In this document: positions 1 through 64,000 of the stretch, one piece after another
Position numbering within the stretch: the stretch's first letter is position 1
Layout: every line of letters starts with the position of its first letter
Assembly (NCBI GenBank): GCA_002781745.1
Contig: PFFW01000154.1
Coordinates: forward strand, 6,515 to 70,514
Direction of reading: 5' to 3'
DNA length: 64,000 nt
From: Rhodospirillales bacterium CG15_BIG_FIL_POST_REV_8_21_14_020_66_15
Lineage (GTDB): Bacteria > Pseudomonadota > Alphaproteobacteria > Rhodospirillales > Casp-alpha2
Program-made: the position numbers and the translations under genes
Notes under the pieces: model-generated
What the model was told of the DNA's origin: nothing
The model's input: the letters and a program-made list of their open reading frames with translations, nothing else
Databases searched by the model: none

Positions 1-644
1 TTGAAAAGGACGCTGGTCTGACGAAATCCGATCCAGTGAGTGAGGCCGCGCAGGAATTTTTCGCGTTCCGGCAGGGCGAGGAGCGTGTCCAGCGCACATC
101 GGTCCAACAGGCGAAAATCAGACTGATGCTGCGAGAGAGGGATGCCGATGATCTTGCCGACAACCTTGTAAAAAAGTGCGTTCGCCGACCGCCTGAACGG
201 ATTGGTGTAATCGGTCGGCCGCTTTTGCGTGCCGACGACGTCGAAGCCCTGGCGCCACTTGTCCACGAGGTCGGGGATCACTTCGGGGGGATGCTGCAGA
301 TCGGCGTCCATGGTGATGACGAGATCGCCTGCGCAATGACACATGCCGGCGATCAGTCCTCCCTGATGTCCGAAATTCCGGGACAGCAGGACGAATTTGA
401 TCCGCGGGTCCTCGGCGGAAAGCTCACGCAGCAGATCGGCCGAACCGTCCTTGCTGGCGTTGTCGACGATTACGATCTCGAAGTTGTCGGTGAGGGGTTC
501 GAGCGCCGCCTTGATCCGAGCGCACAGGGGGCGCAGGTTCTCGACCTCGTTAAGGGCGGGGGCGGTGATCGAGATGAGCTTGCCCGCCAATGGACGGATC
601 GCGCCCGTGGATGCGCTGTTCAGTTCGTCAGGCCTGTCTGTCAT
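1..644 (-). CDS. GT2 glycosyltransferase, GtrB/ArnC-like polyprenyl-phosphate sugar synthase (3' end outside window)
   Basis: Not in the ORF track. Manual translation from ATG 644: MTDRPDEL...ISITAPALNEVENL...IVIVDNASKDGS...LSRNFGHQGGLIAG...VITMDADLQHPPEVI...WRQGFDVV. The start abuts the stop of the upstream methyltransferase. Confidence 0.9.
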   Translation of the reverse strand, partial: MTDRPDELNSASTGAIRPLAGKLISITAPALNEVENLRPLCARIKAALEPLTDNFEIVIVDNASKDGSADLLRELSAEDPRIKFVLLSRNFGHQGGLIAGMCHCAGDLVITMDADLQHPPEVIPDLVDKWRQGFDVVGTQKRPTDYTNPFRRSANALFYKVVGKIIGIPLSQHQSDFRLLDRCALDTLLALPEREKFLRGLTHWIGFRQTSVLF

Positions 645-1505
645 TTAAACCTTTCTCCCGATCATGAACATGATGTCATGGAAATTGATCGGTATAGAAA
701 CGCCTTGTCCCGGAAGCAGGGACAAGAGGGAATAAAGCCGGTCCGCGCCCATGCGCAGTTTGACGGCGCCGTGCAGCATCGCCCCGACCGTCCGTAGCAC
801 GGGCGGGTAGGCTGTCGACACGGGCTCGAAGCCCGATCGCTGCAGAAGCCGCGCCAGATTTCGACTGTTGAAATAATGCAAATGCGTCGGCGGATGAATC
901 ATGCGCCATTTCGGCCCGCGCAGGCGAGCGGTAAGCGAGCCGACATCGCCCGTCGTGACGCAGATATAGCCGCCCGGCGAAACGCTGTCCCCTGCCTTCG
1001 CGAGAACCAGGTCCGGGCGGTCGAGATGTTCGATCACGTCCCACATGCAAATGACGTCGGGCGAAAACGGCAACGGATCGTGGATGAAGTTTCCACAGGT
1101 GACGTTCAGATCCAATTTCGTCCGGGCATGGTGTGCAGCGGCGGCGGAAATGTCGATGCCTGCGGTGGCGGCGAAATGCGGTTGCGCCAGTTCCAGGAAA
1201 AACCCGTAGGCGCATCCGATCTCGTACAGCGTCGATGTTGACGTAACGCCGGGAAGGGCCTTGATTTCCTCAAGGCGCCCGGCGAAGTTTGATTGGAGCG
1301 CAGGCTTCTCCTCGACGTAGTCGCCGTATTCCGCGCCGTGAAAATAGTCGTGCCCGTAAAGCAACGCGATCTCTTCCGGGGCAAGTTGCAGATCCGCCGT
1401 CATGAACCCGCAAGCGGGGCAGCGCAAGAGGCCGGGATAGCGCGCCGCCGGTGTGAGCGGTCCATCGCAAACCAGACAGGATGCGGGAGACCGGCGGTCA
1501 GGCAC
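645..1505 (-). CDS. Class I SAM-dependent methyltransferase with N-terminal CxxC...CxxC zinc ribbon
   Basis: CLVCDG...CPACG, motif I EIGCAYGFFL, DVICMWDVIEHL, PPTHLHYF. Confidence 0.85.
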   Translation of the reverse strand: MPDRRSPASCLVCDGPLTPAARYPGLLRCPACGFMTADLQLAPEEIALLYGHDYFHGAEYGDYVEEKPALQSNFAGRLEEIKALPGVTSTSTLYEIGCAYGFFLELAQPHFAATAGIDISAAAAHHARTKLDLNVTCGNFIHDPLPFSPDVICMWDVIEHLDRPDLVLAKAGDSVSPGGYICVTTGDVGSLTARLRGPKWRMIHPPTHLHYFNSRNLARLLQRSGFEPVSTAYPPVLRTVGAMLHGAVKLRMGADRLYSLLSLLPGQGVSIPINFHDIMFMIGRKV

Positions 1506-1589
1506 GCCTGAACCGTTGCCCGGCGGCGATACGAATCGAGTGATTCTTGGAATTCATGGAAACTCTCCGGACGGGAAAACCGGCGGCAT

Positions 1590-2027
1590 TCAAGGGTGGG
1601 TGAAAACCCAAATTCTCTGGCAGAGGTAACTCCAGATCGCGATCACGACGAAACTGGCCAGTTGCGTCGCCACAAGGGGCCCGCCTAACTGTTGAACGAA
1701 GACAAAAAGAATGACCGCGTTCAGGCCCAAGCTGCCAACGTGAACCAGCAGGTATCGGGGAATGGCCTCGCGGTGGTGCCGGTCACTTCTGAACGTCCAC
1801 AAGCGCTGCATCGTGTAGTTTGCGATCATCGACGCCGAATAGGCGATGATCGAAGCGCCGCCGGGCCCGAGACCCGGTACCAGGAGAAACATGATACAGA
1901 CGTACAGGGCGGTTGAAGTGCCGCCCGTGATCACGAACCGGACCGCTTCTCTCAAATTGATGCGGAGCGCTGAATTCACGGTGTCGGCTCGTCGGATTTT
2001 CGGTCGATGGGGAACGGTCCGCCGCAA
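1590..2027 (-). CDS. GtrA-family small membrane flippase (start uncertain, possibly GTG 1979)
   Basis: About 130-145 aa with four hydrophobic segments; RFVITGG...NYTMQRLWTFR...YLCQRIWVF pattern. Confidence 0.85.
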   Translation of the reverse strand: MRRTVPHRPKIRRADTVNSALRINLREAVRFVITGGTSTALYVCIMFLLVPGLGPGGASIIAYSASMIANYTMQRLWTFRSDRHHREAIPRYLLVHVGSLGLNAVILFVFVQQLGGPLVATQLASFVVIAIWSYLCQRIWVFTHP

Positions 2028-2104
2028 GGATTGCGCCTTTCCGGATGATGCACTAAGACTCTGGCATCCCGCCTGGACATGCCCGGAAAAAGTCGAGACT
2101 CCAA

Positions 2105-3031
2105 TTGTCGAAAATCCTCGTGACCGGAGGCTGCGGCTTCATCGGCCGTCAGGTCGTCAACTCCCTCAGTGGCGCCGGACATGTCGTGCGGGTCCTTGAC
2201 GACCTGTCCTATTGCGCACCGCCGGTTTTTCCCGAAGGAGTGACCTTCAGGGAGGGATCGGTCGGGAATCCGGATGCGCTTCGCTCGGCGATGGACGGCG
2301 TCGATCAGTGTGTCCACCTGGCCGGGTCGCCGGTTCTGGCAAACCCGAGATCCGGGCCCGTCGGCGCCATGGACCAGTTCTTGAGTGCGGCGCGGCAGGT
2401 GTTCGCCGCAGCGGCCGATTCGCGGGCAAAGGTCGTTTACGCCTCGTCCGCCGCGGTCTACGGACGGAATGTCGAAAGCCCCATTTCCGAGACGGCGCCC
2501 CCGGACCCGGTCAATGCCCATGGAATTGAAAAGGTCGCGCTGGAACAGGTCGCGGCCGAATTTTCCGCGGAGCGGAACGTGTCATCGATCGGGCTTCGCA
2601 TGTTCAATGTCTACGGGTCGGGCCAGTCGCCCGCGTCCCCCTACTGCGGAGTCGTGCGGTTGTTCGCCGAAAAACTGCTTGAGGGAGAACCGGCGGTCGT
2701 TCGCGGCGACGGATCCCAGGCGCGTGATTTCGTTTATATAAGCGATGCCGTTCGGGCGATCGCGGCTGCCGTCGCCGCGCCCCCCGGCGGCACCGAGGTA
2801 ATCAACATCTGCACCGGAATTCCGGTTTCCGTGACCGAGGTGATCTCCATCCTCGAAGCAGCCTCCGGTAGGACGCTGGACGTCGCTTTCGAACCGGACG
2901 CCTCGCCCGGTGTCCAAAGCTCCGTCGGTCTGCCCGACCGCGCGCGCGACCGCCTAGGCTTTCAGGCGGCTGTGGATTTCGAGACCGGCGTGCGGGCGTT
3001 GATCTCCGAATTGCGTGACCGCGGGGTCTAA
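2105..3031 (+). CDS. NAD-dependent epimerase/dehydratase (extended SDR)
   Basis: ILVTGGCGFIG, YASSAAVYG, LRMFNVYG, GDGSQARDFVYISD. The YxxxK position reads HGIEK. Confidence 0.9.
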   Translation: MSKILVTGGCGFIGRQVVNSLSGAGHVVRVLDDLSYCAPPVFPEGVTFREGSVGNPDALRSAMDGVDQCVHLAGSPVLANPRSGPVGAMDQFLSAARQVFAAAADSRAKVVYASSAAVYGRNVESPISETAPPDPVNAHGIEKVALEQVAAEFSAERNVSSIGLRMFNVYGSGQSPASPYCGVVRLFAEKLLEGEPAVVRGDGSQARDFVYISDAVRAIAAAVAAPPGGTEVINICTGIPVSVTEVISILEAASGRTLDVAFEPDASPGVQSSVGLPDRARDRLGFQAAVDFETGVRALISELRDRGV

Positions 3032-3064
3032 TCTCCAGTTCACGGGTCCGTCCGCCGTCGATGG

Positions 3065-3958
3065 CTACGCCTTGCGGAAAAGGACGGCGATGCTGTCTGC
3101 CGATTGCAGCACGCAGGTTGTTCCTTGATCGGGCGGAAAATATTTCAGGACGGATTCGGCGAAATAACCCCGGTCCTTCTGTTCGATTTCAAATCCCTCG
3201 ACTTGTGAAACGATCGCGGGGCTGTCGATTACCAGAACGGTCTTCCGGGCGAGCCGCGCCAGTTCGCGGAGGATGGCCGCACGCGTGTCCTTCGTTTCCT
3301 GCGTCCCATCCCCGATGATGATCGACAGGACATGGGACATCACGACGTGGTCGAACGCGCCGTCGCCGAAGGCGACGAAGGTGGCAGCATCCGTCAGGTC
3401 CCCTTGGACCGCGCTCACCGGTTCGGAGCCGACCGCAAGATTGATGACGCTGACGGCTTCCGCGCTGAAATCGATGCCGTGGATCGGCGACCGGGGAAAG
3501 CGCTCCATCAGCACCTTTATGTTCTGGCCGCGGCCGCAACCGGCATCGAAGAACGTGTCGCCGTCGGCATATCCCAAAAGATCGGAATATCTCTCGATGA
3601 ACCCGTTTATGCGGCCGCCGGGCTTGCCGAACAGGGCGGCCTTTTCGGCGTCGCCGAGACCGGCATAAGAGAAGTATCCCCGCCCGTCCCTTCCGTAGTG
3701 GTGCCGGATGTAGCGCGAATACTTTCGTGACGCATAGGCGTCGAATTCACGCTGGTAAAGCCGACCCAGGAAGGCTGCGGCGCGGGCCAGGAAGGCGACG
3801 GCCCGGCCAAGCGGTCCCGGCTTCAGTTCGGCGCTGTGGAGATTGACCAGGAAGGTCTGATCCTTGACGAACCGCATGACGTGAAACACCGGCGGCACGA
3901 TGAGCCGGCCGACGATGAACGAGGGAAGCCTCGAATTCTTGATAAAGGCCAACGGCAT
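3065..3958 (-). CDS. Class I SAM-dependent methyltransferase
   Basis: FFDAGCGRGQN, HGIDFS, FDHVVMSHVL. Start chosen at ATG 3958; the track ORF extends to 4018. Confidence 0.75.
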   Translation of the reverse strand: MPLAFIKNSRLPSFIVGRLIVPPVFHVMRFVKDQTFLVNLHSAELKPGPLGRAVAFLARAAAFLGRLYQREFDAYASRKYSRYIRHHYGRDGRGYFSYAGLGDAEKAALFGKPGGRINGFIERYSDLLGYADGDTFFDAGCGRGQNIKVLMERFPRSPIHGIDFSAEAVSVINLAVGSEPVSAVQGDLTDAATFVAFGDGAFDHVVMSHVLSIIIGDGTQETKDTRAAILRELARLARKTVLVIDSPAIVSQVEGFEIEQKDRGYFAESVLKYFPPDQGTTCVLQSADSIAVLFRKA

Positions 3959-3977
3959 GACGGTTCTCAGATGCGGA

Positions 3978-5351
3978 TCATGCGGATCGCGGGTTCGTGC
4001 CGACGGCGTCGGGAACACCCGTAGGCGCGGTCCGGCCGTCGGCCGGTGCCGGCTCGGCGGGTTTCAGGAGATCCTGCGCCTTCAGCGTCTCGGCTACCAG
4101 CGCGAGATCGAAGAACGGTTTTCCGGTCAAGTCGGCGATGGCGAGCAGGTCCATGGTTCCGTCGCTGTAGGCGAGCAGGTGGGAAACCTTCTCGGAGAAA
4201 TCGTCGATGAACTTGCCGTCCTTCAGGGGCGCGCGCAATCCTCTCGGGCTCAGCCAGGGCTCGCACAAGACCGTCGCCGCCAGCGTTTCGTTTTTCTCGA
4301 TGATCTGGATCGCCTGGAACGTCGCCGAAAAGCCGCCCCACAATCCGTCCGGCGAGATCACCGAGAGATCGTCGAGCGACGTATGGTATTCCGGATACGT
4401 GCCGTACTTGCTGCGCATGATGGAAACCACCGGCAGGTTGATCCCGGGCGCGCAATACTGGCGTTCATCGGAGCCTCGATCGAGATAGGAAAAGCTCGCG
4501 TACGGGACCCGGAGAATCCTGTCCAGGACATGTCTGGCGGCGCGTTCCGGAAGCGTGTTCCCCTGGCGCGCCGGCAGGAATGACCAGCCGCGGTCGTCGC
4601 CGACGCAGGTCATGACGAATCCGGCGATGACCGATTTCCGCAAGCTGTCCAGGTTTCTGCTGATATAGGCGACCGCACCGATGGTCTCGGGCACGTAGAC
4701 GATGCGATAGCTGTAGCGGCGCTCCGGCATGTCGAGGATCGCCCGCGCGAGATAGGCGGTCACCGCCATGCCCGAGGTCTCGTTGTTGGCCATCTGCGGG
4801 TGGCAGGTGTATGTGTGGATCAGGATCTCTTGCGTGCTCCGCCCCGGCACGAGGATTTCACCATAGGTCATTCCCCCGGGCTCGATCGAGGACCTGACGA
4901 CCACGCGGTACCGGGTGTCGGTCAGGCCCTGCTTCTGCCGCTCCGTGACGCAGAACGCCCAGCGCCGATTGAAATAGGAAGTGATGAACGGAATCGCATC
5001 GGGCAGGTCGGGAAGGCTGTAGAGGTGCGCCATCAGCTCTTCCCGGTCGAGCGTTGCGTCGACGGGAACGGAATAGCTCATCAGGTGGAGATTGTTGTCC
5101 GCGAAATCGATGACGCGGCGACCGGTCATATCGGCGATGTAGGCCTCCTCGACGTTCCACTCGTCAGGGATGGTCCAGTCGAAACATTGGCTTCCGCTTG
5201 GAATTTCCTTCGACTCAAGTTCGGGAATGACGTCGCGGAGGACGTCATGGGTCTGTCGAACGCCATGCCCCGTGATGCTGCGATGGATGGGAAACAGCTT
5301 TTCGGCAAGGGCGAATATGTCGTGCCCGTCGAACGGGAATTGCGCCGTCAT
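3978..5351 (-). CDS. DUF4910-family M28-like metallopeptidase/winged-helix protein
   Basis: KLFPIHRSITGHG, FDWTIPDEWN, HTYTCHPQMANNETSG, RGSDERQYC, YPEYHTSLDD. ATG 5351 overlaps the upstream stop (ATGA). Confidence 0.9.
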   Translation of the reverse strand: MTAQFPFDGHDIFALAEKLFPIHRSITGHGVRQTHDVLRDVIPELESKEIPSGSQCFDWTIPDEWNVEEAYIADMTGRRVIDFADNNLHLMSYSVPVDATLDREELMAHLYSLPDLPDAIPFITSYFNRRWAFCVTERQKQGLTDTRYRVVVRSSIEPGGMTYGEILVPGRSTQEILIHTYTCHPQMANNETSGMAVTAYLARAILDMPERRYSYRIVYVPETIGAVAYISRNLDSLRKSVIAGFVMTCVGDDRGWSFLPARQGNTLPERAARHVLDRILRVPYASFSYLDRGSDERQYCAPGINLPVVSIMRSKYGTYPEYHTSLDDLSVISPDGLWGGFSATFQAIQIIEKNETLAATVLCEPWLSPRGLRAPLKDGKFIDDFSEKVSHLLAYSDGTMDLLAIADLTGKPFFDLALVAETLKAQDLLKPAEPAPADGRTAPTGVPDAVGTNPRSA

Positions 5352-6253
5352 CGCGTGGATGCTCCCGTCTCGCTGGGCCGCAGATCGAAATCCGCAATGG
5401 CCTCGACGCTTGGTCCCGAAGCCGGCACGTCTTCGTTGATCCGCATCACGACCCGTCGCGTCGCGAACGCCCATGGGTCCTCGTCCAACATGGCATAGCC
5501 GACCGCGTCGACGTCCCTGGTATCCACGGCCGAGCTTCGCCTGCCGTTCCATTCCGTTTCGGCGAGAAATCCGCGTGACCGTAGCGCCTGTTCCAGGGGC
5601 TTCAGATCCGGGCCGATGTCGACGCTTCGGTAGCGCAGATAGGCCAGCCACACGCCCTCGATCCGCCGGCCGCCGCGATACATGGGAACCTCCAGTGTCT
5701 TGTGAAACCGGTGGGGAACGCCGAAGCACTGTTCGACGTGGTGGACGTATGTGGTGGGCTCGTTGAAGGGAATCCCAAGCGTCAAGATGCGGGCGTTCTG
5801 CGCGGACAGGCGATCCCAGGGACTGCTTCGGCCGAACGCGGCCGGCCCGCACCCTTCGATGATTTCTTCCGACCGGGCGCCCAGGGCGGCAAGGGAAAAG
5901 ATCGGGTGGAACGAACGCCGGGCCTTCGGCTGCAAGCGGACGAACTCGGAAAACGGCCCCACTTCCGACGGCGTCTTCTCAAGCTCGAAGAGCCCCCCGG
6001 GCCTGGTGGTGGAATAGGTGAAGGTGGGAACGACGAGGGTCCCCCCGGATCCCAATCGTTCCATCAGGACGTCGCACAGGAACGCGCAAAGCCGGATCCG
6101 CAGCGCGCGCATGGCATCACGCGAGACCGGCGTGTCGAACCGCGGCAACGGCACGCCGGTCATGTCCGAATGCACCATGACGATCGAACCCGCCACGATT
6201 CCCAAACGGTCCAACATGTCGTTCAGTGCGTGCCGTGCTTCGGCTTCACGCAT
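5348..6253 (-). CDS. AAC(3)-family (Antibiotic_NAT) N-acyltransferase
   Basis: VMVHSD, GGTLVVPTFTY, RSFHPIFSLAALG, AFGRSSPW, TTYVHHVEQ. ATG 6253 overlaps the end of the FkbH gene. Confidence 0.88.
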   Translation of the reverse strand: MREAEARHALNDMLDRLGIVAGSIVMVHSDMTGVPLPRFDTPVSRDAMRALRIRLCAFLCDVLMERLGSGGTLVVPTFTYSTTRPGGLFELEKTPSEVGPFSEFVRLQPKARRSFHPIFSLAALGARSEEIIEGCGPAAFGRSSPWDRLSAQNARILTLGIPFNEPTTYVHHVEQCFGVPHRFHKTLEVPMYRGGRRIEGVWLAYLRYRSVDIGPDLKPLEQALRSRGFLAETEWNGRRSSAVDTRDVDAVGYAMLDEDPWAFATRRVVMRINEDVPASGPSVEAIADFDLRPSETGASTR

Positions 6254-7880
6254 CTTCGAACACGATCCTGAAAAGGGTGAGATCGTCCGCATGGCAGGCG
6301 GCGATCTCATCCAGGTCACAGCGCAGGGCGCCGTCGTCCCTTGTGAAACCCGGGCCGTCGGTGAACATGGCGAACGGCGTGTTGCGTTCGGTCCGCCTGA
6401 ACGTCATGTCAAGGGGACTGGTCACGCGGTCCTTGATGGCGAGCAGGAAAGCGTACTCGATCCGCCGTTGGAAAACACGGCACGACATGACGAATGCCTG
6501 CGCGATTCCTCGCCCGTCGACGAGAAAAGAGAGGATCTCGCCATGATCTCCCGACTTATCGGTAAGTTTCGCAGTGAACAACCGGCCGCCATCGGAAAGC
6601 AGCCGGCTGACATTCTCTTCGCTCCATCGCTGACCGTTGAGGTTGAATTGATTGGTCTTGTTGATCAGTTGAATGGCCCGTGACCACGTTTCGGGCGTTC
6701 GCTCGAAAATCGTCAATTCCATATCCAGGCCGCGTAGGAAGTCCTCGACCGACTCCGCTTTTGCCGCCTGGTCGGCGACGGCCGCGCGGGCGCGATAAAG
6801 TTCGTTCCGACGACGGTCCTCGTCCGTCAGCGCGTCCCGGTGGAACAACAGGTTCAGTTCCGAGAACAAATTCGGCAGGGATGCCGAATCGCCGGGGAAA
6901 AGCACCGTCGCGACTTCGGGAAGAGCCGCGTTGACTTCGGCCAACTCGACCGGGTTGTCATCGACCATCACGATATTCGCGAGCCCCAAATTCAGGTTCC
7001 GGGCAATCGAGCGAACGGCGTCCGACTTGCTGCCGTAGCTCGATTCGAAGGCGATGAAATCATCTACGCCCAGCGGCATGCCGCCTTTTTCCAGCGGCGC
7101 GCGCGCGAGGTCCGGATCGTTTCTGCTGGCAACCGCCAGCATGATCCCGTCCCGCCGCAGGCGGCCGAGGTATGACTGGTAGATGAAATGCTTGTAGGAT
7201 TCCCCCTCGGCATCCGCGGAAACGTTTTCCGGACCGTCTTCTCCGACGGTGCCTCGCCACAGGCAGTTGTCGAGGTCCGTGACCAGCACCTTGCCGATGC
7301 CGCGACGGCCAGGAAGCATCCATTGCGCGGCGAGCGCCTCCGCCACGTCGGCAAGCCGATTTCCGGCGACGGGGGCACCCGAATGGAGATACGTCGTCAG
7401 GGAGAAAGCGTCCGGTCCCAGGATTCGCGCTCCCGCGCCGGCGGCGACAGACCGCAGGCCTTCGTCCAGCCTGGCCTGGTCGGCCGTGTTGCGAAAAACC
7501 GGAATGGCGGGCGTATCGATGTAGGCGACTGCGCCGAGACAGCGTTCGCTGATTCGCACGATCGTCTTCGCGCCCGCCGCGATCAGGTCTTCGGGCGGTT
7601 CGGGCGACTTCGGGCTCCCGCTGCGCCAGTCTGCCAACGGGCAAAGGTCCCAGGGCAGCACCAGGGCAAGCTCAGCCGTGCCGTCCGGCGCGGCCGCCAG
7701 GTGCTGTTGAAGGGTTCCGAAGGGCAAGCTGTCGATGCTGGCATTGATGCCGCGCTCGGCGAACGCGGCCCGGAGGTAGAGCACAAGATTGTCCAACATA
7801 CACGACGCGATCAGGCGCATTGGCTCGGCGGGTAACCCGGAAACGGCCTTGATCGCATTCCTGGCCTTTAGAAAACTCAC
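6246..7880 (-). CDS. fkbH: FkbH-like HAD-IIIC phosphatase / glyceryl-ACP synthase with C-terminal GNAT-like domain
   Basis: KVLVTDLDNCLWRG, VASRND, VDDNPVE, QLINKTNQFN, MSCRV. GTG 7880 overlaps the upstream stop (GTGA). Confidence 0.92.
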   Translation of the reverse strand: MSFLKARNAIKAVSGLPAEPMRLIASCMLDNLVLYLRAAFAERGINASIDSLPFGTLQQHLAAAPDGTAELALVLPWDLCPLADWRSGSPKSPEPPEDLIAAGAKTIVRISERCLGAVAYIDTPAIPVFRNTADQARLDEGLRSVAAGAGARILGPDAFSLTTYLHSGAPVAGNRLADVAEALAAQWMLPGRRGIGKVLVTDLDNCLWRGTVGEDGPENVSADAEGESYKHFIYQSYLGRLRRDGIMLAVASRNDPDLARAPLEKGGMPLGVDDFIAFESSYGSKSDAVRSIARNLNLGLANIVMVDDNPVELAEVNAALPEVATVLFPGDSASLPNLFSELNLLFHRDALTDEDRRRNELYRARAAVADQAAKAESVEDFLRGLDMELTIFERTPETWSRAIQLINKTNQFNLNGQRWSEENVSRLLSDGGRLFTAKLTDKSGDHGEILSFLVDGRGIAQAFVMSCRVFQRRIEYAFLLAIKDRVTSPLDMTFRRTERNTPFAMFTDGPGFTRDDGALRCDLDEIAACHADDLTLFRIVFEDA

Positions 7881-8974
7881 GGGGCGGCGCCCCCGGACAG
7901 GTCGAACGTGGCGCCGCTCATGAAGCGGGACGGGTTGTCGAGCACCCAATTTACCGAGTCGGCGGCCTCGTCCAGCGACATCAGGCGGCCCCACGGGGAT
8001 CGGTCCATGTTGGCCACCCTTGCCGCCGCCGATTGCTGCGCATTCATCCCGCCATCGAGAGCATCGAACCTGACGGATAGACAGCGCATGTCCTGGGCGC
8101 TCAATTCCATCGCAAGTACCTCAGTCAGGGTCGGGACGACCGCCTTGCCCATGGAATAGAGCGGCGCGCGCCAGAAGTGGCGTCCGCGTGACGCCGCGGT
8201 CGATCCGATGAGAACCAGCGTCGCGCCGGGTCCGCCCCGTTCAACCATGATCGACGCAAGCGAGATGCCCTGGGAAAGCGGCTCGACGAGTCCGGTTTCC
8301 AGCGCCGCCGCCGGATCCGGTAGGGCCAGCAGGCCGCAGTTGTCCTGCGCGGGCCAGCCGCAATGGACCACCGCGCGAACGGACGCGTCGCCGAGGCGCT
8401 CGAGCAGCCGTGCCCGGCCGGATGCGGTGTGGACCTCGTCGGCCCGCGAGACCGGAACGGCGACCGCGCCCAGTCGATTGCTCAGCGCCGTTCCCAAGCC
8501 CCCGGATGCGCCCGATATCAGGACGACCTGCGACGTCGCGTCCTCCGTGTTCGCGGGTCGCGTCTCCGAACCGGACGCGGGTGCGGCCCGCCCTGCGCCG
8601 TGGTAACCGAAGGCGTAGCGGGCCTCCACGTATCGCCGCCCGTCGGCGGCGCCGGTGATGACGACCGAGACCTGCCCGCCGTCGCCGGACTGGCGGTCGA
8701 CGCGCCCCTCGACCCGAAGCGTCAGCGGCGGCACCATGGGAGAAACGAACTTCAAGCGCATGTCGTGAAGGAGACATGCCTCGCCCGGAAGATGCATGCC
8801 CGCCATCCGCGATACCAGACCGGCGGCGTAGGCGCCGTGCAGTACGCGCCGTCGATAGGGCGTGCCGGCGGCATACGCGGCATTTGTGTGCAGCGGATTA
8901 TGATCGCCGGACAGGTCGGCGAACGCGTCCAGCGCGTCCTCGTCGACCGAAACCTCGAAGGCGTACTCCTTCAT
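7877..8974 (-). CDS. MaoC-like dehydratase fused to SDR (FabG-like) reductase
   Basis: N-terminal FADLSGDHNPLH...VLHG hot-dog motif; C-terminal ISGASGGLG and YSMGK. ATG 8974 overlaps the ACP stop. Confidence 0.88.
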   Translation of the reverse strand: MKEYAFEVSVDEDALDAFADLSGDHNPLHTNAAYAAGTPYRRRVLHGAYAAGLVSRMAGMHLPGEACLLHDMRLKFVSPMVPPLTLRVEGRVDRQSGDGGQVSVVITGAADGRRYVEARYAFGYHGAGRAAPASGSETRPANTEDATSQVVLISGASGGLGTALSNRLGAVAVPVSRADEVHTASGRARLLERLGDASVRAVVHCGWPAQDNCGLLALPDPAAALETGLVEPLSQGISLASIMVERGGPGATLVLIGSTAASRGRHFWRAPLYSMGKAVVPTLTEVLAMELSAQDMRCLSVRFDALDGGMNAQQSAAARVANMDRSPWGRLMSLDEAADSVNWVLDNPSRFMSGATFDLSGGAAP

Positions 8975-9210
8975 GGTCTGAGTTCGTCCACCAGAAGGGC
9001 GACGGATTGGTAGGACGTGAAGCGGTCGCGCTGCTCGCCGTTCAATTCCGTTCCGAGCTCGGCCTCGATGGCGGCAATGAAGGTTGCCGTGGCCAGGGAA
9101 TCCCATTTCTCGCAATTGATCTGGCGAAGGCTTCCCACATCGGTCTCTTCCGGCAGGTCGAGGACGACAAGAAAGATTTCCTTCAGCTTCGCTTGGGTTT
9201 CAGCGTCCAA
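8971..9210 (-). CDS. Acyl carrier protein
   Basis: Acidic protein of about 79 aa with a WDSL phosphopantetheine motif. TTG 9210 is preceded by AGGAGG (the track start is 9237). Confidence 0.88.
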   Translation of the reverse strand: MDAETQAKLKEIFLVVLDLPEETDVGSLRQINCEKWDSLATATFIAAIEAELGTELNGEQRDRFTSYQSVALLVDELRP

Positions 9211-9249
9211 GATAGCATCCTCCTGCAGTCGAGACACCAGAAGGCACGT

Positions 9250-9834
9250 CTACCACTTCGTCGATTGGACCTGAAGGTCCGGATGAGAAACGAGACAATG
9301 CCAGACCACGGCCTGGAAGGCTTCCGTGTGAGGTGTCACCAGGTTCGGATCGACCGTCGGCACGATGACCACCTCGTCTCCGATCTTCGCCGTGTGGCCG
9401 CCGTCGCGTCCGACGACGCCGAGGATCTTCGCGCCGACCTCCTTGGCCAGTTCCAGCGCGTGCAGCAGGTTGACGCTGACGTTCCTTTCAAGGTTTCCCC
9501 CGCCGACGGAAAACACGAAGACCGCATCGTCGGCGGACAGGCGGCTGATCTTCAGCCAGCCCGCAAACACCGTTTCCCAGCCCTCGTCGTTGGTGCGGGC
9601 CGTCAACTCGGACACGTTGTCCGTCGGGGCGTAGGTTTCGATGCCGCACAGCTTGCGGAAATCATTGACCGCGTGGGACGCGTTCGCGGCGCTTCCGCCG
9701 ACGCCGAGAACGAACAGTCGTCCGCCGCGTTCGCGCAGCGCGCTCAGTTCCCTGACCATGGCCTCGATCGCGTCGCCGTCGATTTGGGCGGCGATCTCCT
9801 GGACTTGTTTCATGTAGGTTGTCGCGTGTCCCAT
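9250..9834 (-). CDS. gmhA: SIS-domain sugar-phosphate isomerase, GmhA-like
   Basis: LFVLGVGGSAANASHAVNDF, SELTARTND, FSVGGG, HTEAFQ. ATG 9834 with AAGGAG RBS. Only the C-terminal part of track ORF 9250..11118 is real. Confidence 0.8.
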   Translation of the reverse strand: MGHATTYMKQVQEIAAQIDGDAIEAMVRELSALRERGGRLFVLGVGGSAANASHAVNDFRKLCGIETYAPTDNVSELTARTNDEGWETVFAGWLKISRLSADDAVFVFSVGGGNLERNVSVNLLHALELAKEVGAKILGVVGRDGGHTAKIGDEVVIVPTVDPNLVTPHTEAFQAVVWHCLVSHPDLQVQSTKW

Positions 9835-9854
9835 TTGGGCTCCTTGCGTTCGGA

Positions 9855-11609
9855 TCAAAGTTGCTGCATCTCGACCAGCCGCGCAAAGGCGCCGTCGCGG
9901 CGCATCAGCTGGTCGAAGGTTCCCTGTTCGACAATCCGGCCACGCTCCATGACGGCGATGTTGTCGGCGCGCTTGATCGTCGAGAGACGGTGCGCGATCA
10001 CCAGGAACGTCGTCGTTCCCACGATGGTTTCGATCGCCGATTGGATCAGCTGCTCGCTTTTCGTGTCCAACGCGCTCGTCGCTTCGTCCAGGATAAGCAA
10101 CGTCGGCTTGCGCACCAGGGCCCGGGCCAGGGAGATTCGTTGCGCCTGCCCGCCGGAAAGACGGAACCCCTGATCTCCGACGATCGTATCGTATCCGTTC
10201 TCCAGGTCCGCGACGAATTCCTCGGCGTTGGCCAGCCGGCAGGCCTCGCGGATTTCCTCGTCGCTGGCACCTGGATTGGCGAAGGCGATGTTGTCGCGGA
10301 CGCTGGCGTGGAAAAGCGAGGTCCGTTGCGGTACGTAGCCCAGCCTTCCGCGATAGGCGGAGATGTCGACTTCGCGCATCGGCACGCCGTCGATGCCGAC
10401 CGTTCCCGCGCTCGGATGCAGCAATCCCATGACAATGTCCGCCAAGGTCGACTTGCCGGCGCCCGACGCCCCGACCAGCGCGGTCATCTTTCCGGACGGA
10501 ATCTCCAGATTGATTGCGTCGAGGACGGGAACCGCGGAATTGTAGGAAAAGGAGACGTTGTCGAGGACGATTGCATCCGTAAGCCTGTCGAAGGGCTTCG
10601 AGCCAAAATGAACGGTCGACTCTTCCGCCTGACGTCGCACCTTCATCACCTGTTCGAAGCTCGGATAAAGGCTGATCAGTTGCGATCGGTTCTGATTGAT
10701 GTTGGCGACGGTCCCCGCGAGGCGGTTGAACGCATAGAGGACGACGGCGATTTCGGCCAACGGCACGCCCAACCGCTGTCCCGACAGGAAGGTGGCGAAC
10801 ACCACGACGATCCCGATCGGCGCATGAAGCGAATAGATCGTCGATTGAATGAATTGAAGGCCGATCGACGCCGACCGCAGCGCGGCGAAGGCGTGGCGCA
10901 GGCGCTCGATCGCCGGCCGGATGTTCCCGAACCCGATGATCAGGCGGGCGTTCTGGAGGGATTCCTGCAATGCCGTCGAAAATTCGTTGTTGGCCTTCGT
11001 GTTCACCTGTCCCAGGCCGTATACACGTGCGCGGAATGTTCTCAGGGGGACAAGGAGTACGGCCGCGACGGCCATGGCGATGGCGGTGACCTGCCACGAA
11101 ACGAAAAAGGGAATCCACAACAGAACGATGACCTGTGCGGCGGGCGCGATCATGCGCGTCAACGCTGTGAATGCGTCGGCCACGCGCGCGACCTCGATCG
11201 TCAGGGTGTTGATGAAATCGCCCTGCCGTTGTCCGGCAAGAAAGGTCACGCTTGACGACAGGACGCGTTCCGCGGTGCCGACGACCATGTCCGCGCGAAC
11301 GACGAATTGCGCACGCAACAGGAAATAATTGATGGCGATCAGCAGGACGCTGTTGAGGATCGTCAGGACGACGAACACGGAAAGATAGACGACGATACCG
11401 CCGTCCAGGCCGAGGAACGCCATCGCCGACATTATATACGGCGACAGCGTGTCGCCGCCGCCTTCCTGCGTCAGCAGGCTGACGATCGGCGCGATCGAGG
11501 CGAGGGTCGCCGCATCGACCATCATCAGCAGCAGCGCCAAGACGACGTTCCCGGCGAACAGGGTCGGGTAGCGCCTGAAGAGCTCGTAACCGAAGCGCGA
11601 GATGCTCAT
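9855..11609 (-). CDS. ABC transporter permease+ATPase half-transporter (MsbA/PglK-like putative glycan flippase)
   Basis: N-terminal TM helices, Walker A GASGAGKST, LSGGQAQR, LLILDEAT, IAHRL. Confidence 0.92.
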   Translation of the reverse strand: MSISRFGYELFRRYPTLFAGNVVLALLLMMVDAATLASIAPIVSLLTQEGGGDTLSPYIMSAMAFLGLDGGIVVYLSVFVVLTILNSVLLIAINYFLLRAQFVVRADMVVGTAERVLSSSVTFLAGQRQGDFINTLTIEVARVADAFTALTRMIAPAAQVIVLLWIPFFVSWQVTAIAMAVAAVLLVPLRTFRARVYGLGQVNTKANNEFSTALQESLQNARLIIGFGNIRPAIERLRHAFAALRSASIGLQFIQSTIYSLHAPIGIVVVFATFLSGQRLGVPLAEIAVVLYAFNRLAGTVANINQNRSQLISLYPSFEQVMKVRRQAEESTVHFGSKPFDRLTDAIVLDNVSFSYNSAVPVLDAINLEIPSGKMTALVGASGAGKSTLADIVMGLLHPSAGTVGIDGVPMREVDISAYRGRLGYVPQRTSLFHASVRDNIAFANPGASDEEIREACRLANAEEFVADLENGYDTIVGDQGFRLSGGQAQRISLARALVRKPTLLILDEATSALDTKSEQLIQSAIETIVGTTTFLVIAHRLSTIKRADNIAVMERGRIVEQGTFDQLMRRDGAFARLVEMQQL

Positions 11610-12781
11610 GTCAATTGGGTCGCGATTTCCTTGGCGACGTACTCGACCTCCTCGTCCGTCATCGACGGGAAAAAGGGGATCGATAGTGTTCGCGCGTAAT
11701 GCGCCTCGGCCACGGGAAAGGCGCCTCCAGCAGGGGACAGTCGTGCCGCGTGGAAGGGTTGCCGGTGGACCGGGATGTAGTGGACCTGGGTGCCGATCCC
11801 GGCGTCGCGAAGCCCCGCCATAACGTCGCTGCGTCGCCGTCCCAGACGATCGAAGTCGACGTCGATCGTGTACAGGTGGAGACCGGATCTCGCGCGTTGA
11901 TCGGGCCGGGACTGCGGAAGGGCCACCTTGTCCAGTCCGGCAAAGCAGCCGTCGTAATAGGCGGCGATCTCCCGCCGCCGTGCGAGGAAGCTGTCCAGCC
12001 GGTTCAACTGCGCCACGCCGAGAGCGGCCTGCAGATCGGTCATCCGGTAGTTGAACCCGAGCGCCTGCTGCTCGTATCGCCAGGGTCCGTCCTCGTCGGG
12101 CAGGGATCCGGCGAAGCGGCCGGGATCCCGTTCGATACCGTGGTTCCGCAGCAGGCGGAGCCGCCGCGCGAGTTCGTCGTCGTTGGTCGTCACCGCGCCG
12201 CCCTCGCCCGTGGTGATCGGCTTGACGGGATGGAACGAGAACGCCGCCATGTCCGAAAAGGCGCAGCCGCCCACGGCCTCTCCGTTTTCGTGGGTGCCTC
12301 CAAGGGCGTGACAGGCGTCCTCGATGACGACCAGGCCTTCGGCGGCCCGTCGGAGCGCCTCGGACGATTGGGCCAGACCGCCATAGTGTACAGGCAGGAC
12401 GGCCCGCGCGTCGCCGTGATGCCGCTTGAAGTCGCCGACCGTTTCCGGCGACAGGCAGCGGCTGTCGGAATTGACGTCCAAGATCGTCACCTCGGCGCCG
12501 CAGTAGGTCGGCGCATTGGCGGTCGCAACGAAGGTCAGGTCCGCGACCCCGGCGCGGTCGCCGGGCCCGAGACCGGCGGCCAGGCAGGCCAGGTGAAGGG
12601 CGGCGGTGCCGTTGCAGACGGCGACGGCATGGCGGGCGCCGACGCGTTCGGCGAGCGCGCGTTCGAACCGTTCGACCGCGGGGCCCTGTGTCAGAAAGTC
12701 GCTTTTCAGAGCATCGACGACGGCGGCGATATCCGCCTCGCCGATGGTCTGGCGGCCGTATCCGAGGAACCGCGCGGTCAA
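11606..12781 (-). CDS. pseC: UDP-4-amino-4,6-dideoxy-N-acetyl-L-altrosamine transaminase (PLP, DegT family)
   Basis: FLGYGRQTI...SDFLTQGP, IEDACHALG, FSFHPVKPITTGEGG, LGFNYRMTD, QVHYIPVH. TTG 12781 with GGGAGA RBS, directly after pseB. Confidence 0.88.
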   Translation of the reverse strand: MTARFLGYGRQTIGEADIAAVVDALKSDFLTQGPAVERFERALAERVGARHAVAVCNGTAALHLACLAAGLGPGDRAGVADLTFVATANAPTYCGAEVTILDVNSDSRCLSPETVGDFKRHHGDARAVLPVHYGGLAQSSEALRRAAEGLVVIEDACHALGGTHENGEAVGGCAFSDMAAFSFHPVKPITTGEGGAVTTNDDELARRLRLLRNHGIERDPGRFAGSLPDEDGPWRYEQQALGFNYRMTDLQAALGVAQLNRLDSFLARRREIAAYYDGCFAGLDKVALPQSRPDQRARSGLHLYTIDVDFDRLGRRRSDVMAGLRDAGIGTQVHYIPVHRQPFHAARLSPAGGAFPVAEAHYARTLSIPFFPSMTDEEVEYVAKEIATQLT

Positions 12782-12783
12782 GG

Positions 12784-13776
12784 TCAGTCTCCCAGTCCGA
12801 TCATATCGCGCAAATCCTCGGCGCCGACCCATTGGGGGTTGCCGTCGCTTGTATAGGAGAAACCCTCCGGCACGGGATTGCCGGCGCGTCCGTTGTACAT
12901 CCTGGGCTCTTCCGGGTTCCACATGTGGAAATCGGGTCGGATCACGTAGAAGTTCTCGAATTCAAGGGTCTGACGGGCTTCGTCGACCGGGATCATGATT
13001 TCATGCAGCTTTTCACCGGGGCGGATTCCCGTCACCTTCTGCGCGCAGTCGGGAGCGACGGCGGAAGCCAGGTCGACGATCCGCATGGATGGAATCTTGG
13101 GGACGAACACCTCGCCGCCGCGCATCATTCCGTAGCTGTCGATGACAAACCGGACGCCTTGTTCGACGGTCAGCCAAAAACGTGTCATGCGCGTATCCGT
13201 GATGTGCAGGGTGCCCGTTTCCTTCTGCCTTTGAAACACGGGGATGACGCTGCCGCGTGAACCGATGACGTTGCCGTAACGGACCACGGAAAAACGGCAC
13301 CCCTGGTTCCCGGAGATGTTGTTCGCGGCGATGAACAGCTTGTCCGAGCACAGCTTGCTGGCGCCGTACAGGTTGATGGGATTGACGGCTTTGTCCGTCG
13401 ACAGGGCGATGACCTTTTTGACACCCGCGTTGATGCTGGCGTTGATGACGTTTTCCGCGCCCATGACGTTGGTCATGATGCATTCGATCGGATTGTATTC
13501 GGAAGCGACCACCTGTTTCATGGCGGCGGCGTGGATCACCGTATCGATGCCGTTAAGGGCGCGTTCCAGCCGCCCCGCATCGCGCACGTCACCGATGAAA
13601 TACCGCAGGTTCGGCGCGCTCAACTCGTTCGCCATTTCGAACTGTTTCAGTTCGTCCCGGGAATAGACCACCAGGCGCTTGACGTTGTGTTCGGCCAACA
13701 CGTGTTTGACGAACGCCTTGCCGAACGAACCGGTGCCGCCGGTGATTAGAAGCGATCTGCCTTCGAGTGATGTCAA
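12784..13776 (-). CDS. pseB: UDP-GlcNAc 4,6-dehydratase (inverting)
   Basis: LITGGTGSFG, YSRDELKQFEM, HAAAMKQV, LSTDKAVNPINLYGASK, VRYGNV, GIRPGEKLHE. Confidence 0.95.
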   Translation of the reverse strand: MTSLEGRSLLITGGTGSFGKAFVKHVLAEHNVKRLVVYSRDELKQFEMANELSAPNLRYFIGDVRDAGRLERALNGIDTVIHAAAMKQVVASEYNPIECIMTNVMGAENVINASINAGVKKVIALSTDKAVNPINLYGASKLCSDKLFIAANNISGNQGCRFSVVRYGNVIGSRGSVIPVFQRQKETGTLHITDTRMTRFWLTVEQGVRFVIDSYGMMRGGEVFVPKIPSMRIVDLASAVAPDCAQKVTGIRPGEKLHEIMIPVDEARQTLEFENFYVIRPDFHMWNPEEPRMYNGRAGNPVPEGFSYTSDGNPQWVGAEDLRDMIGLGD

Positions 13777-13853
13777 AGTTCACGTCCTTCGGAAGTTGCA
13801 AGCAGGGGATGATCTGGGGCGGGAGGACCGCGACGGCCGCGCGCCACGATCTC

Positions 13854-15143
13854 TCAGATCGATGTGTTCAGGGGGGACCGGGCTTCGAAAACGTCGGCGA
13901 CCTTCTCCCAGATCGGGCCGTCGTGCGCGCCGGGGGCGATGGCGAATTTTTCGACGAAGGCCCGATAAATCCGCTCGTCTACCTCGGGGACGGGAATCGC
14001 GGTGTCGGGGTTCCGCATGAAGGCATCCAGATTGATCCTCGGCTGGTCAAGCCAGCTGGAACGGGACTCGATGTCGGCTTTGATGATCGTTGCCTCGAGG
14101 GCGTCGTTGGTGAGAAACAGGATCGGCTTCCGGTACAGCGCGGATATTACCGTCGCGGTGCTTTGGTGTTGCAGGGTCAGTGCGCTGTTCTTGATCAGCG
14201 CCGGGGTGGTTCCGATAAATACCGGACGGCGACCGAACAGGGTTTCAACCTCGTCGGGGTTGTAATTCGCCTTGGGGTGCAGGGAAATCACGACCGGCAG
14301 ATCGAACTGCCTTTCGACCTTTTCGAAAAACGTGCGGAGGCTGGCGAAATACGCGGCCTCGTCAAGGCGGACCGGAATGTTTTCGATCTGAAAATCCGGA
14401 TGATGGCAAAGCGCGGAATCGATAAAGACCGCGTAAGGTTCTGCCGGTCTCGGGTCGGGGGCGACGGTCGCACGCTTGGCCCAGAACACCTCGAAGCCCT
14501 CGACACTGACGACCTCGCTGCGGTTCACCTTGAAGGAATGATCCGCGAACGGTTGCCGCCAGGTCCCAGCCCGGACCCAGAGAAGGGGAGCCGGCAGGCG
14601 GAAGAACGCGGGCCCGATCTCGCCGATCAGCTTCAGCCGGACCTTGATCCTGTACAATAGGTGACGCAAGGCGGAGACGGCACAGATGACACCGCGCCAG
14701 GGGCTGCGGCGGAACACGATCCTGCAGTTCCTCCCCATAGGCAGCGCGGCCAGCGACGCGCGCACGAACTTCAGGTCGCGTTGGGCGAACGCCAAGTACA
14801 GCCAACTCGACTCGCGGGAAAGCGCGGGAAGCGCCAGGATCAGGTCGGTTGGAGACAGGGTGTCCAGGAATTCGGCGAGCTCCTGACGGGTGCGCGGGGT
14901 ATAGGCGTCCGGCAACGCCTGGAAGGCACCACGTGACAGTGCGTTCAGGTTCATGCCTTCCAAGGCTTCTCCGCATTGGACGACCGACACGTCGTATCCC
15001 CTGGCTGCGAAGACATCGCATCCGAAACGCACCCAGTCGCGGGAGGTGAACAGGTGCCGGCAGAAGATGACATAGCGGCGCCGCGGCCGGGCAGGGGGCC
15101 GGGAAGAATCCGCAGGTTTGGGGGCGGACACGAACGAATTCAT
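13854..15143 (-). CDS. Uncharacterised protein, candidate GT-B nonulosonate/polysaccharide transferase
   Basis: C-terminal FIDS...VVISLHPK...STATVISALYRKPILFL resembles HP-motif sialyltransferase-like or capsule proteins. Start re-picked at ATG 15143. Confidence 0.45.
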   Translation of the reverse strand: MNSFVSAPKPADSSRPPARPRRRYVIFCRHLFTSRDWVRFGCDVFAARGYDVSVVQCGEALEGMNLNALSRGAFQALPDAYTPRTRQELAEFLDTLSPTDLILALPALSRESSWLYLAFAQRDLKFVRASLAALPMGRNCRIVFRRSPWRGVICAVSALRHLLYRIKVRLKLIGEIGPAFFRLPAPLLWVRAGTWRQPFADHSFKVNRSEVVSVEGFEVFWAKRATVAPDPRPAEPYAVFIDSALCHHPDFQIENIPVRLDEAAYFASLRTFFEKVERQFDLPVVISLHPKANYNPDEVETLFGRRPVFIGTTPALIKNSALTLQHQSTATVISALYRKPILFLTNDALEATIIKADIESRSSWLDQPRINLDAFMRNPDTAIPVPEVDERIYRAFVEKFAIAPGAHDGPIWEKVADVFEARSPLNTSI

Positions 15144-15200
15144 TTCTCGATGCAGGTCAAGGAAAGGCGGGCAGCCGGCGCTCGGCACATCGGGCGCCGC

Positions 15201-16109
15201 TCACGCGGAGACCCCGTCAAGGAGTGCCGAAACCCAGGCTTCAATGCCGTCACGGAACGGCGTATAGGGAAAATCCGGGACAAGGGCATCGAGTTTCGTC
15301 GTATCGTAATACCGATGCCCCGCGACATAGGCGTTGACGTCCTGCGCATCGGGGCCGGGACAATACGCGGTCGCGCTCAGCTCCGCACCCAGGCAGCGGG
15401 CAATCTCCTGATAGTATTCAAGGTGCGTCATCAGATCGGGACCCGCCGCGGTGAAATCCTCGCCGATCGCCGCGTCGTTCCCAGCCACCGCGAGGATCAG
15501 GCGCGCCAGGTCATCGGCGTGGATCGGCTGTATCAAGCCAAGGCCGGCGTGCAGCAGGTTCAGCGTCCTGCCGCCCCGGATGTCCTGCAGCAGCGTCGGC
15601 CGCCGGCCGTGCTGCGGGATGGTGCCGGGATTGCTGCCGGGGCCGTAAATATGCGGCGGCCGCAGGATCGTTGCCGCGCACCGTCCTTCGGCCTGGGCCT
15701 GCATCAGGGCCAGCTCGGCCCGCCGCTTGTTGCCGCCGTAATCTTCGCGGTCCGAAAACCGGGCATCCGATTCCTTCATGAACAGCTTGCGGTGAGCCGG
15801 ATCGTAGGCGTAGTCGGAACTGACCATGACCACGCGCTTGCAACGCCGCGCCAGATCCACCGACTGGGCGATGTGGTCCGGATTCTGACAGATGACGTCG
15901 AGGACGGCGTCGAACTCATGACTGTCGGCGATGGCCGACAAGTCCGTTTCGTTCCGGTCGGCCCTGATGTGCTCGAATCCGCCGGACTGCGGAAAGGGCA
16001 GTTCACCACGCGTGATGGCGATGACGCCGTGCCCCGCTTCGAGCGCGAAGCGGAGGACGCGACCCGAGACGAAGCCGCTGCCGCCGAACAATAAAAATTT
16101 CATGGGCAT
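15201..16109 (-). CDS. NAD-dependent epimerase/dehydratase family protein
   Basis: KFLLFGGSGF, YGGNK, LRPPHIYGPG. Start at ATG 16109 or 16103. Confidence 0.8.
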   Translation of the reverse strand: MPMKFLLFGGSGFVSGRVLRFALEAGHGVIAITRGELPFPQSGGFEHIRADRNETDLSAIADSHEFDAVLDVICQNPDHIAQSVDLARRCKRVVMVSSDYAYDPAHRKLFMKESDARFSDREDYGGNKRRAELALMQAQAEGRCAATILRPPHIYGPGSNPGTIPQHGRRPTLLQDIRGGRTLNLLHAGLGLIQPIHADDLARLILAVAGNDAAIGEDFTAAGPDLMTHLEYYQEIARCLGAELSATAYCPGPDAQDVNAYVAGHRYYDTTKLDALVPDFPYTPFRDGIEAWVSALLDGVSA

Positions 16110-16132
16110 CTGGTGCGGTCGATCGTTGCGTT

Positions 16133-17059
16133 TCAGGCCGACAGTTCCTGCCGGTCGATGCGCAATCCGTGGGATTTGGATTCGAGCATCACTTCCGTCG
16201 GTCGCGCGTTCAGATAGACACAGCCATTGCAGGCAGGGTTCTCCTCGATCCGGCCGGTTGCATTCATGGATTGCAGATTCCGGCATTTCTCGCCGGTGAG
16301 GATTTCGTCAAGGGTCCGGTGCTGCAGGGAGCCCATGGACAGCGTGTAGTTGATGTCCATCGAACAGGGAATGACGTCACCGTAGATTCCGATAAGGATC
16401 TGGTCCATGTGCGTGACGCTTTTGCAGGGGCATCGGTCTTCCTGGCGCGGGCGCAGGTCCGGAAAGATGTTTGACCAGGCATGCGGTTTCCAGACTTCGA
16501 ATTCGTCCGCCGCATCCCAGTAGCGTTCCTTGATCAATTCGACGTCGCGCTCCATGCCGTCCAGCATCAACGTATAGACTTCGATCCAGACGGGATGGCC
16601 CGCGTGTTCGTTGATCTCGATGAATTCGTCGATTCTGGCCCGTGCCTTCTCCGCCAGCTTCCGGTCCTTATAGACCTTGTCACTGAACTCCTCGGAGTAG
16701 GCCAGGATCGAGAACCGCATGTGCGACGCAAGCTCCTCGGCGACGATGGCCTCGCTGAAGGGCCTGCGCCACACTTCCATGTTGGACGAAAGGCCGACCT
16801 TGAGTTGCGGCGCTTCCCTTTTGATGAATCGCAGGCGGTCGAGCAGAAAGCGGTCGCACGAGGCATCGCCCATGCCGCCGAACCGGATCAAGCTGTCGAT
16901 TTCATGATTGTCGCGCAGGTCCAGAATGATCTTCTCGAACAATTTCTGGTCCATGTAGCCGAAGCGGTGCCCATAGTGGTCTTCGCGCGGACAAACGACA
17001 CACTTGGCGTTGCAGATGGTCGTGGTTTCGATGCCGACGTATTTGAAGGTATGGGTCAT
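16133..17059 (-). CDS. Radical SAM protein with SPASM/twitch-like C-terminus
   Basis: CNAKCVVC (CxxxCxxC); C-terminal C...GDVIPC...GSL...CNGC. Confidence 0.88.
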   Translation of the reverse strand: MTHTFKYVGIETTTICNAKCVVCPREDHYGHRFGYMDQKLFEKIILDLRDNHEIDSLIRFGGMGDASCDRFLLDRLRFIKREAPQLKVGLSSNMEVWRRPFSEAIVAEELASHMRFSILAYSEEFSDKVYKDRKLAEKARARIDEFIEINEHAGHPVWIEVYTLMLDGMERDVELIKERYWDAADEFEVWKPHAWSNIFPDLRPRQEDRCPCKSVTHMDQILIGIYGDVIPCSMDINYTLSMGSLQHRTLDEILTGEKCRNLQSMNATGRIEENPACNGCVYLNARPTEVMLESKSHGLRIDRQELSA

Positions 17060-17062
17060 GAA

Positions 17063-18004
17063 TCAGGGGCCTTTGGCGATTGAAGTCTCGTTCAGGCTGT
17101 CCATGGCAAGGACGTGGTCGAGGCGCGGAACCTCCATCGGGTCGGAGGCGTCGTTCAGTCTGCTCTGAAACCCGATGCGGATACCGCGGGCGTCAAGGTA
17201 GGCGAGCAGACGGCCGTCATAATCCCCACAAGGGTAGGCGATGCAATCCGGGGCGTCGCCCGTCGTCTTCTCCAGCCATTCGGCGTTGGTGTCGATTTCC
17301 CATTTCTGTTCGTCGAAGGGCTGGTCCGTGATGCGCGTCGGATGGGTGTGGCTGTGCAATCCGACGATATGACCGTCCTCGTGCAATGCCCGAAGCTGTC
17401 GGCGGTCCATCCAGAGATTGCGCCGCGCCTGCGCCGGGTCGAAGGGATAGGTATCGATCAGCGAATCCATCACTTCGGCAAAGGCCTCGCGCCCAAGAAT
17501 ACGATCACGGATGAATCGGAATTTCCTGTCACCTTCGCTATAGAATGGGTACTCGGACAGGTAATTGCCAGGATTGAAATCGGAGAGTCCTTTCAGGATT
17601 CGCCGGCGCCACCGGGTCCCGTTCCAGAAGCCGTCGAATGCCGCATAGAACGCGTCCACGTCCGGAAAGCAGAGGGTTCGAAAATACCGGTAGATTTCGA
17701 GCCGGTCCGGCGCGCCCGCCAAGGGTCCGGTGTAGGGAAACCAGAACGCAGTCAGGCCGCGTGCCTGCAGGACAGGCAGGGCGACGTCGTATTGGCACAA
17801 CAGTCCGTCGTCGAAGGTCAGGCAGATTTCCCCGCTTGTCAGGTCTCCGCGCAGACGGCGTTCTCGCCACTCCCGTGCGCACAGGATCCGATCCGCATAG
17901 GCATCCAGAAGCGCATCGAACTGATCGGCCGAAATGGCCCCCTGGCCCGCAAGGTGACGCCCGCCATCGCGGAAATGATGGAACATCAGGCCGATCGGGA
18001 TCAT
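17063..18004 (-). CDS. Polysaccharide deacetylase (NodB/CE4-like)
   Basis: LMFHH, CLTFDDG, GLHSHTH, AYPCG. Confidence 0.85.
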   Translation of the reverse strand: MIPIGLMFHHFRDGGRHLAGQGAISADQFDALLDAYADRILCAREWRERRLRGDLTSGEICLTFDDGLLCQYDVALPVLQARGLTAFWFPYTGPLAGAPDRLEIYRYFRTLCFPDVDAFYAAFDGFWNGTRWRRRILKGLSDFNPGNYLSEYPFYSEGDRKFRFIRDRILGREAFAEVMDSLIDTYPFDPAQARRNLWMDRRQLRALHEDGHIVGLHSHTHPTRITDQPFDEQKWEIDTNAEWLEKTTGDAPDCIAYPCGDYDGRLLAYLDARGIRIGFQSRLNDASDPMEVPRLDHVLAMDSLNETSIAKGP

Positions 18005-18021
18005 GGGGGCCCCCGCGTCCG

Positions 18022-18927
18022 TCAGGGGTTCGACTCAGCCACGGCGATCAGCGTGTCGGTCGCGTTCAATTCCGCCAGATAGTCGCCGTATGCGGCCTGA
18101 AACCCGCTTCGTTCGAAATGCGCATATCTCTCGTGCCCGCCGGGCATGCCGTCGAGGAACCAACCGAGATGGTTGGTGAACCCATAACGTTGATGACGCA
18201 TGATCTCGATCTGTCCGTACCCCGCCGCCTCGAGTACCGCCGCCACCGACGCCTCGGTGTGCAGGACAAGGTGTTCGCTCCAGAATGTGAAGTCCCTGAA
18301 CGCCGGGAGGTCGACCGACTGGATCAGGAAATCCCGCGCGTGAGGCACTTCGACGACGATTTTTCCCCGCGGCGCGAGCGTGTCGCGAATTTCGGACAGC
18401 ACCGTCACTTGATGAGGGATATGTTCCAGAACATGGAACAGGGTCACCACATCGAATGCCCGTTCGAAATCACCGATTGCCGGGGCGACGTCCACGCCGG
18501 AATCCGTTAGACGCAGATGGGTCTGACAGTGCCGGCGCAACTCGACGCCGCAGCGTTCCGCGGCATGGCCCCTGTTCAAAGAGAGAAATCCGCCGTATCC
18601 GCATCCGAAATCGCAGATGCGGGCACCCGCCGTCAGGTTCCGGAACATCTCGAAATGGCGCCGATCGTCGGGCAGCGCGGCGGCGCGGACGCTGTCGCCG
18701 TCGGCCAGGGCGGTGATCGTCTGTTCGCCTTCGCGGTCCTGCGCCTTCTCCATCTCGTAATATTCGTCCGAAGTTTCCGCCGCTTGAAGGAAGATGATTC
18801 CCGAGGTCTCGTCCATAAGGACGGGAATGGCCCTGTCCCGGGTCTTCGGATGACAGAGGCGGACCGTGTCCGGGTTCAGCACGCCCAGGCCGACAAGCTC
18901 GTCGAAGACGGGATTGGTGATGTTCAT
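18022..18927 (-). CDS. Class I SAM-dependent methyltransferase
   Basis: CDFGCGYGGFL, DVVTLFHVLEH, EVPHA, SEHLVLH. ATG 18927 overlaps the upstream stop (ATGA). Confidence 0.85.
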   Translation of the reverse strand: MNITNPVFDELVGLGVLNPDTVRLCHPKTRDRAIPVLMDETSGIIFLQAAETSDEYYEMEKAQDREGEQTITALADGDSVRAAALPDDRRHFEMFRNLTAGARICDFGCGYGGFLSLNRGHAAERCGVELRRHCQTHLRLTDSGVDVAPAIGDFERAFDVVTLFHVLEHIPHQVTVLSEIRDTLAPRGKIVVEVPHARDFLIQSVDLPAFRDFTFWSEHLVLHTEASVAAVLEAAGYGQIEIMRHQRYGFTNHLGWFLDGMPGGHERYAHFERSGFQAAYGDYLAELNATDTLIAVAESNP

Positions 18928-20639
18928 TTGGCGACGATGAAATCGCCGAGGACGAGCACGTCCAGACCGCAGGATATGAAGGTGCGCAAGGCATCGGACG
19001 GCGAACACACGACCGGCTCCCCGTTCAGGTTGAACGAGGTGTTCAAGATGACGGGCACTCCCGTGAGCCGTTCGAAATTCTCGATCAGGCGGTAGTAGCG
19101 CGGGTTGGTTTCCCGCGATACGGTCTGCAGCCGGCCCGAGCCGTCCTCGTGGGTCACGGCGGGAATCATCGCGCGTTTTTCCGGGCGGATGGGGAACACC
19201 TTTTCCATGAAGGGAACGGTGACGCCGGGGTCGATCTCGAAGAACTCCGTTGTCCGTTCCTCAAGGATCGACGGCGCGAATGGACGAAAGGCCTCGCGGA
19301 ATTTGACGGCGGCGTTGATCTTGTCCTTCATTTCGGCGCGGCGGGGGTCGGCGATGATCGACCGGTTTCCCAGCGCGCGCTGTCCGAATTCCATCTTTCC
19401 CTGAAACCACCCCACCAGTTTGCCCTGGTCGAGGATCCCGGCGACCTCGGCCGCCACGTCGTCGGAGCGCCGGTAGGACACCTTGTGCTGTTTCAGGGTG
19501 GCTTCGATCTCGTCGTTGGTGAACTCGGGGCCGTAGTAATTGTGCGTCTGAACCTGGCGACCGCTGTTCCCGAATAGCTGGTGATGAACGTAGAGCGCGC
19601 CGCCGATGCTCAGCCCGCTGTCGTCCGGACAGGACGATACGAAGGCGTTGCGGAACGGCGTCTGCCGCGTCACCCGGCCGTTGTAGACAGAATTCATGAA
19701 CATGCCGCCTGAAAGACAAACGTTGTCGAGTCCGGTCTTCCGGTGCAGCCACGAAAGCATGTGGCTCAAGGTTTCTTCCGTGACCCTCTGCATGGCTGAG
19801 GCGATTTCGTAGTGGCGCCCTTCATAGGCGTCGTCGCGGCCCCGCGGCGGCCCGATCAGGTCGACCAGCTTCCGCGAATACATGCCCGGCGTTTCATGGA
19901 CGAAGCCCTTGAAGCAGGTCAGGTCCAGTTCGAAGCGGCCGTCGTCCTTCAGGGTGACCAGATTCTTGATCGACTTGTAATAAGGGTTGTCCCAAGGCGC
20001 GTAGGAACTCAGCGCCATGACCTTCCATTCGTCGCTGTCGGGCTTGAAGCCCAGGAAGTCGGTAAACGTGCTGTAGAAGGAACCCAGGGACTGGGGAATG
20101 GAGATACGCTGCAGGACCTCGATGGAATTTCCCCGCCCGACCGCGAACACCACCGTGTCGTGTTCGCCCCGGCCGTCCGCCGTCAGGATCGCCGCCTCTT
20201 CATAGGGCGACATGAAGAACGCGTTGCCCGCGTGGCAGAGGTGGTGGGTAAGATAATAGGTTTCCAGTTTTTTGCCGCCCGCAAGCGGCACCACCTGGTG
20301 CAGGTATTCCGGCTCCTGGGCTTCGCGGTCGGGCAGGATACGGAACAGGTGATCCTGGACCGAATAGAGATAGTCGCTTCGGAAACGTCGGTTGCCGGAG
20401 AAGATGGGATTATATTTCTGCAGGTGAACCGCCGGATTGTAGCCGTTGACGACACAGTCGATGTCGTCAAGCGCCAGTCCCGCCTGATCAAGACAGTACC
20501 GGATCGCGCGCTCGGGGAACGCGCGGGACTGCTTCTCGCGCGTCAGGCGCTCTTCCGGGCAGGCGGCGACAACGGCGCCGTCAACGACGATGGCCGCCGA
20601 GGTGATGTACATGTCGTGGTTGATGCCCAGAATTTTCAT
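18924..20639 (-). CDS. Carbamoyltransferase (NodU/CmcH family)
   Basis: KILGIN, EERLTREK, HHLCHA, EWKVMAL, MEFGQRALGNRSI, KFREAFRPFAP, LNTSFN. Confidence 0.95.
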   Translation of the reverse strand: MKILGINHDMYITSAAIVVDGAVVAACPEERLTREKQSRAFPERAIRYCLDQAGLALDDIDCVVNGYNPAVHLQKYNPIFSGNRRFRSDYLYSVQDHLFRILPDREAQEPEYLHQVVPLAGGKKLETYYLTHHLCHAGNAFFMSPYEEAAILTADGRGEHDTVVFAVGRGNSIEVLQRISIPQSLGSFYSTFTDFLGFKPDSDEWKVMALSSYAPWDNPYYKSIKNLVTLKDDGRFELDLTCFKGFVHETPGMYSRKLVDLIGPPRGRDDAYEGRHYEIASAMQRVTEETLSHMLSWLHRKTGLDNVCLSGGMFMNSVYNGRVTRQTPFRNAFVSSCPDDSGLSIGGALYVHHQLFGNSGRQVQTHNYYGPEFTNDEIEATLKQHKVSYRRSDDVAAEVAGILDQGKLVGWFQGKMEFGQRALGNRSIIADPRRAEMKDKINAAVKFREAFRPFAPSILEERTTEFFEIDPGVTVPFMEKVFPIRPEKRAMIPAVTHEDGSGRLQTVSRETNPRYYRLIENFERLTGVPVILNTSFNLNGEPVVCSPSDALRTFISCGLDVLVLGDFIVAK

Positions 20640-20675
20640 TGCAGATGACGCCCTATCGCATGGGTTCAATCAAGT

Positions 20676-21593
20676 TTATTTTTCGCAGAGAACAAGCAGG
20701 GAGCCCGTTCCCAACAACAGTTTTGACAGCTCGTGGTCGTAGTTTTCATACATCGGGGCGAGGATCTTTCTGACATTGTCGAAGTGCGGACGCCTGCGAA
20801 GCCGCCGAATGTTCCGGAAGCCGGCGCCCTCCAACATCTGCGTGAACTTGTCTTCGGTGTAAGCCTTGTAAATCGGCGCTTGAAGCCGGTCGAGTACGGT
20901 TAGTTCGAAATCATGGTCGACAAGGCGCTTCAGCGATTCCAGAAGCGATAGGCAGTTTTTTGCCGCTTCGGAACCGTCGTCGTCGATGTTAGCCAGGAGC
21001 CAGTCGAGGGATTCATTAGTCTTCGCAAGCAAATTCATCGAATCGATAAATTGGGCAAAGGCCGGATTGTCACGGTACTCAACGCGCGCCGGTTGCATCA
21101 GGAACTTGGATATGAGGCCGCCCTCTCCGGCAACGAAAATGTGGGCGTGTCCTCCAGGTTTCAGCGTCCGGTAGATTTCTTGAACGGCGCGACGGTCGTC
21201 GTCGACATGATGGATTACGCCCAGGCAGATGACGAAGTCAAAAAAAGCATCCTCATAGGGAGCTTGGCTTAGGGACCCGACGTCGAGCCGCCATCGGCCA
21301 TCGTACGTCGGATTCGTCTTAAGTTCGGCTGTCGCCGGCTCGATGAAGCTTTCGTTAACGTCCATCGCGCAGACATATTCAGCGCCGAGTTCGAGCAAAT
21401 TGACCGTTCCGTTGACGCTGGACCCGCAGCCGAAATCGCCACATCTCTTCCCGACCAGGAAGTCCTCGTCGACGCCGAGGAACGCTGGCGAAATTAACGA
21501 CCGAAGGCGCTTTTTCGTGACGTCGAGGCCCAGGGTTTGACGATGAATTGCGTCAAACACACGTCGAGTTTCTTGCTCCAAATCGTTGGTCAT
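20676..21593 (-). CDS. Class I SAM-dependent methyltransferase
   Basis: GDFGCGS, PYEDAFFDFVICLGVIHH, YRTLKPGG. Confidence 0.85.
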   Translation of the reverse strand: MTNDLEQETRRVFDAIHRQTLGLDVTKKRLRSLISPAFLGVDEDFLVGKRCGDFGCGSSVNGTVNLLELGAEYVCAMDVNESFIEPATAELKTNPTYDGRWRLDVGSLSQAPYEDAFFDFVICLGVIHHVDDDRRAVQEIYRTLKPGGHAHIFVAGEGGLISKFLMQPARVEYRDNPAFAQFIDSMNLLAKTNESLDWLLANIDDDGSEAAKNCLSLLESLKRLVDHDFELTVLDRLQAPIYKAYTEDKFTQMLEGAGFRNIRRLRRRPHFDNVRKILAPMYENYDHELSKLLLGTGSLLVLCEK

Positions 21594-21678
21594 CTTTTGA
21601 GGTCCAAGTTCGGGGAAAGTTGAATAGAGGTCGAGGTGCTAAGTACCGCGCGGGAATCCACGGCGCCGTGACACCAGA

Positions 21679-23580
21679 CTACCGCCCGCGGCGAAGACTC
21701 CCCATTTCCGGCGGGTCGCCGGCAAGGACCTCGAGATCGGTTACGACCTTGCGCAGGGAGCGGCCTTCAAGGTTCAGCCTCCGGCGCAGGGGATTGCCGA
21801 CGAGGAAGGTGAGCGCTTCCCATGCGAGGCGCGCGGTTTTCGTGGCCCCCCGGTAGCGCAGGTTGCGAAGCACGATCAGCGGAACCAGCACCCAGCGGAT
21901 TCGCGCGAACATCTCCGGGTAACAGATGATCGCCATGCCGACCTGCATGTTCCGGATCAGGCTCCAGAACGTCGGATAGGCCTCGTCGTCCCCGACAGTC
22001 AGGGTTTCGCGCCGCTGATGGATCGTGTCCGTCGTGGCGCTGCGGTCGACGAGGCGTTTGGGGTTGGCAAAGTATCCGCTGTCCGATTTGTCCCGTTCGA
22101 AATAGTTGGAACGTTCGAGCACCATCCGGCGGTAGTGCGCGCGGCCGAACTTCTTCTGATAGGCCATGAAGGTTTCAAGCTGGATCATCGGCCGCCATGC
22201 CTGGCACAGCAGGGTCGGATAGGGGGTGAAGTTCAGGGTGTTCGATTCGTCATGGGCGTTGGTGTCGGAAATTCTGAGCAGATAGGCCTCTTCGCCGTCG
22301 ACGCCGGCACCGATTAATCCCTGGTGCCGGGCGAATTCGTAGAGCGGCGTGCCCGGCAGCGCCTGCGCGTAGTTGATGGACAGGTCGGTGGGACATTGTG
22401 ACGGGCTTATGGACAGGCCGAACTTCGCAAAATCGGCGGTTTCGCGAATCGTTTCCGGCGTTTCGCCGGGCATTCCGACCACCAGCTGGATGATCGTGCG
22501 CAGCCCGGCCTCCACCGTCCATCGCATGGCATTGTAGTTGTCCCGGAGCGCGACCTTCTTCTCCATCACCTGAAGCATCTTTTCGCTGCCGGTCTCCATG
22601 CCGTAGATGATGCTGGAGCATCCCGCGTCCTTCATCAGGGCGATGATTTCGGGGTCGACGCAGTTCACGCGCATTCCGCCGACTTTCCACAGGACGTCGA
22701 GCGGCTTGATCTTGGCGCAGAACTCACGCAGCCATTTCCTGCTGGTGCCGAAATTTTCGTCGGCAATATCGACGAAGCCGACGTTGTACCGGTCGATCAC
22801 ATGCTTCAGCCGTTCGATCACGATGTCCACGGGAATGTAGCGGATTCCTTTCGTGAACCGGTGGCAGAAGGTGCATTTCGCCACGCATCCCTTCGCCGCG
22901 GGAATGGTGATCTGCGTCTTGTCGGCCCGTTCCGGCTCGTAGGCCCGCGGGTCGTCGCGAAAGCTGTCGGACGGCATGCCGTCGACCACGCCCGGCAGGA
23001 CGAACACTCCGATGTCGGATGCCCGCTCCAGGTCGGCCCAGTCGAAATCATAGACCTCCTCCGCCGGGAGCTGTTCCTCATAGCCGGTATTGACGAGATA
23101 GCCGTTGCGATCGAAAAGCACGATCCCCGGGATGTCGGAATATGCGGTTGGCTCCGTGGTCTTGTGACTGCGACGGACGATGTTCAGAAAGGTCTTTTCG
23201 CCTTCGCCCGAGACGCAAAGGTCGATGCCCGTCCGCTTCAGCAGAATCTCGGCGCTGGCCGCCAGATTGCCGCCGCACACGACGAGTGTTTCCGGAAGAT
23301 GCTTCTTCACGTCCGAGGAAAGCCGCTTCGTATAGGCATAGGCCGTGGAGACGACGGCGCTTATGCCCAATACCCGGGGCTTCCGCTCGAGAATATGGGC
23401 AAGTACCTCGTCGTAGGACGGCCGGTTGCCGTCGATGTCGAAGAACTCGACGTCGGGTTCACCGTGCATCTTCAGATATCGGATCAGGCTCAGGCTTCCG
23501 ATCGGCGGAAACGGCGTCGGTATCGGCCTGATCGGCGTGGTGACGATCATCGTATTCATGGTGATCCGCGCATCAGCCAT
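21679..23580 (-). CDS. Cobalamin-binding radical SAM protein
   Basis: N-terminal PPIGSLSL...GISAV B12-binding-like domain; AKGCVAKCTFC, IADENF, GMETGSEKML. Confidence 0.88.
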   Translation of the reverse strand: MADARITMNTMIVTTPIRPIPTPFPPIGSLSLIRYLKMHGEPDVEFFDIDGNRPSYDEVLAHILERKPRVLGISAVVSTAYAYTKRLSSDVKKHLPETLVVCGGNLAASAEILLKRTGIDLCVSGEGEKTFLNIVRRSHKTTEPTAYSDIPGIVLFDRNGYLVNTGYEEQLPAEEVYDFDWADLERASDIGVFVLPGVVDGMPSDSFRDDPRAYEPERADKTQITIPAAKGCVAKCTFCHRFTKGIRYIPVDIVIERLKHVIDRYNVGFVDIADENFGTSRKWLREFCAKIKPLDVLWKVGGMRVNCVDPEIIALMKDAGCSSIIYGMETGSEKMLQVMEKKVALRDNYNAMRWTVEAGLRTIIQLVVGMPGETPETIRETADFAKFGLSISPSQCPTDLSINYAQALPGTPLYEFARHQGLIGAGVDGEEAYLLRISDTNAHDESNTLNFTPYPTLLCQAWRPMIQLETFMAYQKKFGRAHYRRMVLERSNYFERDKSDSGYFANPKRLVDRSATTDTIHQRRETLTVGDDEAYPTFWSLIRNMQVGMAIICYPEMFARIRWVLVPLIVLRNLRYRGATKTARLAWEALTFLVGNPLRRRLNLEGRSLRKVVTDLEVLAGDPPEMGSLRRGR

Positions 23581-23601
23581 CGGAGTCCGATCCGAAGTAT
23601 G

Positions 23602-24669
23602 TCACGAATGGGTCTCCTGAGCACGTTTGTTGGCACGGCTTAAATCCTCGAGCCTTCCGACGTCGAGCCAATATTCGTGGATGGGAAAGGCCGCGCAGGT
23701 CCGGCCTTCCTCGATCCATTGGCCGAACAGCGTCGGCATGTCCAGGTGTGTGTTCCTGGGAATCCGTTTCAGGGTCTCCGGCTCCAGCACATAGATCCCG
23801 GCGTTGACCAGGAACCGCTGCGCCGGCTTCTCATCTATGGACACGATTGCGCTGTCGTTCACGTTGACCACGCCGAACGGAACCTGAAGGTCGTATTCAC
23901 GGACAGCCATCGTGGCCAACGCCTCGCGCTCGCGATGGAAGTCGAGCATCTTACTGAAATCGATTTCGGTCATAAGGTCGGCGTTCATCACGACGATGGG
24001 CTCCTTGGGCGCGATATCCAGCAGGCTGAGGGCGCCGGCCGTGCCCAGGGGTTCGCTTTCATCGATGTATCGGATCTCCGCGTTCCACTCCCGGCCGTCC
24101 TTGAATCGGGCCTTGATCTGGTTACCCAGGTAATTGACCGAAACTTGGAACCGAACGAAACCTTGCGCCACGAATTTTTCGATGATGCTTTCCAGCAGCG
24201 GCTTTCCGCCGACCTCGACCAACGGCTTGGGCACGGCCTCGGTCAGCGGGCGAAGGCGCATGCCCTGGCCCCCGGCCATCAGAATGACCCAGTTGTCGCG
24301 GACCGCGCCCGGCTTGATGAGGTCGTCGATGATGACCAGGTCGATCACCCGGCTTCCGGCGTCGACCACGGGCACCTGGTGAATTCCCCGGCGTGCCATT
24401 GTCGCTTTCAGTTCGGCCAACTGGTAGTGCGGCGGGACGGAAAGCGGACTGGCGTTCATGACTTCCGTCACGGGCCGATCCATTGCGACCCCTTTCAGGA
24501 TCGCGCGGCGGATGTCTCCGTCGGTGATGGATCCGAGGAGCCGGTCGTTCTCGTCCACCACGAGAGCGATCTGCAACACGCTGTTGTCGATGCTTCTGAT
24601 CGCCTCAAGCATCGGCATGGTCGGTGGCACAAGCGTCTTTCGCCAATCCGTCACGGTGATACGATCCAA
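23602..24669 (-). CDS. CBS-domain nucleotidyltransferase (PtmE/LegX-type sugar-1-phosphate guanylyltransferase)
   Basis: N-terminal CBS pair (GSITDGDIRRAIL); ILMAGGQGMRLRPLT, PKPLV, EPLGTAGAL, YWLDVG. Lies within the leg gene block. Confidence 0.88.
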   Translation of the reverse strand: MDRITVTDWRKTLVPPTMPMLEAIRSIDNSVLQIALVVDENDRLLGSITDGDIRRAILKGVAMDRPVTEVMNASPLSVPPHYQLAELKATMARRGIHQVPVVDAGSRVIDLVIIDDLIKPGAVRDNWVILMAGGQGMRLRPLTEAVPKPLVEVGGKPLLESIIEKFVAQGFVRFQVSVNYLGNQIKARFKDGREWNAEIRYIDESEPLGTAGALSLLDIAPKEPIVVMNADLMTEIDFSKMLDFHREREALATMAVREYDLQVPFGVVNVNDSAIVSIDEKPAQRFLVNAGIYVLEPETLKRIPRNTHLDMPTLFGQWIEEGRTCAAFPIHEYWLDVGRLEDLSRANKRAQETHS

Positions 24670-24702
24670 ATTTCGTCAGTCGATTGCACGTCGGGCATGG
24701 GT

Positions 24703-26952
24703 CTACGAAATCACCTCGTCGGCGTCGAAATCTCGCGACGCATGCCGGCCAAGCCAATCGAAATAGTCGTATGCCGGAACGCCCGTTTCCGGTCGCTTTA
24801 CGGTCAGGTTGTCGACCGTGAACATTTCGTCCTTGGCGATCGGCCGCGCTGCCACCAGGCTTTTGCGGGCGACCGCCTTGTTGGCGATCTCATTCTCCAG
24901 CGGCCGCTTTACGCCGTCGCCGAGGGCGAGTTCGACGTCGCGGATGGCGGCGACCATGGCGGCGAATGCGCCCGGTTCCATCGACGCCATGTGGTCCGGT
25001 CCGGCCATCGTGCGGTCCAGCGTGATGTGCTTTTCGATAACGCGGGCGCCCCGGGCGACGGCTGCAATCGCGGCGGCCGAACCCTCGCAGTGATCGGAAA
25101 ACCCGACGGGCAGGCCGAAGCGGGCGGCGATCGTGTCCATCGCCCTCAGGTTGACGTCGGCCAAGGGCGCCGGATATTCGGTCGTGCATTGCAGGACCGT
25201 TACCCTGTCCTTGAGCGCGGCGCGCCCCGCCGGACTGAGGAACGCGCGGCGGAACGCATCGCGCCCCGGGGTGCCGCCGGACCTTGAAAACCCGAAGGCG
25301 AGAACACCCAGCGCGGCCTCGATTTCGTCCATGGTCGCCATCCCGGTCGACAGGATTACCTTCAGGCCGCGCTCGGCGATGCCAAGGAGGAGCGGCGCAT
25401 TGGTGAGATCGCCGGACCCGACTTTGATCGTGCGAAGGCCGAGCTCGTCGGCGAGGAAGGCGAGGGATGCGGCGTCGAACGGGGTCGACAGGAAGGCGAC
25501 GCCCCGGTCGCGGCAATGGTCCAGAAGTTCGCGCTGGCCGGCTTCCGTCAGTTCAAGCGTCTTCAACATGTCGCGCTGGTTCTGGGCCGCGCCGGTCTGT
25601 CGCGCCTGATACGCCGCTTTCGGTGCCGCTTCCGTCGTCAATGCATCGGCCTTGAAGGATTGGAACTTGACCGCGTCGGCGCCGGCCGCGGCGGCGGCGT
25701 CGATCAAGGCCTTGGCCGTCTCTACCGAGCCGTTGTGGTTGACGCCGGCCTCGGCGATCACCGTGACGGGTCCGGGTGCCGGCGGCAGGGCGGGAGCGAC
25801 GTCGCGGAACCTCTTGTCGCGCAGCGAGGCGAGGTCCACGGCGCTCAGGATGTCCGCCATTCTGCCTGCGGCATTCCCGTCACCCAGGAAGAAGGGCGTC
25901 TTCCGTCCCCCGTCCGCTTCGCGTCCCATTGCACGCTCCAACGCTTCGGCGACGGCGGCCGGCATCCCGTCGCAGTCGAAGACGGTTGCCGCGCGCAGGC
26001 GCCCCGCCTGGCGCGGCCCCACGTTCACGGTCGGCGTGCCGAGGATCGGCGCCTCGATGACGCCGCTGGAGGAGTTTCCGACGACGGCGTCGGCGATCTT
26101 CATCAAGCTCAGATACCGCAGGCTGCCGAGCGAGGCGTGCAGCGAGGCGCGCGCCGGATTGCGGGCGACGAATTCCCGGATGACCCGGTTCACCGATTCA
26201 TGCCCCGGATCGGCATTGACCCCGGTGAAGACGACGGAGGCTTCGGGAAACCGCTCCAGCGCCGCCGTCACGGCCTGGACTCCGGCAAGGCCGTCGTCGC
26301 CGGCAAGGGTCACCGGATGGTAGGTCGCGAGGAACAGGGGCGGTTCCAGTCTCCGTCCAAGGTCGGCTTCGAGTTCGGCCCGGTCCAGGAAGTCGAGGGT
26401 CCGCAGGTTGTCCGCGGCGAGGGCGCCCACTGCATATGTGTTGTCCGGATCCTCCCCCATCTGGACGACCCGCTGCCGATAGGGCTCGGCCGCGGTGAAA
26501 TGCAGGTGCGCCAGTTTGGTCACGGCGTGCCGGATTGCGTCGTCGAAGGCGCCGGCGGTCAGTTCACCGCCGTGGATATGGGCGATCGGAATTCCGCTCA
26601 ACATCGCGGCGGATGCCGCCGCCAGAGTTTCGTAACGGTCGCCGAGCAGCACCAGGACATCCGGTTTCAGATCCGAAAACGCAGCGGTGAGCCTGGCCAG
26701 CGCCGCCGCCATGATGTCGGCCGCGGCCTGCGCGTCGTCACCGGGGCGAAGGATGTCGACCCGGGCGGCGATTTCGAATCCATCGGCCTCGATGACGTCG
26801 ACGGTCCGCCCGAAGGCCTCGGACAGGTGAGTGCCCGTCACGACCAGGCAGAGGGACAGATCCTTGCGCGCGTCGATCGCGCGGAGCAGCGGCACCAGCA
26901 GGCCGTACTCCGCCCGCGTCGCCGTGATCACGCAAATCCGCCGAGGCGCCAA
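24703..26952 (-). CDS. neuC-neuB: Fusion of hydrolysing UDP/GDP-sugar 2-epimerase (NeuC/LegG) and nonulosonate synthase (NeuB/LegI) with SAF domain
   Basis: N-half TATRAEYG, VLLGDRYE, AHIHGGE, GNSSSG; Pro/Ala linker; C-half IAEAGVNHNG, KFQSF, STPFD, STGMA, GFSDH, IEKHITLD. Single uninterrupted frame. Confidence 0.92.
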   Translation of the reverse strand: MAPRRICVITATRAEYGLLVPLLRAIDARKDLSLCLVVTGTHLSEAFGRTVDVIEADGFEIAARVDILRPGDDAQAAADIMAAALARLTAAFSDLKPDVLVLLGDRYETLAAASAAMLSGIPIAHIHGGELTAGAFDDAIRHAVTKLAHLHFTAAEPYRQRVVQMGEDPDNTYAVGALAADNLRTLDFLDRAELEADLGRRLEPPLFLATYHPVTLAGDDGLAGVQAVTAALERFPEASVVFTGVNADPGHESVNRVIREFVARNPARASLHASLGSLRYLSLMKIADAVVGNSSSGVIEAPILGTPTVNVGPRQAGRLRAATVFDCDGMPAAVAEALERAMGREADGGRKTPFFLGDGNAAGRMADILSAVDLASLRDKRFRDVAPALPPAPGPVTVIAEAGVNHNGSVETAKALIDAAAAAGADAVKFQSFKADALTTEAAPKAAYQARQTGAAQNQRDMLKTLELTEAGQRELLDHCRDRGVAFLSTPFDAASLAFLADELGLRTIKVGSGDLTNAPLLLGIAERGLKVILSTGMATMDEIEAALGVLAFGFSRSGGTPGRDAFRRAFLSPAGRAALKDRVTVLQCTTEYPAPLADVNLRAMDTIAARFGLPVGFSDHCEGSAAAIAAVARGARVIEKHITLDRTMAGPDHMASMEPGAFAAMVAAIRDVELALGDGVKRPLENEIANKAVARKSLVAARPIAKDEMFTVDNLTVKRPETGVPAYDYFDWLGRHASRDFDADEVIS

Positions 26953-26955
26953 GTT

Positions 26956-28170
26956 TCAGGCTTCCGTTCCGCGCAGCAGCCGGGGGCCGCTTGGGATGTT
27001 GACGAGCCGGTCGACGAACGACCGCGCCGTTGCCAGGTCGCCGGACCGGGGCGCGTCCGCATAGGCGGCCGTGTCGGGGATCAGGCGCCAGCAGGGTCGG
27101 GTCTGGATGTCGGCGTCGTTGGTCCGGGCAAGGAAGCTGTCGCGGGCCGGCGCATCGTCGAACATCAGCGCATTGAGCCAGAAATTGCTTTCGCTGCCGA
27201 CGGGCTCCGCAAAGACCGTCACGCCGTCGACGTCGCGGAACAACTCCGCGTACCGTGCCGCGAGTTCCCGCTTGCGGGCGATAAAGCGGGGCAGCAGTTC
27301 CAATTGGGCACAGCCCAGGGCGGCGTTGATGTTGGGCATGCGGTAGTTGTAGCCGACCGCGTCATGGTCGAACCACCACCGGTCCGGCAGGCGTGCCGTC
27401 GTCGTCAGGTGTTTCAGGCGCGTCGCCAGTGTTTCGTCGTCCGTCACGATCATGCCGCCGCCGCCCGTGGTCACCGTCTTGTTGCCGTTGAAGCTGACGA
27501 CGCCCACCGTGCCCAGGCCGCCGCACGCACGGCCATGGTGCCGGCTGCCCAGGGCTTCGGCCGCGTCCTCGATCACGGGCAGGCCGAATTCGGTCGCCAC
27601 GGCACAGAGTGCGACCATATCGGCGGGATGGCCGAACAGGTGAACCGGGAGGATCGCCGCGATCCGCCTGCCGCTTGCCTTGTGGACAAGGCCGTCCGAC
27701 GCCATGTCGCAGCCGTCCTCGAGCAGGGTCGATAGCGTCGCCGCATCGATCCCACCCGTCGCGGCGTCGATATCGACGAACAACGGCGCCGCCCCGCAAT
27801 AACTGATCGCATTGGCCGTGGCGATGAAGGTCAGGGCCGGACATACCACCGCGTCCCCGGATCGAACGCCGACGGCAAGCAATGCCGCGTGAAGGCCGGC
27901 GGTCCCGTTAACGACGGCGACGCCGTGCGCGGCGCCGCAGGCGTCGGCCGTCAGGCGCTCGATGCGCTCTACGTACGTCCCCGCGGAGGACACCCAACCG
28001 GTGTCCAGGCAATCCTTCACATAGGTCCATTCGTTGCCTTCGAACGACGGTTCATGGAGCGCGACCGGGCCCTCCATGCCCAGGTCGCCACGCAGGAAGT
28101 CCGCCAGGCGGGTGGCCGCTGTTGTCGCGGCGTCGGCGGCGGGCGATGCGGCGGCGAGGAGGTCAGACAT
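26956..28170 (-). CDS. legC: LegC-family aminotransferase
   Basis: VALHEPSF...CLDTGWVSSAG, EDAAEALGS, SFNGNKTVTTGGGG, GYNYRMPNINAALG, TRPCW. Confidence 0.9.
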   Translation of the reverse strand: MSDLLAAASPAADAATTAATRLADFLRGDLGMEGPVALHEPSFEGNEWTYVKDCLDTGWVSSAGTYVERIERLTADACGAAHGVAVVNGTAGLHAALLAVGVRSGDAVVCPALTFIATANAISYCGAAPLFVDIDAATGGIDAATLSTLLEDGCDMASDGLVHKASGRRIAAILPVHLFGHPADMVALCAVATEFGLPVIEDAAEALGSRHHGRACGGLGTVGVVSFNGNKTVTTGGGGMIVTDDETLATRLKHLTTTARLPDRWWFDHDAVGYNYRMPNINAALGCAQLELLPRFIARKRELAARYAELFRDVDGVTVFAEPVGSESNFWLNALMFDDAPARDSFLARTNDADIQTRPCWRLIPDTAAYADAPRSGDLATARSFVDRLVNIPSGPRLLRGTEA

Positions 28171-29173
28171 TGTAGCGGTCGGCCTTGTAGCGCGTCAGGT
28201 GGCCGGACGCGCGGAACCACTCGACGGTTTCGGCGATGCCGCGCTTGAATCCTGCAAGCCCGCCGTACTCGGGCTCCCATCCCAGGATATCTCGCGCCTT
28301 GGTGTTGTCGGCCCACAAGCGCTCGACTTCGCTTTGCTCGGGGCGCAGGCGCTGGTCATCGGTCTCGATGTCGAGCGACGTGCCGGTCACCTCGGCGATC
28401 GCCTTGACCGCGTCGCCAATGGAGATTTCGAAGTTGCTGCCGATGTTGACGACCTCGCCCACGCCGGAACCGCTCTCGGCCATCTTCACGAAGGCGCGGA
28501 CCGTGTCCGCGACGAAGCTGAAATCGCGCGTCGGATGCACGGCGCCGAGCCGCAGGCGCGTCTGTCCCGAAAGCGCCTGGGTGATGATCGTCGGCAGGAC
28601 GGCGCGCGCCGATTGCCGCGGGCCGTAGGTGTTGAAGGGGCGAATCACCGCGACCGGCGCTTCGAACGACCGGTGGAAGGCGAGCGCCATCTGGTCGGCG
28701 GCGATCTTGGTCGCCGAATAGGGGGACTGTCCCTGCAGCGGATGGTCCTCGGTGATGGGGACAGAGCGGGCGGTGCCGTAGACTTCGCTGGTCGACGTGT
28801 GAACGACGTGGGTCGACCCCTGGTCGACCGCCGCCTGCAGCACGTTCAGCGTTCCCTGGATGTTGGTTTCGACGTAGGTGGCGGGGGAATGGTAGGAATA
28901 GGGAATCGCGATCAGCGCGGCGAGGTGCAGGACGACGTCGCGACCGCGCATCGCCTCGCGCACGCCGTGGGCGTCGCGGATGTCGCCTGCGAACACGTCG
29001 ACCGAGCCCCGCACATCGTCGTCGGCGTGATCAAGCCAGCCCCACGAGTTGAACGAATTGTAGTAAACGAAGGCGCGCACATCGTGTCCGCGCCGCATCA
29101 GGGCTTCGGTCAGGTGCGAGCCGATGAAGCCGTCGGCGCCGGTCACCAGGATTCGTTTGGATGGAACGGTCAT
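28163..29173 (-). CDS. legB: LegB-type NDP-GlcNAc 4,6-dehydratase
   Basis: VTGADGFIGSHL, YYNSFNSWGWLD, HLAALIAIPYSY, QGQSPYSATK, RPFNTYGPRQSARA. Confidence 0.9.
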   Translation of the reverse strand: MTVPSKRILVTGADGFIGSHLTEALMRRGHDVRAFVYYNSFNSWGWLDHADDDVRGSVDVFAGDIRDAHGVREAMRGRDVVLHLAALIAIPYSYHSPATYVETNIQGTLNVLQAAVDQGSTHVVHTSTSEVYGTARSVPITEDHPLQGQSPYSATKIAADQMALAFHRSFEAPVAVIRPFNTYGPRQSARAVLPTIITQALSGQTRLRLGAVHPTRDFSFVADTVRAFVKMAESGSGVGEVVNIGSNFEISIGDAVKAIAEVTGTSLDIETDDQRLRPEQSEVERLWADNTKARDILGWEPEYGGLAGFKRGIAETVEWFRASGHLTRYKADRYNV

Positions 29174-29886
29174 GATCGGGCGGGCGCCTCGGCCGAGCGG
29201 CGGGTCTTTTCGAAGATTGCGCGGGCCATCATCAAGTCCAGTTCGCTGTCGATGTCGACGGATCGCTCCATCGGCATGACGCAGGCGATGGTGTCGTTAC
29301 CGTAGAAGGTTCGGCGTTCGCGAAACCAGTCCGTCCGCGCGACATAGACGGCGCCGTTGGGAAGGTAGGCGGGCGGGATGTCCTGGCGCCGGGTGTGCAG
29401 CCCGTCACCCGGGATGACCGGCGTCAGCCGGCCGTCCGGCCGCAGGCGGCAGATCCATTCCGGCGGCTTTGGCGTCTCGCAGACCGTGACCGCGCTGCTT
29501 GCGTCGGGCCGGCAGGCCTCGATGCAGGCGTCGATGTCGGCGCCGCTGCGCAGCGGCGAGGTCGCGGCCAGCAGCACGACGTAGTCGAAATCTCCGTCCA
29601 GGGAATCCATCGCGTGGATCACGGCATCGGCGACCGGGGCCTCGTCCGTGGCCAGGTTCGAGGGGCGGCGGAACGGCGCCTCGCATCCGGCGGTTCGCGC
29701 GGCGTCGATGATGGCGTCGTCGTCCGACGACAGGATGACCCGGTCGAGATGGCGCGACGCCTGCGCCGCCGCAACGCTCCAGGCGACAAGCGGCCTTCCG
29801 CCCAGGTCGGCGATGTTCTTTCCCGGCAGGCCCCTGGAGCCGCCGCGGGCGACGATCACGCCCAGGCAAGTCTTTCCGTCTATCAT
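29170..29886 (-). CDS. Acylneuraminate cytidylyltransferase (NeuA/LegF family)
   Basis: IVARGGSRGLPGKNI, SSDDD, TSPLR, NGAVY, SVDIDSELD. ATG 29886. Confidence 0.92.
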   Translation of the reverse strand: MIDGKTCLGVIVARGGSRGLPGKNIADLGGRPLVAWSVAAAQASRHLDRVILSSDDDAIIDAARTAGCEAPFRRPSNLATDEAPVADAVIHAMDSLDGDFDYVVLLAATSPLRSGADIDACIEACRPDASSAVTVCETPKPPEWICRLRPDGRLTPVIPGDGLHTRRQDIPPAYLPNGAVYVARTDWFRERRTFYGNDTIACVMPMERSVDIDSELDLMMARAIFEKTRRSAEAPARS

Positions 29887-29934
29887 CGTGATGGTAAGCC
29901 GAACGTGGGGTCCGCAGGCGCCATGTCGCCCAGG

Positions 29935-29946
29935 CACGCTACCGCA
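29935..29946 (-). promoter_or_regulatory. ops-like element (RfaH loading / pause site)
   Basis: Minus (non-template) strand reads TGCGGTAGCGTG, 11/12 identical to the enterobacterial ops GGCGGTAGCGTG. It lies between the rfaH-like gene and the first biosynthetic gene. Confidence 0.75.
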
Positions 29947-29975
29947 CTCCGGGTGACGGCGATTCGCCCGGAGTG
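29945..29975 (-). promoter_or_regulatory. Leader hairpin immediately 5' of ops (JUMPstart-like architecture)
   Basis: CACTCCGGG (29945-29953) is the exact reverse complement of CCCGGAGTG (29967-29975). The stem extends by two further inner pairs after one mismatch on the minus-strand transcript. Confidence 0.6.
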
Positions 29976-30026
29976 GCCGGATGCCAAGATGCGGCCAACG
30001 GCCGCAATTGCCGCCGGCCGTCTACC

Positions 30027-30518
30027 TCAGGCAGCGGTGACGGCGTGACCAGGCAGGCGTGTGCGGACGACACGCCCCATGAACTCAAGAAGCAGGACGA
30101 CACGCTGTTCGTCGTCGACGCATTCGAACAAGCCCTCCAGCTCGGCGAACGGGCCGTCGGTGATGCACAGCTTCTGTCCCTTGACGAATTCCGGCGGCGC
30201 GATCTGGACGATGCCTTCACGTTCGCGCCCGTGGATGGCGTCGACGACATCGTTGGGAATGGCGATGGGATCCGGGCCTTCGCTCAGGAGATAACTCACC
30301 CCGATCGTACCGTTTATCGACCGCCATCTTTGCGTTTCCGGATCCAGGCGAACGAAGAGATACCTGGGGAATAGCGGCGTCATCACCGTGTATATCCTGC
30401 GGGCGTGGCGGCACTGCTTCTGGTATCGCGGCAGATAGGCGTCGAAGCCCTGCTTCGCCAAATTTCGAAGGGCCACCTGCTCCTTGTGAGGCTGGGTATA
30501 GACAACGTACCAGTTCAT
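30027..30518 (-). CDS. rfaH: RfaH-like NusG paralog (transcription antiterminator)
   Basis: WYVVYT, NLAKQG, PLFPRYLFVRLDPE, SINGTIGVS, KOW-like ITDGPFAELEGLF. ATG overlaps the marR stop. Confidence 0.85.
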   Translation of the reverse strand: MNWYVVYTQPHKEQVALRNLAKQGFDAYLPRYQKQCRHARRIYTVMTPLFPRYLFVRLDPETQRWRSINGTIGVSYLLSEGPDPIAIPNDVVDAIHGREREGIVQIAPPEFVKGQKLCITDGPFAELEGLFECVDDEQRVVLLLEFMGRVVRTRLPGHAVTAA

Positions 30519-31180
30519 TGGCCGTGCACTCCCGATTCCTTGGCCGGCGCAACGCTGATCCGTACGAGCTTGGGCGCCAAGACCCGGTCGGCCGGCAATA
30601 GGTCGGTCAATTTGTCGTACGCGGACTGCGGATCGGTCAGGTCCGTGATTACGACGGCGTGGGGGCGCTGGGCAGGCGGGATCGCCTCGAGCGTCTGGAA
30701 CACCGGCAGGTCGCAGAACGCGGCTTCATTGCGGCCCGGGTCCAGAACGCCGACGATCGTGACATCGGTGCCGGTGGTCGCCAACGAGGCGATTTCCGCA
30801 AGTTCCGTGGCGCCGACGACGACCACCCGCCGCCACCCGCGCGTTGCGCAGTAGCGGAATATCTCGGTGTATTCGTGGCGCGCCGTCCGGTAGAACTGCA
30901 AGGAATGGCTGAGGTATTCGGCGGTCAGGCGGCTCTTTTCGGCGAACCCCTGCGGCGTCAGGTAATAGGCGTAACGCTTTGCGGGAATCTGGCTGATCTT
31001 CAGCAGCCCCTTCTTTACGCACCGCTTCAGGACCGCGTTGGTCAGTCCCAGGGCCACGCCCAGATGTTCCGCCAGCCCGCGCTGCGAGATGGTTTCGTCT
31101 TCGGCGACCGCATCCAGAAGGTCCAGGGTGGTTTCCACCATCTGGTTGTGGTTTTGCGCGTCGAATTTTCCGTTCGCCAT
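30515..31180 (-). CDS. MarR-type winged-helix regulator (EPS-associated type) with C-terminal Rossmann-like domain
   Basis: ISQRGLAEHLGVALGLTNAVLKRCVKKG, YAYYLTPQGFAEKSRLT; C-terminal VVVVGATELAE. Confidence 0.85.
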   Translation of the reverse strand: MANGKFDAQNHNQMVETTLDLLDAVAEDETISQRGLAEHLGVALGLTNAVLKRCVKKGLLKISQIPAKRYAYYLTPQGFAEKSRLTAEYLSHSLQFYRTARHEYTEIFRYCATRGWRRVVVVGATELAEIASLATTGTDVTIVGVLDPGRNEAAFCDLPVFQTLEAIPPAQRPHAVVITDLTDPQSAYDKLTDLLPADRVLAPKLVRISVAPAKESGVHGQ

Positions 31181-31189
31181 GGCGCCCTC

Positions 31190-31228
31190 TGTTCAAGATG
31201 TGAACATACTTCGTTCATATCTTGAACG
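31190..31228. promoter_or_regulatory. Tandem palindromic operator, two GTTCA-N5-TGAAC boxes
   Basis: TGTTCAAGATGTGAACA (31190-31206) and CGTTCATATCTTGAACG (31212-31228). The two 15-bp cores are also inverted repeats of each other (14/15). The site starts 9 bp upstream of the marR start. Confidence 0.7.
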
Positions 31229-31290
31229 TCAAGTTCCCGGTCCGGTCGCCGGAACGGGCGTCAATCGGAAAATGCTGTTGATTCCATGCC

Positions 31291-32913
31291 TTAAGATGCC
31301 GCGGGCGGTTTGGCGCCATGGTACGCTTGGCGGAACACATTGCCGCTCCGGTGCAATACCAGCGCGCGAAGCGCGTTGACGCCTCGGAAGTAGCGGTTCA
31401 GCCCGCCGTTCCACATAAGGGCGCGCATATTGCTCGCCCAGACGCGGGGAGAACTATAGTACTCCATGAACGCGCGTTTGTACCAATACTGCATCCGCTC
31501 CTTGCCGATCAGGGGATTTACGTAGATCGGGTCGTCGAAGTCGATGGAGAGAAACTCACTCCAGTCCTTGTGTTGGCGAATTCCCCCGTCCTTCTTGCAG
31601 GCGGCATATAGATCCGTCGCCGGATACGGTACCGGGAGGTAGAACAAACTCATCTGTGCCGCCAGTTTCTTGGCGTATTTGATGGTGTTGTGGACCATCT
31701 CCTCGGTCTCCCCCGGCAGGCACAGGATGAACGAGTTGGTCATCGTGATCTTTGCCTTGTGGGTCCAGTCGACGGCCTCCGCCTGGCGTTCGGCGGTGAT
31801 TCCTTTCTTGATCACCTGAAGCGACGATTCATTGGCGGATTCAATGCCGTATAGAATGTTTCGACATCCGGCTTCGTGCATCAGGGCGAGAAGGTCCGGA
31901 TCAACCCGGTCGGTTCGCGTGGTGCACGACCAAAGCAGGTCGTTGAGACCCTCCTTGATCATCATCTCGAAAACCTGGGTAATGTACTTGCGATTGATGG
32001 TGAAGGTCGAATCTTGAAAATAGATGCCTTTGGCGCCTTTCTCATACTTCAGGAGCTTCAGTTCCTCGATCACCCGGTTCGGGCTTAGCAGCCGCAATTT
32101 TTTGCCGAGCGCCACGTGGGCTTCGCAAAAGCTGCAGGGATAGGGGCAGCCGCGTTGCATCACGACCGGATAATTGGGCAGGCGGATGTATTGGGTCGGA
32201 TGGGGGATGTAGCGAGACAGGTCCAGATCGCCGAACATGCCCAATGGCAGATCGTCCAGATCGGGTAACAAGGTGCGATCCGGGTTCACCACGACCGTTC
32301 CGGCGTCGGCGCGCCACGTCAGGCCCTCGATGTTCTCGAAGGTCGTTTCTCCAGCGCTCAACGCTTCGATCAATTCGATGATCGTGACTTCGCCTTCACG
32401 GCGAATACAGAAATCGCATTCGGGCGATTCCTCGAGCGTCAACGTGGCATTTGCCGTCGCATGAACGCCGCCATAGACAATAATCGCGTTGGGAAGGACG
32501 TCGCGAACCAAGCGCGCCGTGTTGAAGACATGCGTTGCAGTCGGCGTGAACAGTGGGAGGCCGACGAAATCGTAGCGCTTTTCGCCCAGCACCCCCCTTA
32601 GATCAGCCTCGGTTATGTCGCCGAACTGAGTGTCGATGAAGTCGACATCGTACCCTTTGTGACGAAGCCAGCGGTAGATCGATATCGTGCCCAACGGCGG
32701 AAGATAACCCTGCTCGACCTTGACGCTGCCCCATGCCGCCTCCGGGGGATAGAAGGGTTCAAGAAGAAGGATATTCGGCGATGTCTTCGGAAACGCCCGG
32801 TAGCGCGACACCCTGGCGTCGTGGGCTGCCGTGTCGGACTGCCCGTCGTGGAGTTTCTCGAAGGTCGGAATTTTGATAGGACAGGTCGTTGTCTCGCTGG
32901 AAGGAACGTACAT
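31291..32913 (-). CDS. Cobalamin-binding radical SAM protein
   Basis: PPLGTISI, VYGGVHAT, RREGEVT, QRGCPYPCSFC, FQDSTF, YGIESAN. Confidence 0.9.
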   Translation of the reverse strand: MYVPSSETTTCPIKIPTFEKLHDGQSDTAAHDARVSRYRAFPKTSPNILLLEPFYPPEAAWGSVKVEQGYLPPLGTISIYRWLRHKGYDVDFIDTQFGDITEADLRGVLGEKRYDFVGLPLFTPTATHVFNTARLVRDVLPNAIIVYGGVHATANATLTLEESPECDFCIRREGEVTIIELIEALSAGETTFENIEGLTWRADAGTVVVNPDRTLLPDLDDLPLGMFGDLDLSRYIPHPTQYIRLPNYPVVMQRGCPYPCSFCEAHVALGKKLRLLSPNRVIEELKLLKYEKGAKGIYFQDSTFTINRKYITQVFEMMIKEGLNDLLWSCTTRTDRVDPDLLALMHEAGCRNILYGIESANESSLQVIKKGITAERQAEAVDWTHKAKITMTNSFILCLPGETEEMVHNTIKYAKKLAAQMSLFYLPVPYPATDLYAACKKDGGIRQHKDWSEFLSIDFDDPIYVNPLIGKERMQYWYKRAFMEYYSSPRVWASNMRALMWNGGLNRYFRGVNALRALVLHRSGNVFRQAYHGAKPPAAS

Positions 32914-33476
32914 TGGACTCTGTCCTGGGCCTGACTAAATTGTCGCGGCGAAGAGCGGGCGCTGAATGCTAACAAGCGCTTCAAACTTAAGCATATTTGA
33001 CACGCCACGGAATAACATATGGATTGTGTCTGTACTTTTCAAGGCCGACCGTGCGGCGTTGCGGAGGCCTTTCCTGAAACCCAGGGGAATTGCTTCGGAT
33101 TGACGGGTAATCCTGACGGAGGACGGCTTCGAGGTAGTCTGGATTGAGTGTGGCGAGCTTTCGTCGGACCTTAAGGCTGCGCCTGTCGTTGGCTGGCGGA
33201 TGATGTTCTCAAAGAATCACGTCCCTTTACCATTGGAAATCCCCTACCAGCCATTCCTCGTGATAAACTGAAGCGAACGCCCTGTCCCGAATCCCTTGGC
33301 CTCTAAATCGGGCCATGGTATCAACCGGCGAAAGGCAATGGCACGAGAGCCGAGGTCGGTTCGTGTTTTTCTCGAATCTGGCCGCCGCGTTTCAGGTGGC
33401 GGCATGAGACAGATGGGGGCAAACGGAGCGTGCCCGCTTCCGAGAACTCGCGAGGTGCGGTGAGCGCGGATTAGTC

Positions 33477-34568
33477 ATGATAAAAAGCGCATCGCTGGCA
33501 AAGAACGTCTACCTGACCCGCCGCAACCCGATAAGTTTGGTGCATTTCGTCACCAATCGGTGCAATGCTCGTTGTTCTTTCTGCTTCATCGATTTCGACG
33601 ATCCCGAGACTTTCCGCGGCGAACTGACCGTCGAGGAGATCGATCGATTTTCGCGCACACTCGGTCCCGACCTTCAGAACGTGAACTTGACCGGAGGAGA
33701 GCCGTTCGCGCGAAAGGAACTGCTCGACATCGCCAGAACATACTTTCGAAATACCGAGATTCGGTCGATTTTCATTACCTCTAACGGCAGCCTGCCGGAT
33801 CGGATGATCCCGTTTGCTAAAACGTTGACCAAAGAGTTTCCCGACCGGAAGGTGATATTTTCCTTGTCGATCGACTCCTTTCCGGAAGAGCATGACCGGA
33901 TCCGAAAAATCGACGGCCTGTTCGAAAAATGCGTGGAGTCTTATCGCGGCCTCGTCGCGGCCGGAGGGGCCACGATGGCCAATATCGCGATTACCGTTTC
34001 GCATGAGAATCATCAGATTGTCATGCCGCTCTATGAGCATCTGGTCGAAGAGTGCGGAATCAAAGCTGTAACGGCGACCATTGTCCGGGACGAGGGCGTC
34101 TATCGAATTCCCGAAGACAAGAAGAAACAGATCGCCGCAGCCTATTCTTCTCTCACCCAGCGTATTCAGAAGGATCTGCGGCAGGGCCGCCTCGACGGTT
34201 ACGATGTCGATACGTTGCAAGGCCGCCTCATGAACAAGAAGAACGTGCTCGTGAACAAGATTATCGCAGATACGTACGTGAATCCGCGATATGTCAGCCC
34301 TTGTCACGCGGGGACGCTTTTCGGTGTGATCGAAGCCAACGGGCGTGTTCGGCCATGCGAGGTGCTTGACCGGGATATCGGAAATCTCCGGGATCATGAA
34401 TACGATTTCCAGCGGATCTGGCAGAGCAAGGAAGCCAAGGATCTTGCGTCCTGGATCAAGCGTAGCCGTTGTCATTGTTCCTATGAGTGTGCTTGGAGCT
34501 TCAACGTGCTCGGCAATATGCGGTATCAGCCTGCGCTGATCGCGGCGGCACTGGGAAAATACTGGTGA
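33477..34568 (+). CDS. Radical SAM protein with SPASM/twitch domain
   Basis: VTNRCNARCSFC, LTGGEPF, ITSNG, CHAG...GRVRPCE...IGNL...CHCSYEC. Confidence 0.9.
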   Translation: MIKSASLAKNVYLTRRNPISLVHFVTNRCNARCSFCFIDFDDPETFRGELTVEEIDRFSRTLGPDLQNVNLTGGEPFARKELLDIARTYFRNTEIRSIFITSNGSLPDRMIPFAKTLTKEFPDRKVIFSLSIDSFPEEHDRIRKIDGLFEKCVESYRGLVAAGGATMANIAITVSHENHQIVMPLYEHLVEECGIKAVTATIVRDEGVYRIPEDKKKQIAAAYSSLTQRIQKDLRQGRLDGYDVDTLQGRLMNKKNVLVNKIIADTYVNPRYVSPCHAGTLFGVIEANGRVRPCEVLDRDIGNLRDHEYDFQRIWQSKEAKDLASWIKRSRCHCSYECAWSFNVLGNMRYQPALIAAALGKYW

Positions 34569-35578
34569 CGGAAACCGAATCCGCAGCCAGTGCGGTGAAC
34601 CATCTGGTGACGGTTGTCATCCCTTGCGTCGAGGTCGATCCGCTGACCGCCCGATGCGTGCACGATTGTGCCACTCTCTTTCCGGGAGTCGAAGTTCTTG
34701 TCTTCTCCGACATTCCCGATGACGGCGGCAGAGTGGCCGGGATGCGCGGCGTTCGCGTCGCGGTCACAGGAAAGGTGACGATCGCCAAGAAGCGCAATAT
34801 GGGCGCCGCGGCCTCGTCCCGGCCCTACTTGGGGTTCATAGACAGCGATGCCTATCCGACGGAGGGTTGGGTCGCAAACGCGGTCGACGTTCTCGAGCGG
34901 GAGGCCGATGTATGGGCCGTCGGGGGCCCCAACCTCTCGCCGATGGACCGACCTGCCGGAGAGCGCTATGTGGGGCTCGCCTTGAAAAGCCTCTTGGTGA
35001 GCGGTAAGTGGATCTACCGGAAGCGGATCGAGCCCGCGCGCCTCGTCGATGACTTGCCGTCATGCAATCTGATCGTTCGCCGCGATCAATATATGACACT
35101 CGGCGGGATGGACGAGGCATTGATCACGGGCGAGGACATGGAGTTCTGCGCAAGATTGCGCGCCGCCGGCGGGGCCATCCTGTATACGCCCAATGTGCTT
35201 GTCTTTCACAAGGCCCGTGATCTCAAGAACTTCATCACACAGCGCCTAACCTATGGCACCAGCGTTCCGCGATTGGTTCACCGCCGGCGTGACTTCGATT
35301 TTCTCGTATTGTGCTTGCCAGCCGCCTTCGTCGCGTTCATCGCAACGGGCCCGATCGGAACATTTTGTCCGACTTACGGATTGTTCTGGCTCTCCGTCAT
35401 GGCGGTCTACGCGATCACCGTCGGCCTGGAAGCCGTCCGACATGCTGAGAGGGCGGAGGACATCCCTGGGGTCATCCTGGCCTTGGCCGTGGGCAATCTG
35501 ATGCCAGGTGTCGGAACGTGGGCAAGGCTGTTCGGGTTTTTCCGGGACCCGTCGAACATCTATCGAAACGACCGCTAA
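34565..35578 (+). CDS. GT2 glycosyltransferase with C-terminal TM segments
   Basis: VTVVIPC, KRNMGA, FIDSDA, LPSCNLIVRR, GEDMEF. GTG 34565 overlaps the radical SAM stop. Confidence 0.85.
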   Translation: MTETESAASAVNHLVTVVIPCVEVDPLTARCVHDCATLFPGVEVLVFSDIPDDGGRVAGMRGVRVAVTGKVTIAKKRNMGAAASSRPYLGFIDSDAYPTEGWVANAVDVLEREADVWAVGGPNLSPMDRPAGERYVGLALKSLLVSGKWIYRKRIEPARLVDDLPSCNLIVRRDQYMTLGGMDEALITGEDMEFCARLRAAGGAILYTPNVLVFHKARDLKNFITQRLTYGTSVPRLVHRRRDFDFLVLCLPAAFVAFIATGPIGTFCPTYGLFWLSVMAVYAITVGLEAVRHAERAEDIPGVILALAVGNLMPGVGTWARLFGFFRDPSNIYRNDR

Positions 35579-35594
35579 CTCGCGACCGAAGTCC

Positions 35595-36458
35595 TCACGA
35601 CTTCGCCATGATCTGGCGCAGCAGGTCCGCGAGAAGGCCGAGTCCGAATACTAGTATACCGGCGATCAAGGCGCCGACCCCCATCATGAAGCCGGTGAGC
35701 AGCTTGAACGCAATCCCTATGCCGACGCTGACGGCGGCGATGAGACAGCAAAAGATGCTCATCAGCGTGAATATCTTGAGCGGGTCGTAATAGAGAATGG
35801 CCTGGACGATGTATTGCAAGGTCCTCAGGGAATCCCGCCACAACCTTACCTTCGTTTTTCCCATCCGCTCGTGATAATCGATCGGCACGTAGGCTACGAA
35901 CTTGGAGGTCATCATGTAGGCCAATGTCAACGAGGTCGTGAAACTGAAGGTGTCGCACAAGTGGCTGAAAAACGGCGTCGCTGCTGCTTTCGAAAATACG
36001 CGTAATCCGGAATTGATGTCCGGAATACTTCGTCCGGCGGTCCACTCGACTAAAAATCGCAAAAAAACTCGCATAGGCCATTTAAGCGCGGATCCGCGAT
36101 AGTGCTCCCCACGTCGCTCGCCGACGACCATGTCGAATCCCTCGTTAAAGCGGGCGAGAAGCGCCGGGACCTCCTCGATGGGATAGGTTCCGTCAGCATC
36201 GGTGATCACGATCGTGTCGTATTCCGCGGCGGAAATGCCGATCTTCAACGAACGTCCGTAACCGACGTTGTGCGGATTCCTGATAACCCGTGCGCCCGCC
36301 TTCTCGGCGAGGTCCGCCGTATCGTCGGTTGATCCGTCGTCAATCACGATAACTTCGAAGCCGGAGACCCCCGCCTTCTCCATGGTCTCGCATGCGCGGA
36401 TCATCGTATCAGCGATTGCGCTTTGCTCATTGAGCGCCGGAATGACGATGGAAACCAA
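35595..36458 (-). CDS. GT2, DPM1-like polyprenol-phosphate glycosyltransferase
   Basis: SIVIPALNE, VIDDGSTD, GYGRSLK, VITDADGTYP, DINSGLR; two C-terminal TM helices. TTG 36458 with GGAGAGG RBS. Confidence 0.88.
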   Translation of the reverse strand: MVSIVIPALNEQSAIADTMIRACETMEKAGVSGFEVIVIDDGSTDDTADLAEKAGARVIRNPHNVGYGRSLKIGISAAEYDTIVITDADGTYPIEEVPALLARFNEGFDMVVGERRGEHYRGSALKWPMRVFLRFLVEWTAGRSIPDINSGLRVFSKAAATPFFSHLCDTFSFTTSLTLAYMMTSKFVAYVPIDYHERMGKTKVRLWRDSLRTLQYIVQAILYYDPLKIFTLMSIFCCLIAAVSVGIGIAFKLLTGFMMGVGALIAGILVFGLGLLADLLRQIMAKS

Positions 36459-36481
36459 ACCCTCTCCCCCTGACTGACCGT

Positions 36482-38437
36482 TCAATCGGACTGCGGCGCC
36501 GACTGCATCGTCGTCGGCGCCGCGGCGCGTAGCGGCGCAAATACCTGGTTCTCGCGGATCTGACGCAGCCAAATACTGAAATTTATCAAGCCCAGCAGTT
36601 TCAAGCCGTTATCCTCCCGCTTGGATTCATGGTCAGCCCACAACCTGTCTACCACACTAAGTTCGAGCCAATCATCGAGAATCCGGTCGCGGGTAATGTC
36701 CTGGGCCATGTCGCGCAACTGTCCGGTCAGCCAATGCGACACCGGTGCGTTGAACCCCCTCTTCGGACGCGTCATCACCCAGTCCGGAACACGACCCTGT
36801 TGGCTTTGCTTCAGCACGTACTTCTTGGTCATGCGCCGCATCTTCATGGCGACCGGCAGCGACGCGGCGAATTCGGCGATACGGTAATCCAGCAGGGGCG
36901 TTCGGGCTTCCAATGAATGGGCCATGGTCGTTCGATCGAGCTTCAGGAGAATGTCGTCGACCAGCCACGTTTTAATGTCCGTGTACATGGCGCGGTCCAA
37001 AGGGTGGCAGTCGGCGACGGCGGCGGCGTGCGTCAGAAAAACGTCCTTTCCATCCTCCAGGGCATCGGGCTGGCGGTCACGGCGTATCAATTGCGCCTTG
37101 TCCTTGGCTTCGAATATGGTCCGCCAGAAATAATGCGCGCTGTCGGCGTCCATGTGTGCGCCGCGCAGGAATTTTCTGATCTTGTAGTCAAAACTGATCT
37201 TGTCGAAGGAAACGGGAAGCGCGGCATCGACGGCGCGCGATGCCAATTTGAAGACCCCGCCGGGAAGCCATCCGGCGAGCGCCCGCATCCGGTCGGCGGA
37301 GTAGGTTTCATAGCCGCAGAACAACTCGTCCCCGCCGTCGCCCGACAGTGCCACTGTGACGTTCCGTCGGGCGAATTCTGCAAGGTAGTAGGTCGGGAAA
37401 AATGACGTGTCGGCAAATGGCGTGTCCGCGTAATAGACCATACGGGCAAGAGTATTTTCCGGGTCCATCTCCATCGTCTGGTCGTGGTGCGGGATGTTCA
37501 AATAATCGGCCATGGCCTGGGCCTCTTCGGCCTCGTTATAGGACTTTTCCGTAAAGGCGATGCTGAACGAATGCGGCACGTCGCCGGCACTTTGCGCCCG
37601 GACAGATGCTGCGACCGCCGACGAGTCGATGCCCCCGCTGAGAAATATGCCGACCGGTACATCGCTGACGAGCCGACATGCAACCGCATCGTCGATCAGG
37701 GCACGCAATTCTTCTGAAGCAGCCCGCTCCGACTTGAAGGTCCGCTTGTTGCGAAATGCGTCCGCAAGGTCCCAATAGGAAATGGGAGACGGGCCGCCCG
37801 AGCCGTCTGCAAGGATGTAGCTTCCCGGCGGCAGGACCTGTAGGCCTTCAAGCGCCGGGGTGGAGCCCAGAACGTAGTTTAAAGACAAAAACTGACCGAC
37901 TGCCTTGGGATTCGGGTCTCTGCGGACATCGGGATGAGCAAGCAGCGACTTGACCTCGGAAGCGAACACGATGCCTCCGCTGTGCGTTCTCGACCAGAAT
38001 AGGGGTTTCTTCCCTAGCCGGTCGCGAGCGAGAAACAGGGTTCGATTTTCAGCATCCCATACTGCCAGCGCAAACATGCCGTTGAATCGCTTCACGCAGG
38101 CGGGTCCCCAGGCCTTGTAGGCCTCGATCACGACCTCGGTATCGCTGCGGGTCTTGAAATGAACGCCCTTTGCAGAAAGTTCAGCACGGAGTTCCCGGAA
38201 ATTGTAGGTTTCTCCGTTGTATACGATCCAATTTGTTGCCGACGAATCGGCCATGGGTTGGTTGGCGTGCACATTGGTGTCGATCACCGCAAGACGGCGG
38301 TGGCCCAGTACGGCGTCACCCAAGGCCACAACGGCACCGGCGTCGGGCCCGCGGTGTTGCAGACGGTCGGCCATCATCAAAACAACGGCAGGGTCCGGAG
38401 GACGGACCCAGGATATCCAGCCGCATATTCCGCACAT
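36482..38437 (-). CDS. asnB: Asparagine synthase (glutamine-hydrolysing) family amidotransferase
   Basis: MCGICG N-terminal nucleophile, RGPD, NGETYNF, RDRLGKKPL, LSGGIDSS, SGDGGDELF. Confidence 0.93.
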   Translation of the reverse strand: MCGICGWISWVRPPDPAVVLMMADRLQHRGPDAGAVVALGDAVLGHRRLAVIDTNVHANQPMADSSATNWIVYNGETYNFRELRAELSAKGVHFKTRSDTEVVIEAYKAWGPACVKRFNGMFALAVWDAENRTLFLARDRLGKKPLFWSRTHSGGIVFASEVKSLLAHPDVRRDPNPKAVGQFLSLNYVLGSTPALEGLQVLPPGSYILADGSGGPSPISYWDLADAFRNKRTFKSERAASEELRALIDDAVACRLVSDVPVGIFLSGGIDSSAVAASVRAQSAGDVPHSFSIAFTEKSYNEAEEAQAMADYLNIPHHDQTMEMDPENTLARMVYYADTPFADTSFFPTYYLAEFARRNVTVALSGDGGDELFCGYETYSADRMRALAGWLPGGVFKLASRAVDAALPVSFDKISFDYKIRKFLRGAHMDADSAHYFWRTIFEAKDKAQLIRRDRQPDALEDGKDVFLTHAAAVADCHPLDRAMYTDIKTWLVDDILLKLDRTTMAHSLEARTPLLDYRIAEFAASLPVAMKMRRMTKKYVLKQSQQGRVPDWVMTRPKRGFNAPVSHWLTGQLRDMAQDITRDRILDDWLELSVVDRLWADHESKREDNGLKLLGLINFSIWLRQIRENQVFAPLRAAAPTTMQSAPQSD

Positions 38438-38550
38438 ACTGAGTGTCACGCCTTCAGACAATTGGTGTATAGACTTGTGCCGATATTGGACAATTTTCGC
38501 AAGCGCCCCAATGCCTTGCGGATATTTAACTGAGGGTTGCGGGAGTGGAA

Positions 38551-40212
38551 ATGGCTGATTTCAAGCGCCTGGGGGTGTTTTTGGTGTCGGTGTACGAAGA
38601 CATGGATGGCGCTCGATGGACCAAGATTTTTGCGGCTGCCCTAAGTTTGATTGCGTTCGCGCGGATCCTCCATGCTCATCTCTTGATGCCGTTGAGAAGA
38701 TGTGGGGACGAGTACGGTTATATCTTCTTCCGCTTTGACGATCTCGCGACCGGACTTTCGGGTATCCGCGCACCGGGTTTTCCTCTTGTCGTGAAATTTT
38801 ACGAACTTCTTTTCCCGCATTTCGGCTTTTGGCCGACGTTCCAGGTCGCCTTGTTCTCGGTTGCGGTCTTCTGGCTTTATTTCAATCTGATCAGCGGCAG
38901 GGTCCGGCCCGTCGGTGCCTTTGCGATATGCGCCCCGCTGTTTTTATCGGGTCCCGCAATTGCCGGCGCCCCCTTCATCTGTTCTGACGGTACGGCCGGG
39001 ATATTCACGGTGGCGGTCGCCGCAGCCCTGATAACCGCACGCCGGACCGGGGGGATGTTGCCGATGGCGGTCCTCGGGCTGCTGTCCACGATGACCGTTC
39101 TGGTCCGGCCTGCGTTCCTGCCGTTGCTTCCGCTTCTGTTCGTCGCGTGGATGTGCATGAGCCCGCCCGCCTCCCAAGTGCGGTCCCTGCGCGCGCGGCT
39201 ACGTGAGCTGGTCTTGCTTGGTCTTGTGCTGGTCGCTCCGTTAGGGCTGTTCGTCGGATACCGTTACGTGTTGACGGGGCACCTGGGCCTAACTGCGTTG
39301 GGGCAACTTCTGCTTGGCGGCCATGCGACCGCCTATCTCAAGGCAGAGCATGTGGCGAACCTCGATGGAGACGTCAAAGAAATTGCGGAAAGGATCCTGG
39401 ACAGACGTGCGCGCCTCGCCGCTCCCTGTGCCTTGGCGGCGGACGAAAACGTCGGAACCCGTTTCCCGGACGATTGGCTAGAAGGCACCCGGTTCGAGCA
39501 CCTGTGCTATGGCGCCTGGTACCATACGGCGATGTTGGCGGCATTCGAGTTTGGCACGGGGAAATTGCCTCTTGCCGACACCGGTGGCACCTATACACCT
39601 TGGCCGCCGAGCGGTCCGAGCACGCAGCATCCGCCGTCCGCCGCGCCCACTTTCGGGGATCCCGAACCTTGGTCCTGGGGCGGCGACCGCTGGCTCCATG
39701 AAGAAGTGCTCGCGGGCAAGAATGGGCGACCCGGGGTGTACTTCGATTCCTTGCTCGGTCGCTATAACAAGGTGATCTTAGCGAAAGAGCGCGAACTCTA
39801 CATCCGCTGGCTAGCTGGCGAGACGGTGATCGCCGGCGAGGAATTCGCCGCCTATCTTACCGATAGCCGCGCGGTTAGGTGGGGGGGAATGGTGTCCGTT
39901 CTGCTTGCGGCGGCCAGTATCGCGTTTCTCCTGCTTTGTCGGCGCCGGGCGCGCCTATACTTTCGCACACTCTTCGGTCCGTTGAACGTTGGGGAACGGG
40001 TGGTTCTCATGCTTGGCATCGGACTGCCGGTCCTGACGACCGGATTGACGATCTCCATTGTGTACGTTTATGCCCGCTACCTGGACGCGCCGGCCGTGTT
40101 CGTGCCGGCCATCGCGGGGTTGGTTTGTCTGCGCTTGATGGATGCGCTGTGCATGTCGTTGAACCCGAGGGCGAGTCCCGACAGGGGGACCGACCCCTCC
40201 GGCTCCGTTTGA
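38551..40212 (+). CDS. Multi-pass membrane protein, putative GT-C fold
   Basis: About 10 hydrophobic segments; GDEYGY after TM1, RAPGFP, LVRPA; large soluble loop. ATG 38551 with GGGAG RBS. Confidence 0.5.
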   Translation: MADFKRLGVFLVSVYEDMDGARWTKIFAAALSLIAFARILHAHLLMPLRRCGDEYGYIFFRFDDLATGLSGIRAPGFPLVVKFYELLFPHFGFWPTFQVALFSVAVFWLYFNLISGRVRPVGAFAICAPLFLSGPAIAGAPFICSDGTAGIFTVAVAAALITARRTGGMLPMAVLGLLSTMTVLVRPAFLPLLPLLFVAWMCMSPPASQVRSLRARLRELVLLGLVLVAPLGLFVGYRYVLTGHLGLTALGQLLLGGHATAYLKAEHVANLDGDVKEIAERILDRRARLAAPCALAADENVGTRFPDDWLEGTRFEHLCYGAWYHTAMLAAFEFGTGKLPLADTGGTYTPWPPSGPSTQHPPSAAPTFGDPEPWSWGGDRWLHEEVLAGKNGRPGVYFDSLLGRYNKVILAKERELYIRWLAGETVIAGEEFAAYLTDSRAVRWGGMVSVLLAAASIAFLLLCRRRARLYFRTLFGPLNVGERVVLMLGIGLPVLTTGLTISIVYVYARYLDAPAVFVPAIAGLVCLRLMDALCMSLNPRASPDRGTDPSGSV

Positions 40213-40391
40213 TTCTCCGGCCTAAGGTGACGGTGGCGGCAACGCCGGGCGAGGCTGCGCCCCTTTGAGTTGAGGCGCGTTATCCCTATTGTTTGTCCGA
40301 GAATTCCCTTGAATGGTCAAGGAGCACGCCGTATATGCCGCCTTAAGCATGGGGCGCCGTGGGCATAAGTCGCGCTTGGGAAGGTTAAGGG

Positions 40392-41408
40392 ATGTTGAAG
40401 CAAATTGCTCGAGAGGTACTCCCTTACAACGCCTATCTGGCGCTGTCCCGCGCCAAGAACTTCGTCGTTTCGCCGTTCGAGCACAAAAGCAAGATGGCCA
40501 AGCGCCGCAACGGCGAACGTTACCTCGCCGCGCGCGTCGATACGGTGACCGCCTGCAACCACCGCTGCCAATATTGCTATACGCTCGATCTGACTGGACA
40601 CCGCACCCAGCTCATGACGCTGGAGAATTTTGAAACAGTTGCCGAACGTCTGTTCCCCTACCTGTATTCCCTGGCCCTGTCGTGCGCCTGGGAACCAACC
40701 ATGAATAAGAAGCTGGCTGATTTCATCCGCGTTGCGGGGCGGTATCAGATTCCTCATTTGGAATTCGTCACGAATGCCTCTCATCTCACCGAGGAGATGA
40801 TGATCGCGGCCATCGAATCGGGCGTCAACCGGATCGCCGTGTCCATTGATGCCGCGCGCCCGGAAACCTATGAGCGCATCCGCGAGGTCGACGACCTGCC
40901 GCAGGTGCTGGAAAATTTGCGTGCGTTCAAACGGCTCAAGGACGAACGCAGCGTTGCGCATCCGATCATTAACATCAACTGGACGGCATTCGAGGAGAAC
41001 GCCGACGAGGCGGTGATTTTTGCGCGTGAGAACAACGATATTTTCGACACCTTCTGGTTCTGGCACCTGCTGCCCCGCATGCGCAACACGGTCAATCCGT
41101 TCCATCGCATGGAGAAGGACCGCTTTTTCGGCGTCGTCCAGGAACTGCGGAAGATTCTGGGCAATCGCTTGGTGTCAAACGAATACAACAATGATCGGTC
41201 GAACAAGCCGCTTGGAATCTGCAACCGGTCGCTGGACAATATCCGCGTCGAGCCGGACGGCACGGTCGAAGTTACGTGCTCGAAGCACCGCCTCGAGGGA
41301 AATCTCCTGACCGAGGATTTCTCGACCATCTACGCGCGCAACGAAGACCTGTTCGAAAAGTTGTACCGCAAGGAAACGGACTTCTGCCAGAACGACTGCG
41401 ACCGCTAG
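40392..41408 (+). CDS. Radical SAM protein
   Basis: TACNHRCQYC, WEPTM, FVTNA, SIDAARPETYERIR; C-terminal Cys-containing segment. Confidence 0.88.
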   Translation: MLKQIAREVLPYNAYLALSRAKNFVVSPFEHKSKMAKRRNGERYLAARVDTVTACNHRCQYCYTLDLTGHRTQLMTLENFETVAERLFPYLYSLALSCAWEPTMNKKLADFIRVAGRYQIPHLEFVTNASHLTEEMMIAAIESGVNRIAVSIDAARPETYERIREVDDLPQVLENLRAFKRLKDERSVAHPIININWTAFEENADEAVIFARENNDIFDTFWFWHLLPRMRNTVNPFHRMEKDRFFGVVQELRKILGNRLVSNEYNNDRSNKPLGICNRSLDNIRVEPDGTVEVTCSKHRLEGNLLTEDFSTIYARNEDLFEKLYRKETDFCQNDCDR

Positions 41409-42856
41409 TCGCGGCCCGGATTGGTTCCCGCTTCCCTGGCGCAGGCCCTCGTTGGCCGCTCGTAGACCGCCAGGTAGGAGTCCTGGTAACGCAACATCAG
41501 TTCGCTTGAGGCCGACTCCACGAATTCCCGTTGAAGCCGATTGTGCTCCAGGTTGAGGTCCGCGCGCCTGCTGGCGACAATGAAACGCGAGATCTCGGCC
41601 TGGGTCGGATGCGGAAACTGCAGATAGGGCAGATCGCCGAATCCCTTCATCGCCTGGAAGAACACGGAGGTCCGGCATCGTGTGTCGATGTTGGTACGCG
41701 CCGCGGCCAGCGATTGCTTGGGAACGTGGAATCCGTAGCGCTCGATAAGCACCTCCGATTTCCCCCACACGTTCAGCGGGCTGGTCGCGACGAGCCCGAG
41801 CATGTGCAGGCCGAAGACGGCTGTAAGCGCGTGGCCCAGGCTCGCCGACGGCATGCGGCGACGGATCCAGGCGACACCGAACACGGCGGCCAACGACCCC
41901 GCGAACACAAGCGACATTCCGTACCAGTTGACGATCCTCTTGTCGGCGATCAGCAGGACGACAGATTCGGGGATGACCGCGGCCAGTGCGCCGGGTGCGG
42001 CGAGGGCCGGCCACAACCAAAGACCGAAGGCGGCCCAATCCTTGTCGACGGCGGAAAGGTTGAACTTCAGAACCTCCGACGTTCCCAGCGCGTTCCCGAC
42101 CTTGCTGAAATGGAAGTTGGTGACGCCGGCCAGCATGGGTGCACCCTTGATGCCGATCCAGAAGATCAGACCGGCAATTGCCAGGGCCGCCAATGCACGC
42201 CGGCCGCCGTCGAAGTACGGACTGCGGACCGCCCAATACCCCACGGCGGCCCCCAAAACGTAGAGCGCCGCATTCTCGCGCACGTTCAGGAAGAACAGCA
42301 ACAACACCAACGCCAGTTTCCAGCGCCCGGTAACGGCCGCCCAGGCCAGCGGCGCGCCGAACACGAGTAGCAGCGACGTGGCATGAAAGCCCTCGATCGA
42401 ATCCATGACCGCCAGCATCATGTAGGGGCTGAACAGGCAGATGGTCACGGTGAACAGACGGTCGAAGGCGCCCAGTCCGAAATGGCGGCCGATCGTCAGC
42501 AGGAACAGACAGGCCCAGGCGGGGGCTAGGGCCTGAACCACGAGCAGGGAATGGGCGCCGAACACGCGGACCAAGGGCCACAGGACCAGCGTCGTCGGCT
42601 GCCAGTGGTCGAACACCAGCGACGGCAGGTCGCGACCGATCTCGTAACGCGCCACGAACAGCCATTTGTCCCAGAAATTGGTGTTATAGAGACCGTTGCC
42701 ATAATTATAGAGATCGTCCGTCGCAAGCCCGTAATGGGCCAGGCGGAACTTCACGACCAGCATGAACCCGGCCCAGGCGACGATGACCGGCCAAGTGACG
42801 GCGGCGGCCGCTCGGTCCAACAGCGAAGGCGGGTCGATTGCCGGTGGATTCAACAC
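41405..42856 (-). CDS. DUF2079-like membrane protein (putative GT-C), paralog B
   Basis: ATDDLYNY...DHWQPT, FHATS, NVRENAAL; many TM helices. Confidence 0.6.
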   Translation of the reverse strand: MLNPPAIDPPSLLDRAAAAVTWPVIVAWAGFMLVVKFRLAHYGLATDDLYNYGNGLYNTNFWDKWLFVARYEIGRDLPSLVFDHWQPTTLVLWPLVRVFGAHSLLVVQALAPAWACLFLLTIGRHFGLGAFDRLFTVTICLFSPYMMLAVMDSIEGFHATSLLLVFGAPLAWAAVTGRWKLALVLLLFFLNVRENAALYVLGAAVGYWAVRSPYFDGGRRALAALAIAGLIFWIGIKGAPMLAGVTNFHFSKVGNALGTSEVLKFNLSAVDKDWAAFGLWLWPALAAPGALAAVIPESVVLLIADKRIVNWYGMSLVFAGSLAAVFGVAWIRRRMPSASLGHALTAVFGLHMLGLVATSPLNVWGKSEVLIERYGFHVPKQSLAAARTNIDTRCRTSVFFQAMKGFGDLPYLQFPHPTQAEISRFIVASRRADLNLEHNRLQREFVESASSELMLRYQDSYLAVYERPTRACAREAGTNPGRD

Positions 42857-42895
42857 CGTGACGCTCCCGTTGCCGTCGGCCGCGGCGTATGTCGC

Positions 42896-44302
42896 CTATC
42901 CCTTGGCATATTCGGCAAAGGACAGGACGCAAGGGACGCGGGGATTTTCGAATGCCGTCAGGTGGGAATCACGGTAGACGACCTTAAGCTCGTCCCCCAT
43001 GTCGGTCACCATCTTGGTCAGGCCGGACGGCATGGTGGGAATGGCGATGATGTATTTGGACTGCTTCGCCTGCCGGGGGTACTGAAGGTAGGGTAGGTCG
43101 CCGAACCCGTACATGGCCTGCAACTCGATCGCGACCCTGCAGCGCGTATCGATCGCGGCCCGGGCATTGGCGGTCGATTCCGGCGGCACATGGTATCCGA
43201 TGCGGGTGATCAGCTTGCGCGATTGGCCCCAGACCTCCTTCGGCCCGGCGACGGCGATGGCGACCATGTGCAGGACCAGAATGCCGGTCAGAACGCGGCC
43301 CTTGCCCCTCGCCTCGGCAAAATTACGAACCCGCAACATTCCGTGGGCGACGGCGATCGATCCGGCGAACGCCAGGGTCATGCCGTACCAGTGGGATGCC
43401 TTCTTCTCGGCCAGGATCAGGATCGCCGATTCCGGAATGATGGCGAGAAGCGTTCCCGGCGCCGCCAGCCCGGGCCACAGCCAGAGAAACAGGTTGTGCC
43501 AGTCGGAGTCCATGTTGGTCAGGGCTTTTGCGATGCGGCTGGGCGTCGTCAGGACTTCGCGGGCGTGATTGGCGTGTTCGTGGACGACGCCGGCCAGCCA
43601 CGGCGCGACGATCAGGCCGCCGACGAAGGTGACGGCCGCGATCCCGACCGCCGCCGCCAGGCCCCGGCGGCCGGCGAAGAAGGGATTGGTGAAGAGCAGC
43701 CAGCCGACGGCCGCGCCGGCCACGTACAGTGCCGCGTTCTCGCGGATGTTCAGGAAGAACAGCAGCAGTACGAAGGCGAGACGCCAGCGCCCCGCGACCG
43801 CGGCCCAGGCCAGGGGTGCTCCGAAATACAGCAGCAGGCTGGTGCCGTGGAAGCCGTACATGCTGTCCATGATCGCGGCCGTCAGATTGGGGTGGAACAG
43901 GCAGACGACGATCACGAACAGACGGTCGAAGGGGCCCAGGCCCAGGCGCTCCGCGATCTTCAAAAGGAACATCGCGGCCCACAGCGGGGCCAGCGCCTGG
44001 ACGATCAACAGGCCCTCGGCGCCGGCCAGCTTGGCAATGGGCCACAGGATCAGCAGGGTGGGCTGCCAATGGTTGAACAGCAGTGACGACAGGCCGCGCA
44101 GCAGTTCGTAGCGCGCGGAGAACAGCCATTTGTCCTGGAAATTGGTGTTGTGCAGGGCGTTGAGATAGTTGAACAGATCATCCGTTGCTAAACCGTAATG
44201 AAGAAGCCGGAGCTTCATGAACACCATGTAGGCGCCCCAAGCGGTAAACATGACGGCAAGGATGAGGGGCAGGCGACGTTCCAGCGTGTTCTCGAAGGTC
44301 AC
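42896..44302 (-). CDS. DUF2079-like membrane protein (putative GT-C), paralog A
   Basis: ATDDLFNY...NHWQPT, FHGTS, NIRENAAL. GTG 44302 with GGGGAG RBS. Confidence 0.6.
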   Translation of the reverse strand: MTFENTLERRLPLILAVMFTAWGAYMVFMKLRLLHYGLATDDLFNYLNALHNTNFQDKWLFSARYELLRGLSSLLFNHWQPTLLILWPIAKLAGAEGLLIVQALAPLWAAMFLLKIAERLGLGPFDRLFVIVVCLFHPNLTAAIMDSMYGFHGTSLLLYFGAPLAWAAVAGRWRLAFVLLLFFLNIRENAALYVAGAAVGWLLFTNPFFAGRRGLAAAVGIAAVTFVGGLIVAPWLAGVVHEHANHAREVLTTPSRIAKALTNMDSDWHNLFLWLWPGLAAPGTLLAIIPESAILILAEKKASHWYGMTLAFAGSIAVAHGMLRVRNFAEARGKGRVLTGILVLHMVAIAVAGPKEVWGQSRKLITRIGYHVPPESTANARAAIDTRCRVAIELQAMYGFGDLPYLQYPRQAKQSKYIIAIPTMPSGLTKMVTDMGDELKVVYRDSHLTAFENPRVPCVLSFAEYAKG

Positions 44303-44474
44303 TTTGATCTCCCCGCAATGGCGCGACGGCGCAGCCGACGCCCGTGGGACGGCCGGCGAAAGCGGAATAGTCGCCGCCGCGGGCGGAGTCAAGGGACTGC
44401 GCTGGCCCGCCGGACCCGACGAACCGGCGTAATTTGCCGTTGGTTTGCCGTGCCCGATCGGCTAACAGGAGCCC

Positions 44475-46109
44475 ATGACCGCGCGAGGGCTCCCCGTCGT
44501 TGTGATTGTGACCGTCCTTTGGGCTGCGGCGGTGGTCGCAGCGGTGCTTGTGCGTCCGCTGCTGCCGGTGGACGAAACCCGCTATCTCGCCGTCGCCTGG
44601 GAGATGTGGCAGCGCGGCGATTTCATTGTTCCCTACCTGAACGGCGAACCCTACAGCCACAAGCCGCCCTTGCTGTTCTGGGCCATGCAGGCGGGCTGGG
44701 CGCTGTTCGGCGTCAACGACTGGTGGCCGCGTCTGGTCGCCCCTCTGTTCGGATTGGCGGCCCTCCTCGGAACCCGGCACCTCGGAACCCAGTTGTGGCC
44801 GGACCGTCCCGGCTTGGGGTCCACGGCGGCGGCGCTGACCCTGGGCGCCCTGTTCTGGGCCCTGTTCACCACCATGACCATGTTCGACATGCTGCACGCG
44901 GCCTTCGCCGTGAGCGGCGTGACCGGCCTCGTCCTGGCCGCGCGCGGCCGCGCGGTCCCGGGCTTCCTGGTCCTCGGGCTGTCCATCGGCCTGGGCGTCC
45001 TCGGCAAGGGCCCGGCGATCCTGGTCCACCTGCTGCCGGCCGCCCTGGCGGCGCCCCTGTGGGCGCCGCGGCTCGGCTGGTCGGGCGGCTGGGGCCGCTG
45101 GTACGCCGGGGTCGCGGCGGGCGTGGCGCTCGGTGCCGCGATCGGCCTCGCGTGGGCGCTGCCGGCGGCGGCGGCGGGGGGCGAGGCCTACCGCGACGCC
45201 ATCCTGTGGGGCCAGTCGGCGGGACGCATGGTCGACAGCTTCGCCCACGGGCGGCCGTTCTGGTGGTTCGCGGCGATCCTTCCCGTCATGGTCCTGCCGT
45301 GGACCGTCTGGCCGGCCGCCTGGCGGGCGGTGCGCGCCGAGGGGCGCGGCATGCGGGCCGACGGCGGCGTGCGGCTCTGCCTCGTCTGGTTCGCCGCCGC
45401 GTTCCTGGCCTTCTCGGCGATCAGCGGCAAGCAACCCCATTACCTGCTCCCCGAATTCCCGGCCCTGGCGCTGGTCGTCGCCCGCGCCCTGACGGCGGCG
45501 TCGGCGCGGGACGGCGGATTCTGGCGCGCGGCCGACCATCTGGTGCCGGCGGTCTTTTTCGTCACGGTGGCGGCGGTCATCGCCGGGGCCTTCCATTTCG
45601 ATCTCAAGCCATCCTGGGCGACCTCCGTCGGCGACGCCCGGTTGTGGCCGCTGGCGGCAGTGGCGGCGGCGGTGCTCGTCTTCCTCCGGCTGTTCGCAGG
45701 AACCGCGGCAAGCCGCACGGCGGCTGTCTGCGGCCTGTCCGTCGTCCTGGTCGTCGCGGTCCACCTGACCCTGCGTCCGCTGATGGCCGAATCCCACGAT
45801 TTCCGACCGTTCTCCCAGACCCTCAAGCGGTTCGAGGATCAGGGTTTCGACTTCGTCACCTTCGGGAAATACCATGGGCAGTTCCAATTTCTCGGCCGCC
45901 TGACGCGCCCCTTCGGCGTCGTCGACGGCCCGGCCGAACTGGACCGGTGGCTCAAGGACCATCCCAAGGCGATGATCGTCGCCCTGCACGAAACCCTGCC
46001 CGCCGGCCCGGAACCCGAGGCGGTCACGCGGTTCCGCTCACGCGTGATCGGCGTGTGGCGGGCGGACCGCTACCCGGCCCGCGCCGACCGCTTGAAAAAG
46101 CAGGATTGA
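44475..46109 (+). CDS. ArnT/PMT-family (GT83-like) glycosyltransferase
   Basis: PVDETRYLAVAWEM, YSHKPPLLFW, MFD, LGKGP, KQPHYLLP. Confidence 0.9.
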   Translation: MTARGLPVVVIVTVLWAAAVVAAVLVRPLLPVDETRYLAVAWEMWQRGDFIVPYLNGEPYSHKPPLLFWAMQAGWALFGVNDWWPRLVAPLFGLAALLGTRHLGTQLWPDRPGLGSTAAALTLGALFWALFTTMTMFDMLHAAFAVSGVTGLVLAARGRAVPGFLVLGLSIGLGVLGKGPAILVHLLPAALAAPLWAPRLGWSGGWGRWYAGVAAGVALGAAIGLAWALPAAAAGGEAYRDAILWGQSAGRMVDSFAHGRPFWWFAAILPVMVLPWTVWPAAWRAVRAEGRGMRADGGVRLCLVWFAAAFLAFSAISGKQPHYLLPEFPALALVVARALTAASARDGGFWRAADHLVPAVFFVTVAAVIAGAFHFDLKPSWATSVGDARLWPLAAVAAAVLVFLRLFAGTAASRTAAVCGLSVVLVVAVHLTLRPLMAESHDFRPFSQTLKRFEDQGFDFVTFGKYHGQFQFLGRLTRPFGVVDGPAELDRWLKDHPKAMIVALHETLPAGPEPEAVTRFRSRVIGVWRADRYPARADRLKKQD

Positions 46110-46117
46110 TCCGTGCG

Positions 46118-47428
46118 TCAAGCGGCGGCCCCGCCGGCCGGGCCGCCGCCGCTTCCCCCGTCTTTGACGGCGGCCTCTCCCGCGTCCGCGCCGCCGGGCG
46201 GTCCCGCGGCGATCATCGCCGACATCAGGAAGTACCCGATCAGCCACCACGACGACCAGATGGAGAAATTGAACAAGGACGATCCCCAGAACACGGCATT
46301 CAGGCCCAACGTGGCCAAGGAGCCGCCGCCCCCGGACCGCACGTAGCCCACCATGCAACGGCCGACCGCCCAGGCGATTGCGATCAGGACGGGAACGAAC
46401 CCGATGATCCCGGTTTCGCCGAGAACTTCCAATGCCCAGTTGTGCGGGTGCGACGGCAACGCCTCCACCCTATAGCCTGGAAGGATCCGGTGCGCATCCG
46501 GCAGCCGGTCGATGACATTGATGCCGTAACCGGTCCAGGGCTTTTCGGTGATCTTCTCCGCGGTGAATCGCCAAATCTGCTGGCGGTGGGTGTCGACGAT
46601 CTGGGGCGGAATCCAATCCCACACAGCTTGCGATGCCGGTTCGTCGGGGAGTTCGTAGACCAGGAACAGGATCGCCGCCGTCGCAGCCACCGCCCACAAT
46701 GCCCATCCCGCAAGCCACTTGACGCCGCTCCGCAACGCCACGGCGAGGCTGACGACCAGAACCGTGGCCAGGAGTCCCGCCACGGCCGACTTGTTGACCG
46801 TCGACATGACGATTGCCACCTGCCCCAGGGCGACGACCAGGCCGGCAAGCCGCCAAGCGGGCGTCTCGCGTATGGCCGCCCACAACATTACCGGCAGGGA
46901 ACAGGCAGCGAGCGCGGCATAGGCTTTTGCGGTATGGAAGGGCCAGTGCGCATTCCATGGCACGAAGTCGTTGCGAAGGACGCGGTAGGGCAGTTCCCAT
47001 CCCGTGGCTTGCGCGATAATGACCGCCGCCAAGCCGCCTAGCCAGGCGACGGTGAAGATCCGCAGGCATAGCCGCCGCGCCCGCGCGTCTCCGGCGAGGA
47101 ACGCCCAGAACAGCACGCATCCGCCGATATAGGCCAGCGTCCGCGCCCAGGCCTCCAACGAGCGCAAGGGGTCGAGGGACCCCGGAATGTTGACCGCCAT
47201 GCCGGCGAAGGCGGCCAGCACGACGAGCCCTAGACGCGAGCGCACTGCGTCGGCCGCGCGGGCGAAGATCCGGCGGTCGCGCCAGGCGATGACCAGGACC
47301 GCGACCAGCGCCGCCGCCGCCAGGCCCTGCAGCACCGCGCGGCCCGACACCATGGCCGGCACGACCAGGCCCAGGGCGACGGCGGTGGCGTCGCGCAGGA
47401 CGGCGGACGGACGGTCGCGGTGCTCCAT
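46118..47428 (-). CDS. O-antigen ligase (Wzy_C) family membrane protein
   Basis: Multi-TM; RQQIW...KPWTGYG...HPHNWALEVLGETGIIG. Confidence 0.85.
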   Translation of the reverse strand: MEHRDRPSAVLRDATAVALGLVVPAMVSGRAVLQGLAAAALVAVLVIAWRDRRIFARAADAVRSRLGLVVLAAFAGMAVNIPGSLDPLRSLEAWARTLAYIGGCVLFWAFLAGDARARRLCLRIFTVAWLGGLAAVIIAQATGWELPYRVLRNDFVPWNAHWPFHTAKAYAALAACSLPVMLWAAIRETPAWRLAGLVVALGQVAIVMSTVNKSAVAGLLATVLVVSLAVALRSGVKWLAGWALWAVAATAAILFLVYELPDEPASQAVWDWIPPQIVDTHRQQIWRFTAEKITEKPWTGYGINVIDRLPDAHRILPGYRVEALPSHPHNWALEVLGETGIIGFVPVLIAIAWAVGRCMVGYVRSGGGGSLATLGLNAVFWGSSLFNFSIWSSWWLIGYFLMSAMIAAGPPGGADAGEAAVKDGGSGGGPAGGAAA

Positions 47429-47529
47429 GGTTTCAGGCGGTCCCGGCGGTTGCGGCATGGCCCCGGTGTCGGGGGGCTGACCGCTGATAGCAGAAGCGGG
47501 GTCGCCGGTCCACTTCGGGGCGGCGGCGT

Positions 47530-49131
47530 TCAGGTCCCCTCGCGCAGGAACGACCAGCGCACCGCCGTTTCCCGGCCATGGTGGTCGCCGCGCAGGACGA
47601 TCTGGCGGCAGCGGCGGGGCTCGGCCGGATCGCCCAGGTAGACGCTTTCCTCCAGCTCGGGCGTGGCCCCGGCGCAGCGGAACCGCCAGCCCGTGCCGCC
47701 CGGCAGCTTCAACAGTACGGCGTCGCCTCCTTCCAGCATGGAGGCGCCGACGTCGGGGTGCAGGTGAAAGCGGAGCGTGAAGGCGCCGGCCCCGCCGACC
47801 AGGGCGTCCTTGCCGCGGAAGTCGTCGCCGGCGCCCGACAGGTACAGATCCCGGTTGTAGACGATGCCGAACGCCCGGCGGTAGCCCTCATGCCCCATCT
47901 GCACCAGGGAGCTGCCCCCGCGCTCGTTGCGGCGCACGGCCATGCCGACGTCGGCGCGGCGCGGCGCGTCCGCCGGCAGCGCGTCCGTGTCGTTGACGGA
48001 AAGCGTCGAATGGGCGGCCGTCGAGCGCAGCACCCGCGCCCATTCCGTGGTTTCGTCGGGATGGGCGCCGCAGTTGACGACCAGCCGGTGGCGCCCGGCC
48101 GACATCTCGAAGCTGAGCGCCCCGGCATGGCCGCCGCCCCCCGCGGCCCCGTCCCGCCCGCCGGTGTCGGCGATCACGGTGGTGGTGCCCGCGTGCAGCC
48201 GCTCATAGCCCCCGTCGGGCAGGCTGGCGGGGGCCGCGCCGCGAACGCCGGCGGCGCCGAGCACGGCCGACACCGTGTGCGCGGCGCCGTTGACGCCGCC
48301 GTTGAACGCCGTCAACGCGCCGTCCCCCAGGGTCAGCGCCTTCACCGCGGGACCCAGCCGGCCGAGGGCGTCGACCAGGAATTCGGGCGGCGGGCGCCGG
48401 CCCGCCTGGAGGGCGCGGTGTGCTTCGATCAGACGGGCCAGCGCCCGGCAGGCCGTTTCCGGCGAGCGGGAGCGATGCGCGCCGTCGGCCAGGATATCCC
48501 GCCGCACCGCGGCTTCCAGGCAGGCCAGCCCGGTGTCGAGAAGCGGCTCCCGGCCCGGCACGGCGACGGCGCCCGCCACCAGGGCGGCGCCGGCGGCGAA
48601 GCCGGCCTCTCCGTCCTTGAGCGGCGTGCCGTCGGAGCGGGCGACCCCCGCCAGATGCCGAAGCTGGGCCGCCGCCGACTGTGCCATGTCCGCCCGCAGC
48701 CCCCCGCCGCTTCCATTCGTTACGAACTCAATATAATTGATCCAGGCGAGCAGCCGCGTCCCCGCGACGCCCGGCGACCAGGTCTCCGGATCCCAGCGGT
48801 CGCAGTGGCGCAGCCAGTCATGGACGAGCGCCTGCGCCGCCTCGCGCGCGCCGGGAGCGCTCAGCGCCGCGAGGTCGCGCAGCCAGGCGAAACCGTAAAG
48901 CTCCGCCAGCGCGCGGCGGCTTTTCAGGGCGGTGGCGAAGGGATGGGCGCCCAGCCTGCGGCGGCGCGCGGCCAGGATCATGTCGCCGCTCAGGATCTCC
49001 GCGCCCCGCGCCGGGTCGCCGGGCACCGGGTCCGTGGTCAGGGCCTGGATGTGGGCCGTTCCGTGCCGGCGCAACATCCTGTTGTAGATGTCGCTGCGGA
49101 AATAGATGTCGCGGGCGAACTGAAAAATCAT
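47530..49131 (-). CDS. Heparinase II/III family protein
   Basis: LYGFAWLRDL, ILADGAHRSRSP, HAGALSFEMS, VVNCG, STAAHST, HEGY, RFHLHPDV. Confidence 0.85.
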   Translation of the reverse strand: MIFQFARDIYFRSDIYNRMLRRHGTAHIQALTTDPVPGDPARGAEILSGDMILAARRRRLGAHPFATALKSRRALAELYGFAWLRDLAALSAPGAREAAQALVHDWLRHCDRWDPETWSPGVAGTRLLAWINYIEFVTNGSGGGLRADMAQSAAAQLRHLAGVARSDGTPLKDGEAGFAAGAALVAGAVAVPGREPLLDTGLACLEAAVRRDILADGAHRSRSPETACRALARLIEAHRALQAGRRPPPEFLVDALGRLGPAVKALTLGDGALTAFNGGVNGAAHTVSAVLGAAGVRGAAPASLPDGGYERLHAGTTTVIADTGGRDGAAGGGGHAGALSFEMSAGRHRLVVNCGAHPDETTEWARVLRSTAAHSTLSVNDTDALPADAPRRADVGMAVRRNERGGSSLVQMGHEGYRRAFGIVYNRDLYLSGAGDDFRGKDALVGGAGAFTLRFHLHPDVGASMLEGGDAVLLKLPGGTGWRFRCAGATPELEESVYLGDPAEPRRCRQIVLRGDHHGRETAVRWSFLREGT

Positions 49132-49159
49132 CCGCCGACCAATAGCACCGAACGGGGAT

Positions 49160-50452
49160 TTACGCGATACGCCGCAGGGCGGCGGCGAAAAACCCGTCCA
49201 TGCCGCCGCTCTCGGCCGCCATGGACGGCAGGGTGCGCAGCCAGCCGTCGCCGGAGACCATCTCGGCCGTCACCCCCGATTCGCCGGGAACAACCGTTTC
49301 GGCCCGGAAATCACCGCGCGCGGCGAGGAAGGCGCGCACGCGTTCCGGTCCCTCCTCCGGCTGCAGGGAGCAGGTCGCGAAGACCATCAGGCCGCCCGGC
49401 CGCAGCCAACCGGCGGCGCGCGCCAGCAGGCGGTCCTGCAGCGCCGAAAGTCTGGCGACGTCTGCGGGGCCCTTCAGGCGCGGCAGGTCCGGATGGCGGC
49501 GGATGGTCCCCGTGGCCGAACAGGGCGCGTCCAGCAGCACGGCGTCGAACGGGGCGTCGGGCGTCCAGTCAAGCGCGTCGGCGGTCACGGTCGCGGCCGC
49601 GAGGTTCAGGCGGGCCAGGTTGCGGCGCAGCACCTCGAGACGTTTCTCCGCGCGGTCGACCGCGGTCACCCGCGCCCCGGCGGCGGCCAGCTGCGCCGTC
49701 TTGCCGCCCGGTGCGGCGCACAGGTCGAGCACGGCCTTGCCGTCGACGTCGCCCAGAAGCGAGGCCGGCAGGGCGGCGGCCAGATCCTGCACCCACCACG
49801 CCCCTTCGTCGTAGCCGGGCAGGTCCGGCACCGGCCCGCCGCCCGAAAGGCGCACGGTCCGGGCCGACAGGGCCCGGCCGCCCAGGCGGTCCGCCCAGGC
49901 CGGAGCGTCGGCCCTGACGGTCAGGTCCAGGGGGGCGGGCGAAAGGTGGCTTTCGGCGACGGCGCGGCAGGCCGCGTCGCCGTAGGCCGCCCGCCAGGAG
50001 TCCCACAGCCAGTCCGGCGTGTTCAACCGGGCTGCGTCCTGGCCGGTCAGGGCGTCCGCGCCCTCGCGTTGCAGGCGGCGCAGGACGGCGTTGACCAGCT
50101 TCGCCAGGTGGGCCTGGCCGCGGGCGCGGGCAAGGTCCACCGCCGTGTCGACGGCGGCGTGGTCGGCCGTGCCCGTGAACAGAAGCTGCGCGGCGCCCAG
50201 GCGCAGGATGTCCATGGCGGCGGCGGCGTTCGCCGGCAGCGGCCGGTCCAGGCATGCGGAGATCAGGGCGTCGATCTGTCCCAGTCGGCGCAAGGCCGTC
50301 GCCGCCAGGTTGTGGGCGAACGCGCGGTCGCGGGCGTCCAGGGCCGCGAAGCCGGATTGGGCCATCTGCCGGTCCAGGGCCTGGCGGCGGCGCAGGACGC
50401 CCCGCAGCAGGTCGAGGGCCGCCGCCCGCGGGGCAAGGACATCGTGTTCCAT
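49160..50452 (-). CDS. rsmB: RsmB/NOL1/NOP2/Sun family RNA m5C methyltransferase with NusB-like N-terminus
   Basis: WWVQD, VLDLCAAPGGKT, LLDAPCSATGTIRRHPD, TCSLQPEEG. Start re-picked at ATG 50452. Confidence 0.88.
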   Translation of the reverse strand: MEHDVLAPRAAALDLLRGVLRRRQALDRQMAQSGFAALDARDRAFAHNLAATALRRLGQIDALISACLDRPLPANAAAAMDILRLGAAQLLFTGTADHAAVDTAVDLARARGQAHLAKLVNAVLRRLQREGADALTGQDAARLNTPDWLWDSWRAAYGDAACRAVAESHLSPAPLDLTVRADAPAWADRLGGRALSARTVRLSGGGPVPDLPGYDEGAWWVQDLAAALPASLLGDVDGKAVLDLCAAPGGKTAQLAAAGARVTAVDRAEKRLEVLRRNLARLNLAAATVTADALDWTPDAPFDAVLLDAPCSATGTIRRHPDLPRLKGPADVARLSALQDRLLARAAGWLRPGGLMVFATCSLQPEEGPERVRAFLAARGDFRAETVVPGESGVTAEMVSGDGWLRTLPSMAAESGGMDGFFAAALRRIA

Positions 50453-50543
50453 GGCCCGGTCATGCCAGCCGGGAGGCGGCCGGGCAAGGACATTCGGCGC
50501 GTTCCGGTTGGCGGCCGGCGGCGCACCCGTGTAGACTGCGGCC

Positions 50544-50744
50544 ATGACCGACGATCATGACAGCAAGCGCGCCGAGCGCCTGGCCCGGGCGCGGGCGTTC
50601 CTCGAGGCGGGGCGCACGCAGATCGACCCGGCGCCGCCGGCGCCCGCGCCGCGGGCGGCCGCGAAGCCGGACGCCGGGCCGGCGCCCCCCGATCCCACCC
50701 GGTTCGGCGATTGGGAAAAGAACGGCCGCTGCATCGACTTTTGA
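50544..50744 (+). CDS. DUF1674 / SdhAF4-like small protein
   Basis: C-terminal PDPTRFGDWEKNGRCIDF; divergent from rsmB. Confidence 0.88.
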   Translation: MTDDHDSKRAERLARARAFLEAGRTQIDPAPPAPAPRAAAKPDAGPAPPDPTRFGDWEKNGRCIDF

Positions 50745-50916
50745 TCCGGCTGCGAACCGTCTGCCGGCGCGCCGCGCGCCCGGGGCTTGCCCTCGGCGCG
50801 CCGGTGGGACATTCTAGGACTTCATCGGGCGAGGAAGGGGCCGCGGCCCGCGGCGAGCACGCCGGCATGCCGTTCCGGCATCGGCGTTACTTGGAATTCA
50901 GGCAAAGCATCCAGGA

Positions 50917-52281
50917 ATGGGTCTTCTCAAGGCACTTTTCGGGCTCGGTGGCGGTCCGGCCAAGAAGAAATCCCGGCGCAAGGCGAAGCGGGTGGGCGGC
51001 GGCTACGTGCCGTCGGACGTTTCCGGTTCCGCCGCCAGCATCGTCCTGGCGGACGTTGACGGGTCCGGGGGCGAGAAGATCACCCAGCAACTGGCCGACA
51101 TCTTCGCCGCCATTTCCGACGTCGCCGTCTACCGCCGCAACCAGGCGGTCAAGCTGAACGCCAAGGCGCCCCTGTTCAACGCCCTGCAGGAATCGGCCCG
51201 CACGGGATCCGAATGGCTGCGCGAGGATGAGGCGGACCTTCTGGTGTGGGGCGGCACGGTGGACCTGGGCACGGCGGTCGAACTGCGCTTCCTGCCGGTG
51301 GGGGCGGCCGAGGGGGCGGCCAGCACGTTCGGGCCGCTCGACCACCTGACCCTGCCCATTCCCATGCCGCGCGACCTGTACCAGCTGATCCTGGTGTCGG
51401 CCATGGGCTCGCTTCTGCCCGTGCACCGGGGTGCCCGCAAGAAGCTGGCGGCGGTGCTCGAGGGCGAGATGAAGGACCTGGAGAAGGTCTGGGACAGTCC
51501 GCCGCACCTGGAGCCGCCGCATCTGGCGTCCTGCCTGACCTGCTACGGCAACGTCTGCCTGTCGCTGTGGCGGGTCGGCGCCAAGAAGTATCTGGCCAAG
51601 GGGCTCAAGGCCTATCAGGACGCGGTCAAAACCATCGACAAGTCGGAGCACCTTCTGCTCTGGGCGCTGGCGCAGAACCATTTCGCCGAGGGCCTGCAGC
51701 TCAAGTCCCTGCAGGACGCGGATCCGGACGCGCTGGCCGCCGCCGCCGCCGCCTACCGCGAGGTCGCCGACGCCCTCGGTCGCGACAACTATCCCAACGA
51801 ATTCGCGCTCGCCATGATCAACATGGCCATGGTGCTCTACAAGATCGGCAACAAGGAGACCACGCCGGCGCGCCTCAAGGAGGCGGCCCAGGCCTTCGAG
51901 GAGGCGCTCTCCGCCTTCGATCCGGAACTCAACCCCGGGCGCTGGGCCGAGGCCATGAACGGTTACGGCACGGTCCTGCTGTCGCTTGCCGAACGGGCCC
52001 AGGGCCCGGAACTGGCGGCCAAGGCCGTCGACGCCTTCAAGCAGGCGCTCGACGTGCGCAAGAAGGACCTGGTGCCGCTTCTGTGGGCGCAGACGGCCAA
52101 CAACCTGGGCGCCGCCTGCTTCGCCCTGGCCAAGCGCCAGCCGTCGAAGGAACTGGTCGCCGACGCGCAGAAGTACTTCACCGGGGCGTCGGAAATCTAT
52201 CGCGCCGCCGGCAATCAGAAGCGCGTCATCGTCATCGAGAAGAACCTGCAGCGCGTCAAGCAGATGGCCCGGGGCGCCTGA
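50917..52281 (+). CDS. TPR-repeat protein
   Basis: Repeated WAxAQNN/WAEAMNGYG/WAQTANNLG helical repeats. Confidence 0.75.
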   Translation: MGLLKALFGLGGGPAKKKSRRKAKRVGGGYVPSDVSGSAASIVLADVDGSGGEKITQQLADIFAAISDVAVYRRNQAVKLNAKAPLFNALQESARTGSEWLREDEADLLVWGGTVDLGTAVELRFLPVGAAEGAASTFGPLDHLTLPIPMPRDLYQLILVSAMGSLLPVHRGARKKLAAVLEGEMKDLEKVWDSPPHLEPPHLASCLTCYGNVCLSLWRVGAKKYLAKGLKAYQDAVKTIDKSEHLLLWALAQNHFAEGLQLKSLQDADPDALAAAAAAYREVADALGRDNYPNEFALAMINMAMVLYKIGNKETTPARLKEAAQAFEEALSAFDPELNPGRWAEAMNGYGTVLLSLAERAQGPELAAKAVDAFKQALDVRKKDLVPLLWAQTANNLGAACFALAKRQPSKELVADAQKYFTGASEIYRAAGNQKRVIVIEKNLQRVKQMARGA

Positions 52282-52308
52282 GGCGGCCCCCGGCCGGTTG
52301 CGCGCCGG

Positions 52309-53037
52309 TCAATCCTCCGTCGCGACGGCCAGCTTGCCGGTCACCCCGTGCTTGTCGATCAGGCGCTGCACCAGGCCGCTGGCGACGGCCTCGGCGATGA
52401 AGTCCTGCACCACGGCCTTCAGCGCCGGCGTGCCGTGGCGCGTGCCGATGGCCTGTTTCACGGCCGTATAGCGGCCCGGCAGCAGGCGCGTGCCGGGCAT
52501 GGCGGCGGCGTTGTCGCGCAGCGCCGGCACGAGGCCCGCCAGGGCGTCCAGCTTCTCCCGCTTGAACAGCTCGAAGGCGCCGGGCAGGCCCTGGGCGCGC
52601 ACCAGTTCGGCATGCTTCAGGGTGCGCGACAGGTAGAGGTCGTAGGCCGCGCGCTCCGAAACCGCGATGCGCACGCCGGGCGCATCGACGTCCTCGACCT
52701 TCCGGAACGGCGAGGTGTCGGGCACCAGGTAGGTCGCCTCGATCTGCACGTAGGCGTCACAGAAGTCGATGACCTCGGCCCGCTTGGGCTCGATGGCGAT
52801 CAGGCCGATGTCCCAGGCGCCGCGTTCGGCGGCGTCGGCGACCTCGCCCGGCGTGGCGAAGGTGTCGTACTTGACCGCGACGCCCAGCTTGTCGGCGATG
52901 CCCGCCGCCATGTCGGGGGCGATGCCGTCCGGGTCGCCGTTGGGCTTCGTGCCGGTGACCAGCAGGATGTTGCCCAGGTTGATGCCGACGCGGAGCACCT
53001 TGGGGTCCAGCAGTTCGGCGATGGCCTCGTTCGTCAT
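52309..53037 (-). CDS. Periplasmic solute-binding protein, family 3 (amino-acid ABC type), stand-alone
   Basis: LRVGINLGN, GIAPDMA, WDIGLIAIEPKRA, YVQIEATYLV. Confidence 0.85.
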   Translation of the reverse strand: MTNEAIAELLDPKVLRVGINLGNILLVTGTKPNGDPDGIAPDMAAGIADKLGVAVKYDTFATPGEVADAAERGAWDIGLIAIEPKRAEVIDFCDAYVQIEATYLVPDTSPFRKVEDVDAPGVRIAVSERAAYDLYLSRTLKHAELVRAQGLPGAFELFKREKLDALAGLVPALRDNAAAMPGTRLLPGRYTAVKQAIGTRHGTPALKAVVQDFIAEAVASGLVQRLIDKHGVTGKLAVATED

Positions 53038-53170
53038 GATCCGTCCCTTCAAGTCTTGTGAGTTTTGTCGATGGGCCCGGCCTCGGCACCGGGCGGTCCC
53101 GGACGATGCGCGATCCGGCCCAGGAAATCAACGACCGGAGATCACCGCCGCCCGGCGTGCCGGGGCGGAC

Positions 53171-53197
53171 AAAAAAAGCGGGACCCGCAGGTCCCGC
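53171..53197 (-). terminator. Rho-independent terminator
   Basis: GCGGGACC/GGTCCCGC 8-bp stem with 4-nt loop, followed by T7 on the minus strand, about 50 bp after stop 53249. Confidence 0.85.
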
Positions 53198-53248
53198 ATC
53201 GTCAAGTTTAGAGGAAGGCTGTCTGTAGTCGCAGACGGAAATTCCGTG

Positions 53249-54301
53249 TCAGGCCGAACGCCGCTGGTTCCGCGCCAGGCGTCCGTCGACGGTGGCGACG
53301 ATCTCATCGACGTCGGCGCTGTTCATGCCGAGGGTGCGGCCGATCAGCTGCACCAGCATGTCGACCCGCTCGATGACCGGCGAGCCCCCGTCCACGGCGC
53401 GGGCCACCGAGGACGGCTTCGACAGGTTCTCGGCGGCGGCGGCGTATTTCTCGAACGGCACGGCGTCGGCCGGGTCGGCGCCCAGCGCGCGGGCGATGGC
53501 GTCCACGTGCTGGTAGATCAGGCGGGATTTGCCCAGGTTTTCGTGCACGGCGTCGCGGATCGGGCGCACGCCGCCGCGTTCCACGCAGCGATAGTTGCCG
53601 GTCAGCAGCATGGACCATTTCGCAAGCGGCACGAAAACCGAGTCGAAAGCCCTCAGCTTGACCGGCACCTCGCTCCGGCCGACGCGCACGGCGGCGATGT
53701 CGGCGTCCAGGCGGTCGAGCAGCTTGTTGGCGTCGCGGTCGCCGAACCGGGCGGCCTTGAAGTTGGTGGGCAGGCCGACATGAAGGATGTTGGCGCCTTC
53801 CTCGGGCGGCCGGAAGGCCTGCGGATCGGGGCTGCACAGGGTCACCAGATCGGGCTCGAAACGGTCCCACACGCGGGGATTGCTGTAGGCGGCCTCCAGC
53901 TTGCCGGTGTCCAGACCGGGGATGCGGCGCAGGAACGGCAGCGGCGGCATGTTCATGATCGACAGGCAGGGAATGCGCTCCTCGGCGATGCGGATCAAAA
54001 GCGTGCGCAGCGAATGGGCGGAATACTGCGGCTCCTGCATGGCCAGGCCGACCAGGTCGTAGGCCCCGGCGGCGACGTTCTCGGGCGTTTGGGCGTCCAG
54101 GCGCCCGGGCAGGTCGTGCGAGCGGAAGGTGCGGTGCGCGTCCTCGCCCTTCAGGCGGATGCGCACTTCCGTGCCCTTGTCGTTGATCAGCCTGGCCGTT
54201 TCCTCGCGGCACACCAGGGTCACGTTGTGGCCGGCCATCAGCAGCTTGGTGCCGAGCAGGGAGCCGTAGGAAGCGCCGAGGATGAGAATGTTGTTCGCCA
54301 T
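53249..54301 (-). CDS. Ketopantoate-reductase-like Rossmann protein, function unknown
   Basis: NILILGASYGSLLG, GHNVTLVC, LAMQEPQY. ATG 54301 with GAGGAG RBS. Confidence 0.65.
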   Translation of the reverse strand: MANNILILGASYGSLLGTKLLMAGHNVTLVCREETARLINDKGTEVRIRLKGEDAHRTFRSHDLPGRLDAQTPENVAAGAYDLVGLAMQEPQYSAHSLRTLLIRIAEERIPCLSIMNMPPLPFLRRIPGLDTGKLEAAYSNPRVWDRFEPDLVTLCSPDPQAFRPPEEGANILHVGLPTNFKAARFGDRDANKLLDRLDADIAAVRVGRSEVPVKLRAFDSVFVPLAKWSMLLTGNYRCVERGGVRPIRDAVHENLGKSRLIYQHVDAIARALGADPADAVPFEKYAAAAENLSKPSSVARAVDGGSPVIERVDMLVQLIGRTLGMNSADVDEIVATVDGRLARNQRRSA

Positions 54302-54422
54302 GTTGGGTCTCCTCAAAGGTCTTGGGTCTCCATCGCCGGCCCTGCGCAATGGTGACGATGCTTCACGACCGACCCTACGCCGGGTATGCCGGGCGCGCAC
54401 GGATTTTCAGGTTTATGTGTTG

Positions 54423-54463
54423 TTTGTTTTATAAACAAATGTAAAAATATGTTAATTTGTAAA
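54423..54463. promoter_or_regulatory. AT-rich divergent promoter with palindrome and TTTGTAAA-like boxes
   Basis: TTTGTTT-tat-AAACAAA at 54423-54439; AATGTAAA at 54438-54445; TTTGTAAA at 54456-54463. Confidence 0.45.
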
Positions 54464-54480
54464 ACAGCGGGACGGAGGGC

Positions 54481-55902
54481 ATGCCGGGCATGCGCGTACG
54501 CAAGACCCTGGTCGGGCCGCGGCTGCGGCAGCTGCGCCGCGAGCACCGCCAGACCCAGGCGGAGATGGCCGAGGCGCTGGGCGTCAGCACCGCCTATGTG
54601 AACCTGCTGGAGAACAACCAGCGGTCCCTGTCGGTGACCATGCTGATGTCGCTGTCGGACGCCTACGGCGTCGACTGGCGCGACCTCATCAAGGACGAGG
54701 GCTCGACGATGCTGGCCGACCTGCGCAACACCGTGCAGGACCCCATCTTCGACGCCACCACGCCCGACCTGCAGGAATTGCGCGCCGCCATCGACCACGC
54801 GCCCAAGCTGGTGGAAAGCTTCCTCCACCTCTACCGCAGCCACCGCAACGCGCTGGACAACATGATGCGCCTGGGCAGCGAGGGCATGCCCGCCGACCTT
54901 CTGAAATCGACGCCGGAGCGCATCATCCACGACTTCTTCCGCGACCACTCCAACCACTTCCCGGCGCTCGAGGCGGCGGCCGAACGCCTGCGCGACGCCA
55001 CCCCCTGCGAGGTCGACGACGTCTACATGGTGCTCAAGGGGCGGCTCATGCGCGTGCACGGGATCGAGGTGCGCACGGCCTCGGTCGAGGACATGGGCCA
55101 GGCGCTGCGCATCTATGACGAGACGGTCTCCACGGTCCACCTGTCGGAAGCGCTGGATCACCAGAACCGGGTGTTCCAGCTCGCCCACGTGCTGTGCCTG
55201 GTCGAGCTGCCGTCGGTCCTGCAGGACCTCACCGCCGGCAGCGCCCTGCGCTCCGAGACCGCCGTCGCGCGCTGCCATGTGGAACTCGCGAACTATTTCG
55301 CCGCCGCCTTCCTCATGCCCTACGCCCCGTTCTTCGAGACGGCGGAGGAGACGCGCTACGACGTCGACCGTCTGGCCGCCGCCTTCGGCGTGTCCTTCGA
55401 ACAGGTCTGCCACCGCCTCACCACCCTGCAGCGCGAGGGGGCCAGGGGCGTGCCGTTCTTCTTCCTGCGCGTCGACAAGGCGGGCAACGTCACCAAGCGC
55501 TTCAACTCGACCTCGTTCAACATCGCCGACTACGGCGGCGCCTGTCCGGTGTGGAACATCCACACCTCGTTCCGCACGCCCGGCGTCATCGTGCCGCAGT
55601 TCGTGGAACTGCCCGACGGCGAACGCTTCTTCACCATCTCCCGCACCACGGAACGCCCCGTGTTCTCGCGCGACACCCAGGACCGGCGGCTGGCGCTGTC
55701 GCTCGGCTGCGAGTTGAAGCACGCGCACCGGCTCGCCTACGCCGCCCCCTTCAACATCCGCGACGAGGAAATGTTCGCGCCGATCGGCATCAACTGCCAC
55801 CTGTGCCCGCGCAAGAACTGCTCGCAGCGCGCCCACCAGCCGCTGATGATGGAACTGCCCATCGACACCAACCGCCGCGGCAACACGCGCTATGAAAGCT
55901 GA
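54481..55902 (+). CDS. XRE-family short-chain fatty acyl-CoA regulator (ScfR/RamB/PccR type)
   Basis: N-terminal [57 protein letters not shown]-terminal [16 protein letters not shown]. Confidence 0.92.
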
Positions 55903-56027
55903 CGGCCCGCCGTCTCCGCTTGCGGCTCCTTTTTGACCACAGCCGCCGTCGCAATGTGATTCGACATTCGCCCGCCGCCGACGGACCATGGGGGAAATCC
56001 CATCATCTTTCCCGGAGGACCTTCCCC

Positions 56028-56483
56028 ATGGCGAAGATCAACGTCAACGGCAGGACCGTCACGGTCGACGCCGACGGCGCCACCCCCCTGTTGTGGGTGC
56101 TGCGCGAGAACCTGGACCTGACCGGCACCAAGTACGGCTGCGGCATCGCCGCCTGCGGCGCCTGCACCGTGCATGTCAACGGCGCGGCCGTGCGATCCTG
56201 CGCCCTGCCGCTGGAGGCCGTCGCCGAAACCGACAGGATCGTCACCATCGAGGGCCTGTCCCGCGACGGCTCCCATCCGGTGCAGCGGGCGTGGATGGAC
56301 CTCGACGTGCCGCAATGCGGTTACTGCCAGGCGGGCATGATCATGGCGGCGGCGGCGCTGCTCGCCAGGACGCCCAGGCCGACGGACGCCGACATCGACG
56401 CCGAAATCTCCAACATCTGCCGCTGCGGCACCTACCAGCGCGTGCGCGCGGGCATCCACCGCGCCGCCGGCGGCAAGGCCTGA
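56028..56483 (+). CDS. iorA: Isoquinoline 1-oxidoreductase alpha-like (2Fe-2S) subunit
   Basis: [41 protein letters not shown] 56028 with GGAGG RBS. Confidence 0.9.
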
Positions 56484-56500
56484 CGGGGGAGGACAGGGAC

Positions 56501-58705
56501 ATGACGACGAACCCGACACGGACCATCAATCCGACCCGCCGCGCCTTCGTGACCGGCTCGGCGGCCGCGGCCGCGGGACTGGTGCTGGGCTTCACGGTGC
56601 CGCTCGGCCGCGGCGGCGGCGCGGCGCTGGCCGGCGCCGGACATACGGACGAGATCACCGCCTGGGTCGTGGTACGGCCCGACGAAACCGTGATCATCCG
56701 CATCGCCCGCTCGGAGATGGGGCAGGGCACGCTGACCGGGCTGGCCCAGCTTGTCGCCGAGGAGCTGGCCTGCGACTGGTCCAAGGTCGCCACGGAATAC
56801 GTCCCGCCGTCCCGCAACCTGACGCGCGGCGGCGCGTGGAAAAGCTTCCAGACCACGGGCAGCCGGGGCATCCGCGGTTCCCACGACTACGTGCGCGAAG
56901 GCGGGGCGGCCGCGCGCGAGATGCTGATCGCCGCCGCGGCCCGGGCCTGGGGCGTGCCGGCGGGCGAGTGCCGGGCCGACAAGGGCGTCATCACCCACGG
57001 CCCTTCGGGCAAGACGACGACCTTCGGCAAGGTCTGTGCGGCCGCCGCCGGGCTGCCGGTGCCGGACAAGGTCGCGCTCAAGAACCCCAAGGACTGGACC
57101 ATCGCCGGAAAGCCGCTCAAGCGGCTCGACACCGCCGACAAGCTGACCGGCAAACAGGTCTACGGCATCGACGTCAGGCTCCCCGGGATGCTCAACGCGG
57201 CGATCCGCCAGTACCCCCTGTTCGGCGCCAGGCTCAGATCGTTCGACGCGGCGAAGGCGCTTGCCATGCCCGGCGTGAGGAAGGTCGTCAAGGTGGGCGA
57301 CGACGCCGTCGCCGTGGTCGCCGACACGTGGTGGCAGGCCAAGACGGCGCTCGAGGCCGTCGACGTCGTGTGGGACGAGGGCCCCCACGGCAGGATCGAC
57401 GGCGCCGACATCGCCGCCATGGTCGACGAGGGCCTGGACGCCAAGGACGCCTTCGTCGGCAACAAGGCGGGCGACGCCGCCGGCGCCATCGCCGCATCGG
57501 TCAAGCAGGTGCAGGCGACCTATTCCTATCCGTTCCAGCACCACGCGACCATGGAGCCCATGAACGCGACGGCGCTGTGGACGCCCGAACGCTGCGAGGT
57601 CTGGTGCCCGACCCAGTCGGCCGAGGACGCCCTGGCCGCCGCGGCCTTCGCGGCGGGCCTGACGCCCGACAGATGCGAGATCCACCGCATGCACCTGGGC
57701 GGCGGCTTCGGGCGGCGGGGTGCCGGGCCCATCCACGACTATGTCCATCAGGCGGTGCGCATCGCCAGGGAGATGCCGGGCACGCCGGTGAAGCTTCTGT
57801 GGACGCGCGAGGAGGACATGACCCACGGCGCCTACCATCCGGTGACGCAGTGCCGCCTCACGGCCGGGATCGACGATCAGGGCGGGATCACGGGCCTGCG
57901 CGTGCGCATCTCGGGACAGTCGATCCTGGCGGGCATCATGCCGGGGCGGCTCGCCGGCGGGATGGACCCGGTCGTCTTCCAGTGCCTCGCGCCCAAGGGC
58001 GACCACGCGATCGCCTATTCGTTCCCCAACCTGCTGGTCGACCACGCCATGCGCAACCCGCACCTGCGCCCCGGCTTCTGGCGCGGCGTCAACGCCAACC
58101 AGAACGCCATCTACCTGGAATGCTTCATGGACGAACTGGCCCATGCCGCCGGGCAGGACCCGCTCGCCTTCCGCCTGAAGTACATGAAGGACCATCCGAA
58201 AAGCCGGGCGGTGCTGCAGGCCGTGGCCGACAAGGCGGGATGGGGCAGGCCGGCGGCCAAGGGCGTCCACCGCGGCCTCGCCCAGTGCAAGGCGTTCGCC
58301 AGCTACGTCGCCGCCTGCGCCGAGGTCTCGGTGTCGGACGGCGGCGTGGTGAAGATCCACCGCATCGTCGCCGCCACCGACAGCGGCCACGCCGTCAACC
58401 CGCAGCAGATCGAAGCCCAGGTCGAAGGCTCCTTCGTCTACGGCCTGTCGGCCATGCTGATGGGCGAATGCACGGTCAAGGACGGCCGCGTCGAACAGCG
58501 GAACTTCGACACCTATGAGGTCATGCGCATCAAGGACATGCCCCGGGTGGAAACCATGGTGATGCCGTCGGGCGGCTTCTGGGGCGGGGTCGGCGAGCCG
58601 ACCATCGCCGTCGCCGCGCCGGCCGTCCTCAACGCGATCTTCGCCGCCACCGGCAAGCGCGTCCGCGACTTCCCCTTGAAGCATTCGGGGCTGCGCCTGG
58701 CGTGA
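56501..58705 (+). CDS. iorB: Isoquinoline 1-oxidoreductase beta-like molybdopterin subunit with Tat-like leader
   Basis: TRRAFV leader, RSEMGQG, TTGSRGIR, HATMEPMN, GGGFGRR, GGVGEP. The substrate cannot be inferred. Confidence 0.9.
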   Translation: MTTNPTRTINPTRRAFVTGSAAAAAGLVLGFTVPLGRGGGAALAGAGHTDEITAWVVVRPDETVIIRIARSEMGQGTLTGLAQLVAEELACDWSKVATEYVPPSRNLTRGGAWKSFQTTGSRGIRGSHDYVREGGAAAREMLIAAAARAWGVPAGECRADKGVITHGPSGKTTTFGKVCAAAAGLPVPDKVALKNPKDWTIAGKPLKRLDTADKLTGKQVYGIDVRLPGMLNAAIRQYPLFGARLRSFDAAKALAMPGVRKVVKVGDDAVAVVADTWWQAKTALEAVDVVWDEGPHGRIDGADIAAMVDEGLDAKDAFVGNKAGDAAGAIAASVKQVQATYSYPFQHHATMEPMNATALWTPERCEVWCPTQSAEDALAAAAFAAGLTPDRCEIHRMHLGGGFGRRGAGPIHDYVHQAVRIAREMPGTPVKLLWTREEDMTHGAYHPVTQCRLTAGIDDQGGITGLRVRISGQSILAGIMPGRLAGGMDPVVFQCLAPKGDHAIAYSFPNLLVDHAMRNPHLRPGFWRGVNANQNAIYLECFMDELAHAAGQDPLAFRLKYMKDHPKSRAVLQAVADKAGWGRPAAKGVHRGLAQCKAFASYVAACAEVSVSDGGVVKIHRIVAATDSGHAVNPQQIEAQVEGSFVYGLSAMLMGECTVKDGRVEQRNFDTYEVMRIKDMPRVETMVMPSGGFWGGVGEPTIAVAAPAVLNAIFAATGKRVRDFPLKHSGLRLA

Positions 58706-58723
58706 CGCGCCGACGCGCGGAAG

Positions 58724-58767
58724 ACGAAAAAAGGCGGGACTCGGTAGGTCCCGCCTTTGCTTTTCGT
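58724..58767. terminator. Bidirectional Rho-independent terminator
   Basis: AAAGGCGGGAC/GTCCCGCCTTT 11-bp stem (58730-58758) flanked by ACGAAAA and TTTTCGT. Confidence 0.88.
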
Positions 58768-58778
58768 TCACCGCGCCG

Positions 58779-58840
58779 GATCAGCGCATCCGGTTCTGGC
58801 GGTTCTCGATCAGGTCGTCGACCACCGCCGGGTCGGCCAG
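58779..58840 (-). repeat. 62-bp direct repeat, displaced copy of the acs 3' end
   Basis: Identical to 61764-61825; includes the acs stop codon and encodes [19 protein letters not shown]. Confidence 0.95.
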
Positions 58841-58842
58841 GG

Positions 58843-59346
58843 TCATTTCGTCGACCGGGCCCGCAAGGCGTCGAGAACATCTTGGACAAGGATCTCGGGC
58901 GGCCGTTCGATGTCCAGCGTCAACGCGTCCAGAGGCTCTTCCAAAGTGGCGAACTGACTGTCGAGAAGCGCCGTTGGTATGAAATGCCCTTTCCGCGCCT
59001 CGATGCGCTGGGCAATGGTGCCTCGCCGTCCCTTCAGGTAAACCAGAAAGAACGGCGCGGGACCGAGCGCCGCTCGATAGTCGCGTTTCAACGCGGAACA
59101 AGCGATGACCAATGGTTGCAAAGGGCGTCGGTCGCAGAGTATCTGCGAAATCGTGGCAAGCCATGACCTTCGGTCGTCATCGTCTAGAGGTAATCCGGCA
59201 GCCATCTTGGCAATGTTCCATGGAGGGTGAAAATCGTCGGCGTCTACAAACGTACCGTCCAATGCCGCCGCCAACATGCGTCCCACCGTGGTCTTCCCGG
59301 CTCCGGAAACGCCCATCACGACGACGGGGATATCCGGGAGCATCAC
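58843..59346 (-). CDS. gntK: Gluconokinase
   Basis: VVMGVSGAGKTTVG, DADDFHP, PLDDDDRRSWL, VIACSALKRDYR, GHFIPTALLDSQFATLEEP. Confidence 0.95.
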   Translation of the reverse strand: MMLPDIPVVVMGVSGAGKTTVGRMLAAALDGTFVDADDFHPPWNIAKMAAGLPLDDDDRRSWLATISQILCDRRPLQPLVIACSALKRDYRAALGPAPFFLVYLKGRRGTIAQRIEARKGHFIPTALLDSQFATLEEPLDALTLDIERPPEILVQDVLDALRARSTK

Positions 59347-60743
59347 GATGCGTTCCCGAGCGACGGAACGTGTCCAAGCGTTCCGTCAAGCCGGCGGAAG
59401 CCGTGCTCTCCAAAACGGTCACGAAGCATCTGGACAAATCGGGTCGAAAGGGGCCGGTCTCCGAACCCGTCCAGATAGGCAAGACTCGTGCTCAGTCCGG
59501 GCACGGGAATGCCGGCCGAGATACCGAAAACGGTAAGCTGCCGCAATGCGTCCAATCCTTCCGCCGCGACGGCATCCAGGTACCTCGTTCGCGGATTATC
59601 CGGCGGCGTGGATTCGTCCTGCAGCGCCTGTGCCAGCTCTTCCGTCATGCGGCCCTGGAGGATGCTTCCGGCGCGCCACACACGGACAATGCGACATAGC
59701 GGGAGGGGGGCGCCAAACCGGTCGCCCGTATGGGAGAGCAAGGCAAGCCCCTGTTGGAAGGATGCGGCTGAGACGGCGCTCATGGCGGAAGCGGCCAGGG
59801 AGCCCACATCGCCCACCGCTAGAGACGCGCCGCCCGCGGAGGCCGCTTTCGTGATCGCTCGGCGGCGGAACAGAGCGTTCGCGGAAAAAGTCCGAAAATC
59901 GACGGCGGCTGCAATCGAGGGAACTGCGACACCGGCTTCAGATGCTGCGGTCACGGACCAAGCGCCGGTGCCATTCTGCGCCGCGCGATCGTCGACGGCG
60001 TCAACCAGAAACCCCGTTCCTTCCGGGTCAGGGTAGGCGGCGGCCTCAGCGGCGATCTGCGTGAGAAACCCTGCCGCGGGCGACTGTTCCATTCGTGCGA
60101 AGATTTCGCCGACCTGATTCGCGGCCAATCCACATCCTTGGGTGAGCAGGGCATGGAGGTCAGCCAGGGCCTGCATTACTGCGTATTCGATCCCGTTGTG
60201 CACCATTTTCACGTAGTGTCCGGCCGCCCCGGCGCCGAACCGATCGACGCATGGTTCGCCGTTGAACCGGGCGGCGATGCGCTTGAGCACCGGTCCGGTG
60301 CGGTTCCAGGCGTCCAGCGGCCCGCCCGCCATAAGAGCGGGCCCTCGCCGTGCTCCGGACGGTCCTCCGGATACCCCGAGTCCCATCAAGGCCAATCCGC
60401 TCTCATGCAACAGCGCCTGACGCCGCTCGGTGTCCTGCGGGTGAGAATTCCCCGCGTCGATGACGACGTCGTGTGGTGAAAGATGGGGCGTAAGCGCGGC
60501 GAGGCAGTCATCGACGGGCGTGCCGCTGCGGACCATCAGAAGAATTATACGGTTGGGCTTCAGACCGCGCGCGAGGTCTTCTGCGCCATTCGCGTTTGCA
60601 ATGCCCAGGGCCGTCACTTCGGGCGAGTTGCGGATTTCGGGAGATGGCTCCCAGGCCCGAACGTGGATTCCGTGCGACTGCATCGCGGCTGCCAGGCCCC
60701 GTCCCATGGGCCCCAGGCCGATCAGTCCGATTTCGTCATTCAT
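59343..60743 (-). CDS. gnd: 6-phosphogluconate dehydrogenase (decarboxylating)
   Basis: IGLIGLGPMG, DAGNS, GVSGGPSGARRGP, GHYVKMVHNGIEY, WRAGSIL, QMLRDRFGEHGF. Confidence 0.9.
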   Translation of the reverse strand: MNDEIGLIGLGPMGRGLAAAMQSHGIHVRAWEPSPEIRNSPEVTALGIANANGAEDLARGLKPNRIILLMVRSGTPVDDCLAALTPHLSPHDVVIDAGNSHPQDTERRQALLHESGLALMGLGVSGGPSGARRGPALMAGGPLDAWNRTGPVLKRIAARFNGEPCVDRFGAGAAGHYVKMVHNGIEYAVMQALADLHALLTQGCGLAANQVGEIFARMEQSPAAGFLTQIAAEAAAYPDPEGTGFLVDAVDDRAAQNGTGAWSVTAASEAGVAVPSIAAAVDFRTFSANALFRRRAITKAASAGGASLAVGDVGSLAASAMSAVSAASFQQGLALLSHTGDRFGAPLPLCRIVRVWRAGSILQGRMTEELAQALQDESTPPDNPRTRYLDAVAAEGLDALRQLTVFGISAGIPVPGLSTSLAYLDGFGDRPLSTRFVQMLRDRFGEHGFRRLDGTLGHVPSLGNAS

Positions 60744-60772
60744 GACAGTCTCTGCCCAATCCTACCCCGATC

Positions 60773-61639
60773 CTAGCCGTTGAATCTGTGAGCGGGAAGG
60801 CCGGTCGTGCCTGGCGAGGCTCGGAAGAGGGCTCCGGAAAGAGGCGCCTCGGCGAGAGCGCCCGGGCTCAATCCGATCCGCGCCGACGTAACGAAAAGGT
60901 CTTTAAGTTCAGGGCCGCCGAAAGCGCAGCGGGTCGGTCTCGGAACGGGCATGGGGATAACCTGGTCAATGGTGCCGTCGGGCAGGAAGCGGGTCACCCG
61001 CCAGCCGTCCCAATGCGCGACCCAAAGGCCGCCCTCGGCATCCACGGTGAGCCCATCGGGGAAGCCGTCATCGCTGGAGAACCTTGCAAAACACCTGGGG
61101 TTGGTCGCTGCCGCGAATTCCACATCGTAGTCAAACGCCAAAATTGTCCGTTCAACGCTGTCGGAAAAGTACAGTCGATCTCCACCCGGACTGAATGCCG
61201 GTCCGTTGCAGACCACAAACCTGCCGAACAGGTGGCAAACTTCGCCGCTGGGCTCCAACGCATAGACGTTGCCGGTGGGTTGTCTTTCGCAGTCATCCAT
61301 GGATCCGGCGATGAACCGGCCACCCGGATCGCAATTGCCGTCGTTGAATCTATTGCCCGGCAAGTGGCGTTCGGGGTCGCAGATCGGTGCAAGGCCGCCC
61401 GTCTGGGCGTCGAGATAGGCGAAACCAGCGCGGGTCGCCGCCACAAGGCCGCCATCGCGTCGCAGCGCGACGGCGCCAACCTCCGTCGATAGGGGGATAG
61501 TTCGCCTATCTTCGGTGACGGGCGAAAGAACATGAAGTTTACGACCTTTGACATCGAGCCAGATCAGACATTGATTGCGCTCGTCCCAGATCGGGCCTTC
61601 CCCAAGTTCCGCTTTCGCTTCCCAAACAGGAACGACCAT
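60773..61639 (-). CDS. SMP-30/gluconolactonase family protein
   Basis: ELGEGPIWD, NRFNDGNCDPGGRF, CNGPAFSP, GFPDGLTVDAEG, PTRCAFGG. Confidence 0.93.
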   Translation of the reverse strand: MVVPVWEAKAELGEGPIWDERNQCLIWLDVKGRKLHVLSPVTEDRRTIPLSTEVGAVALRRDGGLVAATRAGFAYLDAQTGGLAPICDPERHLPGNRFNDGNCDPGGRFIAGSMDDCERQPTGNVYALEPSGEVCHLFGRFVVCNGPAFSPGGDRLYFSDSVERTILAFDYDVEFAAATNPRCFARFSSDDGFPDGLTVDAEGGLWVAHWDGWRVTRFLPDGTIDQVIPMPVPRPTRCAFGGPELKDLFVTSARIGLSPGALAEAPLSGALFRASPGTTGLPAHRFNG

Positions 61640-61688
61640 GGATCACAAGCCTGTAAGAGGGGTTCCTGCCTCTGATCGCGAATATCCG

Positions 61689-61726
61689 AAAAGGTACCCG
61701 GCGGACTGAAAAACCCGCCGGGTACC
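61689..61726 (-). terminator. Rho-independent terminator downstream of acs, inside the islet
   Basis: GGTACCCGGCGG/CCGCCGGGTACC perfect 12-bp stem (61693-61726) followed by TTTT on the minus strand. Confidence 0.75.
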
Positions 61727-61763
61727 GAAATCCGTACGTTTCCCAATCCGAAACCGACAGATC

Positions 61764-61825
61764 GATCAGCGCATCCGGTTCTGGCGGTTCTCGATCAGGT
61801 CGTCGACCACCGCCGGGTCGGCCAG
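61764..61825 (-). repeat. 62-bp direct repeat, copy within functional acs
   Basis: Identical to 58779-58840. Confidence 0.95.
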
Positions 61826-63712
61826 CGTCGAGGTGTCGCCCAGGTTGGAGAAGTCGTCCTCGCCGATCTTGCGCAGGATGCGGCGCATGATCTTGCCCGA
61901 CCGCGTCTTGGGCAGGCCCGGCGCCCATTGCAGCCAGTCGGGGCTGGCGATCGGGCCGATCTCCTTGCGCACCCACTGGACGAGTTCCTTGCGCAGGTCG
62001 TCCGACGGCGCCTCGCCGGCGTTGAGGGTCACGTAGGCGTAGATGCCCTGTCCCTTGATGTCGTGCGGCGCGCCGACCACGGCGGCCTCGGCGACCTTGG
62101 GATGGGCGACCAGCGCGCTTTCCACCTCGGCCGTGCCCATTCGGTGGCCCGACACGTTGATGACGTCGTCGACGCGTCCGGTGATCCAGTAGTAGCCGTC
62201 GGCGTCGCGGCGGCAGCCGTCGCCGGTGAAGTACTTGCCCTTGTAGGTCGAGAAGTAGGTGTCCTCGAACCGCTTGTGGTCGCCATAGACGGTGCGCATC
62301 TGGCCGGGCCAGCTGTCGATGATGCAGAGGTTGCCCTCGGCCGCCCCCTCGAGCACCTTGCCGTCGGCGTCGACGATCTGCGGCTCGACGCCGAAGAAGG
62401 GCCGCGTGGCGGACCCGGGCTTCAGCGCCGTGGCGCCCGGCAGCGGCGTGATCAGGATGCCGCCCGTTTCCGTCTGCCACCAGGTATCGACGATCGGGCA
62501 GCGGCCGTCGCCGACCACGTTGTAGTACCATAGCCAGGCTTCCGGGTTGATCGGCTCTCCCACCGTGCCGAGCAGGCGGATCGACTTGCGTGAGGTCTTC
62601 TTCACCGGGCCGTCGCCGTCGCGCATGAGGGCGCGGATCGCCGTCGGCGCGGTGTAGAAGATTTCCACGTTGTGCTTGTCGCAGACCTGCCAGAAGCGCG
62701 AGGTGTCCGGATAGTTGGGCACGCCCTCGAACATCAGCGTGGTCGCGCCGTTGGCGAGCGGACCGTAGACGATGTAGCTGTGGCCGGTGACCCAGCCGAC
62801 GTCGGCCGTGCACCAGAAAATCTCGCCGTCCCTGTAGTCGAACACGTACTGGTGCGTCATGGAGGCGTAGACCAGATAGCCGCCGGTGGTGTGCAGCACG
62901 CCCTTGGGCTGGCCCGTGGAGCCCGAGGTATAGAGGATGAACAGCGGGTCTTCCGCGTTCATCTCCTCGGGCGCGCAGTCGGCGGAGGCGGCCTCGGTGA
63001 CGTCGTGGTACCACACGTCGCGGCCGTCGACCCAGTGGATCGCCCCGCCCGTGCGCTTGACGACGATGACGCTGGTGACCGACGGGCACTTGGCGCAGGC
63101 GGCGTCCGTGTTGGCCTTCAGCGGGATCGGCCGGCCGCCACGCAGGCCCTCGTCGGCGGTGACGACCATGACGCAGTCGGAATCGTGGATGCGCTGGGCC
63201 AGCGAGTCCGGCGAGAACCCGCCGAACACCACCGAATGAATGGCGCCGATGCGCGTGCAGGCCAGCATGGCATAGGCCGCTTCGGGGATCATCGGCATGT
63301 AGATGCACACGCGGTCGCCGCGCTTCACGCCCCGCGCCTTCATGGCGTTGGCCAGGCGGCACACGTGCTCGTGCAGTTCGCGATAGGTGATCTTCTTGTC
63401 GTCCTTGGGGTCGTCGCCTTCCCAGATGATGGCGACCTGGTCGCCCCTGGTCGCCAGGTGACGGTCGATGCAGTTGGCGGACGCGTTCAGGGTGCCGTCC
63501 TCGAACCATTTGATCGACACGCTGCCGTAGTTGAAATCGACGTCCTTGACCTTGGTGTACGGCTTGATCCAGTCGACGCGCTTGCCGTGCTCGCCCCAGA
63601 ACGCCGCCGGGTCGTCGACCGACTGCTTGTACATTTCCAGGTACTGCTCGTTGGTGCACAGCGACGCCTTGGCGACGGCCTCGGGCACCGGAAAGATATG
63701 CTCTTCAGACAT
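61766..63712 (-). CDS. acs: Acetyl-CoA synthetase
   Basis: [66 protein letters not shown]. Confidence 0.97.
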
Positions 63713-64000
63713 GACGGTAGAAACCTCCCTTTAAATCCATGCGGCGTCCGCCGCCTTGGCGCGTCTGTCCTGCGCCCCACCCGATTACGCCCGCCGCCGC
63801 CCGTCCCGCGCCCCCCGAAACGGGATGCCCTGGACCGCGCCGGCCGCCGTCTCCCCGATCCGGGGCCACTCCCCCGGTTGTCTCCCTTGGGTCTCGAAAG
63901 TATGGCGAAATCCCGCCCGAGAACAAGGTATTGCGCCTTGGAAAACGGCCACGCGGAAGGCTGGATAGGGGAAAATTAGAATTTGTGCAATTGCGAAATA

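Follow-up and report, generated by a model that had tools for sequence, protein, structure and literature searches.

A putative ACP-dependent cassette for sugar N-acylation in a Rhodospirillales bacterium

In Campylobacter jejuni, the synthesis of 5-N-(2,3-di-O-methylglyceroyl)-pseudaminic acid requires Cj1295 (PMC3068675). Variants of strain NCTC 11168 still produce the glycerate-derived modification with their AAC(3)-like cj1296/7 out of frame, and this gene is described as consistently OFF. The FkbH-domain gene of the Cj1295 locus is cj1302 (PMC7099621). The segment Cj1293-Cj1304 of this strain contains pseB, pseC, Cj1295, Cj1296/7, acpP2, a methyltransferase gene, cj1302, fabH2, and acpP3, and, like the locus described here, it places DUF4910, AAC(3)-like, ACP, and FkbH genes beside pseB/pseC. 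The same gene neighbourhood has been published for Clostridium acetobutylicum CA_C2195-CA_C2199 (PMC4000134). There, CA_C2195 (structure 3k9t) has as neighbours an aminosugar N-acetyltransferase, acpA, and a protein annotated as 'N-acetyltransferase + HAD phosphatase', the same gene association as ours; its authors neither identified the HAD protein as an FkbH nor proposed a glyceryl-ACP. As a gene association, the idea in the earlier note had been described in 2010 (Campylobacter) and again in 2014 (Clostridium), and the core set of DUF4910, AAC(3)-like, ACP, and FkbH is already known from flagellar sugar loci of both genera. What is new in print is a lactyl-type variant with a MaoC-SDR protein, and fusions thereof. 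We found no biochemical test or enzymology of any cassette part in the searchable literature.

The window is the whole 64,000-nucleotide stretch of DNA that was analysed. All five genes of the block lie on its minus strand, and the coordinates given for them in the earlier note proved correct. The block and the neighbouring genes considered here are as follows.

3065..3958, minus strand: class I SAM methyltransferase, directly downstream of the DUF4910 gene; membership in the module uncertain
3978..5351, minus strand: DUF4910/DUF2172/HTH_47 protein of the Cj1295 / CA_C2195 family, 457 aa
5348..6253, minus strand: AAC(3)-fold N-acyltransferase (PF02522), 301 aa
6246..7880, minus strand: predicted glyceryl loader of the FkbH family (TIGR01686), 544 aa, GTG start
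7877..8974, minus strand: MaoC-SDR fusion, 365 aa; hot-dog dehydratase at residues 1-135, SDR reductase at residues 150-365
8971..9210, minus strand: dedicated ACP, 79 aa from a TTG at 9210, or 88 aa from an alternative in-frame GTG at 9237
9250-9885, minus strand: SIS-domain isomerase
9855-11609, minus strand: ABC exporter
11606-12787, minus strand: pseC (TIGR03588, 446 bits, above the equivalog cut-off)
12784-13776, minus strand: pseB (TIGR03589, 519.7 bits, above the equivalog cut-off)
23602..29937, minus strand: legionaminic-acid set of CBS-nucleotidyltransferase, NeuC+NeuB fusion, LegC, LegB, and CMP-transferase, without LegH

Read from the sequence, the start/stop overlaps are, from the ACP gene to the DUF4910 gene, ATGA, GTGA, ATGCGTGA, and ATGA. 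Translational coupling spans all five genes and the catalytic motifs of all five products are intact, confirming the earlier description of a chained block. The methyltransferase gene follows the DUF4910 gene after a 19-nt gap. Orthologues of a Thalassospiraceae genome (L003) align with the products from end to end, which supports the gene starts. A GGAGG lies 8 nt before the TTG start of the ACP gene, whose 79-aa product equals the orthologue in length. This ACP is 66% identical to that of L003 and scores 17.8 bits against Pfam PP-binding, under the 20.8 cut-off; its predicted phosphopantetheine serine, Ser47, lies within a WDSLA motif that all orthologues share, and WDSxA is conserved among all ACPs of the ACP-MaoC/SDR-FkbH trios.

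Glyceryl loading is the established function of the FkbH family. The window FkbH scores 225.1 bits against TIGR01686 (cut-off 146.65) and has its core, a HAD-IIIC phosphatase plus Cys-transferase, at residues 196-514, preceded by an extra unannotated domain of ~190 aa with no Pfam match. Residues D202/D204, S252, K285, D307/D308, and C467 (in SCRV) are at least 90% conserved among 13 family members. The profile score, the HAD motifs, and the Cys in place support the earlier assignment to the glyceryl-loading family, of which the window protein is a member of full length.

The MaoC-SDR protein matches MaoC_dehydratas (54.1 bits) and adh_short_C2 (38.0 bits), with an intact hydratase-2 motif (GDHNPLH at residue 23) in the first domain and an intact Gly-rich loop (GASGGLG at 155) and Y273-x3-K277 in the second. 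The fusion family comprises at least 194 clusters. In all seven homologues sampled, an ~80-aa ACP is encoded upstream and an ~545-aa FkbH adjacent, with the fusion between the two, and in 9/9 sampled contexts the fusion is tied to FkbH and ACP. These contexts, plus a fusion to ACP elsewhere, bear out the claim that MaoC-SDR belongs with FkbH and ACP, an arrangement that mirrors the FkbH-DH-KR-ACP loaders making lactyl starters.

The AAC(3)-like protein scores 110.4 bits against Antibiotic_NAT (PF02522), and has a conserved H171/E174 pair at the aligned position of the AAC(3)-VIa His/Glu motif. Assignment as a resistance-type AAC(3) was rejected (NCBIfam AAC_3 equivalog, 76.7 bits vs a cut-off of 270). 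Fold and His/Glu motif are common to the window protein, the AAC(3) aminoglycoside acetyltransferases, and FrbF (3sma); however, the resistance enzymes use acetyl-CoA, whereas the predicted donor here is an acyl-ACP. FrbF acetylates the amine of a CMP-linked substrate, and the fold therefore handles nucleotide-linked acceptors.

The DUF4910 protein scores 311.9 bits against DUF4910, 125 against DUF2172, and 40.2 against HTH_47, and matches 3k9t at E = 2.9e-101. It has an M28-like fold with a mono-zinc site in which two of the three 3k9t ligands are kept (H184, H323); the third is Asn190, adjoining the invariant Glu191, and DUF4910 as a family lacks the canonical M28 catalytic Asp/Glu. A deacylase function, as suggested earlier, would agree with the published hypothesis for Cj1295, and the role that we infer for this protein in the module is the weakest step of our reconstruction. 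The methyltransferase downstream of DUF4910 is conserved at this place in L003, and class I methyltransferases non-orthologous to that of the window follow AAC3 in four other loci (L088, L089, L090, L092). The 3065..3958 product might O-methylate the hydroxyl of the acyl group.

Synteny with L003 extends over the entire block, which there runs pseB-pseC-ABC-SIS-ACP-MaoC/SDR-FkbH-AAC3-DUF4910-MTase, with ABC and SIS between pseC and ACP in both genomes and 56-74% amino-acid identity. Elsewhere its domains are fused: L005 encodes AAC3+FkbH (835 aa) and MaoC+SDR/KR+PP-binding (504 aa) proteins, L047 has the same layout, and L106 (Campylobacterales) has a 394-aa MaoC+AAC3 protein. Because L003 keeps this gene order and unrelated genomes carry pairwise fusions of these domains, the association goes beyond chance, and these comparisons make the case for a functional link much stronger than adjacency would, in keeping with the earlier view of the five genes as one unit. 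Of 82 DUF4910 loci, 41 have an AAC3-like gene within 500 bp of DUF4910, and 49 have one within 6 kb.

The cluster looks like a polysaccharide operon, and pseC and pseB are the likely source of a 4-amino acceptor sugar. The genome (98% complete) has one PseB, with PseI on another contig; PseH and PseG were not found in it, and the window contig has no NeuD/LegH-type gene, no ketosynthase or FabH, and no Maf. The AAC(3)-like protein is thus the only N-acyltransferase candidate for the PseC/LegC products, as had been argued. The further claim, that it transfers the acyl group to a 4-amino sugar nucleotide, stands in part: the candidate is the sole one, but a de-N-acetylated N5/N2 acceptor is equally possible, as in Campylobacter. 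Since the C. jejuni modification is made with cj1296/7 OFF, the AAC(3)-fold enzyme may be dispensable for the transfer.

On balance, the block probably constitutes an acyl-donor factory plus transfer enzymes that N-acylate a 2,4-diamino-trideoxyhexose or nonulosonic acid of the operon's surface glycan. In line with the established family function, the HAD domain of FkbH would dephosphorylate 1,3-bisphosphoglycerate, and the glyceryl unit would pass via Cys467 to the phosphopantetheine arm of the ACP. The MaoC domain would then dehydrate glyceryl-ACP to enol-pyruvoyl/pyruvoyl-ACP, which the fused SDR would reduce to lactyl-ACP, a step suggested by the obligate ACP-MaoC/SDR-FkbH linkage and by the FkbH-DH-KR-ACP loaders of polyketide synthases (PKSs). 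As the contig has no ketosynthase, the acyl group should remain three carbons long. The AAC(3)-fold enzyme would move it from the ACP to a sugar amine, the likeliest acceptor being the 4-amino group of the PseC or LegC product. DUF4910 would most likely be a zinc amidase freeing an N-acetylated position for re-acylation, or else edit or assist the transfer, and the adjacent methyltransferase may O-methylate the hydroxyl that is left. The predicted product is a pseudaminic or legionaminic acid with an N-lactyl (2-hydroxypropanoyl, possibly O-methylated) group; we only infer the lactyl product and the acceptor nitrogen. We know of no report of an N-lactyl nonulosonic acid, and this counts against the reading, as do the consistently OFF cj1296/7, the sub-threshold ACP score, the M28 catalytic residue and zinc ligand missing from DUF4910, the trios with no DUF4910 nearby, and the loci where a stand-alone MaoC adjoins AAC3-DUF4910 without FkbH.

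It is rather unlikely that the transfer roles are swapped, with DUF4910 transferring the acyl group from the ACP to the sugar, through transacylation or amide exchange, and the AAC(3)-like enzyme replacing PseH/LegH as an acetyl-CoA N-acetyltransferase. Cj1295 is needed for the di-O-methylglyceroyl group although cj1296/7 is phase-OFF, transacylation has been suggested for DUF4910 by Das et al., and AAC3-DUF4910 pairs occur without FkbH in ~38 loci, where an ordinary CoA thioester presumably serves as donor; the lack of PseH in the genome and of LegH on the contig also fits. However, the fusions join AAC3 to FkbH (L005, L047) and to MaoC (L106), AAC3 is present in all 11 DUF4910 loci that contain FkbH (11 of 82), and AAC3 but no DUF4910 comes after the trio in L088, while both are missing beside it in L086, L087, and L091, DUF4910 being absent within 7-8 kb in all four.

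An acyl group that stays glyceroyl, and is perhaps later methylated as in Campylobacter, seems about as improbable as swapped roles. MaoC-SDR would then be otherwise employed, for example in C2 inversion by oxidation and reduction, or on a different thioester. The only documented glycerate-derived N-acyl groups of nonulosonic acids are N-glyceroyl and di-O-methylglyceroyl, the operon contains several methyltransferases, and a stand-alone MaoC adjoins AAC3-DUF4910 without FkbH in three loci (L006, L013, L039). Yet in all nine contexts sampled MaoC-SDR has FkbH and ACP as neighbours, two further ones fuse it to ACP, both of its active sites are intact, and epimerisation has no use for a dehydratase. 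The glyceroyl-linked FkbH cassettes of Campylobacter, Aeromonas, and Clostridium lack MaoC-SDR, so the extra enzymes here should change the product. Very improbable is a C3 acyl-ACP that feeds O-acylation or another molecule (another glycan sugar, a lipid) and not N-acylation of a nonulosonic precursor: the trio has Acyl_transf_3 and MBOAT membrane O-acyltransferases as neighbours in L091, is followed by unannotated proteins and not AAC3 in L086 and L087, and the cassette stands isolated from sugar genes in L089, L090, and L092, but the window partner has the AAC(3) fold, whose characterised members all acylate amines, it shares one operon with pseB/pseC and Leg genes, the canonical N-acetyltransferases are missing, and the family's only genetic evidence concerns an N-acyl group.

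Compared with the window, the C. jejuni segment lacks MaoC-SDR and has FabH2 and a second ACP instead, and it differs in its N5 2,3-di-O-methylglyceroyl product, its phase-variable genes, and its link to flagellin (Maf) glycosylation. The Campylobacter-type order pseB-pseC-DUF4910-AAC3-ACP-MTase-FkbH-FabH-ACP-DUF2920 recurs in L107 (Campylobacterales), with identities to the window proteins of 41% (DUF4910), 31% (AAC3), and 28% (FkbH core). At the Clostridium locus MaoC-SDR is unreported and a Maf gene is embedded. The predicted chemistry has its closest parallel in trans-AT PKS modules: BryA of bryostatin synthesis reportedly has an FkbH-DH-KR-ACP loading module (He 2014, Angew Chem), and the FkbH loading module of the FR901464 synthase gives lactate-ACP (Zhang 2011, as cited in PMC7901079). 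In such modules the logic is the same, FkbH placing glyceryl on the ACP, the dehydratase making pyruvoyl, and the ketoreductase lactyl, and the L005 MaoC+KR+ACP protein resembles a mini-module. The window set is analogous in working and not a member of this class, having discrete proteins, a MaoC hot-dog in place of a PKS-type DH, no ketosynthase downstream, and a sugar amine rather than a polyketide chain as the predicted acceptor. Stand-alone FkbH, OzmB, and Tmn16/RkD, which supply glyceryl-ACP for methoxymalonyl-ACP or tetronates, share TIGR01686, the HAD motifs, and the Cys with the window protein, but their partners are FkbI/J/K/G or FabH-like tetronate enzymes and they lack its extra N-terminal domain. 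Vibrio cholerae O1 rfbK-O, which directs ACP-dependent N-acylation of perosamine with 3-deoxy-L-glycero-tetronate, likewise devotes an ACP and acyl-processing enzymes within an O-antigen cluster to supplying an amino sugar with an unusual hydroxyacyl group; it differs in its C4 acyl group, its acyl-CoA-ligase-type loader, and another transferase, with no FkbH, AAC(3) fold, or DUF4910. Neisseria PglB2, an ATP-grasp ligase, puts N-glyceroyl on 2,4-diamino-2,4,6-trideoxyhexose to give glyceramido-acetamido-trideoxyhexose, using the free acid and no carrier protein, and thus represents a mechanistically unrelated route to a similar decoration.

Using the six-frame ORF list together with the nucleotide sequence itself (region 3978-9237), we were able to draw gene models for five minus-strand genes; a methyltransferase gene next to them completes the list:

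8971-9210, minus strand: ACP, 79 aa, TTG start
7877-8974, minus strand: MaoC-SDR fusion, 365 aa
6246-7880, minus strand: FkbH, 544 aa, GTG start
5348-6253, minus strand: AAC(3)-like protein, 301 aa
3978-5351, minus strand: DUF4910 protein, 457 aa
3065-3958: class I methyltransferase, 19 nt after DUF4910

The four junctions between the five genes read ATGA, GTGA, ATGCGTGA and ATGA, and the start codons are backed by end-to-end alignment with orthologues in locus L003, from the complete genome of Thalassospiraceae bacterium LMO-SO8. The TTG start of the ACP lies 8 nt downstream of a GGAGG and yields a protein as long as the orthologue; the alternative is an in-frame GTG at 9237. The closest relatives of the block's proteins are found in Thalassospiraceae and Rhodospirillaceae.

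The five-gene block forms the terminus of a long co-oriented operon. Upstream of it lie pseB and pseC, both scoring above their NCBIfam equivalog cut-offs, and next an ABC exporter and a SIS isomerase. Farther upstream is a tailoring stretch of methyltransferases, a carbamoyltransferase, radical SAM enzymes and a NodB-type deacetylase, and beyond this a GDP-type legionaminic-acid set (CBS-nucleotidyltransferase, NeuC+NeuB fusion, LegC, LegB and CMP-transferase). The fusion in this set, at 24703-26952, joins NeuC (hydrolysing 2-epimerase) and NeuB (synthase) in a single 749-aa protein, each half of which exceeds its equivalog cut-off. We also observe a 444-aa ORF (13854-15188, minus strand), flanked by the NodB-type deacetylase cassette and pseB, that has no Pfam or NCBIfam match in a profile search; in L003 this position is taken by a 407-aa gene for which no Pfam match is recorded.

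The FkbH protein is a full-length family member, scoring 225.1 bits against TIGR01686 (cut-off 146.65) and covering model positions 3-321 of 323. It has the HAD-IIIC DxD, S/T, K and DD motifs and, in its C-terminal transferase portion, a conserved Cys; D202, D204, S252, K285, D307, D308 and C467 are each at least 90% conserved among 13 family members, and we take C467 to be the acyl-carrying Cys. The N-terminal domain of about 190 aa (residues 1-190) matched no Pfam or NCBIfam profile. The ACP falls below the gathering score of PF00550 (17.8 bits against 20.8), a profile that does match its orthologues in L091 (weakly) and in the L005 fusion (26.9 bits); the protein is acidic, about 80 aa long and carries a DSL-type serine where helix 2 begins. 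In the fusion protein, the MaoC domain (PF01575, MaoC_dehydratas, 54.1 bits) has the hydratase-2 motif with catalytic Asp/His at residues 18-29 (FADLSGDHNPLH, which includes GDHNPLH), and the SDR domain (PF13561, adh_short_C2, 38.0 bits) has the Gly-rich cofactor loop of classical SDRs (GASGGLG at 155) and their Ser-Tyr-Lys catalytic residues, as a Ser within IGSTAAS and as Y273-x3-K277. The AAC(3)-like protein matches PF02522 (Antibiotic_NAT) with 110.4 bits and reaches 76.7 bits against the NCBIfam AAC_3 equivalog, below its cut-off of 270. In alignment, its conserved H171 and E174 correspond to the His/Glu motif of AAC(3)-VIa; judged by sequence, it has the AAC(3) fold and is not a resistance AAC(3). 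The DUF4910 protein has the three-domain architecture of the Cj1295/CA_C2195 family, PIRSF015244 (DUF4910 311.9, DUF2172 125 and HTH_47 40.2 bits), and residues 9-430 align with the CA_C2195 structure, 3k9t, at E = 2.9e-101. H184 and H323 of the mono-zinc His-Asp-His site are retained, and N190, beside an invariant E191, takes the place of Asp195 of 3k9t in the alignment. The earlier note's observation of five overlapping genes with intact key motifs is thus confirmed by coordinates, junctions, profile matches and conserved residues.

Gene order and domain fusions in other genomes identify the block as a functional unit. The L003 order is identical to that in the window (pseB-pseC-ABC-SIS-ACP-MaoC/SDR-FkbH-AAC3-DUF4910-methyltransferase), with 56-74% amino-acid identity between the proteins. 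The MaoC-SDR fusion family comprises at least 194 clusters, and in all seven of the contexts that we sampled an ACP of about 80 aa with the same motif lies directly upstream and an FkbH of about 545 aa with the same N-terminal domain adjoins the fusion. Counting the window and L003, both partners are present in 9/9, and ACP-MaoC/SDR-FkbH is therefore a conserved acyl-donor trio. A WDSLA serine motif is common to all trio ACPs, and every trio-type FkbH keeps its N-terminal domain. An AAC(3)-like gene follows the trio in 4/7 sampled contexts, usually with a methyltransferase next, and DUF4910 is present in 3/7. In L005 (Rhodospirillaceae) the AAC(3)-like protein and FkbH form a single 835-aa protein, and MaoC, SDR/KR and a PP-binding domain form another of 504 aa; L047 (Burkholderiales) has the same layout. 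In these fusion proteins, the FkbH N-terminal domain sits between the AAC(3)-like part and the FkbH core. In L106 (Campylobacterales, 8054-9235, minus strand) a 394-aa fusion of MaoC with an AAC(3)-like domain adjoins ACP, FkbH and DUF4910, with no SDR within 19 kb. Chance adjacency of the five genes is rejected by this synteny and by four kinds of domain fusion. A conserved sixth member, the downstream methyltransferase, is unsupported: its orthologue occurs only in L003, and the methyltransferases after AAC(3)-like genes elsewhere are class I but different enzymes. The proteins after FkbH in L086 and L087 matched no Pfam or NCBIfam profile.

Several trio loci depart from the operon setting of the window. 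Stand-alone six-gene cassettes (ACP-MaoC/SDR-FkbH-AAC3-methyltransferase plus DUF4910) occur at L090:5490-11637, L092:5221-11541 and L089:1240-7565, where neither an aminotransferase nor sugar genes are found within 7 kb. They adjoin phage-type integrases or transposase remnants, and because of these neighbours the cassette may travel as a unit. At L091:1-15104 the trio's neighbours are a FemAB-like gene and membrane acyltransferases of the Acyl_transf_3 and MBOAT types, which suggests an O-acylation variant drawing on the same donor.

Approached from DUF4910, the association is layered. Of 82 independent loci from one-per-species genomes, many of them Pse or Leg clusters, 41 have an AAC(3)-like gene no more than 500 bp from DUF4910 and 49 have one within 6 kb, mostly upstream on the same strand. 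FkbH is found in 11 of the 82 loci, and every one of these (11/11) also has the AAC(3)-like gene. DUF4910 is the commonest element and is often partnered by the AAC(3)-like gene; the FkbH/ACP donor unit comes as an addition to these, and MaoC-SDR as a further addition to FkbH. A caveat to the reading proposed below is that a stand-alone MaoC lies beside AAC3-DUF4910 without FkbH in three loci. A Helicobacteraceae Pse cluster (L063:4598-13242) has the order carbamoyltransferase-DUF4910-pseB-pseC-pseF-(GT1-like)-formyltransferase-pseI; here DUF4910 is partnered by a formyltransferase, and there is no AAC(3)-like gene. We set aside DUF4910 as a stand-in for a missing PseG, as this cluster and, according to the literature, Campylobacter have a PseG-like gene besides DUF4910. 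On co-occurrence across genomes, named as a check by the earlier note, L003 is fully syntenic, the trio is invariant in the contexts sampled and each FkbH-bearing DUF4910 locus among the 82 has its AAC(3)-like gene.

The genome (3.85 Mb in 198 contigs, 98% complete) has a single copy of PseB and no match to PseH or PseG, and its PseI (471 bits) is on a different contig. It encodes three NeuB-family synthases, among them those on contigs C166 (L112:9601-10662) and C114 (L113:3002-4054); the C166 synthase is a bona fide PseI, beside a TIGR04372 glycosyltransferase and an FkbM methyltransferase. Since PseG and PseH are undetectable and PseI is on C166, the pseudaminic pathway here is non-canonical and split between contigs. 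The window's contig has no NeuD/PglD/LegH-type acetyltransferase, no ketosynthase or FabH, and no Maf. Without PseH in the genome or a LegH-type gene on the contig, the AAC(3)-like protein is the only candidate enzyme for N-acylating the products of PseC and LegC.

These data argue strongly for an ACP-borne, glycerate-derived C3 acyl group used for sugar N-acylation. FkbH would convert 1,3-bisphosphoglycerate to glyceryl-S-ACP, a function that is established for the family, membership in which was tested here. MaoC would then dehydrate glyceryl-ACP to enol-pyruvoyl/pyruvoyl-ACP and the SDR would yield lactyl-ACP, the same product arising from ketoreduction of the pyruvoyl or enoyl reduction of the enol. 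We favor this second step because it agrees with the obligate trio and with the MaoC-KR-ACP fusion and mirrors the FkbH-DH-KR-ACP loaders of the FR901464 and bryostatin synthases. The bryostatin synthase reportedly has such a loader with lactyl logic. For FR901464, the FkbH loading module is described as giving lactate-ACP in what PMC7901079 cites from Zhang 2011. The earlier note had proposed a lactyl (or related C3 acyl) group transferred to a 4-amino sugar nucleotide, and this interpretation is supported in part: strongly for the C3 acyl and the N-acylation, and moderately for the lactyl identity. Longer acyl groups made by chain extension are rejected, as the contig lacks a ketosynthase or FabH and the ACP-loaded group must therefore remain three carbons long. 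We also rejected a 3-hydroxybutyryl group made by MaoC/FabG-like chemistry: there is no acetoacetyl source, and the invariable partner is FkbH. If the FkbH/MaoC/SDR logic holds, L106, with MaoC and no SDR, would be predicted to make an N-pyruvoyl product.

The AAC(3)-fold enzyme would take over the acyl group from ACP and place it on a sugar amine, a role suggested by its fusion to FkbH and to MaoC elsewhere, and the acceptor would be the 4-amino group (later N7 of the nonulosonic acid) since PseH and LegH are missing here. We keep alive the alternative that DUF4910 is itself the acyl transferase: C. jejuni 11168 makes its modification with the AAC(3)-like cj1296/7 reported consistently OFF, out of frame in the modification-making variants (PMC3068675). 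In that strain either another enzyme (FabH2 or DUF4910) transfers the group or low-level slippage suffices. The weakest step is the last, in which DUF4910 would unmask an N-acetylated position. In the stand-alone cassettes of L089, L090 and L092, which lack sugar genes, a free amine would have to come from deacetylation of a finished sugar, which supports this step; the unusual DUF4910 active site counts against it.

Flagella, capsules, S-layers and O-antigens are decorated with pseudaminic and legionaminic acids, whose N-acyl groups set antigenicity, phage recognition and charge. It is possible, though we consider it rather unlikely in full, that the block is a self-contained, horizontally mobile 'N-acyl swap' unit. 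Independently of any polyketide synthase, the trio would turn 1,3-bisphosphoglycerate into lactyl-ACP; the AAC(3)-fold enzyme would have changed its donor from acetyl-CoA to acyl-ACP; and DUF4910 would free the target nitrogen as a mono-zinc sugar de-N-acetylase of a new class. The acyl group could then be predicted from gene content alone (FkbH by itself, glyceroyl; with MaoC, pyruvoyl; with MaoC-SDR, lactyl), and the expected product in this genome would be a pseudaminic or legionaminic acid bearing an N-lactyl or O-methyl-lactyl group, as yet undescribed; to our knowledge, N-lactyl nonulosonic acids are unreported. For N-glyceroyl-type groups, Cj1295 is the only firm genetic link. The window locus, its L003 orthologue and the fusion proteins offer a clean, non-phase-variable gene set of non-pathogen origin for reconstituting the pathway and a testable rule relating gene content to acyl group. 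If true, the rule would make nonulosonic-acid decorations predictable from genomes and provide a source of an acyl-ACP-dependent sugar N-acyltransferase and possibly of a new sugar de-N-acetylase.

The 5-N-(2,3-di-O-methylglyceroyl)-pseudaminic acid on C. jejuni 11168 flagellin needs Cj1295, a member of PIRSF015244 ('polysaccharide biosynthesis proteins with an aminopeptidase-like domain') proposed to strip the N5 acetyl and make way for a new acyl (Hitchen et al. 2010, PMC3068675); cj1302 of the same locus is an FkbH-domain gene (PMC7099621). Das et al. 2014 (PMC4000134) solved CA_C2195, named DUF4910, described it as without canonical M28 catalytic residues and suggested sugar amide transacylation or deacylation; its neighbours are an aminosugar N-acetyltransferase, acpA and an 'N-acetyltransferase + HAD phosphatase'. 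A 2017 paper, which places glyceroyl on N7 in Tannerella (it is on N5 in Campylobacter), calls the genetic basis of N-glyceroyl 'a major challenge'. The paper on the Aeromonas 403-Da flagellin glycan leaves the cassette genes unmentioned, and the SugarBase preprint leaves the family of its 'deacetylase' unstated. In the literature to 2026 on Cj1296-Cj1303, FkbH with pseudaminic acid, and lactyl with FkbH, we found no enzymology or biochemical study.

The window shares with the glycerate N-acylation cassette of the Campylobacter/Clostridium type the clustering of DUF4910, AAC(3)-like, ACP and FkbH genes with nonulosonic-acid genes. L107 (Campylobacterales) has the published Campylobacter order, pseB-pseC-DUF4910-AAC3-ACP-methyltransferase-FkbH-FabH-ACP-DUF2920-DUF2920, and its proteins are 41% (DUF4910), 31% (AAC(3)-like) and 28% (FkbH core) identical to those of the window. 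The polar-flagellum islands of Aeromonas have Maf-FkbH-ACP-AAC3-DUF4910 and lack the MaoC-SDR that is present in the window. An FkbH-DH-KR-ACP polyketide loading module is part of one PKS polypeptide followed by a ketosynthase, whereas the window genes are discrete, no ketosynthase or FabH accompanies them on the contig and the dehydratase is MaoC-type, so the likeness is functional only. The base cassette is thus already known from genetics and neighbourhood analysis; what is new is its MaoC-SDR type in an alphaproteobacterial polysaccharide operon.

Follow-up and report, generated by a model that had tools for sequence, protein, structure and literature searches.

RfaH is the model of a sequence-specific elongation factor that loads onto moving RNA polymerase, and in JUMPstart leaders a stem-loop is located shortly ahead of its DNA site, ops. 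Once recruited there, RfaH suppresses polarity within operons and antagonises Rho. To our knowledge, the loading mode of Escherichia coli RfaH is the only one understood so far, that of Bacteroides UpxY having been added recently. The contacts of E. coli ops and its roles in pausing are established (PMC5995543), and the pause at ops has been classed as the backtrack type, with no pause hairpin involved (PMC11685472). The Bacteroides site, opsX, spans about 40 nt and has several parts: a pause hairpin in the nascent RNA, a DNA hairpin on the non-template strand, and conserved duplex DNA immediately upstream of the bubble (Saba et al. 2024, PMC11685472). LoaP of Bacillus velezensis, another cis-linked NusG paralog, requires a small RNA hairpin in its target leader and antagonises NusA at intrinsic terminators, without an ops-type DNA word (PMC12691694).

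According to Wang et al. (2020, PMC7593976), Alphaproteobacteria account for 18% of RfaH sequences, the genes lie near envelope-biogenesis genes, and one cluster, CL4, is found beside an HTH regulator. A 2026 preprint (PMC13015549) describes "monomorphic beta-RfaH", that is, cis-encoded homologs with a predicted beta KOW domain, some ops-contact residues of which are missing; the gammaproteobacterial monomorphic homologs are stated there to be ops-independent in E. coli. No recruitment site for alphaproteobacterial RfaH homologs was found in the accessible parts of these two sources. In addition, a literature search for a link between RfaH and Rhodospirillales, or for an alphaproteobacterial ops site, found no paper, most subscription journals lying outside its coverage.

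The DNA analysed here, hereafter the window, is a stretch of 64,000 nt from a Rhodospirillales bacterium, in which an RfaH-like gene stands at the head of a long array of glycan genes on the minus strand (Table 1). A preliminary description of the window had noted a marR-rfaH overlap, then a gap of roughly 140 nt in which a perfect 9-bp hairpin runs into an 11/12 match to ops, 48 nt ahead of a CMP-transferase start, and a long run of co-oriented genes thereafter. This layout was confirmed in every part. The MarR-like ORF (31180..30515) and the NusG/RfaH-like ORF (30518..30027) overlap by 4 nt. Between the rfaH-like stop and the PseF-like ATG (29886) there are 140 nt, with G12 of the ops-like element 48 nt before that ATG. 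Co-oriented glycan genes occupy at least 30 kb downstream of the element; the run extends for about 30 kb to the window start and continues past it.

Table 1. Features of the rfaH-like locus, in window coordinates.
Feature	Position	Strand	Basis or remark
Sigma-70-like promoter TTGACG-18-TATGTT, upstream of the MarR-like gene	31203..31232	-	Consensus scan
Two palindromes GTTCA-N5-TGAAC (31227..31213 and 31205..31191), over -35 and -10	31191..31227	-	Alignment; putative operators
wHTH (MarR/HTH_24-like) regulator gene	30515..31180	-	Rossmann-like C-terminal half
RfaH-like specialized NusG paralog gene	30027..30518	-	163 aa
Conserved hairpin, candidate nascent-RNA pause hairpin	29945..29975	-	MFE fold, covariation
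Ops-like element TGCGGTAGCGTG	29935..29946	-	11/12 match to GGCGGTAGCGTG
PseF-like CMP-sugar cytidylyltransferase gene, first downstream gene	29170..29886	-	NCBIfam PseF 140.6 bits, below cut-off; Pfam CTP_transf_3
Second ops-like word GGCGGTAGTCTG	21675..21686	-	Its TAG is the stop codon of a radical-SAM ORF; doubtful site
Co-oriented glycan / nonulosonic-acid gene array	3..29173	-	ORF list, Pfam

The RfaH-like protein has an NGN and a KOW domain in the NusG fold, and RfaH is its top family. It scores 71 bits against the Pfam NusG NGN model, and its best match is NCBIfam RfaH (TIGR01955), at 131.7 bits and under the cut-off of 144.5. The scores against NF006534 (93.5 bits, cut-off 124), UpxY (NF033644; 79.2 bits, cut-off 100) and LoaP (NF033641; 56.1 bits, cut-off 125) are under their cut-offs as well. 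RfaH is matched in the PDB with E=2.4e-18, versus 1e-6 for NusG. Apart from the housekeeping NusG, the genome encodes no further NGN protein, and Rho is encoded there as well. The AlphaFold2 model (pLDDT 89.5) has an all-beta KOW domain and matches RfaH and NusG structures, while autoinhibited RfaH structures align with it over the NGN domain only. In that autoinhibited state the KOW domain folds as an alpha-helical hairpin against the NGN, and E48 forms a salt bridge with R138. Since AlphaFold2 gives a beta-barrel KOW domain, the protein is predicted to be an RfaH-like factor without autoinhibition.

Alignment to E. coli RfaH bears out the substitutions at K10, R16, H20 and R73 (to Q, V, N and I) that had been proposed earlier; meanwhile, R23 is replaced by K, E48 by T, and Q24, F130 and R138 are kept. 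Three of the four ops-contacting side chains of E. coli RfaH are changed (K10Q, H20N, R73I), plus R16V, and because these side chains differ, binding of GCGGTAGC by this protein is not guaranteed. Within the clade, H, Q, R or K occupies position 10, H (52%) or N (45%) position 20, R (73%) or N position 23, and A, R, S, V or T position 48, while position 73 is hydrophobic (V, I, F, L or Y) in all 93 orthologs; Q24, T72, G74, F56, Y54, F130 and R138 are retained. The substitutions had been taken to imply a different recognition mode. This holds in that contact residues are changed and R73 is never present, but a wholly different mode is not indicated. Judged from the residue pattern, ops recognition in the clade would be modified and not wholly different, because Q24 never varies, R predominates at position 23 and position 20 alternates between H and N, with R73 absent.

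Like ops, TGCGGTAGCGTG is situated on the non-template strand ahead of its putative target operon. It is the sole match to ops with at most one mismatch in the window; as 0.56 such matches are expected by chance per 64 kb, the single 12-mer is not significant alone, and its significance comes from position and conservation. It contains GCGGTAGC, the word that forms the non-template DNA hairpin in E. coli, and the predicted pause at U11 (29936), with G12 at 29935, fits the consensus G-10/Y-1/G+1 when the sequence is set against the published one (PMC5995543). The first two bases of TGCGGTAGCGTG are shared with the 3' arm of the hairpin. With nine perfect pairs, the arms are CACTCCGGG (29975..29967) and CCCGGAGTG (29953..29945); in the register with 11-nt arms, they are ACTCCGGGCGA (29974..29964) and TCACCCGGAGT (29956..29946), separated by a loop at 29963..29957. 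The hairpin is present in the MFE structure of the locus. No T-run follows it in the sequence, and a reading as an intrinsic terminator was therefore rejected. An Rfam scan of the window returned no family at gathering score; the JUMPstart RNA model (RF01707) reached 15.1 bits versus a gathering score of 35 (E=2), with the ops part alone aligned.

Conservation of the 12-mer at this position in homologous loci had been named as the critical test of the ops proposal. Among 93 homologous loci of the order, which represent about 30 families with rfaH-like protein identities of 38-76%, GCGGTAGCnTG is found 53-202 nt (median 70) past the rfaH-like stop in 73, where it always sits behind a covarying hairpin with the 3' arm TTCACCCGGA. 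The word GCGGTAGC.TG, including its central CGGTAG, is invariant in 70/70 aligned loci. The 3' arm is conserved past the requirement for pairing, with TCACCCG-A at 90% or more.

The MAFFT alignments of the elements gapped the 5' arm and hid the long hairpin from RNAalifold, which then gave just a two-pair GC/CG mini-hairpin inside ops. Pairing and covariation were therefore scored by per-sequence RNAfold and register-anchored counts instead of a covariance model. In the 84 unique elements the hairpin shows covariation, for instance at position -2 (C-G in 29, G-C in 22, A-T in 2). The MFE folds have 8.6 of the 11 3'-arm positions paired, compared with 5.1 in shuffles, and at least eight are paired in 70% of the elements versus 18% of the shuffles. 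When only Watson-Crick pairs were used to set the register, 40 G.U pairs were counted against 21 A.C pairs. The loop varies from 3 to 13 nt, and bulges occur. The spacing between the stem-loop and ops is what makes it a candidate pause hairpin.

The 22-nt pattern TCACC-N6-GCGGTAGCNTG gave 107 matches in 201 genomes of the order and none with a reversed control; at the class level it was found in 34 of 397 further genomes, against 3 control matches. The composite is present in 88 of the 99 genomes with an rfaH-like gene and in 2 of the 102 without (both degenerate matches), a co-occurrence that is largely trivial because the element is physically linked to the gene, and in which related genomes are not independent; only 30 copies remote from the gene are informative. 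All 30 are confined to gene-carrying genomes, 13 of them on the same strand 3-68 kb downstream and 14 on other contigs. The source genome has exactly two copies of the extended element, which share one cluster and its minus strand, the second copy 33 kb downstream of the first. Since these copies are far from the gene and include unlinked ones in other genomes, the RfaH-like factor is probably active in trans as well. In 20 of the 93 loci no element directly follows the gene, and the same is true of the plasmid-borne homologs of Agrobacterium sp. MA01, Sphingobium sp. TKS and Bradyrhizobium sp. ISRA435. As far as genome comparison can tell, a gene-then-signal cassette is at the head of long sugar-synthesis operons across Alphaproteobacteria, so that the hairpin-ops element is very probably where the RfaH-like factor boards RNA polymerase. 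The conserved motif position and the gene co-occurrence thus lend support to the earlier proposal of a cis-encoded RfaH paralog loading at ops just downstream of its own gene.

The locus resembles E. coli RfaH and ops (GGCGGTAGnnTG, JUMPstart RF01707) in having an NGN plus KOW NusG paralog that scores best to RfaH models, the identical non-template word GCGGTAGC followed by nTG, with G2, T11 and G12 fitting the pause consensus, and long surface-glycan operons as targets. However, E. coli rfaH is unlinked and monocistronic, whereas the gene here lies in cis, immediately ahead of the site, and is paired with a wHTH regulator. The E. coli ops lies in a 5' leader, while the site here is in the intergenic spacer behind the factor gene, and a long conserved hairpin abuts it, the last pair falling at ops position 1. 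Within the element family, in contrast to E. coli ops, C9 never varies and position 1 carries T or G. On the protein side, R73, E48 and K10 of E. coli RfaH are not conserved and the KOW domain is predicted to be beta. Like UpxY (PMC11685472), the factor is a NusG paralog encoded in cis, and its gene heads a glycan operon (a capsule operon in the case of UpxY). Like opsX, the site is multipartite and about 40 nt long, the DNA hairpin being YGCGNAGCR in opsX and GCGGTAGC here; conserved DNA just ahead of the bubble is a further shared trait, the 3' arm here being conserved past the needs of pairing. Yet the loop of the DNA hairpin is that of E. coli, opsX is located in the 5' leader upstream of upxY and not downstream of the factor gene, and the system here has one factor per genome, a wHTH partner and no UpxZ-like inhibitor. 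Cis linkage and a hairpin are shared with LoaP, but the ops-type word is not. In contrast to the gammaproteobacterial homologs as presented in PMC13015549, a strictly conserved ops-type element accompanies the beta-KOW protein here. The best reading of these similarities and differences is a design that combines E. coli ops with Bacteroides opsX, yet is positioned downstream of the factor gene. Beyond the preliminary description, this analysis adds the placement of the hairpin within a conserved composite element, the remote copies suggestive of action in trans, and the predicted lack of autoinhibition.

We consider it highly likely that the 31-nt hairpin and TGCGGTAGCGTG make up one composite signal of about 40 nt, at which RNA polymerase pauses and the RfaH-like NusG paralog encoded just upstream loads. 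From the arrangement we infer pausing, binding by the paralog, a role of the hairpin, a preference for action in cis and antitermination, in the following order. Transcription would start at the conserved promoter before the wHTH gene and proceed through the regulator and rfaH-like genes. About 90 nt past the rfaH-like stop, the polymerase would reach GCGGTAGCGTG, which matches the elemental pause consensus in full (G -10, T -1, G +1). When the RNA 3' end is at U11, the last hairpin pair would be at -11, a spacing at which a nascent hairpin stabilises the pause and blocks backtracking. The non-template strand would then form the GCGGTAGC mini-hairpin, the same as that read by E. coli RfaH, to which the NGN domain of the paralog would bind, possibly also contacting the conserved TTCACCC duplex immediately upstream. 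Because the gene is directly upstream of the element, fresh protein would be released near the paused polymerase. The paralog would displace NusG and, withstanding Rho, stay with the polymerase over 30 kb or more of glycan genes.

Alternatively, the element could be an RNA-level signal that is independent of the RfaH-like protein and merely travels with the cassette. We regard this as unlikely, and the same low probability covers its protein-independent variants jointly, namely a pause or attenuator that depends on NusA, a 5' stem-loop through which the downstream mRNA is processed or stabilised, and a pause that times the start of translation. An RNA signal would be consistent with the covariation of the hairpin and the preference for G.U on the sense strand, with the flanking G2, T11 and G12, which are requirements of pausing, with the linkage of most copies to the gene, which makes the co-occurrence partly trivial, and with a protein lacking R73 and K10. 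However, the CGGTAG that is invariant in 70/70 loci is dispensable for pausing in E. coli and serves factor recognition there (PMC5995543), and the 30 remote copies occur only where the gene is present, against two degenerate matches in 102 gene-less genomes. A role as an intrinsic terminator is further contradicted by a hairpin without a T-run.

The wHTH protein matches Pfam HTH_24 at 33.8 bits (cut-off 21.9) and scores 65.4 bits against NCBIfam MarR_EPS (TIGR04176), under the cut-off of 88. In 89 of 92 loci a homolog of it immediately precedes the rfaH-like gene. The five closest loci agree in the whole -35 element and in the TA of the -10 element, and TTGACGTTCA recurs in at least 40 loci of the order, while no conserved promoter was found between the rfaH-like gene and the element. 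This combination fits a factor that is transcribed first and loads just downstream. Against it, an internal promoter may be present inside the 3' end of the rfaH-like gene. Of 89 loci, 71 have at least one GTTCA-N5-TGAAC in the 260 nt ahead of the MarR-like start, whereas the whole 3.85-Mb genome has just 3 copies; the pair in the window are putative operators of the wHTH regulator. Because MarR-type dimers bind palindromes and the regulator gene is linked in nearly all loci, the inverted repeat at ops might itself be taken for a double-stranded DNA operator of the adjacent wHTH dimer. Such a role is very improbable: the arm spacer of 3 to 13 nt and the bulges do not suit a dimer of fixed spacing, the excess of G.U over A.C indicates a strand-specific structure, the repeat adjoins an asymmetric invariant 11-mer, and the two GTTCA-N5-TGAAC copies over the cassette promoter would provide a natural operator. 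That the 11/12 match arose by chance in GC-rich DNA, where 0.56 matches are expected in a window of this size, is refuted for practical purposes by the position-specific conservation in 73/93 loci and by 107 matches versus 0 in the reversed control.

If the composite site is what we take it to be, a large clade would have a defined loading site that can be mutated, about 40 nt long, with an invariant 11-mer and a covarying hairpin. The DNA word of E. coli would be used by proteins that have neither the recognition arginine nor the autoinhibition switch, which bears on the order of events in RfaH evolution. With somewhat less than even confidence, we further suggest that GCGGTAGC is an ancient recruitment word, which in Alphaproteobacteria would be read by a non-autoinhibited beta-KOW RfaH lineage without R73, K10 and E48, and that specificity would be obtained by the composite site (NusA-type pause hairpin, upstream duplex and ops) and by protein release near the paused polymerase instead of fold-switching. 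If this is true, ops recognition preceded autoinhibition, which reverses the published order with ops contacts and autoinhibition both late, and the designs of E. coli ops and Bacteroides opsX are linked. For annotators, the element would mark the heads of long surface-glycan operons and the regulon of the factor; it could also serve as a portable part for long gene clusters in alphaproteobacterial hosts.

The second ops-like word in the window, GGCGGTAGTCTG, is treated as doubtful because it has neither the family-invariant C9 nor a hairpin. A search of five relatives for orthologs of the adjacent radical-SAM gene gave paralog-level matches alone (27-31% identity), and the word may be a chance occurrence. 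The start codon of the PseF-like gene was picked by family alignment; no obvious Shine-Dalgarno sequence is seen in the 15 nt ahead of this ATG, which read ggcttaccatcacg. The array includes genes for dehydratases, aminotransferases, a NeuC-NeuB fusion, a CBS-nucleotidyltransferase and B12-radical SAM proteins, as well as methyltransferases, a carbamoyltransferase, a deacetylase, an ABC exporter and GT2.

The rfaH-like gene is part of a minus-strand cassette in which a promoter with operators is followed by a wHTH regulator gene, the rfaH-like gene, a hairpin joined to an ops-like word (hairpin-ops) and glycan genes. The two ORFs share 4 nt, 140 nt separate the rfaH-like stop codon from the next ATG, and co-oriented nonulosonic-acid/glycan genes run from that ATG (29886) to the window start and past the window. 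Every number of the layout in the preliminary description (overlap, gap of about 140 nt, hairpin, 48 nt to the ATG, co-oriented genes) was confirmed. The wHTH ORF scores 65.4 bits with NCBIfam MarR_EPS, below the cut-off of 88. The top NCBIfam model for the rfaH-like protein is RfaH (TIGR01955, 131.7 bits; cut-off 144.5), with weaker scores for UpxY (79), LoaP (56) and NusG (51); because its score is too low and its contact residues deviate, it does not belong to the curated RfaH equivalog. Its best match among solved structures is E. coli RfaH (E=2.4e-18), and databases already annotate such proteins as RfaH or NusG-family. The genome also encodes Rho, and its only other NGN protein is the housekeeping NusG.

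Features of the regulator-rfaH-like cassette and the glycan genes behind it
Feature	Position	Strand	Remark
Sigma-70-like promoter TTGACG-18-TATGTT	31232..31203	minus	5' of wHTH gene
Two palindromes GTTCA-N5-TGAAC	31227..31213 and 31205..31191	minus	overlap -35 and -10 elements
wHTH regulator ORF, 221 aa	31180..30515	minus	N-terminal winged helix, Pfam HTH_24 33.8 bits
rfaH-like ORF, 163 aa	30518..30027	minus	NusG NGN domain match, 71 bits
Hairpin 5' arm CACTCCGGG	29975..29967	minus	followed by 13-nt loop
Hairpin 3' arm CCCGGAGTG	29953..29945	minus	final two bases open TGCGGTAGCGTG
ops-like word TGCGGTAGCGTG	29946..29935	minus	within the 140-nt spacer
PseF-like cytidylyltransferase gene	ATG 29886	minus	48 nt past G12
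Dehydratases, aminotransferases, NeuC-NeuB fusion, CBS-nucleotidyltransferase, B12-radical-SAM enzymes		minus	glycan array members
Methyltransferases, carbamoyltransferase, deacetylase, ABC exporter, GT2		minus	further glycan array members

In the closest relatives, Rhodospirillales MAGs at 65-76% identity, the element lies about 80 nt past the gene in 4/4. Among 201 sampled genomes of the order, 99 carry an rfaH-like ortholog (E<1e-20), and GCGGTAGCnTG was found 3' of the stop codon in 73 of the 93 loci with usable downstream flank; the 12-mer is thus kept at this position, the point on which the preliminary description had made its reading depend. Numbered after E. coli ops (G2 C3 G4 G5 T6 A7 G8 C9 n10 T11 G12), the element has U11 at a median of 70 nt from the stop codon (interquartile range 65-80). 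Aligning 70 distinct copies showed no variation in GCGGTAGC, T11 or G12, and conservation of at least 90% for TCACCCG-A immediately 5' of the ops word. As read from the sequence, the element also keeps the pause consensus G-10, Y-1, G+1. The full non-template hairpin word common to all E. coli ops sites, GCGGTAGC, is present here too (PMC11685472, PMC5995543). Bacteroides UpxY sites span about 40 bp and have three parts: a pause hairpin enhanced by NusA, a DNA hairpin in the non-template strand (YGCGNAGCR) and, upstream, duplex DNA that the NGN domain reads (PMC11685472). The element here joins a DNA hairpin of the E. coli type to an architecture of the Bacteroides UpxY type.

The 84 distinct 40-mers 5' of GCGG were folded singly, with the 5' part shuffled as control. 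Of the 11 3'-arm positions, a mean of 8.6 paired with upstream bases, against 5.1 in shuffles, and at least eight were paired in 70% of elements versus 18% of shuffles. The outer helix covaries at positions -2 (C-G 29, G-C 22, A-T 2) and -3 (T-A 52, G-C 4, A-T 2, C-G 2), while C-G, T-A, T-G and G-C each occur at -4 and -5; examples of arm pairs are CTTCGGG/CCCGAAG, GTGTAGGTG/CACCTGCAC, GTTTGGGTAT/ATATCCAAAC and AGTCGGGGTG/CACCCCGACT. When Watson-Crick pairs alone defined the register, 40 G.U pairs were counted versus 21 A.C pairs (p about 0.02, relatedness ignored); loop length ranges between 3 and 13 nt. Covariation, G.U excess and variable loops argue for an RNA hairpin in the sense transcript. 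If the polymerase pauses at U11, as it does in E. coli, the last pair of this hairpin would stand at -11, immediately behind the RNA-DNA hybrid. Hairpin-stabilised pauses such as the his pause have the same -11 spacing. All 84 elements have an A at -9, yet in just 57 of them is it paired; the 3' arm is kept beyond pairing needs, which hints that TTCACCC may also be read as sequence. An extra GC-rich stem-loop, GGCCGGCGGCAATTGCGGCCGTTGGCCGC (29986..30019, minus), appears in the MFE fold straight after the rfaH-like stop; it has no T-run after it, and conservation was not visible in relatives.

The pattern TCACC-N6-GCGGTAGCNTG has 107 matches in 90 of the 201 genomes, and its reversed form none. 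It occurs in 88 of the 99 genomes with the rfaH-like gene and in two of the 102 without, both times as a poor match (TCACCTTCTGCG.., TCACCGGCAGCG..), counts that come from related genomes and not from independent samples. Since 75 matches are found no more than 400 nt 3' of the gene, the co-occurrence is mostly trivial. Its informative part is the 30 remote copies, 16 elsewhere on the gene's contig (of which 13 share the gene's strand and lie 3-68 kb downstream) and 14 on other contigs; judged from their placement, these indicate that the factor could also act in trans. At class level, the pattern turned up in 34 of 397 additional genomes, from about 30 families, versus three control matches, and in 5 of 12 loci inspected an rfaH-like gene ends about 70 nt upstream.

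Three sites in other genomes may be described singly. On plasmid CP094621.1 of the named, cultured strain Bradyrhizobium sp. ISRA435 (29997-30018), a hairpin is followed by AGTGCGGTAGCGTC, in which G12 is C; this trans-located variant lies 395 nt ahead of a glycosyltransferase gene and 51 kb from the plasmid's RfaH-like gene. On plasmid NZ_CP045856.1 of Agrobacterium sp. MA01 (locus position ~5213), GCGGTAGCTTG without the TCACCC hairpin lies between genes, 2.2 kb beyond an annotated rfaH and on its strand. In another genome of the order (G082:C40:58057-58327), two elements on opposite strands, 250 nt apart and 48 kb from the rfaH-like gene, look like loading sites to either side of a divergent promoter region.

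In the 3.85-Mb genome of the window, GCGGTAGNNTG has 12 copies, three of them on the minus strand of the window's contig, and the longer TCACCCGGnGTGCGGTAGCGTG exactly two. One is the window element; the other (C111:3404-3425 on the same contig, minus) is on the same strand, 33 kb further downstream and outside the window. This second full hairpin-ops element reads TCACCCGGCGTGCGGTAGCGTG (about 1491-1512 of locus L010, 3.1 kb before the window start) and occupies a 260-nt intergenic gap ahead of HAD/GmhB-like and transaldolase-like genes; it likely serves to reload polymerases at the next transcription unit. Separately, GGCGGTAGTCTG at 21675..21686 (minus) exactly matches the E. coli consensus GGCGGTAGnnTG; it is without the family-invariant C9 and without a hairpin, and its TAG doubles as the stop codon of a B12-radical-SAM ORF.

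Taken from these sequence comparisons, the element is probably the loading site of the rfaH-like factor. An RNA or pause signal independent of RfaH is unlikely. That the element is an operator for the wHTH protein is very improbable, as covariation, G.U excess and variable loops are unlike a protein-bound DNA palindrome. A one-mismatch 12-mer is expected 0.56 times per window, so a lone match is not proof by itself; however, positional conservation and the lack of reversed matches reduce chance to a negligible explanation.

As a loading site, the element would work as follows. Transcription from the regulated promoter would yield regulator and factor, and the polymerase would pause at the hairpin-ops, about 70-90 nt beyond the factor's stop codon. 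Because this spacing would put the terminating ribosome just behind the hairpin, new protein would be freed beside the paused complex. The NGN domain would then bind, displacing NusG, and the factor would keep the polymerase processive and resistant to Rho along the cluster. Polymerases that start at the next unit would be reloaded at the second site, 33 kb further on. The pause-hairpin role and the preference for cis action are less certain than loading itself.

Alignment to E. coli RfaH gave K10Q, R16V, H20N, R23K, Q24Q and R73I, in agreement with the ops-contact substitutions (K10Q, R16V, H20N, R73I) given in the preliminary description. Across 93 orthologs, position 10 is H/Q/R/K, position 20 H or N and position 23 mostly R; Q24, T72 and G74 are unchanged and position 73 is hydrophobic in all. 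No ortholog has E at position 48 (E48 supplies one half of the autoinhibitory salt bridge), R138 and F130 are retained, T66 is an invariant W, and the loop corresponding to NusG's Rho-binding loop is L/M-G. The AlphaFold2 model (62-sequence alignment, pLDDT 89.5) has an all-beta KOW domain; in Foldseek it aligns whole to activated RfaH (8phk, 6c6s) and NusGs, and by the NGN domain alone to autoinhibited RfaH (5ond, 2oug, 8pfg). The protein is thus predicted not to be autoinhibited, yet the ops-type word that accompanies it is strictly conserved. It very probably works like RfaH with UpxY features. PMC7593976 treats R73 as a late arrival and the ops contacts as a whole as late, jointly with autoinhibition; the clade pattern fits a late R73 but conflicts with this ordering of the contacts. 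According to a 2026 preprint (PMC13015549), gammaproteobacterial monomorphic homologs are active without ops in E. coli, whereas the protein here is accompanied by a conserved ops-type word.

In 89 of 92 loci, the gene immediately 5' of the rfaH-like one is a homolog of the wHTH gene. At the window locus the palindromes are followed by AGAGG and then the ATG; the promoter-palindrome arrangement is kept in the closest relatives and recurs across the order, with at least one palindrome in 71 of 89 loci and three in total in the own genome. The pair in the 31191..31232 region is probably an autoregulated operator. Between factor gene and hairpin, no conserved promoter motif was found in the compared loci, so read-through from the cassette promoter would most simply account for transcripts that cover the element; alternatively, an internal promoter may supply them. 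Regulator residues about 110-221 (VVVVGATELA...) resemble a small domain of the Rossmann or CoA-binding type and show a faint NeuD/PglB N-terminal match; this half may be a ligand-sensing domain linked to sugar-nucleotide metabolism. Alphaproteobacterial RfaH homologs adjoin envelope genes, one cluster lying next to an HTH regulator (PMC7593976). In the literature searched, with most subscription journals outside its scope, no description was found of the hairpin-ops element or the fixed gene-then-site layout.

At the window locus, the PseF-like gene has no evident Shine-Dalgarno. Many E. coli RfaH targets likewise lack one. Inside or adjoining the glycan cluster are two B12-binding radical-SAM enzymes (31291..32913 and 21679..23580, minus), and in or beside it a SPASM-domain protein (16133..17059, minus), which together suggest unusual C-methylation or similar sugar chemistry.

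Follow-up and report, generated by a model that had tools for sequence, protein, structure and literature searches.

Insertion with long target duplication (Nobusato et al. 2000, Gene 259:99; Furuta, Abe & Kobayashi 2010, PMC2853133) comprises inserts of less than 20 kb, with deviant GC and without mobility genes, which are flanked by direct repeats of the target that exceed 30 bp and vary in length. The repeats often span the stop site, so that the target gene is left intact (PMC2853133). Displacement of the 3' (C-terminal) end of a gene via homology-facilitated illegitimate recombination was proposed for rhs genes and for T6SS effector–immunity loci (Kirchberger et al. 2017, PMC5361080). The minimal mobile elements of Neisseria (Saunders & Snyder 2002, described in PMC3787668) are whole-gene cassettes that swap between conserved flanks; they have no mobility genes and their exchange is thought to take place via the flanking homology. 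The 3' end of a protein-coding gene is also the integration site of e14 and phage 21 in icd, where the element provides a surrogate end and the displaced native end, icdC, is found at the far side (Hill et al. 1989, via PMC13626634). CIMEs, derived from ICEs and IMEs, keep attL and attR and have lost the integrase (PMC5704250).

The locus described here lies in a window of 64,000 nucleotides, the whole stretch of DNA that was analysed, from contig PFFW01000154.1 of Rhodospirillales bacterium CG15_BIG_FIL_POST_REV_8_21_14_020_66_15, and harbors a small islet behind acs that fits a known, integrase-free kind of insertion. Its right conserved flank is the intact acs gene for acetate–CoA ligase (61766–63712, minus strand, stop codon 61766–61768; TIGR02188, 1040 bits, above the cut-off). 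The working end of this gene (61764–61825, minus strand) is repeated directly and exactly, at 62 of 62 positions, at 58779–58840 on the same strand, where it constitutes a displaced, non-functional 3' end; beyond the repeat the next 19 bases match at only 11 positions, and a search of the whole genome finds the 62-bp sequence in these two copies only. Each copy takes in the final 19 codons of acs, its stop codon and the 2 bases that follow. The two copies enclose 2923 bp, so that the acs end is displaced by 2985 bp, and the enclosed DNA contains only three genes, all on the minus strand, and a terminator-bearing spacer. The first gene of this cargo operon encodes an SMP-30/gluconolactonase (SGL) family protein (60773–61639; Pfam SGL, E 1.6e-80; GC3 0.68), followed by a Gnd-like 6-phosphogluconate dehydrogenase family protein (59343–60743; Pfam 6PGD and NAD_binding_2; NCBIfam 361 bits, under the equivalog cut-off of 413; GC3 0.71) and, as the last gene, gntK, for gluconokinase (58843–59346; TIGR01313, 154 bits, above the cut-off of 113.75; GC3 0.67). 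Such a module leads from gluconolactone to gluconate, 6-phosphogluconate and ribulose-5-phosphate. The islet-borne spacer, IGR2 (61640–61763, minus strand; fold −42.9 kcal/mol, z −4.4), has a hairpin (61693–61726, 13-bp stem) and U-tract right after the acs stop and then the presumed promoter of the operon.

On the left, the conserved flank is an iorB-like gene for the large subunit of a molybdopterin-dependent oxidoreductase (56501–58705, plus strand, convergent with acs; Pfam MoCoBD_1/2, with NCBIfam xanthine-dehydrogenase-family matches below the cut-off; 734 aa in metagenome contigs). Between this gene and the left repeat, at 20 bp from the latter, a two-strand terminator scan locates the bidirectional intrinsic terminator term1 (58730–58758; fold −37 to −40 kcal/mol, z −4.4 to −4.9), which is predicted now to terminate the transcripts of both iorB and the gluconate operon. 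The gntK stop codon (58843–58845) is separated from the left repeat by 2 bp (58841–58842), at which gntK stop+2 meets acs position −60 in what would be the sole novel, illegitimate joint of the structure, without a counterpart in the congener G010. The similarity at 11 of 19 positions and a shared TCGACG hexamer near this joint were considered as microhomology and rejected, since a crossover there would have deleted the gntK stop. Dating of the event from the identity of the repeats was also rejected as weak, because 0 changes in 62 bp bound it only to roughly <1–2% neutral divergence. ORF, Pfam and NCBIfam searches of the islet found no recombinase, recombinase remnant or other mobility gene, a repeat search of it found no terminal inverted repeats pairing its ends, and no Rfam family matches 58000–62500; there are no att arm sites, and the islet has no spare DNA for them or for remnants of a recombinase. 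Thus, neither the inverted repeats, the fixed short target duplication nor the transposase of a DNA transposon is present, the duplication being 62 bp long here and 66–143 bp at other loci of this genome. Annotators should call as genes neither the 62-bp copy nor an ORF of 127 aa (58781–59164) that extends into it.

The same structure was recovered in at least seven independent metagenome assemblies, among them ENA ERZ27293412, ERZ27293413 and ERZ27293414 and JGI 3300025007, 3300005237, 3300025850 and 3300004208, as well as others, which match at 99.99–100% and span both junctions between them. No empty-site or circle-junction contig is found among these at least seven assemblies, and exact-protein look-ups of acs, gluconolactonase, iorB and ilvE returned occupied forms only. 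A chimeric join of two strain variants across the 62-bp repeat might be suspected from a draft genome of 198 contigs with 3.9% contamination and from the breaks at the repeat in some assemblies, where short contigs end exactly at it, as expected with k of about 61. This explanation is extremely improbable, as several independent assemblies span both junctions, including contigs whose MEGAHIT names give k = 141, longer than the repeat, and the alternative path was recovered nowhere; misassembly is therefore unlikely. The exact duplication covering the acs stop and last 19 codons, the 2-bp distance of the gntK stop from the left repeat and an islet of three metabolic genes without an integrase, all of which the earlier note had described, are thus borne out, the two-copy match in at least seven assemblies.

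The locus was compared with that of 15 congeners, which are different species, about 80% identical, and not strains. All 15 have a single acs end, with which, together with its terminator, the left repeat plus term1 aligns; term1 itself aligns with the hairpin after the acs stop in each of the 13 congeners that remain when G010 and G005 are set aside, and the displaced acs end thus directly adjoins the terminator that is typical of acs in the genus. Beyond that terminator, 12 of the 15 carry an M81/MlrC gene, and on the left side the homology stops at the iorB stop codon in all of them. The space between iorB and acs is occupied by MlrC (12 congeners), by a small ORF with or without MlrC, by another gene (G005) or by the operon (G010 and, with the displaced end, the present genome), i.e., by alternative cassettes between the same flanks and without mobility genes, and from stop to stop it appears to be a site of cassette swapping in the genus. 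Removal of the 2985 bp does restore in silico, as had been claimed, a simple order of iorB, terminator and acs, with the displaced end on its native terminator, but that order is absent from the sampled relatives, most of which have the MlrC-like gene; the comparison of relatives that had been proposed gave, likewise, a single acs end in all 15 and the exact empty site, iorB–term1–acs, in none.

G010 is the sole congener that carries the operon, and it does so at the same acs boundary and without the duplication; the case in which all relatives have the three genes here and no duplication, envisaged in the same note as counting against an integration, does not apply, as only 1 of 15 does. A hairpin lies between acs and the operon in G010, at the position it has in IGR2 and with weak sequence similarity, and the convergent operons are only about 21 bp apart. 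The boundary of the repeat at acs stop+2 is the point where the islet-type (IGR2) and the genus-type (term1) downstream sequences part, and the only new joint should therefore be that between gntK stop+2 and acs −60. The acs gene is phylogenetically mosaic: its 5' third groups with G003 at 100/100 and its 3' third does not, its nearest relative being G010 at 92%. Given this mosaic, homologous exchange has probably occurred in the acs flank. The mosaic tract need not date from the islet event.

The GC3 of the cargo, 0.67–0.71 against 0.94 in acs and iorB, is within the lowest 2.5–5% of the genome, and that of the G010 operon is equally low (0.65–0.68). Because the composition is foreign and only one of the 15 congeners has the operon here, the view that the three genes are an insertion is supported. 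Their closest relatives, in G010, are only 67–73% identical, the highest value being that of gluconolactonase, and gntK is full length relative to its G010 homologue. Relatives of the gluconolactonase reach only 37–54% identity in a scan of genome contigs and 60% at best in a scan of metagenomes, in which no donor closer than G010 (73%) was found; these scans also detected distant loci that have the same three-gene module away from acs. A plasmid search gave weak partial matches only.

At least four more islets of the same genome, at ilvE, an OPT transporter gene, panC and an XRE gene, are anchored at stop codons and lack an integrase. In each of them a direct repeat ends 0–3 bp from the stop codon and the cargo consists of 1–3 low-GC3 genes without a recombinase, on which PADLOC gave no hits; over the five loci the duplication varies from 62 to about 143 bp and the identity of its copies from 100% to 75%. 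Empty sites exist in congeners for the ilvE and OPT islets. Both copies of the ilvE repeat share lineage-specific substitutions, whereas those of the OPT repeat differ at 16 of 75 positions around an unameliorated cargo (GC3 0.59); these 16 differences hint at a reciprocal mosaic, with too few informative sites for significance. Such a mosaic fits a crossover inside the repeat, without distinguishing RecA from an integrase. The genome also has two tRNA-anchored islets without integrase, on C152 and C159, and, on other contigs, six tyrosine-recombinase and three serine-recombinase matches.

The model favoured here, to which roughly an even chance is given, proposes that host recombination, and not an acs-specific integrase, made the structure, with homology on the acs side and an illegitimate joint on the gntK side; what we infer is the sequence of events, which kind of donor was involved and what type of joint was formed. 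The gnl–gnd–gntK operon would have come in on DNA that already had it directly behind an acs gene, the arrangement of present-day G010, and the acs-side end would have recombined by homology, so that no discontinuity is expected at the acs stop. The opposite end, which lies 2 bp beyond the gntK stop, would have been attached in a homology-independent way to a point 60 bp upstream of the stop of the resident acs. A linear fragment could have done so by homologous recombination on one side plus illegitimate recombination on the other, or a fragment that had circularised and contained 62 bp of acs could have entered by a single Campbell-type crossover. Ku was searched for and not found, which makes circularisation of the NHEJ type unlikely. 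Homology-facilitated illegitimate recombination was reportedly described by de Vries & Wackernagel in 2002 and by Prudhomme et al. in 2002. The last 62 bp of the resident gene, with the native terminator, would have been pushed 2985 bp downstream, and this terminator would now end the new operon. In favour of host recombination, the acs/IGR2 boundary shared with G010 would leave only one novel joint; the displaced copy is still joined to the genus-typical terminator; the islet has no recombinase, inverted repeats, Rfam match or spare DNA; four other loci of the genome share its design, and so great a variety of targets speaks against dedicated integrases; and the foreign composition of the cargo, the apparent swapping of cassettes between iorB and acs and the mosaic acs all point the same way. 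This class of insertion is also a documented one, with repeats that often span stop sites (PMC2853133). Against host recombination of this kind, identical copies require a donor that shares the 62 bp, i.e., a conspecific or a near relative, or else the recipient supplied both, as it does when a target is truly duplicated. If the donor was a conspecific, homology would extend over both flanks, and a clean double crossover should normally prevail. The mosaic signal in acs need not stem from the islet event.

The islet is unlikely to be a cis-mobilizable or satellite element that targeted the acs 3' end and carried a surrogate end, the copies being attL and attR and the integrase acting in trans or having been lost, in a CIME-like manner. 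The anatomy of direct repeats, reconstituted target and displaced native end would fit, as in e14 in icd (PMC13626634) and in CIMEs (PMC5704250), and so would the recombinases encoded elsewhere in the genome, the tRNA-anchored islets without integrase and the possible reciprocal mosaic of the OPT repeat, which suits a crossover inside it. However, there is neither a recombinase nor a remnant in the islet, a repeat lying 2 bp from a stop codon leaves no room for arm sites, and G010 holds the cargo at the same boundary without any repeat. No integrase or second acs end was found at the acs locus of the 15 congeners, and a coarse scan with the acs end, covering 400 genomes of the order, shows no obvious case, with two candidates scored per genome and second matches not resolvable; nor did the 15 loci provide a cognate ICE or IME with an integrase that uses the acs site. 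Integration into five different protein genes of one genome would call for five specificities, which argues against dedicated integrases, 62 bases identical between a compositionally foreign element and the acs of one lineage are hard to explain, and the at least seven metagenomes hold no empty-site or circle contigs. The proposal of the earlier note that acs serves as a recombinase attachment site is thus left with nothing that shows it: arm sites have no room, G010 is free of the repeat, and the other integrases that were to be looked for at acs 3' ends were not found in the 15 congeners, while the coarse scan showed no obvious second acs end. Nor are gene 3' ends the unusual target they were taken for, as icd/e14 and insertion with long target duplication illustrate. 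Of the two routes then suggested for a reduced element, capture by recombination agrees with the favoured reading, and mobilisation in trans has been weakened.

In a true target duplication, which is the form in which insertion with long target duplication was first conceived, foreign DNA that lacks flanking homology is taken up where a staggered break has formed or in the course of replicative repair, and the recipient acs end serves as the template of both copies. This would account for the identity of the copies, for the lineage-specific substitutions common to both ilvE copies and for a length that varies over the five loci as it does in the published class (PMC2853133). It is nevertheless quite unlikely, for it leaves unexplained both the 0–3 bp between repeat and stop codon at all five loci and the boundary and likeness of the acs-proximal spacer shared with G010; furthermore, the OPT copies differ at 16 of 75 positions although their cargo is unameliorated, and Ku was not found. 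The same final structure would also result from a secondary rearrangement of a G010-like, repeat-free allele, if an islet-free conspecific fragment with iorB, term1 and the acs end entered via iorB and its far end was illegitimately joined by gntK, bringing in the terminator and 62 bp of acs. An allele of the G010 type exists, identical copies are expected between conspecifics, and a terminator would be gained between convergent operons that are about 21 bp apart in G010. Yet the required islet-free allele is seen in no sampled genome, the ilvE and OPT congeners clearly show the cargo to be the incoming part, and the unameliorated GC3 speaks for cargo that arrived recently, so that this order of events is very doubtful.

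If host recombination is the explanation, a further, speculative and rather improbable extension is that this lineage repeatedly gains small modules by one integrase-free route, a RecA-driven cycle of tail-swap cassettes. The cargo would travel with a surrogate end of a housekeeping gene and enter by a crossover inside that end, and the flanking repeats could allow it to loop out and to re-enter conspecifics. At least five loci (acs, ilvE, the OPT transporter gene, panC and the XRE gene) would then be marked by it, their repeat identities of 100% to 75% representing successive events. Independently of such a cycle, a complete catabolic module would have been added behind a core gene without a dedicated mobility enzyme. 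The presence of five such scars in a single genome of 3.8 Mb suggests that a search for displaced gene ends could generally reveal where genes were gained without an integrase.

Compared with e14 and the CIMEs, the acs islet has the attL/attR-like direct repeats, the reconstituted target gene with a surrogate end and the displaced end at the far side; those elements carry a site-specific integrase now or did so once, whereas the searches on the acs islet yielded neither an integrase nor a remnant of one, and neither a cognate element nor an excision product. Like the minimal mobile elements, the iorB/acs site carries alternative cassettes in relatives, but those elements need no flanking duplication, which the acs islet allele has, and the genomes compared here are species about 80% identical. 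The displacement of 3' ends at rhs and T6SS loci is matched by a homology anchor in a conserved gene, a far end that is probably illegitimate and a resident 3' end that was shifted downstream and kept as a remnant, i.e., by one junction with homology and one without; those loci are polymorphic toxin genes with ends that differ in function, while here the ends are identical, the gene is a housekeeping one and the illegitimate joining is deduced from the structure. With insertions with long target duplication the islet shares its size (below 20 kb), a stop-spanning repeat of more than 30 bp that is unique in the genome, the lack of mobility genes and a deviant GC. It differs in that its cargo is an ordinary metabolic operon and not restriction-modification genes, to which the class is thereby extended, and in that the empty acs site is not represented by a genome of the same species. 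It also offers a mechanistic clue, in that one repeat boundary coincides with the limit of homology at the stop codon and in a congener the operon stands at an identical boundary although the duplication is lacking; this points to a homology-guided entry.

The 62 bp at 58779-58840 of the window recur exactly at 61764-61825, past which 11 of the next 19 bases match, and the entire 3.85-Mb draft genome contains no copy besides these two at the acs locus. On the right, the repeat forms the end of acs (61766-63712, minus strand): the last 19 codons, the stop and two further bases. On the left, it is 20 bp away from a strong bidirectional terminator (58730-58758), itself 3' of an iorB-like molybdopterin oxidoreductase gene that ends at 58705 and is convergent with acs. 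The 2923 bp between the copies hold only gntK (58843-59346), with its stop codon 2 bp away from the left repeat, the 6-phosphogluconate dehydrogenase family gene gnd (59343-60743), the SGL gluconolactonase gene gnl (60773-61639) and IGR2, a 124-bp spacer with a 13-bp-stem hairpin directly 3' of the acs stop. Sequence comparison bears out all that the earlier note stated as fact on the duplication, the acs end, the terminator and the gntK stop. A 127-aa ORF on the minus strand (58781-59164), in another gntK frame, extends into the displaced acs end and so closes with the C-terminal 19 residues of Acs; it has no family match, is most likely spurious and could be mis-annotated as a gene.

Exact-protein look-ups recover the same acs locus from many independent assemblies (ENA ERZ27293412, ERZ27293413 and ERZ27293414; JGI 3300025007, 3300005237, 3300025850 and 3300004208; others; and a Logan run). 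The matching metagenome contigs agree with the window at 99.99-100% identity and jointly cover both junctions. MEGAHIT contig names give k = 141, which exceeds the 62-bp repeat, and some short contigs end within the repeat, 60 bp on each end (locus L054), as expected from a graph with k of about 61. Neither an empty site nor a circle junction occurs among the metagenome contigs recovered for this locus. As far as assemblies tell, the repeat-islet structure is real and fixed in the population.

The genus comprises 16 species genomes, about 80% identical in DNA, and the acs locus was fetched and oriented for all 15 congeners, each of which has a single acs end. Homology of the window to these congeners ends at the stop codons of iorB and acs, and the content in between varies: an M81/MlrC-family gene directly follows acs in 12 of the 15, a small ORF only in G013 and another gene in G005, while in G010 the iorB-acs interval holds this same operon of three genes, collinear with the window, without the duplication and without the genus-type terminator. 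Because content varies while homology ends at these two stops, the iorB-acs interval is a cassette-swap locus. No ortholog of the MlrC gene was found anywhere in the own genome. Variation in the genus extends over everything from the HTH-M78-ScfRs regulator gene to acs (window 54481-58705; loci L017-L031): iorAB is present in the own genome and nine congeners, is replaced by a sensor gene for a GGDEF protein in G003, G012 and G002, and has nothing at its position in G009 and G004 (G005 left out). A small ORF lies beside iorB in four congener genomes, and further cassettes near acs are a small ORF, MlrC or the gluconate operon.

Comparison of the DNA immediately 3' of the acs stop indicates which end is native. 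In 13 congeners (all but G010 and G005), the alignment places a hairpin, aaaggcgggg...ccccgcctttttt, some 30-40 bp 3' of the acs stop. In the window, this genus-type terminator sits behind the displaced acs copy, and the working acs is followed instead by IGR2, which begins at the TGATC shared with G010 and whose hairpin has a counterpart there at the same position. Since the genus-type terminator aligns after the displaced copy and the G010-like IGR2 after the working gene, the repeat boundary two bases past the acs stop marks the limit of homology between islet-type and genus-type alleles and not a breakpoint. The sole novel joint in the structure is then that between gntK stop+2 and acs -60.

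By composition, the gluconate operon is foreign cargo. GC3 is 0.67 in gntK, 0.71 in gnd and 0.68 in gnl, so that among some 2700 gene-like ORFs of the own genome they fall in the bottom 2.5-5%, against 0.94 in acs and iorB and 0.95 in the upstream regulator; in G010 the operon is equally low (0.65-0.68 versus 0.90). The operon proteins of the two carriers are 67-73% identical, their flanks 85-88%, and the carriers are not sisters in the acs tree. Gluconolactonase relatives of at least 50% identity occur in only seven other genomes among 400 of the order, the same three-gene module is found elsewhere, away from acs, and metagenome and plasmid searches returned no relative closer than G010. The acs gene itself is phylogenetically mosaic: its 5' third (positions 1-675) clusters with G003 (support 100/100), and its 3' third (positions 1251-1947) lacks this grouping and is nearest to G010 (92%). 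As the two thirds differ in affinity, homologous exchange has touched this flank gene, in a tract that need not belong to the insertion.

A scan of the own genome for direct repeats whose copies share a contig yielded four further islets, in which the repeat is a gene's last 66-143 bp, ending 0-3 bp from the stop, around one to three low-GC3 genes and no recombinase. Between ilvE and corA, a 126-bp repeat (C63:7248-7373 and 9021-9146, L215; 97.6% identical) encloses a 1.65-kb low-GC insert with one 451-aa ORF of unknown function, also present on two metagenome contigs. The displaced ilvE copy has its stop TAG changed to TGG, both copies share lineage-specific substitutions, and ilvE and corA are adjacent, as an empty site, in five congeners (G006, G010, G013, G008 and G015). 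The last 66-75 bp of what we take, from its sequence, to be an OPT-family transporter gene are duplicated at C42:15097-15162 and 16316-16381 (L227; 16 of 75 positions differ) around 1.15 kb with one ORF (GC3 0.59; no Pfam or PADLOC match), and the site is empty in at least 12 congeners. Here the gene copy is native-like in its inner part and foreign-like near the stop, the displaced copy being the reverse, a hint of what a crossover within the repeat would leave, with informative sites too few for significance. At panC (C99:21131-21273 and 23153-23268, L216), copies of about 143 bp (75% identity, a 27-nt indel, 42 bp exact) flank about 1.9 kb of low GC3 with a TetR-family gene and a methyladenine-glycosylase-like (Tag-like) gene; no empty site was clear among the congeners searched. 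The fourth target, presumably a small XRE-type HTH gene judging from its sequence, has a 114-bp repeat (C135:10709-10822 and 12028-12141, L228; 96.5% identical) that ends 3 bp past the stop and encloses 1.2 kb (GC 0.49) with one 373-aa ORF lacking a family match. Two islets without integrase are anchored in tRNA genes: a 45-bp exact 3'-end copy (C152:4681-4725/7704-7748) around 3.0 kb of low GC content that carries small ORFs, and a repeat of 160 bp (C159:2301-2460/3392-3551; 89% identical), beginning within a tRNA 3' end, around 1.1 kb. A 260-bp repeat (C26:6286-6545 and 7858-8117; 97% identical) with low-GC DNA between its copies was rejected as a stop-anchored islet, as both copies lie inside one 1172-aa ORF and look like a duplication within a large protein gene. 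Of most use in the analysis are the recurrence of stop-anchored islets within a single genome and the comparison with G010, the acs islet being of modest interest.

It had been proposed that the acs 3' end is the attachment site of a reduced mobile element. This stands only in part: the islet and its duplication are there, but a dedicated recombinase is nowhere indicated. The islet holds no recombinase gene or remnant, no inverted repeats pair its ends, no Rfam family matches, and one repeat abuts the stop codon, which leaves arm sites no room. The six tyrosine- and three serine-recombinase matches of the own genome all lie on other contigs. An integrase supplied in trans is unlikely; five different protein-gene targets in one genome are hard to reconcile with dedicated integrases and fit a general homology-guided route better. 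The note's alternative, capture by recombination, is favoured, as the anatomy is what one-sided homologous recombination would be expected to produce. Incoming DNA carrying the operon behind an acs end would pair through that end with the resident copy of acs, and its other end would be joined without homology within the last 60 bp of the resident gene. The net product would be a pure insertion, with acs intact and the old acs end moved downstream. A single crossover of a circle bearing 62 bp of acs would give the same product; circularisation by end-joining is less likely because Ku was not found in the own genome, where ComEC is present.

The weak point of one-sided recombination is the identity of the copies: either the donor, a conspecific or near relative, shared the 62 bp, or the recipient was the template for both copies. 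Were the donor a conspecific, one would normally expect a clean double crossover far more often, which would count against this favoured route. As the copies are identical and zero changes in 62 bp bound their age only loosely, two other rivals are kept beside the integrase. A true target duplication at a staggered break, to be set against the G010-like sequence behind the working acs, is rather less probable still, and a secondary rearrangement of a G010-like allele, which has the operon and a counterpart of the IGR2 hairpin without duplication or genus-type terminator, is quite improbable.

The topology seen here, that of one-sided recombination, has been put forward for 3' ends displaced at T6SS and rhs loci (PMC5361080). 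As a cassette-swap locus, the iorB-acs site is probably of the kind named minimal mobile element in Neisseria (PMC3787668). By description, the acs islet belongs with the "insertion with long target duplication" (Furuta et al. 2010, PMC2853133, citing Nobusato et al. 2000), in which gene units without mobility genes and of deviant GC are flanked by direct duplications of the target, variable in length and longer than 30 bp, often across stop sites.
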